The notes: generated by a model from the letters alone, not told the origin. Shown: positions 1 through 44,445, counted from the stretch's first letter. The stretch: 44,445 nucleotides of DNA from an uncultured Actinomycetes bacterium (GCA_963824995.1 CAWGRK010000004.1:62001-106445); one strand, 5' to 3'. Made by a program: numbers and translations.

Positions 1-1283
1 GGCCGAACGACGATCGGATCGTCAAGGGTGAAATCGTCCACCAGAACCCGCTCGGGGTTGTAGTCGACCTGGTCGCCGCCGAGTGATCTGATGAGGATCT
101 GCTTCACCGCGGGTACATAGCCCGAGCCGGGGCGGGCATCGCGCTGGGTGAGGAAGGCGAACTCGCCGAAGTCATTGGTGGGAGCGACGACCACCCCGGT
201 ACGCGCCGATACGAACATCCCCTCGAGCGGCTCCCAGAATTCGATCCCCGCGGGTATCGAGACGTCAGGTAGATCGGTCAACGAGACCGGGGCAGGAAGC
301 GGGTTGCCACTCGACTCGACCACCACCGCCGAGGGGTTGGCCAACCTGGTGAGAGGCAAGGCGTTGCCGAACTGCTGCTCTTCGACAGTTGCGGTGACGG
401 TCACCATGTCCCCGGGGCGGGCGCCGAGCGCACCACCACCTGGAAGAAAGACGCCGTCGGATGTCGCCGGGTCACCATCGCCCACCGGGTCCTGGAGCCA
501 GACGTCGTTTCCACCCGATGTGATCGCGGTGACGACTCCGCTGGTGGTGGCCACTTCTCCGGCGAACGGGGACCGTTCGCCATCACCTTGAATCTGGGGG
601 ATCGTCAACGCGATGGGCGAGCAGCCATCGAACCCGCCCGGTGTTGGAGTGTTGTCTGGACCCAGGTCGAAGTCGGAGATGACCCAGTCCTCCGGCGTTT
701 CGGTGTCGACACCGTCGGTCGATCTACGCGCACCGGCCGGGAAGAAGCTGCCGTCGGGACCGATAACCGGTGCCTCGAAGAAGAACGAGTCATCGATGCC
801 ACCGTCGGTGAGAGCGACCGTGTCGAGAACCACCTCGGACCCGGTGACCATGCCCCCCGAGATCGAGCTTGTCTCCACCAGCGCGACGGTGAGCGAACTG
901 TTCTCGAAGCTGTCGGTCCCGATGGCGTCATCGGGCGTGACGCCGTAGTGGATCGGCAAACCGCCGCAGTTGCCTATCAAGAAGAAGCCGTTGTCCCCGA
1001 CCGTCTGGAAGGGCAGGAAGTCGATGCGGCGGTCGATGGTCCCAGCGGCTCCGACGTCTCCCTCGACGACGATCAGCGACAGCCCCGTCAAGCTGTAGCC
1101 GGGGTCGCCGTACAACTCGACGTACTCGGTGTCATCGGTCCCGGTGTGACTGGCGAGGACCTCGTTGATCAGGACAGGGTCGCCGGTCGCAGCCGGCGCC
1201 AACGACGCCGGCAGGAGCGCCGCAACGACGGCAATCGCCGTCGTCGTCCATCCGAACCGTCGCCGAACCCCCTTGGAAACCAT
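1..1283 (-). CDS. Secreted lamin-tail-domain + OB-fold protein, probable ExeM/NucH-like extracellular nuclease (3' end beyond window edge)
   Basis: Not in the ORF track because it runs off the edge. ATG at 1283 with a GGAGG RBS. Manual translation: signal peptide MVSKGVRRRFGWTTTAIAVVAALLPASLAPAA, LTD-type VLINEVLASHTGTDDTEYVELYG, then TIPQIQGDGERSPFAGEVATTSGVVTA...WLQDPVGDGDPATSDGVF and FWEPLEGM, typical of ExeM/YhcR OB folds. The catalytic domain is not visible. Confidence 0.75.
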   Translation of the reverse strand, partial: MVSKGVRRRFGWTTTAIAVVAALLPASLAPAATGDPVLINEVLASHTGTDDTEYVELYGDPGYSLTGLSLIVVEGDVGAAGTIDRRIDFLPFQTVGDNGFFLIGNCGGLPIHYGVTPDDAIGTDSFENSSLTVALVETSSISGGMVTGSEVVLDTVALTDGGIDDSFFFEAPVIGPDGSFFPAGARRSTDGVDTETPEDWVISDFDLGPDNTPTPGGFDGCSPIALTIPQIQGDGERSPFAGEVATTSGVVTAITSGGNDVWLQDPVGDGDPATSDGVFLPGGGALGARPGDMVTVTATVEEQQFGNALPLTRLANPSAVVVESSGNPLPAPVSLTDLPDVSIPAGIEFWEPLEGMFVSARTGVVVAPTNDFGEFAFLTQRDARPGSGYVPAVKQILIRSLGGDQVDYNPERVLVDDFTLDDPIVVR

Positions 1284-1358
1284 GTGCCCTCCTGTGGCGG
1301 TCACATGGAGAAAGGTACCCCCGGGGTGCGACAACCGCACCGGGGCCAGTCTCGATGG

Positions 1359-4300
1359 TCAACCGGTGGCCAGAGCGGGTTGCTCCCCGGTCAGCGTCCC
1401 GAGACGGTTCTCGGCGGAAGCGGCGAGCGCCAGATGGGTCCGTCGCTCTTCTCCTTCCAGGGACAGTGCCGCCGCTTCAGCATGCAGCCGAGCAGCATCC
1501 CAGGTCAGCCCTCCAGCGTCGGCATAGGCAGCCCCCCGTCGGAAATGACGCCGAGCCGCAGAGGTGCGGTTCCTCAGGAGTTCATATCGCCCCTTGAAGA
1601 GCTGCACCCGCGCCCGGGCGAAGGGGAGTAGCAGCGCATACCGCCTCAGTCCGGAGAGAGACGACTTCAACTCGTCGAGCGCGCCGCTCTCACCGCCGGC
1701 GGCGAGCTTCGCCAAGGAGTCACACCAGGCCGTGTAGGAGGTGAGGTGGAGGAAGATGGGGGATGGTCGCAGCTCGCCGTTGGCTTCGACCAGAACCGGA
1801 CGCGAATCGTCGCTCCGCCCGACGGCTACGAGAGCCAGGGCTCGTGTGGTGAGGTGAAGTCCGAGAGCGATGCTGTCGGCTCTCTCCACGACCAAGGACG
1901 CCGCATCGCTGGAGCGGACCGCGCCGTCAACGTCGCCTGCATCGACCAGGAGAGGAACGAGAAGCGTCCTCGCCCAGGTCTCGTGCTGCGGTTGGTCCCG
2001 TCTGTGACCGTCGGCGGCGAGTTCGGTCAGGTCCTGTCTCGCCAGATCGAGCGGCCCATAGATGGTTCGGGCGAAGCCGCGCACGGCGAGCGCTGCCCCA
2101 TAGGCGTCCGAGGCGATCCGCTCGGCGGCATCGACCGTTCGGTCGAGCAGGTCGATCACCTCGGCGCTGTGATCCTCTTTCCCGGCGAGCAGAAATACGG
2201 CTTCCGAGAGGTCGGCCGCCACGTGGAATGGGGTGGTGACATCACGCTCGATCTTGGCGGCCAGCGGGCCCGGCTGACCTTCGAACACCGGCCGAATCGG
2301 ATCGGCCCTGGCAAGACCGAAATAGCGACGGGCGAGACGATGGAGCCGGACGGTCCCAACAAGGTTCCCCAGTCCGGCGTACGCCGGACCGGCCACCCCC
2401 GGGTCGCCTGCCCTCTCTGCCAGGTTGATGGAACGCAGGTTGGTCACCAGCCAGCGGGGCACGTCGGCCTGGAAGTAGTGGACCTGACCGAGAACCGAGA
2501 GGATGAAGGCGGCCTGTCGCGTGACGGCGGCCTGGTCGCCCTGGTTGGGCCGACCTCCGAGCAGATGGCCGATCTGGACGAACACTTCCTTGATGAAACG
2601 GGCGGTCCCCCTGACCCAACCCCCAGACACGGCGTGGCCCAGCTTGGCCAGGCCCGCCTGGTACTGCTCCACCGCCGGGTCGAGGCGGCCCTGTGCTGCC
2701 TCGGCTTCCCCGAGTGACTGGTGGATGTATGCGCAACGCGTCGCCGGAAGGCTGCTGCCACGAGCATCGAGTTGATCCGCTCTGGCCAGGGCGGCGCCCA
2801 GAAAAGAAGCGGCGTCGTCGAAGGCACCCGCTTCGAGTGCGGCCGCTCCGGCGCCCTCGAGGTAGTCGAGAGCCGGTTCCAGGTGGCCGGCAGCCTCCCA
2901 GTGGTGGGCGAGTAGGGGATACTGCGTCGGCGCCGGGCCACCTTCTTCGATCCTCTTCGCCACCTCCTCGTGGAGCTGCCGGCGCATCGCAAGGGGCAAT
3001 TGCTCGTAGGCCGACTCCTGAACCACGGCGTGGCGAAAGGTGAACCCGTTGTCGGTCGGCGTGATCAGGTCACGTCGCACCAGGTCGTCCAGCTGCTCGG
3101 CGATGAGGCTTTCGTCGAGGCTCAGCGGGTGGATCGCGGCAAGTAACTCCGCGTCGAAGCTGACTCCCAGCACGCTGGCGACCTTGACCGTGGTCTGCTC
3201 GATGGCGCTCAAACGGCTCAGCCGGCTCGAAGTCAAACCATGGACGGTGTCGGGAAGGTCGAGGTTCTCCAGCCGCTCACCGGGCACGGCGGTGGCGACC
3301 TTGCCATCGACCACGTCGACATAGCCCTGGTCGCGCAGCGAGTAGACGAGTTCCTCGATGAAGAGCGGGTGCCCTTCCGCCTTCGCCTCGATGAGACGGG
3401 CCAGGCCCTCCGGCAGATCGATCACCCCGAACCTGTCGCTTGCCAGCCGGCGCGCCGCGTCAGCCGGGATCCGCTCCAGCCGGAGCAGATCGACATCCGG
3501 GGCGGCGATCAACGCCTCCAGGACCTCATGCCGCTCCCCAACGGTGGGGCGGGTGGTCAGGAGCAGGGCGGTCTCCGGCAACTCTTGGTGAACCTGGTTG
3601 AGCAGATCCCAGGAGGCGGCATCGAGCCAGTGGCAGTCCTCCATCACTATGAGAAGAGGGACCCCGGCGAGCGACCTGAGCAGTTCCACCACCGCGGTGG
3701 CGGTACGCAAACGGCGCCCTTCCGGCGTGAGCGCTGCCGTCGCCGCCGTGCCCGGGATGTCGATCCCCATCACGGCGGCGAGAAGCGGGGACAGATCCGG
3801 TCCACCCGGGATTCCTTCGAAACGCGCTCCAAGCACCCGGGCCCTATCTGCCGGGTCGACGATGGTGTCGAGGCCGAGCGCCTCGCCGCAGACGGTTCGC
3901 CATGCGGAATACGGAGCGGCTTCCACCGGATGGCCCCCTCCGGCCAGAACGGTGAATCCGAGCGAGCGACTGGTGTCGATCGCCTCAGCCGCGAGGCGCG
4001 TCTTCCCGATACCGGCTTCACCCTCCAACACGAGAACAACAGGCTCGCCACGGGCGGCGGCACCAAGGCGACGGTGGACGATTGCCCGTTCCTCATCCCG
4101 CCCGACCAGAGGATCGGTGGCGTTGGCTCCGGGCTGTACCGACCAGATGGGCCGGTATGCCTCCACCGGCGCGTCGTGCCCTTTCAAACGGATCGGGGTG
4201 AGTTGGGCGAAGTGAACCCGGCCCCTGGTGGCACGCCTGGTAGCGCGGTCGCAAAGGACCTCGTTCCCGGCTGCCTGCATCAACCGGGCCGCCAGGTTGA

Positions 4301-5414
4301 CGCTCGGGCCGACGACGGTGCGCGCTCGAAACACGTCCGTTCCGTACAGACCGGTGAAGACCCTCCCGGTCGTTATGCCGATCCCGTGATCCAGCCGGAT
4401 GTCGAGCAGTGCCCGATCGAGCGCCTGACCCGCCTCCACGGCGCGCAGCGCATCCTCCTCGTGGACAAGCGGCGGAAGACCGAACACGCCGAGCAGGGTC
4501 AGCGCCTTGTCGTCGGCGAGGATCCCGGTGAGCGTCCCCTCGTAACGATCGAATGTCTCCTGGGCGGTGCGCACGACCAGTTGCAGGGCGTTGCGATCTC
4601 GGGTGTCGATCAGATCGAGGCCCCTCATGTTGAGAAAGAGCGAAGTGGTGGTGAGGTACTCGGTGTGCCACCCGCCCTCGTCCTCACCGAGGAATTCGCT
4701 CACGCCGGAGGGCAGGTAGGCCTCGACTGCGTGAGACACATCCCCGTCAAGCTGCGCCGGTTGCATCGCCGCGATATCCGAGTGCTCGACCGCCAACAGC
4801 CGGAACATGCCCGAGGGGGCGGGAACGAGACGGCTCTGGCTCAGCAACCGGGCAACGTCTCCGGTGACGGCGACGTCTCCCGGATCCACATCGACCACCG
4901 CGGAACCCATTGCGGCCAAGGCGGGACCGGCGACGAGGAACTGGTGCCGGCCCTGGAACCCCCCGAGGTCGAGCATGACCGCCCGACCAGCCCCTATCCC
5001 GATTCGGAAGCCGAGACTCCGCTGCGTGCCGACCCCGAGACCAGCGATCGTGTCCTGGGCATCGAGCGCGCATCTGCCTGCGGCGAGAGCGGCCTCTGTC
5101 AGCGAGGGTCCGGGCATCCATACCGCGACCAGCGAATCCCCGCCAAAGCCGACCATGAGCCCACCGTGCCGATCGACCGCTCCGATCAGACCGCGGAAGT
5201 ACCTGTTGAGCTCGGCGACGATCTGCTCGGTACCCATGGATGGATCGGCGGCGAGCCGCTGGGTGAGCCCAGAGAACCCGGAGACGTCCATCTGCATGGC
5301 AACGAGTTCGGTCTCTTCAGCGAGCAGCCCTTCGGGCACTTCGGGCCGCGTCGCCAACCGGAGCCGCAACGGCCCCGGGAGAAAGCTGGCGAGAAGGTCG
5401 GCGGTCCCCGGCAT
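1359..5414 (-). CDS. Soluble-adenylyl-cyclase-like protein: two class III cyclase domains + STAND AAA ATPase + TPR-like helical C-terminus
   Basis: C1 has MDVSGFS and FGGDSL. C2 has DDKA and TVVGPSVNLAARLM. Walker A GEAGIGKT, Walker B LIVMEDCHWLD, plus GHPLFIEEL and FRHAVVQE. Start placed at ATG 5414 (purine-rich GAAGGGGGG upstream) rather than 5459. Confidence 0.9.
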   Translation of the reverse strand: MPGTADLLASFLPGPLRLRLATRPEVPEGLLAEETELVAMQMDVSGFSGLTQRLAADPSMGTEQIVAELNRYFRGLIGAVDRHGGLMVGFGGDSLVAVWMPGPSLTEAALAAGRCALDAQDTIAGLGVGTQRSLGFRIGIGAGRAVMLDLGGFQGRHQFLVAGPALAAMGSAVVDVDPGDVAVTGDVARLLSQSRLVPAPSGMFRLLAVEHSDIAAMQPAQLDGDVSHAVEAYLPSGVSEFLGEDEGGWHTEYLTTTSLFLNMRGLDLIDTRDRNALQLVVRTAQETFDRYEGTLTGILADDKALTLLGVFGLPPLVHEEDALRAVEAGQALDRALLDIRLDHGIGITTGRVFTGLYGTDVFRARTVVGPSVNLAARLMQAAGNEVLCDRATRRATRGRVHFAQLTPIRLKGHDAPVEAYRPIWSVQPGANATDPLVGRDEERAIVHRRLGAAARGEPVVLVLEGEAGIGKTRLAAEAIDTSRSLGFTVLAGGGHPVEAAPYSAWRTVCGEALGLDTIVDPADRARVLGARFEGIPGGPDLSPLLAAVMGIDIPGTAATAALTPEGRRLRTATAVVELLRSLAGVPLLIVMEDCHWLDAASWDLLNQVHQELPETALLLTTRPTVGERHEVLEALIAAPDVDLLRLERIPADAARRLASDRFGVIDLPEGLARLIEAKAEGHPLFIEELVYSLRDQGYVDVVDGKVATAVPGERLENLDLPDTVHGLTSSRLSRLSAIEQTTVKVASVLGVSFDAELLAAIHPLSLDESLIAEQLDDLVRRDLITPTDNGFTFRHAVVQESAYEQLPLAMRRQLHEEVAKRIEEGGPAPTQYPLLAHHWEAAGHLEPALDYLEGAGAAALEAGAFDDAASFLGAALARADQLDARGSSLPATRCAYIHQSLGEAEAAQGRLDPAVEQYQAGLAKLGHAVSGGWVRGTARFIKEVFVQIGHLLGGRPNQGDQAAVTRQAAFILSVLGQVHYFQADVPRWLVTNLRSINLAERAGDPGVAGPAYAGLGNLVGTVRLHRLARRYFGLARADPIRPVFEGQPGPLAAKIERDVTTPFHVAADLSEAVFLLAGKEDHSAEVIDLLDRTVDAAERIASDAYGAALAVRGFARTIYGPLDLARQDLTELAADGHRRDQPQHETWARTLLVPLLVDAGDVDGAVRSSDAASLVVERADSIALGLHLTTRALALVAVGRSDDSRPVLVEANGELRPSPIFLHLTSYTAWCDSLAKLAAGGESGALDELKSSLSGLRRYALLLPFARARVQLFKGRYELLRNRTSAARRHFRRGAAYADAGGLTWDAARLHAEAAALSLEGEERRTHLALAASAENRLGTLTGEQPALATG

Positions 5415-5446
5415 GAGCGTCCCCCCCTTCGACGAGCCTACCGGGG

Positions 5447-6404
5447 GTGGCTCTCGCATCTAGGTTCCCACCTGTGGTGCTTCCCTCGCCCGACCGGTTG
5501 GCCACCATCGCCCGCCAAGCAACTCTCACCTTCGCCGACGAGCTCCAGCCCATGTCGCGGGGGCTTTGGGAGGAAATGCTCCGGAGACGGCGAGAAGTGA
5601 CGGGAGGCGGACCGGATTACCTCCATCCTCTTGCCCAACCGGTCGTGCTGGTTCCCCTGTGGGCTGCGCAGGCAGCGGCCGGCATCGGGAGTGGCGTGAC
5701 GGGCGAGCTCGTCGAGACGGCGGCAGCCGCCGGCGCGATCGGCTACTACGCGGTGCGACTCCAGGACGATCTCATGGACGAGGGGATCGGCGATCCCGCC
5801 GCGATCGCCGTTCTCTCTTCGGCGGTGCTGACGGCAGCCCAATCGACGCTCGGCTCGATGGGTCTCAGCGCCAGGTTCTGGAGTTGGCACCGTGAAGTCA
5901 TGTTGGGCTACGCCGAGGCGATGCAGTTCGAGGCGGAGATCCGCTACGATCCCGATGCCTATGACGAAGCCGCCTTCGAGCGGGTTTTGGAGCGGTCGCG
6001 CCCTCTCGCGGTGCCGGGCGTGGCGGTGCTCGACGCCGCCGGGGCCTGGTCGCTTCAACCGGATTTCGAACGGATGATCTTGTCGGCGACCGGTGCACTG
6101 CAGATCGTCAACGACCTGGACCAGGTCGCAAAGGACCTGGCGGAGGGCAACCGCACCTGGGTGCACAACCTGCTCGGGTTGCACGCCGGTGCCCCGCTGA
6201 CCAGGGGCAGGTTCATCGGCGGGATGGATCGGGTACTCGACGAGATGAGAGATCGTCTGGCCGAAGTTGGCTGGGTTGGCCGTCCGACTCGGCGTGCCCG
6301 AGGCGGCGGTGTGGGCGGAGACGACCAAGAGAGCGGCCACCGATCGCTTCGAGCGGGTGCTTCTGTCGCTGCTCGAGACGCCCCCGGCAGGCGCACCGAC
6401 TTAG
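5447..6404 (+). CDS. Class I isoprenoid-synthase-fold enzyme (ComQ-like prenyltransferase / terpene-synthase-like); one indel near 6270
   Basis: First Asp-rich motif RLQDDLMDE; second motif LQIVNDLDQVAKDLAEGNRT. After about 6270 the plausible helical C-terminus continues in another frame (AGLAVRLGVPEAAVWAETTKRAATDRFERVLLSLLETPPAGAPT*) to TAG 6402-6404. Start codon uncertain. Confidence 0.72.
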
Positions 6405-6416
6405 CATTGCCGCAAT

Positions 6417-6842
6417 CGTCGAGTGGAGGGGACATGGACGAGGAACCTGGATACCCCAATGGGATTCCGGAGGACGATGAATCGGGAACCTCGATGGGAT
6501 TCCCGGATTCATCAGAGGGATTCCGACGGAGGTGTTCGGCAAGGTGATCACGTCGTCAGTCATTCCGCACGGACTTGTTCGCCGAAGGTGCCGACCTCAG
6601 CGACGGTTCTGCGAAGGGCACGCATCCACATATCAGCCGACATCGGTCTGGAGCAGTTGCAGAAACTCATCGAGACGGAGCGCAGCGCGAATACCCTGAG
6701 CCTGCTCGACAGCGATCCTCCGATCGAATCGCCTGAGCGGTCGGCCGCCGATCGATAGTCGGCCTGACGCGGTCGTCCCGCTCCTGGACATGCCCTCGGC
6801 GTAGCATCCGGCGACCGTCGAGTGGAGGGGACATGGACGAGG
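6417..6842 (+). repeat. 27-bp exact direct repeat CGTCGAGTGGAGGGGACATGGACGAGG (6417-6443 and 6816-6842), marking a ~400-bp tandem gene duplication
   Basis: Read directly. Each copy holds a GGAGG RBS, the ATG and the first codons (MDE). Each is preceded by TAGCAT (6402-6407 and 6802-6807). Confidence 0.92.
6434..6758 (+). CDS. Small NHLP-leader-like protein, copy 1 (candidate RiPP precursor); three indels, or a pseudogene
   Basis: Rebuilt across frames as MDEEPGYPNGIPEDDESGTSMGFPD/FIRGIPTEVFGKVITS/QSFRTDLFAEGADL/ATVLRRARIHISADIGLEQLQKLIETERSANTLSLLDSDPPIESPERSAADR*. This aligns collinearly with 6833-7066. Confidence 0.6.
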
Positions 6843-7066
6843 CACCTGACTTTCTCAATGAGGTCCCGGAGGCGGTTTTCGGCAAGGTGGTCAAGTCGCG
6901 CACCTTTCGCGAGGCCTTGTTCGCCCAAGACGCCGACGTCCGCCAGGTTCTGGACGAGGCCGGCATCTACATCAGCGAGGACGGCCTCCGGCAGTTGAAG
7001 GACCTGATCACTCAGGAGCACGAGCACCCGACGCTCGGGGTGCTTTACGGCGCCGAGATCGTCTGA
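6833..7066 (+). CDS. Small NHLP-leader-like protein, copy 2 (candidate RiPP precursor, 77 aa)
   Basis: Strong RBS and intact ORF. VFGKVVKSRTFREALFAQDADVRQVLDEAGIYISEDGLRQL matches the G-K/R-x4-F-R-x2-L...L-x3-G-x2-[LI]-[ST]-x-[ED] pattern of nitrile-hydratase-leader-clan small proteins. Confidence 0.7.
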   Translation: MDEAPDFLNEVPEAVFGKVVKSRTFREALFAQDADVRQVLDEAGIYISEDGLRQLKDLITQEHEHPTLGVLYGAEIV

Positions 7067-7895
7067 CCGATCGGCCGCCCGGAAAGCGGCCGTCTTCTAC
7101 GACCGTTGGTCGGAGACGTTCCTCCGACTGGCGGGTTCCAGCTTCCAGTCGGGGTTGATCCCGGCATCGCCCGGTGCGTCCGAGGATCCCGACGCCTCCG
7201 CCGTAGCCTTGGCGCGGCGGGCCGGCATCGGCCCCGGTGACCTCGTGCTCGACGCCGGCTGCGGCGTGGGCGGTCCCGCCATTGCGATAGCCCGTGATCT
7301 CGGGGCAATCGTCCACGGGGTCACCGTCTCCCCCGTCCAGGTGAGGCTCGGTCGGGTTCTTGCCGCCGAGGCAGGTGTGGCCGACCGGGTTCATCTCCAT
7401 CTCGCCGACTTCCACCAACTCCCGTTTGCCGACGAGCGGTTCGATGCGGTGACGGTGATGGAGGCGACCTGCTACAGCGATGACCTGTCGGGCCTGATCG
7501 GGGAGTTGGCGAGAGTCCTCCGGCCCGGCGGCACGCTGTACGTCAAGGACGTGTTCCAGCGGGCCGGCCCACTCACCGAGATCCAGCGACGAGATCTCGC
7601 ACGGTTCCATGAGATCTGGGCGTGTCACGCCAGCGCCACCATGCCGGCGCTCGAGGAAGCGATGGGGAGCGCCGGCCTCGGTGTCGTGGCCAGCGCCGAG
7701 TTGACCGACATCGGAACCGACCATTTCTACGCGGCGATGCTCGAGGTCGATCCGGTGGAAGGGTTACGTCTCAGCGAAATGGGGAGCCATTTCCTGCAGC
7801 GGGGAGACGTCCCCATCACGTGGGGAGAGGTTGTCGGGCAGAAACCTCTTCAGTCGCCAGGGACGACCGCAACCGCAGTGATCTCGACCAGCTGA
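7062..7895 (+). CDS. Class I SAM-dependent methyltransferase (sterol/tocopherol/GPP-methyltransferase-like); start unresolved
   Basis: Motifs VLDAGCGVGG, VHGVTVSPVQ, ADFHQLPFADERFDAV and RVLRPGG. The frame is open upstream of the ORF-track start (7155) and encodes a typical N-terminus AVFYDRWSETFLRLAGSSFQSG, but has no canonical start codon there. Confidence 0.85.
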   Translation, partial: SDRSAARKAAVFYDRWSETFLRLAGSSFQSGLIPASPGASEDPDASAVALARRAGIGPGDLVLDAGCGVGGPAIAIARDLGAIVHGVTVSPVQVRLGRVLAAEAGVADRVHLHLADFHQLPFADERFDAVTVMEATCYSDDLSGLIGELARVLRPGGTLYVKDVFQRAGPLTEIQRRDLARFHEIWACHASATMPALEEAMGSAGLGVVASAELTDIGTDHFYAAMLEVDPVEGLRLSEMGSHFLQRGDVPITWGEVVGQKPLQSPGTTATAVISTS

Positions 7896-8251
7896 CCGGT
7901 GTAACCGAGGAAGGGGACACCGAGCAGCGTCGACGTATGCGGTCCGACGCTGAGGTCCGACCGGCGAACCTCGTCCCACACGATGGACAGATCTGCATGC
8001 TCGGCAGCGACCACGTAGACGGTGGTAGCCACGACTCGGTCGAGGCCGGTGCCGGCACCGTGCAGCGCGTCAGCCAGGTTGGTGAGAACGGCCCTCGTTT
8101 GCGCCCTCAGGTCTCCCGCCCCGACCAGGGATCCCGACTGGTCGATGGGCACGGCTCCGGCGGCGAACACCAAACGCTCGCCTGCTTCGACGGTTGCGGT
8201 GTGGGCGTAGCCGGGCGGTGTGGCCAGACCCGACTCGATGCGGCTCTCCAT
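7850..8251 (-). CDS. RidA/YjgF/YER057c/UK114 family protein
   Basis: GYAHTATV, LVFAAGAVPID, DLRAQTRAVLTNL, STLLGVPFLGYTGQLVEITAVA. Start set at ATG 8251. Confidence 0.85.
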   Translation of the reverse strand: MESRIESGLATPPGYAHTATVEAGERLVFAAGAVPIDQSGSLVGAGDLRAQTRAVLTNLADALHGAGTGLDRVVATTVYVVAAEHADLSIVWDEVRRSDLSVGPHTSTLLGVPFLGYTGQLVEITAVAVVPGD

Positions 8252-8342
8252 CGACGCGATCGTAGAGCCAGCCCGCTTCGGCGCATCAGGCGGCGCGGCA
8301 CAAGTTGCCCTGAGCAGGTTCTCGCCCGTCGGTAGGAGATCG

Positions 8343-8516
8343 ATGTCGGCAACGCTTCCCGGCGGTTCGACACGGGTCGAGGTCCGCCATGTGAGGCGGA
8401 CGCTCGGGCTCGGCGCCCTCGTGTGGATCATGTTCTTCACCGTCTCCGGCGGCCCCTACGGGCTGGAGGACACCATCGGGGAGTCCGGCGCGGGGATGGG
8501 CCTGCTTCTGATCCCT
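8343..8516 (+). pseudogene. 5' remnant of an APC-family amino acid/polyamine permease
   Basis: AGGAG RBS and ATG 8343. RRTLGLGALVWIMFFTVSGGPYGLEDTIGESGAGMGLLLI is an APC TM1-TM2 signature. Similarity ends abruptly at a G-run and hairpin. Confidence 0.7.
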
Positions 8517-8530
8517 GCCGGGGGGGACGG

Positions 8531-8568
8531 AGCGTTGGGGTGGGAGGCCGAGGCCCCCCACCCTCGCT
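8531..8568 (-). terminator. GC-rich hairpin just downstream of dhaK
   Basis: GGGTGGGAGGCC-GA-GGCCCCCCACCC imperfect stem, extendable with AGCG/CGCT. No U-tract. Confidence 0.45.
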
Positions 8569-8571
8569 GTC

Positions 8572-9567
8572 TCAGAAGACCCTGTTGGAGATCTCCGCCG
8601 GAGCCAGCAACAACTCCTTGAGCTCGTCGTCCACCTTGAGCATTGTGAGCGATCCCCCTGCCATCTCGAGTGAGGTGCAGTACTCGTTCACATAGCTGCG
8701 GAAGACGTTGATGCCCTTCTCGGCGAGCTTGTTGTGGGCGATCCCGTAGAGCAGGTAGAGCTCGCTGATGGGCGTCCCTCCGAGTCCGTTGATCATCAGC
8801 GCCACCTCGTCGCCCGACTCGAACGGGAGGTCGGGGACAACCGCGTCCAAGAGGATGTCGACGATGTCGTTCGCCGGCACCAACTTGGTGCGCTCACGGC
8901 CGGGCTCACCATGGATGCCGATCCCGATCTCCATCTCGTCGTCGGCGATCTCGAACAGCGGGGTGCCCCTCACCGGCGGGGTGCACGAACTGAGAGCGAT
9001 GCCCATCGTCCTCACCTGGGCGATCACCTTCTCGCCGATCCGCACCAATTCATCCAATTCGGCACCGTTCTCCGAGGCGGCCCCGACCGCCTTTATGACG
9101 AAGAAGTTGCCCGCGACGCCACGGCGGCCGACGGTCCACGTCGAGTCCTTGACTGCCACGTCGTCGTTGACCAGGAGGGCCCCGACCTTCATCCCGTCGG
9201 CCTCGCACATCTCCTTGGCCATCTCCCAGGCGGTGCGATCGCCGGTGTAGTTGTTGACGAGGTGGAGAATCCCCTTCGGCGAGTACAACAGTTTGGACGT
9301 CTCGTAGACGAACTCGACCGGCGGCCCGGCAAAGACGTCACCTGGACATGCCCCATCGAGCATTCCGGGCCCGACGATCATCGTATGGGCCGGCTCGTGG
9401 CCGGAGCCCGAGCCCTGGATCACTGTGACCTTGTCGTCCTTGGGGATGTCGGCCCGATAGATCAGGTTGTACTTCGGCTCGTACTTGAGCGTTCCCCCAC
9501 TGGCGAGTTGGATCCCGGCCAACATCTCGGGGACGAACTGACGGGGGTCGTTTACGAACTTGTTCAC
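8572..9567 (-). CDS. dhaK: Dihydroxyacetone kinase family substrate-binding subunit K
   Basis: GSGSGHEPAH, NNYTGD, GRRGVAG, EIGIGIHGEPG, NGLGGTP and TSLEMAG motifs. Confidence 0.93.
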   Translation of the reverse strand: MNKFVNDPRQFVPEMLAGIQLASGGTLKYEPKYNLIYRADIPKDDKVTVIQGSGSGHEPAHTMIVGPGMLDGACPGDVFAGPPVEFVYETSKLLYSPKGILHLVNNYTGDRTAWEMAKEMCEADGMKVGALLVNDDVAVKDSTWTVGRRGVAGNFFVIKAVGAASENGAELDELVRIGEKVIAQVRTMGIALSSCTPPVRGTPLFEIADDEMEIGIGIHGEPGRERTKLVPANDIVDILLDAVVPDLPFESGDEVALMINGLGGTPISELYLLYGIAHNKLAEKGINVFRSYVNEYCTSLEMAGGSLTMLKVDDELKELLLAPAEISNRVF

Positions 9568-10233
9568 GCCTGGGTCTCCTCTTCTCCGTACTTCTCACGC
9601 CATGCTTTGGCTATGTCCTGCAGGATCACGCCGATCGCGGTCGCTCCGGCGTCAACCGAGTCACGGCTGCGCTCGCCGGTGTAGGCGGCCCGGCCTCGCT
9701 TGGCGATCATCCCCATGGTGCCCTCGGCAGCTTTCACTGCCACATCGGCCGCATCTTGCAGGGCGATGACCCCCTCATCGGCCACGCCCTCCCTGAAGCT
9801 GGCCTCCAGGCTGTCGACCGCCGGCACCAGCGAGTCGAGCAGCGTCTTGTCTCCCACCGAAGCGTCGCCGCGGGTCTGTATCCCCTCGATGGCGGCGCGC
9901 GAATATCTCGATCACATCGTCGGATGACAGCTCTGTCTTCTCTCCGGCGGCCGCTGCGGCCCGGAGAAAGGCGGTTCCCCAGATGGGACCGCTCACGCCT
10001 CCCACCTTGCCCGAGATCACGAACCCGACCTTCTTGAGCAGCGACCCCACGCTCGAACGATCAAAGGTGTCGTAGTCGGAATCGACCACCTCGAAGCCGT
10101 TCCTCAGCGAATAGCCGAAGTCGCCGTCACCCACCACAGCGTCGAGCTGTGCGAAATAGTCGGCGTTGTCGACGATCGTGGTCGCCATCGTCTTGAGGAC
10201 GAGATCGACATCGTCGAGCGTGGATCTTGCCAT
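9564..10233 (-). CDS. dhaL: Dihydroxyacetone kinase family nucleotide-binding subunit L; one indel near 9900
   Basis: N-half has LDAVVGDGDFG and GGVSGPIWG. C-half has GDKTLLD, AKRGRAAYTGERS and DAGA. GGAGG RBS before ATG 10233. Confidence 0.9.
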
Positions 10234-10269
10234 ATGTACCTCCTCGTTTGTCGTAACGACGGCCGCGGG

Positions 10270-11043
10270 TCAGGACGCCAGACAGCGCTCCAGATCCAGC
10301 AGAGTCACGTAGTCGCCGGGTTCGGCGGAGCTGCGGTTGGCGATGACTCGCGTCCGCTCACCTCCGGGATCGCCCAGCGACGAGACGACCAGAATCGCTT
10401 CGCTGTTGTCCTCCTCCTCCGTGTAGCCGTTGACTGTCATCACACACCGCAGCCCGGCGGCCGAGGCGGCCAACAGACCGTTCCGAGAGTCCTCGATGAC
10501 AAGGGCCTCGTCGGCGGTCACCCCCAGCCTCTGCAGCGCCAGCAGGTAGATATCGGGGGCCGGCTTCTTCCTGTCCACGACGTCGCCGGCCAGCACGACG
10601 TCGAAGCGGTCGGCGCGTTCCTCACCCACTGCCTGACGGAGGATCGCCAACACCGATGGTTCTGCCGAGGTCGAGGCAACGGACAGCAGCCACCCGGCGT
10701 CCTGCGCCTCGCTTATCAGACGACTGACACCCGGCCGCGCCGGGAGCCGGCCAGAAGCCACCATGTCTGTGTAGATGCCGGTCTTCAGCTTGTGCCACTT
10801 GGCCAGCTCGGCGGCCCGCCCTTCGGGATCTGCCGGCAGACCGTTGGCAGCGGCGAACTCGGGGGTGAGTTCGGTTGCCATCCTCTCTTTCCCACCTGCG
10901 ACCTGGAGCTTCTCTCCATAGACCTCCTCCGACCACTCGATGGGAAGACCGAGTTGGTGGAACGTCTCGTTGAAGGCGACGCGATGACCATCCCGCTCGG
11001 TGTCGGCTAGGACGCCATCGCAGTCGAAAATGAGGGCGCTCAC
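10270..11043 (-). CDS. CbbY-like HAD-IA sugar-phosphate phosphatase
   Basis: [44 protein letters not shown]. Confidence 0.88.
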
Positions 11044-11891
11044 CAGGCCTTGCCCTCACTCCCGAACAGCCGGATGTGCTCCTTCGCCATCTCGATGACC
11101 GACTCGCGTTGCACAGCGAACTGCGACGGTGGGTCGTACTTGCCGGGGTTCTCGGTCATGAAGTCGTAGCCGGATTGCATGTAACGGATCTTGAGGGCGG
11201 TCGAGATGTTCACCTTGGCGCATCCGCGGGCGATGAGGTCCTCGAACTGCTCGGGTGACATCCCAGTGCCCCCGTGGAGCGCCACGGGGACGCCGGTGGC
11301 CTCGACGATGTCGGTGACCCTCTGACTGTCGAGTTTGGGCGCCCTCTGATACATCCCGTGGGCGTTGCCGATCGCCGGAGCGAAGACATCCACACCGGTC
11401 GAAGTGATGAAGTCCACCGCCGTCGCCAGCGACTGCTCCGACTCCACCTGGGTGTCGCCGATTTCCTCCACCCGCTTGAACCCTTCGATCTCGCCTTCGA
11501 CCAGCGCGCCGTATTTCCGCGCCTCCGCCACCACTTCGGTCGATTGCCGCTTGTTCTCCTCGACACTCAGCGACGAGCCGTCGAACAGGACCGAGTCCCA
11601 GCCTTTCTCGAGACAGAGGCTGATGACGTCACGCTCCGGACAGTGGTCGAGATGGAGCGAGGCTGGCACCTCCACCGCGGCAGCCATGGCTCGCCACATC
11701 CCCATCAGCGCGTCGGCGCCGATCGATTTCACCGTCTTGACCGAGGTCTGCACGATCAACGGCGAGCGCAGGTCCTCGGCGGCAGCCAGCACCGCCTCCA
11801 TGGTGAGATCGTTGACGATGTTGATGGCGGCGACCCCGTACCGCTCGGCAAAGGCTCGGCTGACGATTTCGCCGGTGGGGACGGCGGGCAT
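11040..11891 (-). CDS. Class II fructose/tagatose-bisphosphate aldolase family
   Basis: [42 protein letters not shown]. Confidence 0.92.
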
Positions 11892-12860
11892 CTAGGCACC
11901 TCCATTCGTCGCCATGTCGAGGACGGCTCTGGCGTTCCGCTCGTCGACGATCAGGACGTCGACGATCCCGGCATTGAGCACTCCGAGGATGGACAGCGGC
12001 TTCTCATCTCCGGAGACCACGGCAACCACCGTCTCGATCTGTCGCAATTGGTCTATGGAGAGCCCAATGAGCCGGCGGCTGTGCGGAGACTCGATGTGCT
12101 TTCCATTCACATCCACGTAATTGCCCAGGACGTCGCCGACGGCGCCTTGGGCGCGGAGACGGGCCATCTCCTCAATGGTCAGGCAGCCGCTGCGGACCAT
12201 GGTGCAGGCGTCGTCGGTGCCACCGATACCGACCAGAGCCACGTCGGCGCCGGCCGCCATCTCGAGCGTCTGGGTCACCGCTTCGTGTCGGAGCAAGCCC
12301 CGCCGCAGCGCCTGGCTCTCTACATAGACCGGGGCATACAGGCTCTGGACGCGGCCCCCGCACCGCTCCGCAAGTGCCTGGCCGATCTCGTTCGGGTTGG
12401 TGGGGACGTCCACCCGCGACGACCCACCCATGGCGCTGGCAAAAACGCAATCGATGGGCGACGGGGGGTGAAAGTGACGGGGGACGGCGCCCGTATCGCG
12501 ACCGTGGCTGACCGCCACCACATCCCCGTCGCGCAGGGAGCGCTCCAGGTAGCGCGCCGCGTTGCGGGCGACCGCCTCCCGTTGCGACTCGGGGTCGGCA
12601 TGGCTCGGGCTGACGACAGATTCGGTGAGATGGAATCTCTCGGCGAGCCGGCTCTCCAGTTCGAGGTCGAGCCCCTGGGGCACATCGATGTGGATCTCGA
12701 CGACCCCGGCGGAACGTGCCCGGTCGAGCAGCCGCTGCACCTTTGGCCGGGACAATCCGAACTCGTCCGCGATCTCGCCCTGGGTCCTCCGGTCGATGAG
12801 AGACCGGTGGGCGATGCGCGCCAGCAACTCGTGCTCGTCGCGGCTGAGTTCGGCAAGCAT
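11892..12860 (-). CDS. SorC/DeoR(LsrR)-type sugar-binding transcriptional regulator
   Basis: HTH TQGEIADEFGLSRPKVQRLLDRAR and sugar-binding domain ALVGIGG...GAVGDVLGNYVDVNG...LIVDE. ATG 12860 has a GGAGG RBS. Confidence 0.9.
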   Translation of the reverse strand: MLAELSRDEHELLARIAHRSLIDRRTQGEIADEFGLSRPKVQRLLDRARSAGVVEIHIDVPQGLDLELESRLAERFHLTESVVSPSHADPESQREAVARNAARYLERSLRDGDVVAVSHGRDTGAVPRHFHPPSPIDCVFASAMGGSSRVDVPTNPNEIGQALAERCGGRVQSLYAPVYVESQALRRGLLRHEAVTQTLEMAAGADVALVGIGGTDDACTMVRSGCLTIEEMARLRAQGAVGDVLGNYVDVNGKHIESPHSRRLIGLSIDQLRQIETVVAVVSGDEKPLSILGVLNAGIVDVLIVDERNARAVLDMATNGGA

Positions 12861-12871
12861 CCGACCTCCGG

Positions 12872-12903
12872 TGAGCAATTGCTCAGTTGAGGGCAATTGC
12901 TCG
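12872..12903. promoter_or_regulatory. Tandem palindromic operator, probably bound by the SorC-type regulator
   Basis: Perfect 14-bp palindrome TGAGCAATTGCTCA (12872-12885) and a second copy AGGGCAATTGCTCG (12890-12903), 18 bp apart, directly upstream of the regulator RBS. Confidence 0.7.
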
Positions 12904-13174
12904 GACCCTAGACCGGCGGTCACGCGTGGAGTCGCCCAGAACGGTCAATTTCGCCAGGCCTGATCCAGAACGCGGCGTGTAGTCGTGCTGTTCACTCGCT
13001 CCCACCGACGCCACGACGCCGGACAATCGCCGCCCACACTGAGCGATTGAGGCCAACCATGTGTAGCCTCACTGAACAGTGAACGGCGCGCTTCGGCGGT
13101 GGGATGGCTCGGCACGACACCGGGGGGTGGGATCAGGTATCGGCCATGAAGCCTGACGCCATGGAGCAAGCCAG

Positions 13175-14434
13175 GTGACCCGGACGCTCATCAGGGGCGG
13201 ATGCGTCCTGAGCATGAGCCAGGCCATCGGCAACCTGTCCCAAGCCGACGTCCTCATCGACGGCGAGACCATCACCGAGATCGGTCCGTCGCTTCGGGCG
13301 CGTGATGCCACGGTGGTCGATGCCGGCGATGCCATCGTCATGCCCGGTTTCGTGGACACCCATCGTCACCTTTCGGAATCGATCTTCCGAGGTGTCGGGG
13401 ACACGCCAGAGATGACGGGGACGTACCGCCACTTCTCTCCTGAAGCTCTCTACGCCGCCACCCTGGTTGGCTTGTTCGGGGCGGCAGAGGCGGGGATCAC
13501 CACCGTCGTGGATTGGTGCGAGGTCGACACCGAAGCCGCCCATATCGACGCCGCTCTCCAAGCTCACGCCGACTCCGGGTTGCGAACGGTCTTCGCCCAC
13601 GCCAGGGCCGATCGAGGCGGTGACCGATGGAGGCGCGGGCTCCAGTTGCTGGCGGGAAACAGGACAGCGCCGTACACCTCGTTGGCCGCCGGGCCGGGAG
13701 AAACGCCGGTCGAGTCCGACGACTGGACCGCGGCCCGTGAACTCGGACTCCGCATCCACACTCATGCCGGCACGTCCGATTCGGTGTCCCGGTTGGCCGA
13801 GCAGAACCTGCTCGGTCCGGATGTCACCCTGGTGCACGGCTCGCACTTGGCCGACGACGACCTCGACGCCATCGCCTCGACCAAGACAGCGATCGTGCTG
13901 ACGCCGTGCAGCGAACAGGCGCGCGGGGTCCCGACGCTGTCGATCCAGCGATTGATCGACCGTGGCATCAGGCCCGGACTCGGGATCGACACCGAGCGAA
14001 TCGCGCCCGGTGACCTATTCGCTCAGATTCGAGCGACGATCTCGCTCCAACACGCCACTTACTTCGATTCCAAGCTGGCGGGAAAGGCCGGTCTCCCCAA
14101 ACTGCTGACCACCCGCGAGGTGATCCGCTATGCCACCATCGACGGCGCCCGCGCCATCGGCCTTGGGGATGTCACCGGCTCGCTCGAGGTGGGAAAGCAA
14201 GCCGACATCGTGGTGCTGCGCACCGACCGGCCCAATATCTTCCCGATCAACGACCCGATCGGCGCCGTGGTCTGGGGCATGGACACATCGAACGTCGACT
14301 GGGTGTTCGTCGCCGGGAACCCGGTGGTACGGGAGGGCGCAGTCGACGCTGACCTCGACCGGGTCCGCAGTCTGGCGGCCACGGCCCGCAGGCAGCTGGC
14401 GGGATCGTCGGGCCTTCTGGTCGAGTCGGCATGA
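13175..14434 (+). CDS. Amidohydrolase family protein (AtzA/MTA-SAH deaminase-like)
   Basis: TLIRGGCVLS, PGFVDTHRH, AGITTVVDW, IHTH, LVHG, GLGID, GSLEVGKQADIV. Confidence 0.9.
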   Translation: MTRTLIRGGCVLSMSQAIGNLSQADVLIDGETITEIGPSLRARDATVVDAGDAIVMPGFVDTHRHLSESIFRGVGDTPEMTGTYRHFSPEALYAATLVGLFGAAEAGITTVVDWCEVDTEAAHIDAALQAHADSGLRTVFAHARADRGGDRWRRGLQLLAGNRTAPYTSLAAGPGETPVESDDWTAARELGLRIHTHAGTSDSVSRLAEQNLLGPDVTLVHGSHLADDDLDAIASTKTAIVLTPCSEQARGVPTLSIQRLIDRGIRPGLGIDTERIAPGDLFAQIRATISLQHATYFDSKLAGKAGLPKLLTTREVIRYATIDGARAIGLGDVTGSLEVGKQADIVVLRTDRPNIFPINDPIGAVVWGMDTSNVDWVFVAGNPVVREGAVDADLDRVRSLAATARRQLAGSSGLLVESA

Positions 14435-15474
14435 CCCAGCCCCGCACTCCCTCTTCGGCGGTCACCTCCTTCGTGGTCGGCTCCCGCTACATGCCGGTCT
14501 ACCTGGCGCTGGTCCTCCTCGTCGTGGTGGCCTCGATCTGGGCACCGGCCACGCTCTCCAGCGCCGGGCTCGCCGCAATCGCCCCCATGGGAACGTTCCT
14601 CGCCATCGCAGCACTCGGCCAGATGCTGGTGATCATGACCGGGGGCATCGACCTCAGCGTCCCCGGTACGTTTCTGCTCGGCGGTCTGTTGATGGTGGGG
14701 GTCGGCCAGCAGTCCGACGAGCGGATCTGGATCGCCTACCTCACCGCCATCGGCGCCGCCGCGGTGATCGGCCTGCTCAACGGGATCCTCATTGGCGGGC
14801 TCAAGCTCAACCCGCTGATTGTCACCCTGGCGGTCGGCCAGATCGTCCTCGGGGTGGCCAGCCGCTACTACAGCACCGTCGCCATCCAGAAACCCGTCCC
14901 GCCCGGGCTATCCGACTGGGCCAACAGCAGCTTCCTCGGGGTGACCCGCCTCTTCTGGGTCGGCGTCGCCCTGACCGTCCTCCTCGTCATCATCTTCAGA
15001 TTCACCGCGGTGGGCCGGAGGTTCCAGGTGGTCGGCGCCAACCCGGTGGCCTCGACCGTGATGGGGCTCAGGGTCAACATCACCCAGATCGTCACCTACG
15101 TCGTGGCCGCGGTCCTCTACGCCACGGCCGGCGTCCTCTTGGCGGGTTTCCTCCGGGCGCCTGGGGTGACCGTGGGCGCGCCCTACCTGCTCGGTCCGAT
15201 AGCCGCCGTGGTCATCGGCGGCGCCTCTCTCACCGGCGGCTTGGCCAGCCCGATCTCGACGTTCGCCGCGGCGTTCTTCCTGGCGGGTCTCAACCAGATG
15301 ATGCGGGTGCTGAGCCTTCCCACGGCGCTCCAGTTCGTCGTCTTCGGTCTGGTGATCGTCGGCGGGATGCTGGTTTCGGGTGACCGGATCATCAAGGGGG
15401 TGGAAAGGGTTCTGCGCGACCGCTCGAGACCCACGCCCCGCGAGGAGACCCTGGTCGCAGGTGGTGAACCTTGA
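14431..15474 (+). CDS. Sugar-type (RbsC-like) ABC transporter permease
   Basis: GQMLVIMTGGIDLSV, GRRFQVVGANPVA and IAAVVIGGASLTGG; multiple hydrophobic segments. Confidence 0.92.
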   Translation: MTQPRTPSSAVTSFVVGSRYMPVYLALVLLVVVASIWAPATLSSAGLAAIAPMGTFLAIAALGQMLVIMTGGIDLSVPGTFLLGGLLMVGVGQQSDERIWIAYLTAIGAAAVIGLLNGILIGGLKLNPLIVTLAVGQIVLGVASRYYSTVAIQKPVPPGLSDWANSSFLGVTRLFWVGVALTVLLVIIFRFTAVGRRFQVVGANPVASTVMGLRVNITQIVTYVVAAVLYATAGVLLAGFLRAPGVTVGAPYLLGPIAAVVIGGASLTGGLASPISTFAAAFFLAGLNQMMRVLSLPTALQFVVFGLVIVGGMLVSGDRIIKGVERVLRDRSRPTPREETLVAGGEP

Positions 15475-15528
15475 GATGAGTCACCAGAGGGGGAGAACGG
15501 ACCGACAACCATGATTGGAGGAGGAAAA

Positions 15529-16923
15529 ATGAGAAGCAGGGTTTTGCCCCTGATAGCCGTTCTGGCATTCGTGCTGGCGGCGTGTACCGGCGATGTGGCC
15601 GGGACCACGGTCGCCGAAGAGCCGGCGACGACAGCGGCGGCCGTCGACACCACGGCGGCGGCAGTCGAGACGACCGTGGCGACCGAGACCACGGCGGCGG
15701 CAGTCGAGACGACCGTGGCGACCGAGACGACGGCCTCCGCAGCGGACGATCTCTCCGCATACGGTGAAAGCACCGATGCCGATCCGGCGTTGGTCGAGAA
15801 GGCCCTCGGCCCCGTCGAGCTGACCGATCCGATCGTCTTGGCGTCGATCGCCCGGGCGGAACAGGACCTCGACGAAGCGACCATCACCACCGCCATCGAG
15901 TGTTACAACTCGACCGTAGGCGGGGGTGAGTGCGAGACCGGGACCGGTGGCGAGGTGGTCATGGGTTACGCCGACGGCGGCGGGCTAAACGTCTGGCGGC
16001 AGGTGACCCGAATGGAGGCGATCCTCCAGGCCCTCACCTACGAGGACATCGGGACCATCGTCTTCCGTGACGCCCAGTGGTCAACCGACCCGGCGGTCCC
16101 TATCGGCGACATCAACTTCATGGTGGAGCGCGGGGTCGACTTCATCATCGGCTACCCCGACTGGGGTGTTGCCCTCGGCGATTCCATCAAGGCTGCCGAG
16201 GCCGCAGGCATCCCCTACATGTCGTACTCGGCAGGATGGGTCGGTCTGCCCGAGCAGGATGGCTCGCTCATCCCCGGCGAGGACTACCTGGGCGTGGTCG
16301 GAGAGGACCTCTGTTCGCTCGGCGAGAGCTTCGCCGGCGTGATCAACGATGGAGTCGGTGAGGGCACGATCGGCGTCCTCGGTGGGACGCCGGGCAACGC
16401 TTTGTCGCTCGGCTGGCAGCAGTGCCACATCCCGGCGCTCGGCGAGAGCATCGAGGTGATCAACCCTCCGGCCGACGAGAACTCGACCACGGGTGACACG
16501 TACTGGGCCAACGACATCGCTCGCGACGTCGTCCGTGGGTGGCTGTCCACCAACCCGGACATGGCCGGTTTCAGCTACGAGTACGCCGACGGCCTGTTCA
16601 CCGCGTTGGATGGCGTCGAAATCGACAACATGACGATCGCGGTGCGGACCGACGAGCAGACCTTGTTCTGCGACTGGGCCGAGCGAAACAACCCGAACTA
16701 CAACATCTGGTTCTCCGCGGGTGGCAACTTCCAGTCGCGCACCGCGGTGACCGCCCAGATGATGAACATCGCCGGTGCCGAGATCCCGGGCGAGATCGTG
16801 GTGCCTCACGTGATGCGTCAGGTGACCCAGGATGACTGTGACCCTGATCGGGTTACGCCGACGGTTTCGGGAACGTCGCTCGTTCCCGACGAGGTGCTCG
16901 CCCTGATGTACCCGGAAGGGTGA
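15529..16923 (+). CDS. ABC substrate-binding lipoprotein with Thr/Ala-rich linker
   Basis: GGAGGAGG RBS, lipobox VLAAC, TTAAAVETTVATE repeats, very acidic periplasmic-binding-protein-like domain; lies between permease and ATPase. Confidence 0.82.
   Translation: MRSRVLPLIAVLAFVLAACTGDVAGTTVAEEPATTAAAVDTTAAAVETTVATETTAAAVETTVATETTASAADDLSAYGESTDADPALVEKALGPVELTDPIVLASIARAEQDLDEATITTAIECYNSTVGGGECETGTGGEVVMGYADGGGLNVWRQVTRMEAILQALTYEDIGTIVFRDAQWSTDPAVPIGDINFMVERGVDFIIGYPDWGVALGDSIKAAEAAGIPYMSYSAGWVGLPEQDGSLIPGEDYLGVVGEDLCSLGESFAGVINDGVGEGTIGVLGGTPGNALSLGWQQCHIPALGESIEVINPPADENSTTGDTYWANDIARDVVRGWLSTNPDMAGFSYEYADGLFTALDGVEIDNMTIAVRTDEQTLFCDWAERNNPNYNIWFSAGGNFQSRTAVTAQMMNIAGAEIPGEIVVPHVMRQVTQDDCDPDRVTPTVSGTSLVPDEVLALMYPEG
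15649..15726 (+). repeat. 39-bp in-frame tandem repeat, 2 copies (TTAAAVETTVATE)
   Basis: ACCACGGCGGCGGCAGTCGAGACGACCGTGGCGACCGAG at 15649-15687 and 15688-15726. Confidence 0.9.
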
Positions 16924-16924
16924 G

Positions 16925-18508
16925 TTGAGCCCAGGCGATCCAGAGCCGACCCCGGACATCGTCCTCGAACTGAGCGGGCTATCCCGCCAGTTCGGGGCAG
17001 TCCGGGCGCTGACCGATGTCAGCTTCGACTGCCGCGCCGGCGAGGTGCATGCCCTCGTCGGCGAGAACGGCTCGGGTAAGTCGACTCTCCTCGGGATCGC
17101 CAGCGGGTTCGTCGAACCCGACTCGGGGACAGTCCGAATCGGGGGAAAGCTCCTGCGGACCGACTCGCCGGCAGTGGCGCGCCAACTTGGTCTTGCCATG
17201 GCATACCAGGACACCTCGCTGATCCTGGCCCAGCCCGTCAAGAACAATCTCTACCTGGCCGCCCCACCCGACCAGCGGCCGCCGTTCTGGCGGAGGAAGA
17301 AGTGGGCGCGCCGGCTTCTGGCAGAGTTCGACCTGGATCTCGAGCTGTTCCCGGACGCGCCCGCCGGGTTTCTCACGCTCGCCGAAAGACAGCTCTTCGA
17401 GGTGGCCAAGGCGCTGGTCTCAAACCCCAAGGTGTTGCTCCTCGACGAGCCCACCACAGCTCTCGGGCCGGACGAGGTCGAGGCGCTCCACCGCACCGTC
17501 GCCGCCTGCCGGCGGCGCGGCGTAGGTGTGGTCTACGTGAGCCATCGTCTCCCCGAGGTCATCGAGATCGCCGATCGGATCACCGTCCTGCGCGACGGCA
17601 AGGCCCGGGGAACGTTCGATGCCAGGGAGACGAGCGAGCACGCCCTGGTCGACCTGATCGTCGGGCGGCCCTTCGAAGCGGCCTTTCCCACACCGTCACC
17701 GAGATCCGGCGAGAGTCGCGAGGTACTCGTCGTGGACGGGCTCCAGGGCCAGGCTTTTGGCCCGGTGAGCTTCACTCTGGAGAGCGGAGAGGTCGTCGGT
17801 ATCGCCGGAGCCGAGGGCAACGGACAGCCCCAACTCTTCGACTGCCTCGCCGGGAGGACGCCACCCAGGGCGGGAAGGGTGGTGTGCGCCGGCCATGAGC
17901 TCAGCTTGATCTCGACCCATCAGGCTGTGAGGGCGGGGATCATGCTCTTGCCGGGAGATCGCAAGCATGAGGCTCTCATGCCGGTGCTGGGTGTTCGGGT
18001 CAACTCGACCATTCAGTCGCTGCGCCGCTTCACCAGGTTCGGGTTCCTCCGGCGGCATTCGGAGCGCCTGGCGGTGAGGGACCTGGTTGCCCGGCTCGAG
18101 GTCCGCACTCCCTCGCTCGAACAGCCGGTCGAGTTCCTCTCGGGTGGCAACCAGCAAAAGGTCTCGGTCTCGAGGACTTTCCTCAGGAAGCCGGTTGTCA
18201 TCCTCGCCTACGAGCCCACTCAGGGTGTCGACGTCGGGTCACGTTTCGACATCTATCGGGCCCTTCGAGCGCGAACCGACACCGGGGCCGCCCTCCTGGT
18301 CAAATCGAGCGACCCCCTCGAGCTATCCGGGTTGTGCGACCGGGTGCTCGTGATGTCGCGAGGGACGATCATCGAGGAGATACCAGGCGATGAGCTCGAT
18401 GAGATGCGCATAGTCGAGGCCATCGTGCGCGGTCCCGGCCTCTCCCGCGCCGGCCGCTCACCACTCGGAGTGGCCATGCCCAAAGCGGCGACGCCGCCTG
18501 CCTCATGA
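16925..18508 (+). CDS. Sugar-type ABC ATP-binding protein with two ABC domains (RbsA/MglA-like)
   Basis: GENGSGKST, LLLDEPT, YVSHRL, LSGGNQQK, EPTQGVDVG. Confidence 0.93.
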   Translation: MSPGDPEPTPDIVLELSGLSRQFGAVRALTDVSFDCRAGEVHALVGENGSGKSTLLGIASGFVEPDSGTVRIGGKLLRTDSPAVARQLGLAMAYQDTSLILAQPVKNNLYLAAPPDQRPPFWRRKKWARRLLAEFDLDLELFPDAPAGFLTLAERQLFEVAKALVSNPKVLLLDEPTTALGPDEVEALHRTVAACRRRGVGVVYVSHRLPEVIEIADRITVLRDGKARGTFDARETSEHALVDLIVGRPFEAAFPTPSPRSGESREVLVVDGLQGQAFGPVSFTLESGEVVGIAGAEGNGQPQLFDCLAGRTPPRAGRVVCAGHELSLISTHQAVRAGIMLLPGDRKHEALMPVLGVRVNSTIQSLRRFTRFGFLRRHSERLAVRDLVARLEVRTPSLEQPVEFLSGGNQQKVSVSRTFLRKPVVILAYEPTQGVDVGSRFDIYRALRARTDTGAALLVKSSDPLELSGLCDRVLVMSRGTIIEEIPGDELDEMRIVEAIVRGPGLSRAGRSPLGVAMPKAATPPAS

Positions 18509-20968
18509 CAGGATCTTCGGGGACGGTCGACTCGGCGAGACAGGCGGTCCGCAAGGTCCTGCGCAACGCCCGCGACGTCAACAAATGGCGCAAGATCGTC
18601 AAGGTCCGGCTGTGGATGCCGGTGGCGCTTCAGGTGCTGCTGATCCTCGCCGTCGTCTGGTATACGAACTCGCGTTTCCCCGGATTCGTCAACACGACGA
18701 ACGTCGCCAACATCCTCCTGCTGACCATCCCGCTGGCGGTGGCGGCGATGGCGCAGACCCACGCTCTGCTCGTCGGCTACCTCGACCTCTCGGTCGGGTC
18801 GATGATCAGCCTGGGAGTGGTGATCGCCTCTTTCCTCATACCGACCGGGGCGAGCGGCACCCAGATCCTGATCGGCAGCGCGGCGGTGCTGCTCGCAGGC
18901 ATCCTGGTCGGCTTGGTCAACGCCGGCCTGGTCCGCGGGGTGAAGATCCCTTCGATCATCGCCACGCTCGCCACCCTCAGCATCCTCGACGGGATCTCGC
19001 TCACATTGCGACCGGCGCCGGGCGGCGCCATCGACCCCGGGTTCCTATCCATGCTCCGCGGTGGCATCGGTCCGGTGCCCGTAGCGTTCATCGCTGTACT
19101 GGTCGGGGCCGGGCTGCTCGACGTATGGCTGCACTCGAGTGGGTCGGGACTCCAGCTTCGGTCGGTCGGATTCGACGAGCGGTCGGCCAAACGGGGCGGC
19201 GTCCGCACCAACTGGATCAGGGTCCGAGCCCTTCTCCTCTCGGCCCTGTTCGCCGCCATCGCCGCCTTCTTCGTGATGGCACGTTCCGGCGTCGGCAACG
19301 CCCAGATCGGGAGCAGTTACACCCTGAACAGCATCGCAGCTGCGGTGCTCGGCGGAGCGGCCCTCACCGGGGGAAGGGCCACGTTCATCGGTGGCGTCGT
19401 CGCCGCCCTGCTGCTTGCACTGATCATCACCGTGGTCCCTTTCCTCGGGCTGAGCGCCGACTACGGACTGTTGATCATCGGCGTTCTCGTCCTCATCGGG
19501 ATCGTGCTGTTCCAGGTGGGGGATATCAAGGAGTTGGTCAAGCGGAACTACCGGCGAGCCCGCCGCATCGTCATCGGGAGCGAGCCGCCCGAGGAAACCG
19601 CGCTCCCCGATCTGTATCCCGCCGGGACCGACTTCAGGGTGGTGCCGACGGGGAGGAAGCTGATCAAGGGTGGGATCGTGCTCTCGCTCGACCGCGAAGG
19701 TGGGCGATTTCGCCGAAGGCGATGTGCTCATCGAGCAGGATCGAATAGCGGCAGTCGGGCCAGGGCTCGCCGTCGACGGGGCCGAGGTGATCGACGCCTC
19801 GGGGATGATCGTCCTCCCCGGTTTCGTGGATTCCCACCGCCACATCTGGGAGGGCATCCTCCGCAACATCGGGACCGATGTGCCCTTGGAGGGGAGAACC
19901 AGCTACATCTCGTTCGTCCTTCACAAACTGGCGCCCGCATTCCGCCCCGAGGACGCCTACATCGGGGATCTGGTGAGCGCCCTCGGCGCCATCGACGCCG
20001 GGATCACCACTCTCCTCGACTGGTCGCACATCCAGGCTTCGCCTGCCCACACCGACGCAGTGGTCGAGGCGCTCAAGGACTCTGGTCTGCGTGCGGTGTT
20101 CGCATACGGATTCCCCTGGTGGGGCAAGTGGGAGGAGCGCCAGCCCAGTTGGTTCGTCCGCGCCGCCACCGAGTACTTCTCGACCAAGGACCAGAAGCTG
20201 ACCCTCGCCCTGGCCGCCCCTGGCCCGGAGTTCACCGACTTCGAGGTTTCCCGCGACCACTGGAAGCTGGCGCGGGAGACCGCGGCGCGGATCACCACCC
20301 ATGTCGGTGTCGGGACCTACGGCCAGGACGCCAAGGTCCAGGAGATGGGTGCCGCCGGCCTCCTCGGCCCCGACACCACCTACATCCACTGCACCACCCT
20401 CAACGACACCGAGATCCAGATGATCGTCGACACCGGCGGCACAGTGTCCCTCGCCTCACCGGTGGAGATGATGATGGGTCACGGCATGCCGCCGATTCAG
20501 AAGTTCCTCGATCGCGGGCTTCGGCCGAGTCTCAGCGTCGACGTCGAGACCAACGTCCCCGCCGACATGTTCAACCAGATGCGCTCGGTGCTCACCCTGC
20601 AGCGGTCCATTGCAGCGGCCCAGGGAAAGCCGCCGGTCTCGATGCGCGAGGTCCTCGAGTACGCCACGGTGGAGGGGGCGCGCGCCAACGGGTTGGACGA
20701 CAAGGTCGGCAGCCTGACCCCGGGCAAGCAGGCCGACGTGATCATGCTGCGAACCGATCGGATGAACGTGACCCCTCTCAACGATCCCACCACTGCGGTG
20801 GTGGTCGGGATGGACACCGGAAACGTGGACACCGTTCTCATCGCAGGGCAGGTGATGAAGCGCCACGGCAAGCTCCTCCACGTCGACTGGGAAGCGGTCA
20901 AGGGGGCGGTGCTCGAGTCGCGCGACTACGTGGTCAAGAAGTCCGGTTTCAACCTCCCCAAGATCTGA
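18505..20968 (+). CDS. RbsC-like ABC permease fused to a C-terminal amidohydrolase; one-base insertion near 19694
   Basis: The permease frame runs without a stop into RKLIKGGIVLSLD, the first strand of an amidohydrolase. Removing one base gives LDPKVGDFAEGDVLIE...PGFVDSHRH...TTHVG...YIHCT...SVDVET...GSLTPGKQADV, ending at 20968. Confidence 0.8.
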
Positions 20969-20995
20969 CTGCGGTGGAGCATCGCAAGTGGTCGT

Positions 20996-21087
20996 TCATC
21001 TCAGGCTGAACGGCGGATAAAGGTCGGTGACGAGGAGGAAGACGTAATCGACCTCGAACCGCGTTACTGCTCGGACGGGGTAACCAT
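20996..21087 (-). pseudogene. Internally deleted remnant resembling a DUF4389 membrane-protein gene
   Basis: AAGGAGG RBS and ATG 21087 (MVTPSEQ*). In a shifted frame, RFEVDY is joined directly to VFLLVTDLYPPFSLR*, resembling the N- and C-terminal ends of that family as I recall them. Confidence 0.45.
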
Positions 21088-21169
21088 TCGGCCTCCTTCG
21101 TGGAGCGATCGACCCTACGGCCCGGCGGAGTATCCGATCAAGAGGAGGATTCCGTTTGGGAACGGCCGC

Positions 21170-21197
21170 TTGACACTTTCCTATATCGGAATATGAT
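21170..21197 (+). promoter_or_regulatory. Sigma70-type promoter for a leaderless arsR transcript, with a palindromic operator in the spacer
   Basis: TTGACA (21170-21175), 16-bp spacer, TATGAT (21192-21197), ATG at 21204. TTCCTATATCGGAA (21178-21191) is a 12/14 palindrome. Confidence 0.75.
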
Positions 21198-21203
21198 CAG
21201 CCC

Positions 21204-21560
21204 ATGGCGCGAGCCGCTACCACGTCCGACGCCTTCAACGCCATCGCCGAACCCAACCGGCGCGCCATCCTCACCCTGCTGAGGGGAAACGAGCGCCCTG
21301 TCGGTGATGTGGCGTTGTCGCTCGGGCTGAACCAGCCGGCGGCATCGAAGCATCTCAAGGTCCTACGCCAGGTGGGGCTCGTCTACGCAAGGCGAGCGGG
21401 TAGGCAGAAGCTCTACGGTCTCGACGCCCGCGGGCTCGAGCCCGTGCATGAGTGGACCGGAGGCTTCGAGGAGTTTTGGCAGCAGAGCTTCGAGCGCCTC
21501 AACGAGTACGTGAAGGAACGGCAACGAGAGGAGCGGCAAGATGGCGAGCGTCGCCAATAG
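21204..21560 (+). CDS. ArsR/SmtB family transcriptional regulator
   Basis: DAFNAIAEPNRRAIL, QPAASKHLKVLRQVGLV; paired with an SRPBCC gene. Confidence 0.92.
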   Translation: MARAATTSDAFNAIAEPNRRAILTLLRGNERPVGDVALSLGLNQPAASKHLKVLRQVGLVYARRAGRQKLYGLDARGLEPVHEWTGGFEEFWQQSFERLNEYVKERQREERQDGERRQ

Positions 21561-22038
21561 CGAGACATCACCGGACCGGGAGATCGTCGTCTCCCGACTC
21601 ATCGATGGTCCCCCAGACCTCGTGTTCGAGGCTTTCACCGATCCGGGCCACCTCGACCGGTGGTACGGGCCGAATGGCTTCACTGTCACCACGCACGCCT
21701 TCGAGTTCCGGCCGGGTGGCACCTGGGACTTCACCATGCACGGACCAGACGGCACCGACTATCCGAACTGGATCGAGTGGCTCGAAATATCCCCGCCAGA
21801 GCGGATCATCTACCGCCACGGCGAGAATCGCGACGATCCCGAGTCGTTCACCACCACCGTCACCATCGCCGCCAGGGATGACCGAACCGAGATCAAGCTC
21901 CGGTCGATCCTCGAAACCAGCGCCCAGCGCGACAAGGCGATCCAGGACGGCGCCGTCGAGGGCGGCGAGCAGACGCTCGGACGTTTGGCGGAGTTCGTCG
22001 CGGTGCGAAGCGGGGATGCGACTGGAAGGGAAAGCTGA
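21541..22038 (+). CDS. SRPBCC/AHSA1-like ligand-binding protein
   Basis: REIVVSRLIDGPPDLVFEAFTDP, WYGPNGF, FRPGGTWDFTMHGPDGTDYPN. Confidence 0.9.
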   Translation: MASVANSETSPDREIVVSRLIDGPPDLVFEAFTDPGHLDRWYGPNGFTVTTHAFEFRPGGTWDFTMHGPDGTDYPNWIEWLEISPPERIIYRHGENRDDPESFTTTVTIAARDDRTEIKLRSILETSAQRDKAIQDGAVEGGEQTLGRLAEFVAVRSGDATGRES

Positions 22039-22158
22039 CAGGACGGGTCAAACCTCCCTGATCGGTCGGCGGCGGGCAGGGACGAACCCAGCGGTTGCCC
22101 TACGAATCAGCCGGAACAACACGACCGGCTCGACATCCTCGAGAAGCAGCGATGTGTC

Positions 22159-22213
22159 TTGACCACATCGAAGCGCGTCCAATATGCTGGATCCATGTCC
22201 AACAATGCGGAAC
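22159..22213 (+). promoter_or_regulatory. Leaderless promoter and candidate IclR operators for the CoA-transferase operon
   Basis: TTGACC (22159-22164), 18 bp, TATGCT (22183-22188), ATG 22195. Motifs GTCCAATATGCTGGAT (22177-22192) and GTCCAACAATGCGGAAC (22197-22213). Confidence 0.6.
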
Positions 22214-23416
22214 AACGCACTGATGGAACGCGGAGCGGGCCGCTGTCGGACCTGCGGATCCTCGAACTGGGGACATTGATCGCCGGCCCCTTTGCCGGGC
22301 GCCTGTTCGCGGACTTCGGTGCCGAGGTCATCAAGGTCGAGCACCCGGACCGCGGAGACCCCCTGCGCAGTTGGGGGATGACCTGGGACGGTACCAATTC
22401 GTTGTGGCACCTCGTCCAATCGCGTGGGAAGTACTCCGTCACCGCCGACCTGAATGAGGCAAAGGACCAGGCGTTCGTTTGGCAGCTGGCCGTCGAAAGC
22501 GACATCCTCATAGAGAACTTCCGCCCAGGCAGGCTGGAGAAGTGGAATCTGGATCCCCAGGATCTGATGGAGGCCAATTCGGGGCTGATCGTGGTTCGGA
22601 TCTCGGGCTATGGGCAAACAGGTCCACTGAAAAACCAGCCGGCATTCGGCACCATTGCTGAAGCTGCCAGTGGGCTGCGACTGATCACCGGGGAACCAGA
22701 TCTACCCCCGATGCGGGTCGGACTCAGCCTCGGCGATTCCATCGCTTCGCTGCATGCCGTGATCGGCGCCCTCATAGCACTCCACGAACGCCAGAGGTCT
22801 GGTCGCGGCCAGGTCGTGGACGTGGCACTGACCGAGTCGGTCTTTGCCATGATGGAGGGAATCCTTCCCGAATTCGCCTACCACGGCGCGGTACGCCAAA
22901 GAACCGGGAACATCGCTCACAACTCGGCGCCAACTAATGCCTATCCCTGTGCCGATGGGAACATGGTGTGCATCGCCGCCAACACCCCGGGGCCGTTTCG
23001 AGCACTGGTCCGGATCCTGGGTAGAGATGACTATGCAAACGACCCATCTCTGGAGACCAACGAGGCCCGAGTGGCGCGCTCTGATGAGCTGAGACGCGGC
23101 GATCGCTGCTTGGACGAGAACACGGACGGTCGACGAGATCGTCGAGATCCTCCGCGATCAGGAGGTACCGGTCAGCCCCATCAACAGCATCGCTGACATC
23201 GTCTCTGATCCGCAGTTTCGCGAGCGCGGCGTCATCGTGGAGGTCGAAGACGAGCGGCTCGATCGACCGCTGCTGGTGCCAGGGGTGGTGCCGAAGCTCT
23301 CACGGACCCCGGGGGCGGTGCCCGCGCTCGGACAGCACCTGGGAGAGGCGTCTGAGGAGATGCGAGCCCACTTCGCGCCGCGTGGCGGCGGAGACCCAGA
23401 TAGCCCAGGTCGGTGA
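22195..23416 (+). CDS. Family III (CaiB/BaiF) CoA-transferase; indel near 23090
   Basis: LRILELGTLIAGPFAGRLFADFGAEVIKVE, LIENFRPG, ISGYGQTGP. The C-terminus continues in another frame (AAIAAWTR...VSPINSIADIVSDPQF...PGVVPKLSRTPG...LGQH) to TGA 23416. Confidence 0.9.
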
Positions 23417-24390
23417 GTGTGGGATTGGTTGAGACATTTCGCGGGCCGGTCAGCTCCGACCGACTCGGTACGACACTGATCCACGAGCACATCTTCGTTC
23501 GCAATCCCGAGCTTGAAATGAACCTCCCGGACGGTGAGTGGGATCCACCCGCTGCGATCGAGACGGCTGTCGAGGGCCTCACCACCCTCTACGGGGACGG
23601 CGTCGGCACCGTGGTCGACTTGACCGTTCCGGGGTTGGGCCGGGACGTGCGGCTCGTCGCCCGGGTAGCGGAGCGAGTCCAAGTCAATCTCATCGCCGCC
23701 ACCGGCTGGTACACCCCAAACGTGTTGCCCACGTACTTCCGGTACCACGGTCCCGGGCGGAGGATCGACCACCCAGACCGACTCGTGGAACTCTTCATCA
23801 GTGACATCCGCGACGGTATCTCTGGTAGCAACGTGCGAGCCGGCATGCTCAAGGTGGTGGCCGATGAAGAGGGCTTCACGCCCGACGTCGCCCGAGTCTT
23901 CTCAGCAGCAGCTGTCGCCCACCAGGAGACCGGCGTGACGATCACGACCCACTCACACCCGGCGTCGCGGAATGGACTCGATGAGCAGGCATTCCTGAGC
24001 AAGCGCGGAGTATCCGCCGAGCACGTCATCATCGGCCACTCCGGTGACAGCGAGGACCTCGATTACCTGCGTGAGCTGATGGACAACGGATCCACCATCG
24101 GCATGGACCGGTTCGGCATGGAGCATGTCCTCCCCGATGAACGAAGAGTTCGAACGGTGGTGATGCTCCTCGAGCTCGGCTACGCCGATCGTATGGTGCT
24201 CTCCCAGGACGCTGCCTTCTACAGCCACGTCACGCCGCCATCGTGGCGCGCCGCATCAGCGCCGCACTGGAAGATGGGCACGGTTACCAAGCGGATAATC
24301 CCGATGCTGCAAGACGCCGGGGTGTCCGCGGACGAGCTCACTCAGATGCTCGTGGCCAACCCCCGACGTTTGCTGGAGAAGGTGACATGA
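23413..24390 (+). CDS. Phosphotriesterase-like (PTE/PLL) metallo-lactonase family protein
   Basis: TLIHEHIF, VDLTVPGLGRD, AATGWY, MLKV, ITTHS, IIGHSGD, GMDRFG, LSQD. Confidence 0.9.
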   Translation: MSVGLVETFRGPVSSDRLGTTLIHEHIFVRNPELEMNLPDGEWDPPAAIETAVEGLTTLYGDGVGTVVDLTVPGLGRDVRLVARVAERVQVNLIAATGWYTPNVLPTYFRYHGPGRRIDHPDRLVELFISDIRDGISGSNVRAGMLKVVADEEGFTPDVARVFSAAAVAHQETGVTITTHSHPASRNGLDEQAFLSKRGVSAEHVIIGHSGDSEDLDYLRELMDNGSTIGMDRFGMEHVLPDERRVRTVVMLLELGYADRMVLSQDAAFYSHVTPPSWRAASAPHWKMGTVTKRIIPMLQDAGVSADELTQMLVANPRRLLEKVT

Positions 24391-25362
24391 AAGCGGCGCT
24401 ACTCGTCGAGCCGGGGAAGGTGGCGATCGATGACGTCCCCGACCTGGTAGCCGGACCAGGGGAAGTGAGGATCAGGGTGGGCGGCGTCGGCTTGTGCGGC
24501 TCGGACATGGCCGTGTTCAGCGGCCGATGGGAAGCGCCGACCTATCCATGGATCATGGGTCACGAGGCCTTCGGTGACATCGACGCGGTCGGGCCGGATA
24601 TCTCGCCCGATCGCATCGGTCGGACGGTCGTGGTCGAACCGAACGTTGCCTGCTTCGCCTGCGATCAATGCAGCCGCGGTTGGACCTCGGCTTGTGCCGA
24701 CCGGCAATCGGTCGGCATGAATCGCCCCGGTGCCCTCGCAGAGCAGTTGGTAGTCCCGAACTCGTTCGCTTGGACGGCCCCCGACGTCCGCTTCACGGAT
24801 CTCGTGGGCGTAGAGCCGACGACCGTGGCCATGGCGGCGCTCCGCCGTTTGGGGACGGCGCAGCCCGACGCCGCTTTGGTGGTCGGGTCCGGGGCCCAGG
24901 GCCTGACGATGTCACTCGTTCTCCTGGAGCGTGGCGTTGTCGTGTATGCCGACGACGTCAACCAGGCCCGCGTTGCCCTGGCGATCGACCTGGGTGCTCT
25001 CCCGGCAGCCACCGACGGCACTCGGCGTTTCCCCCTCGTCGTCGACACGGTGGGGTCGCCGTCATCGATGACGGTCGCGCTCGACCGCGTCGAGGTCGGC
25101 GGCACATTGCTCTGCCTGGGACTCGACAGCAGTCCATTGGAGCTCAGCGCTCAGACCATGGTCCGCCGCCAGCTGACTCTGCGCGGCTCGCTGACCTACG
25201 ACCATCCCGGCGACTTCGCGACTGCCATCGCCATGATCGCCGAAGGCAGGCTCGCCCCGGGCCGGATCGTCACCGACGAATACCCATTGGACGGGACCCA
25301 GCTCGCCTTCGAAAGAAGCGGCGTCAGCACGCGGCAAGACCTGGATCCGTGTCGCAGCCTAA
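24387..25362 (+). CDS. Zinc-dependent medium-chain dehydrogenase; indel near 25321
   Basis: GLCGSD, MGHEAFG, structural Zn CFACDQCSRGWTSAC, VGSGAQG. Corrected end ARGKTWIRVAA* at TAA 25360-25362. Confidence 0.88.
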
Positions 25363-25373
25363 GACGACGCCAG

Positions 25374-25427
25374 TTGCGCCACCTGGAGCTGTCCCGTATG
25401 ATAGTTTGCTGTCCAACTATGTGGAAC
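25374..25427 (+). promoter_or_regulatory. Promoter and candidate IclR operator upstream of the TRAP operon
   Basis: TTGCGC (25374-25379), 17 bp, TATGAT (25397-25402). GTCCAACTATGTGGAAC at 25411-25427. Confidence 0.65.
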
Positions 25428-25473
25428 AGGGCTGTCTCGGCCGGTTTCCAAGGTGACGTAGAGGGAGGACGAA

Positions 25474-26545
25474 ATGAGCAAGCGACCGCGCATCCTCGCC
25501 CTTTTGCTGACGGTGCTTCTCGTACTCGCGGCGTGCGGCGACGGTGCGGCGAACGACGACCACCGGCGGAGCGACCACCGACACCACGGGGGCCGAGTCT
25601 GCGACGACCGCTGCAGCGGGGCAGGGCGAGGAGGGGGAACTCGTCCTCGCCCACAGCTACCAGGAAGGGCAGCCCCAGGTCGAGTGTGGCGCCAACGTCA
25701 TCAAAGAGATGACCGAGTCGGCCGACGTCGGGCTGACGATCGAGATCTTCGGTGACAGTCAGCTCGGTGGCGACGCCGACCGCGTCGAGTCGGTCATCTC
25801 GGGTGACATAGACATCGATATTCAGGGCGCGTCAGCCCTCAGCGCCGTTTACGAGCCGATGAGCGTGGTCGACGGAGCCTTCGTCTTCGAGGACAGCGAC
25901 CATCTGTACCAGTACTTCACCAGCGATGCCTCAGACGAGCTGACTCAGGGCTTCGAGGAGGCGACAGGCATTCACATCCTGGGTGCGTGGAACACGGGGG
26001 CCCGACAGTTCACGGCCAACGTGGCCATCCGCTCGCCTGAGGACCTCCAGGGCTTGCGGATGCGCTTTCCTCCGTCGCCTCAGTACCTTCTCAACGCCGA
26101 GGCCATGGGCGCCGAGCCGGTCGAGGTCGCTTTCGAGGAACTGTATCTGGCCCTCCAGCAGGGCACGGTCGACGGCCAAGAGAACCCGATCGTCAATATC
26201 GACGCGATCAATCTCGACGAGGTCCAGGACTTCCTGAGCATGTCGAGTCACCAACTCAGTTCCAACCTCGTGGTGATCAACGCCGAGACCTGGGGCGGGC
26301 TCAGCGCCGAGCAGCAGGGCGCCCTCGAAGCCGCGGTCGGAGAGGCCATGGTCCAGGAACCGGATTGCGCCGCAACCTCGGAGGAGGAGATCCTCGCCGG
26401 CTGGCGCGAGGGCGGCGAAATGGAGATCGTCGAAGACGTCGACCGCGAGGCGTTCATCGAGATGGCGGAGCCCTTCCTGCGTGACGCATGGTCGGAGGAG
26501 CAGATCGCTGTCCTGGATGCGATCCAATCCACCGCTGGGGGATAG
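25474..26545 (+). CDS. dctP: TRAP transporter substrate-binding lipoprotein; indel near 25551
   Basis: GGAGG RBS, lipobox VLAACG, then IFGDSQLGGD, GARQFTAN, DLQGLRMR, ELYLALQQGTVDGQENP. Confidence 0.9.
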
Positions 26546-26552
26546 AGCCGTC

Positions 26553-26583
26553 GATGGGGCCTGGGCTTTTCCCGGGCCCCATC
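26553..26583 (+). terminator. Stem-loop after dctP (mRNA stabiliser or attenuator)
   Basis: GATGGGGCCTGGG-CTTTT-CCCGGGCCCCATC, a 13-bp stem with one G-U pair. Confidence 0.65.
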
Positions 26584-26650
26584 TCGCCGTCGAAGCAGCC
26601 TATGGTCGTGAACGCGCCGGCGGCAGTGGCCCCCGGAGGATGACCTTCTG

Positions 26651-27270
26651 ATGGACCGAAAGCGACGACCCGTCGACCGCCGACGCGCCCGGATCACGAA
26701 CATCCGGCTGCCGAGCTCCATGCACTGGAGATCGAGGAGTCCGCTGCCGAGCCGCCACTCTTGCCCGCCCGGGAGCCGATGCGAACGATCTTCCGGGCGC
26801 TTGGCTTGTTGGAGCAGATCGTCGGTTCGCTGCTCCTGTTGCTGATTCTCGTCCTGGTCCTGGCCCAGGTCGCCCAGCGCTATCTGGCGTGGTCAGCACC
26901 GTGGACCGGTGAGCTCGCCCGCCTCTCGTTGGTATGGGTCACATTTCTCCTCGCCGGCTACCTGATGGCTTACGCCCCTCACCACATCACGATTCAGATC
27001 ATCGATTACGTGGCCAAGGGCCGCTGGCTGGCCGCAGTCAAGCTGTTCGTCAACCTCGTCATCCTTGGCCACCTGCCTCTTCCTGATATACGGCAGTTAC
27101 ACCCTGGTGACCAGCGGCGTCGATCAGGTCACGCCGGCCGGGGGGTTGTCGTTGCGCTTCGTCAACGCCGTGCCCCTTGTCGGGCTCGTCTTGGTGGTCG
27201 TGCGTGTGGTCCTGGCGATCGTGATCAGGGACGTCCCGGGACTACGGGTCGCGGCGAGGACACGGCATGA
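26651..27270 (+). CDS. dctQ: TRAP transporter small permease; at least two indels, start uncertain
   Basis: QVAQRYL...PWTGELARLSLVWVTFL...HITIQIID, then TPAGGLSLRFVNAVPLVG in the next frame. Lies between dctP and dctM. Confidence 0.8.
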
Positions 27271-28557
27271 GCGTGACGTTGCTGCTCATCGCGATGATCG
27301 TCCTATTCCTTTTGCGTGTCCCGATGGCATTTGCAATCTTCGGCCCTTCGGTCGTCTATTTCCTGGTCGAGGGCTATACACCGCACCTGGCGGTCCGGCT
27401 CGTCATGCAGGGGATCGACAGTTGGCCGCTCCTCGCCGTGCCGCTGTTCATCCTGGTGGGAATCGTGGCGACACGGACGGAGATCGCCGATCGGCTCTAC
27501 GACGCCGCCGTACTTTTCCTCGGGCCGCTTCGGGCCGGTCTGGCTTACGTGAACATCGCCGTCAGCCTTGGATTCTCCTGGATGAGCGGCGCGGCGCTGG
27601 CCGATGCCGCGGGGATCGGTTCCATCGAGGTCACCCACATGCGCAAGAAGGGCTACCCGGCAGAGTTCTCGGTAGGGCTCAGCGCCAGCTCCGCCCTGAT
27701 CAGCCCGATCATGCCGCCGAGCATCCCGGCGGTCGTGTTCGCCTCCGTCGCCGCGGTTTCCACAGGGGCGCTGTTCGTGGCTGCGGTGATTCCGGCGCTC
27801 CTCATGACCTTGGCGCTTGCAGCTTTGGTCTATTTGTGGGCGAGGCACAGGCCCGAGCTGGTCGGTGATCCGTATGACTGGAGTGCAGTCCGCCGAGCAC
27901 TCGTGCGCGCCCTCCCTCCGATGGTCGCTCCCGTGATCATCCTGGGAGGAATACTCGGTGGGTTCTTCACTCCCACTGAGGCCGCTGGGGTCGGGGCCCT
28001 CTACATGCTCTTGCTGGCGCTCTCCTACCGGACGTTGACCCTCAAGGACGTGGCCATCATCTTCCGCGACACCGCGGTCATCACTGCACAGATCATGTTC
28101 ATCATCGGAGCATCCGCCCTTCTGAGCTGGATCCTGGCACGGGAGCAGGTTCCGCAGAAGGTCGCCGAGGGACTCATCGACCTCACCGACAATCCCATCG
28201 TCTTCCTGCTCATCGTCAACGTCCTGCTGATCTTCCTCGGCATGCTGCTCGAGCCGACGTCTGCACTCATCATCGTGACGCCGATCTTGCTGCCGGTCGC
28301 GATCGCGTTCGGCGTCGAACCGATCCAACTGGGATCGATCATCATCTTCAACCTGATGATCGGGCTGCTGACGCCCCCGATGGGTGGAGTGGTCTTCGTC
28401 TTGAGCTCGGTCACCGGAATCCCGCTCGAACGCGTCTTCAAAGGCGCGGCTTACTTCCTGCCGCCCCTGGTGATCGTTCTGTTACTGATCACCTACGTTC
28501 CGCGCAATCACCCTCTGGCTCCCGGAAACGATCGGACTGTTGGGCGGGAATCCCTGA
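27267..28557 (+). CDS. dctM: TRAP transporter large permease; indel near 28503
   Basis: LLAVPLFILVG, MSGAALADAAGIG, IMPPSIP, FTPTEAA, IGLLTPPMG. Corrected end VPAITLWLPETIGLLGGNP* at 28557. Confidence 0.92.
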
Positions 28558-28558
28558 C

Positions 28559-29302
28559 GTGTCCGTCCTCGAGAAGGCAAGCGAACTCATCGACTGTCTC
28601 GGCCAGGTCGGCGAACCGGTCACGCTTGGTTACGTGCGCTCGGCTTTAGATATGCCCAAGTCGTCGACCCATCGGCTCCTCAACGACCTCGCCGCGCTGG
28701 GCATCGTTCGTCGAACCGACGATGGTCTCTACTCGCTCGGCCCTCGACTGCTCTACTGGGGCGAAGCCGCCGCCGACACGTTCGACCTTCGACTGGTGGC
28801 CGAACAACCGATGCGCAATTTGCGCGACGAATTGGGTGAGAGCGTCCACCTCTATGTCCGAGAGCACGACACACGGATCTGCATCGCGGCCGTCGAAGGA
28901 CGGCACGTGCTCCGACCATTCATCCAGTTGGGCCGGCCACTTGCCTCTTCGCGTTGGCGCGGCCGGCAAGCTGCTGCTGGCTTTTGCCGATCGTCAAGTC
29001 CAGGAGCTGGAACTCGATCGGGCGCGAGCGAGACGCTTCCAGCATGCCCAATGCCACGGGCGCCAAGCTGGACGAGCAGCTCGAGCAGATTCGCACCGAA
29101 CGGTGGGCGACGTCGATGGGCGAGCGTGAGGAAGGTGTCTCGGCCGCCGCCACGAGCGATTGTCGATGCCAGGGACCGCGTTGTGGCCGCCCTGTGCGTC
29201 TCTGCGCCAACCACGCGTCTCGACAGGGGACGGTTCGCCAAGTTGCGACAGCCCCTCGAGGACTGCGCCGCCGAGATCGGCGTCCTCCTCAGGAGCGGTT
29301 GA
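28559..29302 (+). CDS. IclR family transcriptional regulator; three indels between about 28945 and 29155
   Basis: HTH MPKSSTHRLLNDL, YSLGPRL, ELGESVHL. Then LPLRVGAAGKLLLAF, IRTERWATSMGEREEGVSA and AIVDARDRVVAALCVSAP in successive frames. Confidence 0.88.
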   Translation: MSVLEKASELIDCLGQVGEPVTLGYVRSALDMPKSSTHRLLNDLAALGIVRRTDDGLYSLGPRLLYWGEAAADTFDLRLVAEQPMRNLRDELGESVHLYVREHDTRICIAAVEGRHVLRPFIQLGRPLASSRWRGRQAAAGFCRSSSPGAGTRSGASETLPACPMPRAPSWTSSSSRFAPNGGRRRWASVRKVSRPPPRAIVDARDRVVAALCVSAPTTRLDRGRFAKLRQPLEDCAAEIGVLLRSG

Positions 29303-29310
29303 AATGCTCA

Positions 29311-29376
29311 TTGACACCCCTACGGTTCAGACGACTAGCGTTCCTCATGTTGGATTATCGGCCCAATATATGGAAC
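29311..29376 (+). promoter_or_regulatory. Promoter and candidate IclR operators upstream of the lyase/ThDP operon
   Basis: TTGACA at 29311-29316. GTTCCTCATGTTGGAT (29340-29355; reverse complement ATCCAACATGAGGAAC) and GCCCAATATATGGAAC (29361-29376). Confidence 0.55.
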
Positions 29377-29399
29377 ACCCCCCACTGCGAGACCCGCCC

Positions 29400-30237
29400 G
29401 TGGTGACGCCAGGACCTGGCACGGGTGCTCATCAGGGGTCACCGACCGGGCAGGCACACAGAGCGCAACCGTGGTCGACAGCCATCACAGCCACGACCGA
29501 CGAGCGTGTTTTCGTCCGTGGCGTGGCCCTCGATGAAGCGATTGGCCGAGAGCCATTTCCGGCGATGGTGCTTAGGCTTTGGCGGGGCGACGCTCCGACG
29601 CAGGACGAGGCGGATCTGCTGGGTGCTTGCCTGGTCGCAGCCATCGATCACGGCCCGCTCTCACCCTCGGCCCTGGTCACACGCACAATTGCCTCGACCC
29701 GGGCCACCCCAATGAGCGGGTTGGCCGGTGGCATTCTCGCATTCAGCGAATTTCACGGTGCGGTAGTCAGTCGGGCCATGCGAATCATGGCCACCGCCCC
29801 GGCCGATGGAGATCTGGAACCTTGGGCGAATCGAGTGTTCGAGTCCGAGCGTGACGCCGGCCGGCGCCTTCCAGGTATCGGGCACCGCTGGCATAGCCGC
29901 GACCTCCGCGCAGAATCGGCTGTTGCAGGTCGCTGCCCAACTATCCGACGGAAGGCATGAAGCCGCAGTGAGAGTTCTGGCTGCACGGGTTAGCCAGCAC
30001 TCAGGCAACCCGGTGCCAGTCAACATCGACGGCGCTCTGGCGGTCGCACTCACCGCGCTTCGTCTCGACCCGGCGTACGGCGACTTTCTATTCGCCATCG
30101 CCAGGAGCTTCGGTCTGGCGGCTCATTATGTCGAGGAGCAGGATCGCGAACTGCCGATGCGCACCATTGACCCGACCGCAGCGGAGTACGACGGTATCGC
30201 AGTGCGAGGTTTCGACTCACGAGAGGCAGGCGATTGA
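29400..30237 (+). CDS. Citryl-CoA lyase / citrate-synthase-fold protein; indel near 29915
   Basis: WSTAIT...VFVRG, LVAAIDHGPLSPS, FHGA, RLPGIGHRWH, then PVNIDGA and FAIARSFGLAAH. Confidence 0.8.
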
Positions 30238-30265
30238 AGATGACATCGAAACGAAGAGGACTGAT

Positions 30266-32023
30266 ATGAGGACGGTCGCCGAACAGTTGGTCGACTACTT
30301 GCGAGACCGCGGGGTCAGTCACATCTTCGGCCTTTGCGGCCATACCAACATCGCCGTCCTCGCTGCACTCGAGGACAGCCCCATCGAGTTCGTCAACGTC
30401 CGACACGAACAAGTGGCCAGTCATGCGGCGGACGCCTACGCCCGTGTGACGGGCAAAGCCAGCGTCGTGCTGAGTCATCTCAGCCCGGGACTCACGAACG
30501 CCGCCACCGGGGTGGCGAACGCCGCTCTCGACTGCATCCCCATGGTGGTGATATCCGGGGACGTCCCTTCGTTCTACTTCGGCAAGCACCCGCACCAGGA
30601 AGTGAACCTGCACTCCGACGGTGCGCAGTACGAGATCTACCGGCCCTTCGTGAAGCGGGCCTGGCGAGTCGAGACCCCGGCGCTCTTCCCCGAGACGATC
30701 GAGAAGGCCTTCGCGCTCGCAGAGTCGGGCCAACAAGGCCCCGTCCTGGTCGATGTCCCGATGAACATCTTCTCCGAGAGAATCGATTCGGGGCTTTTCG
30801 AGAGACTCAAGGGCAACGATCGAAACGTCCGGCCTCCCTCGCTCGACAGGGACACCGCAGTCGCGATCGTCCAGGCTGTTGCCGAGGCCGAACAGCCGGT
30901 GCTGTACGTTGGTGGCGGCGTCCTCTTGGCCCGGGCGAGTACCGAGCTGCAGGCGTTCGTCGATCACATGGGGGTACCGGTTGCCCATAGCCTCATGGGC
31001 AAAGGGGCGCTATCTGACGACCATCCGCTCGTCCTCGGCATGACCGGGTTCTGGGGAACCTCGTTGGTCAACCAGAAGACACTCGGAGCGGACGTGATAT
31101 TGGCGATCGGAACACGGTTCAAGGAAGCCGACAGCAGCTCGTGGTATCGGCGCTACACCTTCGACATACCGCCGACGCGGCTCCTACACATCGATATCGA
31201 TCCGGGCGAGATCGGGCGCAACTTCCCCACTGAGATAGGTGCGGTGGCCGACGCCAAAGCAGCACTCCGGATCCTCGTGGATGTCGCCCGGGAGCTCTAC
31301 CCAGACGGTTTCGGCTCGTCGAAGCTCACAGACGAAATCGCCGAGTTCAGGATCGGATTCGTCGAGTCGAACAAGCCAATGGCAACCAGCGACGCCTGGC
31401 CGATGATGCCCGAGCGCATCCTCGCCGATTGCCGGACGGCTCTCCCCGACGACGCGTACCTCGTAACCGATGTGGGCTGGAACAAGAACGGCGTGGGCCA
31501 GCAGTTCCCCATCCGCGAGCCCGGCACGTTCTTGACGCCTGGAGGGTTCGCCACCATGGGATTCGGCCCGCCGGGAGCCATCGGCGCCAAGCTTGCCGCT
31601 CCGGATCGAACGGTGGTCTGCCTGGTTGGCGACGGCGGGTTTGGGCAGAACCCGGCGATGCTTTCGACGGCGGTAGAGCTGAATCTCGACATCGTATGGG
31701 TCGTGATGAACAACAACGCCTATGGCACCATCGCCGGGCTGGAGAAGGCCCACTTCGACACCGTCTATGGCACGACGTTCCCGGGCAAACCTGGAGAATC
31801 CCTACCGGACTACTCGGCCATCGCCAAGGCCTACGGCGCTGATGGCTTCCGAGTCGAGGCGGCGGATCAGTTCCTCCCCATCTTCCAGAAGGCCCTGGAA
31901 ATCGTGGGCCCGGTCGTGATCGACGTCCCGATGAAGAACAACCCGACCCCGACTACTGGCCACTGGAACATCCTCGACATCTACTCCCCCGACTCCGACG
32001 CCTCGCACGAATCAACTGATTGA
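30266..32023 (+). CDS. Thiamine-diphosphate-dependent enzyme (acetolactate-synthase-like superfamily)
   Basis: IFGLCGHTN, VRHEQ, SPGLTNA, GPVLVDVP, ThDP motif GDGGF...MNNN. GAGGA RBS before ATG 30266. Confidence 0.92.
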   Translation: MRTVAEQLVDYLRDRGVSHIFGLCGHTNIAVLAALEDSPIEFVNVRHEQVASHAADAYARVTGKASVVLSHLSPGLTNAATGVANAALDCIPMVVISGDVPSFYFGKHPHQEVNLHSDGAQYEIYRPFVKRAWRVETPALFPETIEKAFALAESGQQGPVLVDVPMNIFSERIDSGLFERLKGNDRNVRPPSLDRDTAVAIVQAVAEAEQPVLYVGGGVLLARASTELQAFVDHMGVPVAHSLMGKGALSDDHPLVLGMTGFWGTSLVNQKTLGADVILAIGTRFKEADSSSWYRRYTFDIPPTRLLHIDIDPGEIGRNFPTEIGAVADAKAALRILVDVARELYPDGFGSSKLTDEIAEFRIGFVESNKPMATSDAWPMMPERILADCRTALPDDAYLVTDVGWNKNGVGQQFPIREPGTFLTPGGFATMGFGPPGAIGAKLAAPDRTVVCLVGDGGFGQNPAMLSTAVELNLDIVWVVMNNNAYGTIAGLEKAHFDTVYGTTFPGKPGESLPDYSAIAKAYGADGFRVEAADQFLPIFQKALEIVGPVVIDVPMKNNPTPTTGHWNILDIYSPDSDASHESTD

Positions 32024-32032
32024 GCCTCTGCC

Positions 32033-33439
32033 ATGGCCCGAGACATAACCCCTGAAGAAAGAGAACTGGCCGGGCAGATGCTCGAGCGTGCCCGTGCAGC
32101 CATGGCCGAGGTCGCCGACTACGACCAGGCCCGCGTCGACCGGCTGGCGCAGGCCGTGGGCTGGGCCCTCGGCAACGAATCCACGTTCACGCGTCTCGCC
32201 GAGATGGCGGTGGATGAGAGTGGAGCCGGCGACCGCGTGGGACGACCGAACAAGAGGTTCAAGCTCCATGGGATCCTGCGGGACGCTCTGCGTCAGCCCA
32301 GCGTCGGCATCATCGAAGAGGATCACGAGCGCGGGCTGGTGAAGTACGCCAAGCCCGCCGGCGTGATCGCATCGCTGGTCCCGATGACCAACCCGGTGTT
32401 GACTCCGCCCGGGACTGCGATCAATGCGATCAAAGCTCGAGATGCAGTCATCTTCTCGCCACACCCGCGGACCAAGGAGACCTCGAGCGAGGTGGTCCGG
32501 ATCATGAGAGACGTGCTGGAGCGCGAGGGAGCTCCGGCCGACCTGTTGCAGTGCGTCGAGAAGCCTTCAATCCCCATCGCCCAGGAGTTGATGGCGATCT
32601 GCGACATGACCATCGCCACCGGGGGGCCCGCCATGGTCAAGGCGGCGTACAGCTCGGGCAAACCGGCTTTCGGCGTCGGTGCCGGTAACTCCACGATCGT
32701 GATCGACGAGACAGCCGACATCGAAGAGGCGGCGCGCAACACGAGGATGTCGAAAACGTCCGATTTCGGATCGGGTTGTTCGGCCGACGGGAACGTTCTG
32801 ATAGACGATCGCATCTATGACGACCTGGTAGAGCGCCTGCAGGCCGAAGGCGGATACCTCGCCAACGCAGGAGAGAAGGCAAAACTCGAAGAGGCGATGT
32901 GGGACGAGAACGGCGCCCGCACCATGGCGACGATCGCGCAATCAGCTCCCAGGCTCGCAGAGCTCGCCGGGTTCGAGGTCCCTCCCGAGACGACATTCCT
33001 CATCGTCGAGCAGGAGAGCATCGGGAGCGAGCACAAGTTCTCGAGCGAGAAACTGACCACGCTGCTCGCGGTCTACCGCTACCAGGGTTTCGACGAGGCG
33101 CTCGAGATGGTCGAGAAGATCTACCAGGTGGGGGGCGCCGGGCACTCTTGTGGCATCTACTCGTTCGACGATGAGCACATCGATGCGCTGGCCCGGGTGG
33201 CCCCCGTCAGCCGGATGATGGTCCGCCAGCCCCAGTCGAAAGCCAATGCAGGCTCGTTCACCAACGGTATGCCAATGACGTCGAGCCTCGGTTGTGGCAT
33301 CTGGGGAGGCAATGTCACCAATGAGAACATCAGTCTCAAGCACTACCTGAACGTGACCTGGGTCAGCAGGCCCATTCCCGAGGACCGCCCGACAGAGCAG
33401 GAGCTCTTCGGCGACTTCTACGGAACGCCCGCACCGTGA
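32033..33439 (+). CDS. CoA-acylating aldehyde dehydrogenase (SauS/EutE-like)
   Basis: PAGVIASLVPMTNP, ATGGPAMVKAAYSSGKPAFGVGAGN, SKTSDFGSGCSAD, SSEKL, GHSCGI, SLGCGIWGGN. Confidence 0.88.
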   Translation: MARDITPEERELAGQMLERARAAMAEVADYDQARVDRLAQAVGWALGNESTFTRLAEMAVDESGAGDRVGRPNKRFKLHGILRDALRQPSVGIIEEDHERGLVKYAKPAGVIASLVPMTNPVLTPPGTAINAIKARDAVIFSPHPRTKETSSEVVRIMRDVLEREGAPADLLQCVEKPSIPIAQELMAICDMTIATGGPAMVKAAYSSGKPAFGVGAGNSTIVIDETADIEEAARNTRMSKTSDFGSGCSADGNVLIDDRIYDDLVERLQAEGGYLANAGEKAKLEEAMWDENGARTMATIAQSAPRLAELAGFEVPPETTFLIVEQESIGSEHKFSSEKLTTLLAVYRYQGFDEALEMVEKIYQVGGAGHSCGIYSFDDEHIDALARVAPVSRMMVRQPQSKANAGSFTNGMPMTSSLGCGIWGGNVTNENISLKHYLNVTWVSRPIPEDRPTEQELFGDFYGTPAP

Positions 33440-34284
33440 CCGGAGACGGGCCTCACCAATTCTCCCTGGCGTACTTGGCCGTCTTCGGAACGCCGCCACG
33501 CCGAATGATCCAGATCGCTGCCGAGACCGGGTACGACTTCGTCAGCCTGCGCCTCGCGGCGGTCACCGATGACGAGGTCAGGTTCCCATTCACCACCGAC
33601 CCATCGCTCGTCGCCGACGTCGTGAGGGCACTCGACCAGTACGGCGTCTCAGTGCTGGACGTCGAGCTGATCAGGACCGATCCGGGAACGAAGGTCGAGG
33701 ATTGGCGCCGCTTCGTCGAGGTTGCCGAAGAGCTGGGGGCCCGCCACATCATCACCCAGGTTCCCGAGCCTGACGCTGCCAAGGCCGTGGAGATCTTCCA
33801 GGAAGTCTGTGACCTCGGTTCTGGGACCGGCATGACGTTCGATCTCGAGTTCATCCCATGGACGGCCAACAACGATCTGGCCAGGGCCGTGGAGATCGTG
33901 ACGAAGGCAGACTCCACCAATGGCGCGGTCCTGGTCGACACACTCCACTTCGCACGTTCGGAATCGTCGCTCACAGAGCTCTCGGACCTCCCAAGGCATC
34001 TCTTCAACTTCATCCAGCTGTGCGACGCCCACGACCCGTGGTCCGTCGATGAGGAGGATTTCATCAGGATCGCTCGCTCAGATCGGGAACCACCGGGACT
34101 GGGAGACATCGACCTCATGCCGATCGTGGAAGCGATGCCCGCCGTTCCTTATGCTCTGGAGGTGCCCAACGACGAGAGACGCGAGGAGCTGGGCGCGGAG
34201 GGTTTCGCCAGGCTCATTCGGGAAGCGGCCGAGAGCTTCCTCGACGGCGTCGCGCCCGGACGGGCGATCGCAGGTCAGAGATGA
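33436..34284 (+). CDS. Sugar-phosphate isomerase/epimerase (AP-endonuclease-2 TIM barrel) family
   Basis: LDVELIR, DLEFIPW, VLVDTLHFAR, IQLCDA, RxxPGLGDIDL, ALEVP metal-site pattern. Confidence 0.82.
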   Translation: MTGDGPHQFSLAYLAVFGTPPRRMIQIAAETGYDFVSLRLAAVTDDEVRFPFTTDPSLVADVVRALDQYGVSVLDVELIRTDPGTKVEDWRRFVEVAEELGARHIITQVPEPDAAKAVEIFQEVCDLGSGTGMTFDLEFIPWTANNDLARAVEIVTKADSTNGAVLVDTLHFARSESSLTELSDLPRHLFNFIQLCDAHDPWSVDEEDFIRIARSDREPPGLGDIDLMPIVEAMPAVPYALEVPNDERREELGAEGFARLIREAAESFLDGVAPGRAIAGQR

Positions 34285-34718
34285 CCCATATCCTCGTGAT
34301 AAACGGGCCCAACCTGAACCTCCTAGGGCAACGAGAGCCCGAGGTCTATGGGCGCGAAACTCTCGCCGACATCGTCAGCGCACTCCGCTCATTCGCCGAG
34401 GACCGGGATGTCGAATTGAGCGACTTCCAGTCCAACTCCGAAGGTGAACTTGTCAGCGCCATCCACGACGCCCGAGAATTTGTCGACGGGATCATTCTCA
34501 ATGCGGGCGCATACACCCACTACAGCATCGCCATTCGCGACGCGATAGCCGGAGTAGCGCTCCCTGTGGTCGAGACCCACCTCTCCAACATCCACGCCAG
34601 GGAGCCATTCCGGAACAAGTCGGTGCTGGCACCAGTGTGCGTGGGTGTCGTAGCCGGCTTCGGTCGCCACAGCTACTTCGTCGCCTTGGATGCTCTCCTG
34701 CGACACCTCGCCCAATAG
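34281..34718 (+). CDS. aroQ: Type II 3-dehydroquinate dehydratase
   Basis: INGPNLNLLGQREPEVYG, FQSNSEG, NAGAYTHYSIAIRDA, ETHLSNIHAREPFR. Confidence 0.96.
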   Translation: MTHILVINGPNLNLLGQREPEVYGRETLADIVSALRSFAEDRDVELSDFQSNSEGELVSAIHDAREFVDGIILNAGAYTHYSIAIRDAIAGVALPVVETHLSNIHAREPFRNKSVLAPVCVGVVAGFGRHSYFVALDALLRHLAQ

Positions 34719-34808
34719 TGGACCTGAAGCGGAGACGTCCGGTCAAGCCCATGTAAAGCTGTCGTTCAAATGCCCGGAGTCGTCGGTTGCGAACCGGTGG
34801 CCGCGATC

Positions 34809-36407
34809 TCAAGTCCGGCTTTTCGATCCACGCAGGCTCTCGAGCAGGTCGAGGATCTCAGAGTCATCCACATCGTCCGAGATGAAGGGTTCGCCCACAC
34901 CTCTCAGCAGAACGAACCTCCGGCGTGAGTGCCGCCTCTTCTTGTCGTGCCTCATACCTTCGAGAATGTCGCGGGGTTGTAGCGCCGCGGGAATTCTCCC
35001 ACTCAGACCGATGTGACTGACAACCGCCTCGACTCGATCGACGAGGTCGCCGCTGGCAGCGCCCTTCCGGTGGGACAACGTGGCCGCAGCGACCAATCCG
35101 ATGGCGACCGCCTCGCCGTGGTTGATCGCTCCATCTGATGCGTACTCGATGCCATAACCGAATGTGTGGCCGAGGTTGAGATAGGTCCTCTGACCCTTCT
35201 CCTCGAACGGATCACTCTGGACAATCGCGATCTTGACCTGGATGGCTTGAGCGACGAGAGACTGGAGATCGGCGAGCATGCCCGGGAGCAGACTGCCGGT
35301 TCTCTCCCACGAAGTGGACTCGATCCGACTCAACAGGGAACTACTCGCGATCAAACCGTGTTTGACGACCTCAGCCAACCCGGCTGCGAAATCCCTCGCC
35401 GGAAGCGTCTGCAAGGTCGCGATGTCGGTCAATACCGCTTTGGGTTGTTTGTAGAGCCCAATGAGGTTCTTCCCCTGCGGCACGTCGAGGCCGACCTTGC
35501 CCCCCACACTGGTATCAACCATGGCAATCAAATTCGTCGGGCAATGGACGAGGTCCAGTCCACGGAGATAGGTCGCTGAGGCGAAGCCGGCGATATCGCC
35601 GATAGTGCCGGTGCCGAGGGAGACGGCCGTGGCCGACTTGTCGATTCCGGCCTCGAAGAGGTGCTGGTAGACGGTCGCCACGGCGTCGAGGGTCTTTTGC
35701 GATCGACCAGCCGGGAGAGTGATCGTCAAATCGACTTCACCCAGGCTGGGGACGTACAGGTCCCCGACGACTTCGTCGGTGATAACGACGATCGGTCCCT
35801 GGATAGAAGCCAGTTGGCGGATGAATGGGAGGATGCCGGCTCCGACCGTGTAGGGATAACCTCCGGTCGGGCTCGAGATGTCATACGTACTGTGACTCGA
35901 CCACAACTGGGCAACCTCGTCGGCTATGACCCCGGGACCGGCGTGATCGGTGACAAGCTGTGGGAAACGCCCGTATTCGCCCTGTCTCTCGGACAACAAC
36001 TCGATGATGCGTTCCCTAGGGTCTTCAACCTGAAGCAGCGGACGATCCCGACGCGTCTCGTCGCTCATGACCCGGTGATGAATCTCCTCGGGCGTCGCGA
36101 CCAGACAGAAGATCCGTCCGTTTCTACTGAGGGACTTAAAGTTCTCGGGATCGAGGATCATCCGGCCGCCGGTTGCGATAACGAGACCCGTCTTCGCTCC
36201 CAACTCGCGCGCCACTTCCCTTTCGATCGCCCGGAACTCACCCTCCCCGCGTTCAGCGAAGATGCGCGAGATCGGCCCGTGGCGTGATTCGATCATCTCG
36301 TCGGTGTCGACGAACTCCATCCCGAGCTTCTGCGCCAGTTGATAGCCGACCGTGGTCTTCCCCGTGCCCATGAAGCCCGTGAGGACGAGATTGTGCTCGG
36401 GATGCAT
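34809..36407 (-). CDS. aroB: Bifunctional shikimate kinase / 3-dehydroquinate synthase (AroK-AroB fusion)
   Basis: N-terminal GFMGTGKTT, DTD, GEGEFR, ATGG and RPLL. C-terminal GDIAGF, YLRG, MVDTSVGGK, GKNLIG, EVVKHG, LNLGHTFG, HGEAVAIG and DKK. Confidence 0.92.
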   Translation of the reverse strand: MHPEHNLVLTGFMGTGKTTVGYQLAQKLGMEFVDTDEMIESRHGPISRIFAERGEGEFRAIEREVARELGAKTGLVIATGGRMILDPENFKSLSRNGRIFCLVATPEEIHHRVMSDETRRDRPLLQVEDPRERIIELLSERQGEYGRFPQLVTDHAGPGVIADEVAQLWSSHSTYDISSPTGGYPYTVGAGILPFIRQLASIQGPIVVITDEVVGDLYVPSLGEVDLTITLPAGRSQKTLDAVATVYQHLFEAGIDKSATAVSLGTGTIGDIAGFASATYLRGLDLVHCPTNLIAMVDTSVGGKVGLDVPQGKNLIGLYKQPKAVLTDIATLQTLPARDFAAGLAEVVKHGLIASSSLLSRIESTSWERTGSLLPGMLADLQSLVAQAIQVKIAIVQSDPFEEKGQRTYLNLGHTFGYGIEYASDGAINHGEAVAIGLVAAATLSHRKGAASGDLVDRVEAVVSHIGLSGRIPAALQPRDILEGMRHDKKRRHSRRRFVLLRGVGEPFISDDVDDSEILDLLESLRGSKSRT

Positions 36408-36539
36408 CGCCTACAACGTACTTGGAACCCCAGAAGCTGCGGCAATCGCGGTGCGAGTACCAGATCGGCGACGGTGCCCCCCGATCGACGGTTACCCGAT
36501 CCCCGGCCACACGGACAAGCCGCTGGTCGGTGACGGTTG

Positions 36540-37034
36540 ATGCCTCCGATCATCCGTCTTGCCACGGACGACGACTGGCCCGCTATCTGGTCGTTCTTCG
36601 AAGCCATCGTGCGTGAAGGGGAGACCTACACATACCCGACCGACCTGACGTCCGAGACGGGCCGCGGCTTGTGGATGGAGCCACCTCCGGGCCAGACGGT
36701 GGTCCTCGAAGACCGGGGGACCATTGCCGGCTCGGCCAAGATGGGACCCAACCGGCCCGGCCCAGGCGACCACATCGGAACCGCCAGTTTCATGGTGGCG
36801 CCGGATGCACGCGGCCGCGGTGTCGGACGATTGCTCGGTGAGTACGTGATCGCCTGGCACACCGACCAGGGATATCACGGGATCCAGTTCAACGCCGTCG
36901 TCGAGCCCAACACGGCGGCGGTCAAGCTCTGGGAGAGCCTCGGATTCCACATTGTCGGCACGGTGCCCGAGACATTCCGTTCACCGAGCCGCGGACTGGT
37001 CAGCCTCCACATCATGTACCTGCCCCTGCGGTGA
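36540..37034 (+). CDS. GNAT family N-acetyltransferase
   Basis: IRLATDDDWPAIW, ARGRGVGR, IQFNAVVEPNTAAVKLWESLGF. Confidence 0.9.
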   Translation: MPPIIRLATDDDWPAIWSFFEAIVREGETYTYPTDLTSETGRGLWMEPPPGQTVVLEDRGTIAGSAKMGPNRPGPGDHIGTASFMVAPDARGRGVGRLLGEYVIAWHTDQGYHGIQFNAVVEPNTAAVKLWESLGFHIVGTVPETFRSPSRGLVSLHIMYLPLR

Positions 37035-37546
37035 CCGCGGACTCGATCTGTCCCGGTTGCCTCGCACGACTTCCGGCGTCCGCCGGTCCGACCCACCGCT
37101 ACATCGGTGCCTCACCGGCATGCTGGGACCTGTATACGCGGTTGCTCGCCGGCGAGCCATCGATGCCACCTTCCCGTTGGTCGCTGTTGCTGGTGGACGC
37201 CTACGCCGCCCAGCATCCTGGTGACGATTCTCCGCAGGCCACCCAGTCGGTGGCGGCGCATCTCGTCGCGCTGCACGCTGTCCTCGTCGAGGGCCGGCCC
37301 GTCACCGACGCCGTGGCAGTCCGTGTCGCCGCCGTGGAAGCGGGTCGCGCCGCCGACGGCTACCCGAAACTCGAACCGGTACCCCCCGAGTGGGATCTCA
37401 CCATCGCCGACCTGGTTGCTGCCGTCGCCTCACAACGAGTTCCGCCGTTGCGCGACTATGTCTGGGAAGTAAGACAGCGCTGGGCGGATCTTCACGGAAG
37501 AACGATCCAAAACTGGTTCGAAGCCGCCACCCGCCAGCTCCGCTGA
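37031..37546 (+). CDS. DUF5946-like hypothetical protein
   Basis: CPGC...GPTHRYIGASPACW...VDAYAAQHPG...QSVAAHL; overlaps the GNAT stop (GTGA). Confidence 0.65.
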   Translation: MTADSICPGCLARLPASAGPTHRYIGASPACWDLYTRLLAGEPSMPPSRWSLLLVDAYAAQHPGDDSPQATQSVAAHLVALHAVLVEGRPVTDAVAVRVAAVEAGRAADGYPKLEPVPPEWDLTIADLVAAVASQRVPPLRDYVWEVRQRWADLHGRTIQNWFEAATRQLR

Positions 37547-37572
37547 ACCTGGACGGTTGTCGCCCGGGAAGC

Positions 37573-37787
37573 TCAGACTGCGACGGAGACCTGCGGCTGA
37601 GCCGCCTCTTCGAAGCAACGTCCGAGAAAGTCCTCCGGCAGGAAGAACCAGTGCCCCTCGGCGCCCCCTCGGCGCAGGCGATCGCAACGTGAACAACCGG
37701 GACCTGCGTCGATGCCATCGTCTCCGACACGCTGGCCTCGGCGGTGCGGCTGCACCCGGGCTGCGGGCAGCGGTAGCTGACTCTCAT
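37573..37787 (-). CDS. Small Zn-ribbon-like protein (67 aa once an 11-bp duplication is removed); possibly inactivated
   Basis: Purine-rich RBS, then MRVSYRCPQPGC...VVHVAIACAEG/HWFFLPEDFLGRCFEEAAQPQVSVAV*. The frame is broken by the near-tandem GCCCCTCGGC / GCCCCCTCGGC at 37653-37673. Confidence 0.55.
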
Positions 37788-37875
37788 GGGCAGGTTTCCC
37801 CCTCTCCCCTCGCAGGCGACCCCCCATGGCCGCCTTTTCGACGCTGCAGAATGTCACCATTGGGAACAGAATGCT

Positions 37876-37908
37876 TGGAGAAGTCATGGAGAAGCCGTGG
37901 AGATCTCC
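37876..37908 (-). promoter_or_regulatory. Three direct repeats with 11-bp period (winged-helix activator-type site)
   Basis: Plus strand TGGAGAAGTCA TGGAGAAGCCG TGGAGATCTCC, about 90 bp upstream of the Zn-ribbon gene start. Confidence 0.55.
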
Positions 37909-37938
37909 ACAGATGCCGTATAGGACCAGACAATTCGG

Positions 37939-38160
37939 TCAGTTCCGGACAAGTAAGTGGTCGATCTCTTCGATGAACGTCTGCCATGCGGGTTCGCCCT
38001 CGGTAAGGATGTGATTACGGCTGTCGAGCATGACAAGCTTGCTGTTTGGGATGGTTGCGACCAGCTCGATTGCTTGAGAGACCGGGACGCGGAGGTCGCC
38101 GCGTGAATTGAGGATGAGGGTGGGGCAGCTCACCTGGGGGGCCACGTCGAGAACGCCCAT
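37939..38160 (-). pseudogene. 3' remnant of an alpha/beta-hydrolase domain gene
   Basis: LDVAPQVSCPTLILNSRGDLRVPVSQAIELVATIPNSKLVMLDSRNHILTEGEPAWQTFIEEIDHLL retains the Asp/His end of the fold. No room for the N-terminal part before the divergent gene at 38247. Confidence 0.7.
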
Positions 38161-38246
38161 AACAGTCCGACCACTGCGAGCAACTGGCCTGAGCTCTCGA
38201 CCTGACACGTCGAGGGTATGGTTCCTTCGGCACATCAAGGGCCGGA

Positions 38247-41200
38247 GTGACTCAGCCGGACACCGCCTCTTCGCATGGCACGCGAACGATTCTCTTCACT
38301 GACCTGGAGGGCTCGACCGACCTGCGAGTTCGCCTCGGTGACATTCTGGCCAACGAGGTCCTCGCGGAGCATGACCAGTTGGTGCGATCACACCTCGAGG
38401 CTGGTGGCGGCACCGACATCAAGGGGCTCGGGGACGGGTTCATGGCTCTCTTTTCCTCTGCGAGCGACGCCATTGAAACGGCCGTGACCATCCAACGGGC
38501 CATCGAGGAACACAACAGCGCCCAACCGGAAAGGGCCATGTCGGTGCGGATGGGTCTCAACAGCGGCGATGTCACCCACCGCGAAGGGGAAGCTCATGGC
38601 ACCGCGGTCCACGCGGCTGCGCGCGTCGCCGCCAAGGCACAGGGTGGTCAGATTCTCGTATCGCAGATCGCGTCCGATCTCGCGGGCTCACTCGGGAAGA
38701 CCAAGGTGGTCGACAGAGGGCTGTTCTGGCTCAAAGGATTCCCAGATCGATGGCGTCTCTACGAGGTCCTCTGGAGGGAGAAGGAGGCTGCGGGTGATCG
38801 CCTGAGCCGCGAAGTCAAGGAGGCATCCGCAGCAGCCTTCGACCCAGCGACCCCACGGTCCGCAGGTCCGATTGTGGGAAGGGTGCACGAGCAGCGGGTC
38901 ATCAAAGAGCAACTCTCTGCCGTCATCGGAACCGGCTTGCGCGCAGTTGTGTTGGAAGGTGAGGCTGGGATCGGCAAGACGAGAATGCTCGAGGTCACCG
39001 TTGATCTGGCCGGCACGTCGGATACACCGTTCTTGACGCTCGACGTGGCAGCGGACGAGGAGCTGAGCGGACCATATCTCCTGTTTCGGTCCCTGCTCAG
39101 TTCCGAGCGAATGACAGTCGTCGCGCGCGAGGCAATGGCTTTGGAACCCCTCGACCGGGCACAGGATGCCATCAGCGGGAGGTCTGGCAACGGTGACGGG
39201 CCTGTCCCCTCAGGAACGAATGCTTCGCATCTTCGACGAAGTCGCATCTGCTGTCTCGGCAATCACCAGGGTACGCCCAGTCGCTCTGCTGTTCGACGAC
39301 CTCCAGTGGGCCGACGAGGACAGCATCCAGATGATCCGCTACCTCGTGCGCACACTGCCGACGGCACCGATTTTTCTCCTGACCACGGTCCGTCCCTACT
39401 CGGAGTCGTCCGGCGCCGGCAAGCTGATCGCCGACCTCGATCGGATGAGGGTCACGCACGTGTTGCGTCTGGAGCGGTTTACCCGCATGGAGACGGCTGA
39501 GTTCCTGGAGAACGTGCTTGGTTCCCCCGTCGACGAACAGACCGTGCAGAGTCTGCATGCCCGCTCGGAAGGGGTCCCATTCTTCATTGAGGAGCTCGCC
39601 CGTGCTTACCGCGAGGCCGACGCTCTGCAACTGATGGACGGAACCTGGATGATGACACGCCTGAGTGGCCCAATGGTTCCCTCCTCGATTCAGTCCCTCA
39701 TCGAGCGACGTCTCGCACAGTTGTCCGGGGACGGTCGTGGTCTCCTGGCCGACGCCGGGGTCCTCGGAAGGAGGTTCAGGCTTTCCGTTCTGGCGCCGGT
39801 TCTCGCCAACGTCAGGCGTGAGGACGAGAAGCCCGAGTGGGAGCTGGCTGAGGAGCTCGGCATGGCCGTCCAGCTCGGGTTGATCGTCGAAGAGGCCGAC
39901 GACGCCGAGTACGACTTCACGTTTTCCCACGATCAGATTCGAGCCTCGCTCCTCGATGACATGCCACGCCGTCGCCGACAGGCCATCCATGGAGCGATCA
40001 CTGAGATCCTCTCGTCGCAGGAAGGCGAGGTGGACCTGTCGATGCTCGCCTACCACGCGATGAAATCGGGCAACAATCAGGAAGCCGTCTCGAGTGCGGT
40101 TGCAGCGGCCAAAGCCGCGCTTGCCGCGTCCGCACCAGAGGAGAGCATTCGTGCTCATCGACGGCACCCTGCCCGCTGCGTCGGACCCCGCGGACCGGAT
40201 CGAGATGCTCAGGGTCAAGGACGATGCCCTCGAAATGCTCGACCGGGGGATGGATCGCATCGCGAATCTCGCCGAGATGAGTGCCTTGAGTGGTGCGATC
40301 ACCTCACCTGCGCTCGAATCCGAAGTAAGGCTGCGAAGGGCTTCGGCCTCGCGGGCGATCGAGGACTTCGACGCCGCGATCGAATTGGCCACAACCGTGC
40401 GCGAGACGGCCGTCGAGGTCGGCGACCTCGACCTCGAACTCAGGGCATGCCTGGAACTCGGCCAGGCTCTTGCGAGAAGCGCTATCGGCGAGGCCTATTG
40501 GCCCTTGACCGAGATCGATCTCGATCCGCCCGAAGACGCGTATGCGAGGGCTCTGGAGCTTGCACGCGAGACGGGTTCGCGGGCTGCCGAAGCCACCGCC
40601 CTCCGCGAACTTGCGGTCATCGCGGGGGGGCGGACACGACAGACGGCCCTTGCCGCCGTGCAGGAGGGAACATCCAAGTTCGAGATCCTCGCCATGGGAC
40701 CCACGTTGTTCGCCGAACCGAAGCAACTGGCGGAGCAGGCATTCGAGATCTTCGAGGAGATCGGCGATCAGCGAGGCGCGATGTCCGCGTTGATCTCGAT
40801 GGCCTATGCACACGTCACGGACCCGACAGCCCACGGCATGGCGGGTCGGATCGAACACATTCGGGCACTCCACAACAGTCGTGAAGGCGCCGTCACCGAC
40901 AGCCAGCGTGGCAGAGAGGATGCTCTCATGCTCTACAGCATCCACACCTACGCCCGCCACAACGCGCAGCCTGATCTGGCCCTCGAACGAGGCCGCGAGG
41001 CTTTCGAGGCGGCGAGGAGGATGGGCGATCGGTGGCTGGAGACGCTGGCAGCCGGTGGCATGTCGATGACGTGCGCATCGTACGGTGCGGTAGATGACGC
41101 CACGGCGTGGTTGGAACGAGCGGCCACGGCGGCCATGACGGTTCCGAGTACCTCAATGGCTCGTCGGATGGAGATGTGGCGGGGTGCATGTGCAGCTGCT

Positions 41201-41926
41201 CGCGGCGATGTCGAAGGGTTGCGCGCCCACTTCGAGCGAGCCGCCGAACTGGCTGGCACCAAGAGCCCGGCTGCACGGGCGGAGGCATATTGCGCACTCG
41301 CCATCGAGACCTGCAAACTCTGGGCCACCACGGGCGATGCAGCTCTCTTGGATCGAGCGCGGTTGGCTGCCGGGGCCACGCTCGATGCGATCAGGCCGTT
41401 GCCTGGCGATCTTCCATGGGAGGCCGTCGCCCATGCGGTTCTGGCGGTCGTAGCCGAAGCAGAGGACCGTCCCTCGGATGCCGCCGATGAATCTCGGATC
41501 GCGCTCTCAACGCTTGACGGCCTGACACACATTCTCCACTTCGTAAACGTGCTCTGGGCAGCTGGCCGCGTGCTGATCCGTCAGCAGGCACCCGAAGCTG
41601 ACGCCCTTGCACATCAGATCGCCCAAGGACTCGGTTACCTCAGCATGAACATGATCGACCCGGAGATCAAGACGAAGTGGTTTGCCGTCGATGCACATCG
41701 TGAGCTGGCCCAGTTGGTCGGTTTTGAGATTTCTGAGTTCAACTCGGGTGATGGAGCTGTCGGTTTGGCGGACCCTGAGGTGGCATTACTCCGAGCGATC
41801 ACTTCCGGGTCGGTCGACCATGGAGCGACAGAGGATGAGGTCTCCGCCCTGCTGTCCAAACTCGGCGTGGCATCCGAGACGGAGGCGATCGAGTACGCGA
41901 TCAAGGCGGGCGTGACGTGGCAGTGA
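38247..41926 (+). CDS. Class III nucleotide cyclase + STAND AAA ATPase + TPR-like region + degenerate LuxR-like tail; indels near 39199 and 40152
   Basis: TILFTDLEGST, KGLGDGFM, GTAVHAAARV, Walker A GEAGIGKT, Walker B LLFDDLQWAD, GVPFFIEEL, FSHDQIR. C-terminus LADPEVALLRAITSG...LLSKLGVASETEAIEYAIKAG. Joins ORFs 38247, 39166 and 40094. Confidence 0.85.
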
Positions 41927-42135
41927 GACTCATCATCGATCGTCGTCGTTGCATCGGCGCCGGAACCTGCATCGTGCTTGCCCCTTCCGCTATTCAATGG
42001 CGGCAGGGCGACTTTCTGAAACCGGAACTGCTCGACCCGACCACGGTCGACGAAGACGTGCTTCGAGAGGTGGCAGCGGCCTGCCCGACCCGTGCGATCG
42101 TGCTCGAGCAGGTGATGGCGTCCTCCGACGGGTGA
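41923..42135 (+). CDS. Single-cluster ferredoxin, probably [3Fe-4S]
   Basis: CIGAGTC (Ala at the second Cys position) and AAACPTRAI. GTG start overlaps the upstream TGA (GTGA); an alternative start is 41917. Confidence 0.88.
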   Translation: MRLIIDRRRCIGAGTCIVLAPSAIQWRQGDFLKPELLDPTTVDEDVLREVAAACPTRAIVLEQVMASSDG

Positions 42136-42299
42136 TCCGCCCTGTGCCAGTCGGACCATGGGGAGGCTTAACCCGTGACCGTGGCCTGGGCCGTCGTCTC
42201 GCTGCTAGCCGCTTGGTGGTCGATAGGGCGCCGTGACGTCTAATTGACGCCCGCAGATAACGCCACCATGGTCCGTGAGAGGGTTTGTCGGCGCCTCGG

Positions 42300-42324
42300 T
42301 TCATGTTAATGTAGTTAACATGAA
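42300..42324. promoter_or_regulatory. TetR operator overlapping the -10 box and start codon
   Basis: Perfect 10-bp inverted repeat TTCATGTTAA-TGTAG-TTAACATGAA. Contains TAATGT (42307-42312) and ATG 42320. Confidence 0.8.
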
Positions 42325-42922
42325 TGTACGTGAGAGGCAGAGACCGTATCGGATGGTTGCCCGCGCCAGGTCGACGGCGGCCACCGGCGAGAGGATCCTC
42401 GATGCGACCGTGGAGCTGTTCTGGGAGCGTCTCGCCGACCAGATCAAGCTCGAGGATGTGGCGGCCGTGGCGGGGGTGACGGTGCAGACCGTGATCCGCC
42501 GTTTCGGAACGAAGGAGGAGCTATTCGCCGCTGCAGTCGAACGTGAGATGGGTCGGGTCAGGGAGCAGCGAAATCGAGTGACACCCGGCGACGTCACCGG
42601 AGCGGTGGCCAACTTGGTCGAGCACTACGAGACCACCGGCGACAAGGCCATGCGACTCCTGGCCGAGGAGGATCGAAGCCCCACCATCAAAGACATCGTC
42701 GACACCGCCCGCACCGTGCATCGTGAGTGGTGTGAGCAGGTTTTCGAGCCGTACCTAAGACATCTATCTGGAAGCGACCATCACCGCCGTCTCGCCCAGT
42801 TCGTGGCGATCTGCGACGTGTACACCTGGAAACTGTTGCGCCGGGATTACCGATTGAGCCGATTCCAATCGGAGCGAGCGATCGCCGAGATGCTGGCCCC
42901 ATTCACAATTGAGGAGACCTGA
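42320..42922 (+). CDS. TetR/AcrR family transcriptional regulator
   Basis: TGERILDATVELF...LEDVAAVAGVTVQTVIRRFGTKEELF. Confidence 0.92.
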   Translation: MNVRERQRPYRMVARARSTAATGERILDATVELFWERLADQIKLEDVAAVAGVTVQTVIRRFGTKEELFAAAVEREMGRVREQRNRVTPGDVTGAVANLVEHYETTGDKAMRLLAEEDRSPTIKDIVDTARTVHREWCEQVFEPYLRHLSGSDHHRRLAQFVAICDVYTWKLLRRDYRLSRFQSERAIAEMLAPFTIEET

Positions 42923-44208
42923 TGTCCACCATCCTTGCCTACACCTCGCCTGCCATCGGGCATCTGTTCCCCTTGACGCCGCTCCTGCTCGAATTGCAGC
43001 ACAGAGGACACATCATTCACCTGCGCACTCTTGCCAGCCGGGTCGACGACATGCGACGCCTCGGGTTTCAGGTCGAGCCGATCGACCCCGAGATAGAGCG
43101 GATCGTCCACGTCGACTTCAAAGCGAAAAACGCAAAGGGCAGCCTCACTGCCTCCTCGGCGGTGTTGAACAAGCGCGGCGTCCTCGATTCCGAGGACTTC
43201 CGTCGAACCAAGGACCAGGTTCGGCCCGACCTGTCCATCGTCGACATCAACTGTTGGGGCGCCGCCTTTACCGCCGAAGCACTCGGTGACCCCTGGCTCT
43301 CATTTGCCGCGTACACACCACCGCTCAGCTCGCCGGGCACACCGCCTTTCGGGCCAGGACTAGCACCGATGGGCGGGCCGCTCGGCAGGATCAGAGACGC
43401 CATCGTCAAGAAGGCAGTGCTCAGTGCCGTGGAGAAGGCGGTGCTCCCGTCTGTCAACTCACTGCGTTCCGGGCTTGGTCTAGCTGCAGCCACGTCCGCC
43501 GACGACCTCTACCGGAAGGCCCCGCTGATGCTGGTGGCCACGTCCAAACCTTTCGAGTACGCCACCACCGAGTGGGGACCCAACGTTGTCATGATCGGTG
43601 CCAGCGCCTGGGAGCCACCGTCAGCCCCACCTGATTGGCTGGAGGCGATCCAACAGCCCATCGCCCTGGTGACCACCTCGTCGGAGTTCCAGGACGACGG
43701 CATACTCGTCCGTACCGCACTCGAGGCGCTTGCCGGCCAACCGGTCCACATCGTGGCCACCATGCCCGCAGGCTTAGCCGATGATCTTCAGGTTCCAGCC
43801 AACGCCACCATCAGGGAGTTCCTCCCCCACCGCCCCGTACTCGATCGGGCCGCCGTCGCCATTACCCACGGTGGCATGGGAGCAACCCAGAAGGCACTGG
43901 CACACGGGGTGCCGGTCTGCGTAGTCCCCTTCGGCCGCGACCAGCTCGAAGTGGCCCGCCGGGTCGAAGTCAGCGACTCAGGAACCCGTCTCCCTGCCAA
44001 GAACCTGACGCCCCAGCGTCTCCGAAACGCGATCACCGAGGCAATGACGAAACGGGCCGGCGCCCAAAGGGTGGCCGCAGGCTATGTGGCAACCGGCGGG
44101 CCGGCCACCGGAGCCAACGCCATCGAACAGCGGTTTTCGGCGCTAGAACACCAGGTTTCTCGGACAGACAACGCTGAGAATTTCTGGACACAGGTCGACA
44201 GGTCGTAA
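42922..44208 (+). CDS. Family 1 (MGT/UDPGT-like) glycosyltransferase
   Basis: SPAIGHLFP, FLPHRPVLDRAAVAITHGGMGATQKALAHGVPVCVVPFGRDQ. Confidence 0.92.
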   Translation: MSTILAYTSPAIGHLFPLTPLLLELQHRGHIIHLRTLASRVDDMRRLGFQVEPIDPEIERIVHVDFKAKNAKGSLTASSAVLNKRGVLDSEDFRRTKDQVRPDLSIVDINCWGAAFTAEALGDPWLSFAAYTPPLSSPGTPPFGPGLAPMGGPLGRIRDAIVKKAVLSAVEKAVLPSVNSLRSGLGLAAATSADDLYRKAPLMLVATSKPFEYATTEWGPNVVMIGASAWEPPSAPPDWLEAIQQPIALVTTSSEFQDDGILVRTALEALAGQPVHIVATMPAGLADDLQVPANATIREFLPHRPVLDRAAVAITHGGMGATQKALAHGVPVCVVPFGRDQLEVARRVEVSDSGTRLPAKNLTPQRLRNAITEAMTKRAGAQRVAAGYVATGGPATGANAIEQRFSALEHQVSRTDNAENFWTQVDRS

Positions 44209-44445
44209 AGGAGTCGCTGCGGTTTAGCCGTTGCTGGCATCCGGGTAAAAACGATCCTCAACGGTGGCCACCATTAGCGCTCATCCCTAACTCTCTTCAG
44301 ATCCACCGATCTCCGACCACAGCCACACAGATCACGAGATCTGATCGCATAACGAGACACGTTGGCCGGTGCTCTGTAACGGCACTTGGTATCGGCTCAC
44401 CCCAACGGGAACGCCGGTGATGGTCGAATCAGCCGATTGGAAGAC

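Follow-up and report, generated by a model that had tools for sequence, protein, structure and literature searches.

A soil Acidimicrobiia operon for a trans-isoprenyl-diphosphate-synthase-like enzyme, a small helical protein and a methyltransferase that resembles ComQ/PalQ-type peptide-prenylation systems

Within the window, by which we mean the whole 44,445-nt stretch of DNA from an uncultured Actinomycetes bacterium that was analysed, an enzyme with isoprenoid-synthase motifs, small helical proteins and a methyltransferase are encoded side by side, raising the question of whether they modify a peptide or make a small molecule. A sequence-only reading had proposed an undescribed prenylated and methylated RiPP system. 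Systems of this kind, an NHLP-type precursor together with a trans-IDS-like prenyltransferase, have however already been published as PalQ/PalX (PMC10853753), and the cluster looks like a variant of the known ComQ/PalQ peptide-prenylation systems, the nearest ones published. We prefer to read it, tentatively, as a RiPP-like pathway of the ComQ/PalQ type that prenylates and methylates, and give this reading somewhat less than an even chance. The main rival is a small-molecule (methyl-)terpenoid pathway, in which the enzyme would be a non-canonical terpene synthase or prenyltransferase and the methyltransferase would act on a prenyl diphosphate or the product, the small protein binding the enzyme as an accessory or regulatory subunit particular to the clade, like the small subunits of heteromeric prenyl-diphosphate synthases; we regard this as rather unlikely.

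Gene layout, surroundings and conservation

Four tightly packed coding regions, all co-oriented on the + strand, extend from 5447 to 7895, with a divergent gene upstream and a convergent gene downstream:

1359..5459, - strand: large regulator-like protein, divergent, with cyclase-homology domains, an AAA_16 ATPase and a helical repeat region
5474..6404, + strand: trans-isoprenyl-diphosphate-synthase-like enzyme, placed by homology with P0013 and L003, with a 1-nt break near 6264
6417..6443, + strand: 27-nt stretch with the RBS (GGAGGGG) and the first codons of copy A
6434..6758, + strand: small gene copy A, long paralogue type, ATG 6434, not an intact ORF
6833..7066, + strand: small gene copy B, intact, 77 aa, GC3 0.86
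7047..7895, + strand: class I SAM-dependent methyltransferase, annotatable ORF 7155-7895 (TTG, 246 aa)
7850..8440, - strand: RidA/L-PSP family gene, convergent, the downstream edge of the cluster (Ribonuc_L-PSP, E=8.8e-18, Pfam)

In the preferred reading these regions would amount to a three-gene operon of enzyme, small protein and methyltransferase, with the small gene duplicated in the window's lineage; alignment of the two copies at the DNA level showed the 27-nt stretch to be identical to 6816-6842 before copy B. The 5' end of the methyltransferase gene overlaps the final 20 nt of copy B in the +1 frame. Conserved methyltransferase coding reaches to ~7047, where the window has ACG and L003 has ATG, and no ATG, GTG or TTG precedes the 20 conserved codons (FYDRW...QSG) upstream of TTG 7155. 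Over these 20 codons we counted, from the codon table, seven columns with synonymous change only and one with an amino-acid change; the script total for the 30-codon stretch there was 10 synonymous-only against 3 amino-acid-changing columns. In L003, a short-read relative, the whole trio is intact, with an enzyme of 306 aa, a small protein of 84 aa and a methyltransferase of 282 aa (6170-7018).

The flanks encode a cyclase/AAA ATPase regulator, RidA, DhaK/DhaL, a HAD hydrolase, an aldolase and a SorC-type regulator. Neither a peptidase nor a PCAT transporter was found there with Pfam, and the statement that no protease or exporter is adjacent agrees with the Pfam and NCBIfam assignments of the flanking genes. 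The regulator-like ORF comprises 1366 aa (AAA_16, E=1.4e-18; Guanylate_cyc, E=8.2e-6; Pfam), and comparison with L003 and L005 suggests that the protein probably starts at an internal Met near 5414. Its best NCBIfam match, TIGR03903 ('TOMM system kinase/cyclase fusion protein'), scored 165.8 bits, far under the cut-off of 705.75. The position and strand of this gene are unchanged in L001-L005 and the place of the RidA/L-PSP gene is conserved in L003-L005; a functional link between the regulator-like protein and the operon is conceivable.

The order of enzyme, small gene and methyltransferase is kept in all five close loci at 80-90% DNA identity, the small gene adjoining the enzyme in each of them. 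Synonymous change dominates the helical part of the small gene, where purifying selection acts, and the tail varies more. The kept gene order and the mostly synonymous change in the helical part indicate that the cluster is more than a chance arrangement. The sequence-only reading had named conservation of the neighbourhood among its checks, and this came out in its favour among the close loci, but not at L006, the sole distant enzyme locus available, where both the small ORF and the methyltransferase are absent. A more distant gene set probably exists, as represented by the small proteins P0166 and P0167 and the methyltransferase P0175 (58% identity), all recorded with a longest contig of 41,554 nt. 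The operon was found only in a few soil Acidimicrobiia. The enzyme family is far larger (165 clusters at E<=1e-3) than that of the small protein, which grew from 12 relatives to 17 sequences, all in a narrow clade; this disparity favours the terpenoid pathway, as does the enzyme standing alone at L006.

The enzyme and its relation to known prenyltransferases

The window enzyme matched no Pfam family at E<=1, with the gathering score of PF00348 not reached, and no NCBIfam family, no ComQ-type or polyprenyl model being among the matches. Likewise, only one of 22 relatives scanned against Pfam touched PF00348 (P0142, E=0.088). Relatives occur in the Atlas in Myxococcota and Chloroflexota, one cluster being called 'class 1 isoprenoid biosynthesis enzyme family protein', and a structure search of the Atlas with the enzyme also returned a PF00348 cluster (TM 0.72). 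The AF2 model of the enzyme (pLDDT 95.4, pTM 0.93) was compared with the PDB by Foldseek, and the top matches were all trans-IDS (E about 3e-4), with 18 matches at E<=0.001. GGPP and octaprenyl-PP synthases matched best, with TM 0.56-0.68 at ~15% sequence identity, and the matches include the heteromeric hexa-/heptaprenyl-PP synthases 3aqb and 9kp1, which speaks for an accessory subunit in a terpenoid pathway. The family profile found the polyprenyl synthetase 4lob in the PDB (E=1.6e-5), with FARM and SARM both aligned. Ord1 was absent from the profile search of the PDB at E<=10 and from the Foldseek matches listed. On the strength of these models and alignments the enzyme is confidently predicted to have the trans-isoprenyl-diphosphate-synthase fold.

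The motifs DDLMD and QIVND, from which the fold had originally been read, are present in the translation, and AF2, Foldseek and the profile alignment bear out the isoprenoid-synthase (trans-IDS) fold, with the first DDxxD intact and the second motif degenerate. The first Asp-rich motif, Q-D-D-L-M-D-E in the window, aligns to the FARM of 4lob and 4jxn, and the second reads N-D-L-D-Q (family consensus x-D-L-x-D). In an alignment of 62 rows, with a mean identity to the first row of about 30%, P56, D214 and D221 do not vary, and at least 90% of the rows have D98, D102 and Q210. The fold, the first DDxxD, the Q-x-x-(D)-D region and the 'D-L-x-x-G-(K/N)-x-T' stretch align with GGPPS and octaprenyl-PP synthase (PF00348). 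The enzyme differs from the canonical trans-IDS in lying under PF00348 detection, in its second motif and in the GKRxRP-type N-terminal motif, which is not visible and reads H-P-L-A-Q-P according to our reading of the alignment rather than a structural superposition. As the canonical second motif is gone and, by this reading, the basic IPP-binding motif apparently too, chain elongation is unlikely.

A kept FARM, a lost SARM and a Gln before the pseudo-SARM, the traits of ComQ, PalQ and the ChrPC P domain by published description, are all found in the enzyme. In ComQ (with ComX) and the ChrPC P domain the FARM serves the donor, and a repurposed pseudo-SARM is preceded by a Gln (PMC10853753, PMC13290415); prenylation of ribosomal peptides is their common function, and the corresponding Q210 is widely kept in the window enzyme family. 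ComX differs from the small protein in being short and unstructured, with an internal Trp. Among the distant relatives of the enzyme, one, P0152, has a squalene-hopene-cyclase-like domain that exceeds the Pfam cut-off, while a match in P0126 stays below it. The P0152 fusion recalls ChrPC, itself a prenyltransferase-cyclase fusion, and would also suit a terpenoid pathway.

PalQ/PalX of Paenibacillus alvei consists of an NHLP-type precursor and a prenyltransferase of the isoprene-synthase superfamily with a FARM and no SARM (PMC10853753), and PalQ is a trans-IDS-like prenyltransferase of the C-terminal Trp (PMC10853753; reviewed in PMC13290415). The window system resembles it in several respects: a precursor of ~80 aa, putative in the window system, whose folded domain is of NHLP type (by weak similarity in the window) and whose C-terminal core is very short, an all-alpha isoprenoid-synthase-superfamily enzyme that has kept the FARM, lost the SARM and forms its own sequence cluster (likened by description), a predicted enzyme-precursor complex, which for PalQ-PalX was predicted by AF2 and then confirmed experimentally (PMC10853753), and a cluster with neither a dedicated protease nor an exporter. 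The differences lie in the host (Bacillota for PalQ, Acidimicrobiia for the window system), in the partner genes (a histidine kinase in the PalQ cluster, a methyltransferase and a neighbouring cyclase/ATPase protein in the window) and in the acceptor: PalX has a conserved C-terminal Trp, for which PalQ is strictly specific, whereas the window family has no conserved Trp. All characterised trans-IDS-like peptide prenyltransferases target Trp (PMC13290415), and the ComQ/PalQ-type reading is weakened by the Trp specificity of these enzymes and the lack of a conserved Trp in the tails.

The small protein, its predicted docking and the methyltransferase

The protein encoded by copy B has a conserved four-helix domain at about residues 12-64, followed by a less conserved C-terminal tail that is predicted to be disordered. 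In the AF2 model (pLDDT 79.6) the helices comprise residues 13-21, 23-29, 36-42 and 49-64 and the tail has a pLDDT of about 59, giving the order of helical domain and flexible tail found in NHLP and Nif11 leaders. Eight of the 15 family members match NF038399, the Os1348-family model of the NHLP clan, with a best E of 4.7e-4, all under the 40-bit cut-off; copy B itself scored 14.4 bits with NF038399 and 12.5 with TIGR03798, the model of Nif11-like leaders (cut-off 32.3), and matched no Pfam family. A profile search of PDB sequences with the family yielded no Os1348 or NHase chain, and the fold search gave no match at E<=0.001, with Os1348 (6lk7) at rank 11 (E=4.7, TM 0.44/0.43, not significant). 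The description of the small proteins as NHLP-leader-like is thus borne out to the extent of a weak, sub-threshold similarity to NF038399, but neither by a significant fold match nor by any curated cut-off.

Os1348 is a helical NHLP-clan protein of ~80 aa encoded beside a GNAT, an HEXXH protein and a SagB-type protein (PMC7726476), and a preprint describes Nif11-like leaders as a tetrahelical bundle with a disordered region, bound by their enzyme as a folded protein (bioRxiv 10.64898/2026.10.04.756588). For both, which are small and helical, a role as RiPP precursor has been proposed or shown. The signals for a likeness to them are weak in the window, and they differ from the window protein in its lack of a GG cleavage motif and of a Cys/Ser/Thr-rich core and in their partner enzymes. 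The missing cleavage motif and the lack of a nearby protease or transporter speak against the preferred reading. In the alignment of 15 sequences no GG/GA-type cleavage motif precedes the tail, no Trp is conserved (a lone tail Trp occurs in P0003/L001), and no conserved Cys, Tyr or other obvious nucleophile is seen beyond Thr/Ser and acidic residues, which favours the terpenoid rival. Acidic in character, the tails close with a conserved pair of hydrophobic residues, and the intact ones share the pattern [ST]-L-x-x-L-[DEY]...[LIV]-[VA].

Co-folding of enzyme and small protein, which the sequence-only reading had also suggested, gave an ipSAE of 0.67 as the median of three runs (0.28, 0.68 and 0.67), compared with 0.02 for the best of three controls. 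Of 157 solved complexes 116 attain this mark, as do 2 of 215 mismatched pairs, counts that apply only approximately because we used our own alignments. The runs share at least 42% of their contacts, and the pLDDT of the partner is at least 61. The interface comprises residues 218-224, 235, 241-252 and 293-304 of the enzyme and 11-14, 22-38 and 64-74 of the small protein, so that in the models the helical domain sits on the C-terminal helices of the enzyme. The enzyme is therefore predicted to grip the small protein; the final ~10 residues of the tail have no confident placement, and one of the runs is the outlier at 0.28. The co-fold does not single out a precursor role, since binding would be equally expected of an accessory subunit.

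In the preferred reading the enzyme would have derived from trans-isoprenyl diphosphate synthases and would bind, with its first Asp-rich motif, Mg2+ and the diphosphate of an allylic prenyl donor of presumed length. The small protein would be the substrate and its four-helix domain the folded leader, docking on the C-terminal helices and on the loop that follows the second motif. Docking would bring the flexible C-terminal tail to the mouth of the active site, where a putative acceptor residue would be prenylated by the putative transferase; the methyltransferase may then methylate the peptide or its prenyl group, and any cleavage or export would be a further, presumed step.

The last gene had been called a class I SAM methyltransferase, an assignment with which the Pfam matches agree (Methyltransf_11, E=2.4e-20; Methyltransf_25, E=2.5e-19). 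Its closest PDB relatives are MitM (1.4e-28) and 3bus (1.7e-20), which we take to be RebM, followed by BezA (5.5e-13) and GPP 2-C-MT (2.1e-10), and further solved relatives are a glucose O-MT and the C6-FPP MT. The proposed resemblance specifically to the sterol/GPP C-methyltransferase group is accordingly weakened, since the closest kinship is with MitM/RebM-type small-molecule enzymes. Both these and GPP 2-C-MT, BezA and C6-FPP MT share the Rossmann fold and the N-terminal 'FYD...W' lid with the window protein, but an equivalog-level match to GPP 2-C-MT or BezA was not reached. The best NCBIfam equivalog scored 65.6 bits (cut-off 155) and the second-best match, NF041943 (GPPMT_Stmyces), 60.8 bits (cut-off 400). 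As no equivalog model was reached, the substrate cannot be inferred from these matches.

These small-molecule relatives, the second-best match to a GPP methyltransferase model and a co-fold that shows binding without placing the end of the tail would all suit the terpenoid pathway. Known IDS small subunits, however, have the IDS fold themselves, which a protein of 77-84 aa with four short helices does not resemble, and the predicted docking is on the C-terminal helices and, as far as reported, not on the dimer interface. A conserved folded domain with a flexible tail and a weak NHLP signal suits a precursor better, a small gene duplicated with divergence of its tail is typical of precursor genes, and the methyltransferase is far nearer to MitM than to GPP 2-C-MT.

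Frame breaks in the window and further alternatives

The description of the locus as four tightly packed co-oriented genes holds for the coding regions, which are real, but not for the reading frames of the first two. An extra base at about 6264 shifts the enzyme frame, and the true stop lies at 6402-6404 in the shifted frame; GC3 switches frame at this point too. The 366-aa ORF 5447-6547 was rejected as the true enzyme, being an artefact, since P0013 (83% identity) and the intact gene of L003 (4977-5897), which encode enzymes of 305-306 aa, show another frame after ~6264. We infer the enzyme start to be GTG 5474.

Copy A is split. Three-frame translation places its pieces in mod3=2 (6434-~6487), 1 (~6484-6564), 2 (~6563-6607) and 0 (~6606-6758), and the family profile matches it in three frames, at 6481-6696, 6548-6733 and 6405-6755. 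Relative to the intact orthologue in L005 (6961-7254, 97 aa, P0164) copy A has about four frame-changing indels, and an intact relative of 100 aa exists in P0165. Of the two paralogous small proteins with divergent tails that had been proposed, only that of copy B is thus intact, and the divergence is partly an artefact, as the unusual C-terminal end of copy A results from one of these indels, at about 6728.

These breaks may mean that the pathway is impaired in this window, or they may be indel errors of the assembly. If the enzyme and copy A are truly broken in the genome, the cluster would be a decaying remnant from which, regardless of its ancestral function, no product is made there, a scenario that we consider doubtful. 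The clustering of about four frame-changing indels within the 325 nt of copy A, compared with one each in the enzyme, DhaL and CoA-transferase genes over 44 kb, is unexpected for random assembly errors, and the break in the enzyme cuts off the residues beyond about 275, among them the predicted docking helix 293-304. The pieces of copy A, however, all still read as well-conserved protein with coding-like GC3 (0.56-0.80), and purifying selection acts on copy B and the methyltransferase, both of which are intact. Moreover, the MFD-labelled MAG loci L002, L004 and L005 break the same genes in different ways, none of them shared and even the 1366-aa regulator being affected, whereas unbroken forms come from the short-read L003 and, among metagenome proteins, from P0164 and P0165. 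Such a distribution suggests indel errors of the assembly.

Finally, the enzyme might be a non-catalytic helical scaffold or receptor for the small protein, leaving the methyltransferase as sole modifier, which might act, for example, on the C-terminus of the small protein or on one of its acidic residues. This would fit the loss of the second Asp-rich motif and, apparently, of the canonical IPP-binding motif, a co-fold interface formed between protein surfaces at a distance from the first Asp motif, acidic tails with a conserved hydrophobic end and a methyltransferase gene overlapping the small gene, with translational coupling of the two in L003. It is quite improbable, however, as the conservation of D98, D102, Q210, D214 and D221 across a family of ~30% identity is hard to explain without catalysis or ligand binding.

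Coding regions of the cluster and their frame breaks

The cluster consists of four co-oriented coding regions on the + strand of the window (5447-7895; G+C of the window ~65%). The sequence-only reading had described them as four tightly packed genes; orientation and extent stand, but the tidiness does not, as the enzyme ORF is artefactual, copy A of the small gene is frame-split and the conserved 5' end of the methyltransferase has no ATG, GTG or TTG start.

Features of the window, with strand
5474-6404, +: enzyme; start GTG 5474, assigned by homology
6434-6758, +: small gene, copy A
6833-7066, +: small gene, copy B; intact, 77 aa, third-position G+C (GC3) 0.86
7047-7895, +: methyltransferase
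1359-5459, -: regulator, a 1366-aa cyclase/AAA_16 protein
9567-10269, -: DhaL, split by a single frame break; ORF 9778-10269 covers Dak2 positions 2-81, ORF 9567-9911 positions 80-173
22039-23413, +: family III CoA-transferase, split by a single frame break into overlapping ORFs 22039-23193 and 23093-23413

The 366-aa ORF at 5447-6547 was rejected as a real protein because the homologous reading changes frame after ~6264 and ends at the stop 6402-6404, the homologue P0013 (305 aa, 83% identical) and the intact gene of the related locus L003 (306 aa) continue in the shifted frame, GC3 changes frame at ~6264, the same place as the homology break, and alignments to three relatives place a single extra base there. 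Both small genes are preceded by an identical 27-nt region containing ribosome binding site and start (6417-6443 and 6816-6842). Copy A (ATG 6434) cannot be read in one frame: the small-protein family profile matches 6481-6696, 6548-6733 and 6405-6755 in three frames in succession, about four frame-changing indels separate it from the intact 97-aa orthologue in locus L005, and the indel near 6728 replaces its normal C-terminus. Of the two paralogous small proteins with divergent tails proposed earlier, copy B is thus intact, but copy A is split over three frames and its C-terminus is made by an indel. Copy-A-type paralogues (window 6452-6530; L005 6961-7060; metagenome protein P0165) carry an acidic, Pro/Gly-rich N-terminal extension, which in the window is a 56-nt expansion relative to copy B with three imperfect repeats of GGGATTCC(C)GGA. 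An Rfam search of the whole window returned no family, and a promoter and terminator scan gave nothing exceeding shuffled expectation.

Scanning species-representative genomes with a four-sequence enzyme alignment returned six loci (L001-L006), five of them in Acidimicrobiia/Actinomycetes metagenome-assembled genomes (MAGs) 80-90% identical to window 1-12000. All five close loci share the layout regulator (- strand), enzyme, small gene, methyltransferase and RidA (- strand), so that the order enzyme-small gene-methyltransferase, whose conservation had been named as a check, is kept in 5/5. Among the window and these five loci, two small genes occur only in the window and L005. L003 has all three genes intact, with the methyltransferase starting at an ATG located within the small gene, 20 nt before its end.

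The breaks in DhaL and the CoA-transferase are either assembly indels or pseudogenes. The closest loci, L002, L004 and L005, come from MAGs with isolate names beginning MFD, which we take to be long-read assemblies; the same cluster genes are interrupted there by breaks that differ and are not shared, and in L004 the breaks extend even to the regulator. By contrast, no breaks affect the metagenome proteins P0164 and P0165 or the genes of L003, a TPA record whose k141 contig name suggests a short-read assembly. Since the breaks are unshared among the MFD loci and these genes and proteins are intact, the pattern points to assembly indel errors. With four breaks in its 325 nt, copy A greatly exceeds the background of ~1 per 10-15 kb, and conserved protein can still be read from every piece of it, with GC3 like that of coding sequence; either the assembly is locally error-prone or decay is very recent. 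That the window copy of the cluster is a damaged one we consider only possible, and it would be compatible with any of the three readings of the cluster's function discussed below.

The enzyme, the small protein and their predicted complex

The enzyme and its relatives matched no Pfam or NCBIfam family (sets of 22 and 10 scanned). Its AlphaFold2 model, built from a 62-sequence alignment, is all-helical with a pLDDT of 95.4 and a pTM of 0.93, and the top Foldseek matches in the PDB are all isoprenyl diphosphate synthases of the trans type (trans-IDS), namely GGPP, octaprenyl-PP and heptaprenyl-PP synthases (TM 0.56-0.68, identity ~15%). The family profile also matches the polyprenyl synthetase 4lob by sequence (E=1.6e-5) with both Asp-rich regions aligned, supporting the isoprenoid-synthase fold assigned in the sequence-only reading. 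The first Asp-rich motif (FARM) is intact (Q-D-D-L-M-D-E); the position of the second (SARM) reads N-D-L-D-Q in the window, and the stretch matching the IPP-binding motif GKRxRP appears to be H-P-L-A-Q-P. Within the family D214 and D221 never vary, and D98, D102 and Q210 are each conserved in 90% or more of the sequences. Fold, kept FARM, N-D-L-D-Q and H-P-L-A-Q-P together mark the enzyme as derived from trans-IDS; binding of an allylic diphosphate is probably retained, chain elongation being unlikely.

Among distant relatives (E 1e-4 to 1e-7), P0128, P0143, P0158, P0159, P0126 and P0152 have further domains fused at their C-termini. In P0152 a squalene-hopene-cyclase-like domain scores above the Pfam cut-off and in P0126 below it, an architecture that recalls the published prenyltransferase-cyclase fusions ChrPC and NctPC. 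Radical SAM domains occur in 4 of the 22 relatives scanned, one of the four with a weak SPASM match; as evidence of peptide chemistry these fusions were rejected, since many peptide-maturase and cofactor models match equally and all far below cut-off, and they serve only as a lead.

The AlphaFold2 model of the small protein (pLDDT 79.6) has four short helices in residues 13-64, followed by a low-confidence tail. Hardly any residue varies in the helical part, where synonymous changes are frequent; the tail, which is more variable, retains the motif [ST]-L-x-x-L-[D/E/Y] and, a few residues on, ends in [L/I/V]-[V/A]. Conserved Trp, Cys and Tyr are lacking in it, as is a Gly-Gly site. Eight of 15 members match NF038399 ('Os1348 family NHLP clan protein'), the best at E=4.7e-4, the window protein scoring 14.4 bits against a cut-off of 40, and the Nif11-like leader model TIGR03798 gives E=0.13; these sub-threshold matches are the only family signals. 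A fold search gave no significant match (Os1348 crystal structure 6lk7 at rank 11, E=4.7, TM 0.44), a PDB profile search nothing meaningful (best CalG1, E=0.019 over 28 residues), and all scores of an Atlas search were <=0.77. The proposed likeness to NHLP leaders therefore stands at the level of sub-threshold family matches, but not at that of the fold.

The co-fold check suggested for enzyme and peptide was carried out with the L003 proteins, each chain given as an alignment, in three runs with three controls. The score was 0.67 (median of 0.28, 0.68 and 0.67) against 0.02 for the best control, in line with the proposal; of 157 solved complexes 116 come up to the tool's mark, and of 215 mismatched pairs 2 do, counts that apply only roughly here, the alignments being our own. 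Agreement between the runs covers at least 42% of contacts, and partner pLDDT does not fall below 61. In the confident interface three stretches of the enzyme, residues 218-224 next to the invariant D221, a loop and helix (235-252) and the C-terminal helix (293-304), contact the small protein at the conserved hydrophobic face of its helical domain (11-14, 22-38) and at the start of its tail (64-74); no position is assigned to the final ten tail residues. The prediction supports binding of the small protein to the enzyme, fitting a substrate or a subunit alike. In the window copy the predicted C-terminal docking helix lies past the frame break, and the genes to clone are the intact L003-type ones.

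In the available excerpts of PMC10853753, the PalQ cluster of Paenibacillus is described as a histidine kinase, the NHLP-type precursor PalX and PalQ, an isoprene-synthase-superfamily enzyme forming its own cluster in a similarity network; the PalQ-PalX complex was predicted with AlphaFold2 and confirmed experimentally, the PalX core is eight residues with a conserved Trp last, and ComQ has a FARM and no SARM. A 2026 review (PMC13290415) names PalQ, ComQ and ChrPC's P domain as trans-IDS-like peptide prenyltransferases, all characterised members targeting tryptophan and a conserved Gln preceding the pseudo-SARM. A 2026 preprint (bioRxiv 10.64898/2026.10.04.756588) shows one Nif11-like leader to consist of a tetrahelical bundle with a disordered region after it, and to be recognised in its folded state; Os1348 is described as an 85-aa NHLP-related putative precursor of unknown maturation (PMC7726476). 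By these descriptions the cluster resembles ComQ/PalQ in architecture, combining an enzyme of trans-IDS type with a folded, NHLP-like small protein that ends in a short tail and is predicted to dock; unlike the characterised members its small protein is without a conserved Trp acceptor, and unlike those systems it adds a methyltransferase. A narrow literature search, with subscription papers outside its range, found only Trp systems and no description of the enzyme family.

The methyltransferase and possible readings of the cluster

The methyltransferase is a class I SAM enzyme with relatives at 45-50% identity in Geodermatophilus, Blastococcus and Myxococcales records; in NCBIfam no equivalog cut-off was approached. 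The resemblance to sterol/GPP C-methyltransferases noted earlier is recovered, but MitM is far closer.

Solved relatives of the methyltransferase
MitM, E=1.4e-28
3bus, E=1.7e-20
Glucose O-methyltransferase, E=1.3e-19
BezA, E=5.5e-13
GPP 2-C-methyltransferase, E=2.1e-10
C6-FPP methyltransferase, E=6.3e-8
Sterol 24-C-methyltransferase, E=4.8e-7

The ORF starts at TTG 7155, preceded by 20 conserved codons with no ATG, GTG or TTG ahead of them. In these codons seven columns are synonymous-only and one changes an amino acid (hand count, six genomes), and a 30-codon stretch running past the TTG has ten synonymous-only and three amino-acid-changing columns (computed total); the substitution pattern is clearly that expected of purifying selection. 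The position of the L003 ATG is ACG in the window, L002, L004 and L005 and ATC in L001 (window 7035-7160), and in the window and L001-L005 the methyltransferase invariably occupies the +1 frame and overlaps the small gene's end, which suggests a start by near-cognate or coupled re-initiation. A small protein-methyltransferase fusion, by frameshift or as a fused gene, was rejected, as none of 115 methyltransferase relatives is fused or longer than 392 aa; in our judgement the stop context is also unlike known +1 sites.

A RiPP-like pathway of prenylation and methylation is a plausible reading of the cluster, which we hold tentatively. The predicted complex would equally suit a small-molecule methyl-terpenoid pathway with the small protein as accessory subunit; we consider this only possible, and if true it would represent a new mode of regulating a non-canonical terpenoid enzyme. 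Least probable is that the enzyme, its FARM kept, is a non-catalytic scaffold and the methyltransferase the sole modifier.

Within the RiPP-like reading, a more specific and on the whole unlikely version is that the enzyme represents a new non-Trp branch of the trans-IDS-like peptide prenyltransferases, in which an acidic, Thr/Ser or C-terminal tail position of a folded NHLP/Nif11-like precursor would be lipidated and the dedicated methyltransferase would cap the product. As anticipated, neither a protease nor an exporter is found nearby, so the prenylated and methylated small protein would stay in or on the cell, and it might signal to the adjacent cyclase/STAND ATPase, an idea modelled on the pairing of ComX and PalX with a kinase. 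If true, recognition of a folded leader combined with modification of a tail free of Trp would extend the chemistry by which ribosomal peptides are lipidated, offer enzyme engineers a new acceptor specificity and link NHLP/Nif11 folded-leader recognition to prenylation in Actinomycetota.

Distribution and surroundings of the cluster

The small-protein family comprised 12 proteins by single-sequence search and 17 by profile search (5.8 billion clusters). At E<=1e-3 the enzyme family counts 165 representatives (clusters at 50% identity), far more than that of the small protein, and deserves definition, as no Pfam or NCBIfam model covers it. Feature-based relatives of the enzyme occur in Myxococcota and Chloroflexota, and a tblastn search of plasmids gave no match. 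The distant small proteins P0166 and P0167 and the 58%-identical methyltransferase P0175 are all listed with a longest contig of 41,554 nt, a shared figure from which a diverged version of the cluster probably exists. Co-occurrence of enzyme homologues with a small ORF holds in the five close loci but fails in the distant L006, where the enzyme is 37% identical, its neighbours are MetH and a 23S-rRNA-IVP protein, and both the small gene (no family-profile match at E<=10) and the methyltransferase are absent. The L006 contig (CAMAWH010000023.1) is titled as a Klebsiella pneumoniae MAG, yet has 60-69% G+C, and this enzyme type is otherwise seen in Actinomycetota- and Myxococcota-type genomes; the contig is probably mis-binned.

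In NCBIfam the regulator comes closest to TIGR03903 ('TOMM system kinase/cyclase fusion protein'), scoring 165.8 bits where the cut-off is 705.75, and the N-terminal part of the regulator resembles a second cyclase-homology domain, not a kinase. Proteins of that kinase/cyclase type accompany one group of NHLP precursors, according to the available part of Haft et al.; the sub-cut-off likeness of the regulator may serve as a lead only. Between the RidA gene and dhaK, L001 holds ~3 kb of extra DNA (L001 8677-11682 versus window 8514-8537). Window 37430-42250 is ~5 kb of long, mutually overlapping ORFs on both strands (for example 39175-40494, -; 40064-41923, +) that match no Pfam family at E<=1e-4. 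At 34812-36410 on the - strand one ORF joins shikimate kinase and 3-dehydroquinate synthase in an AroK-AroB fusion.
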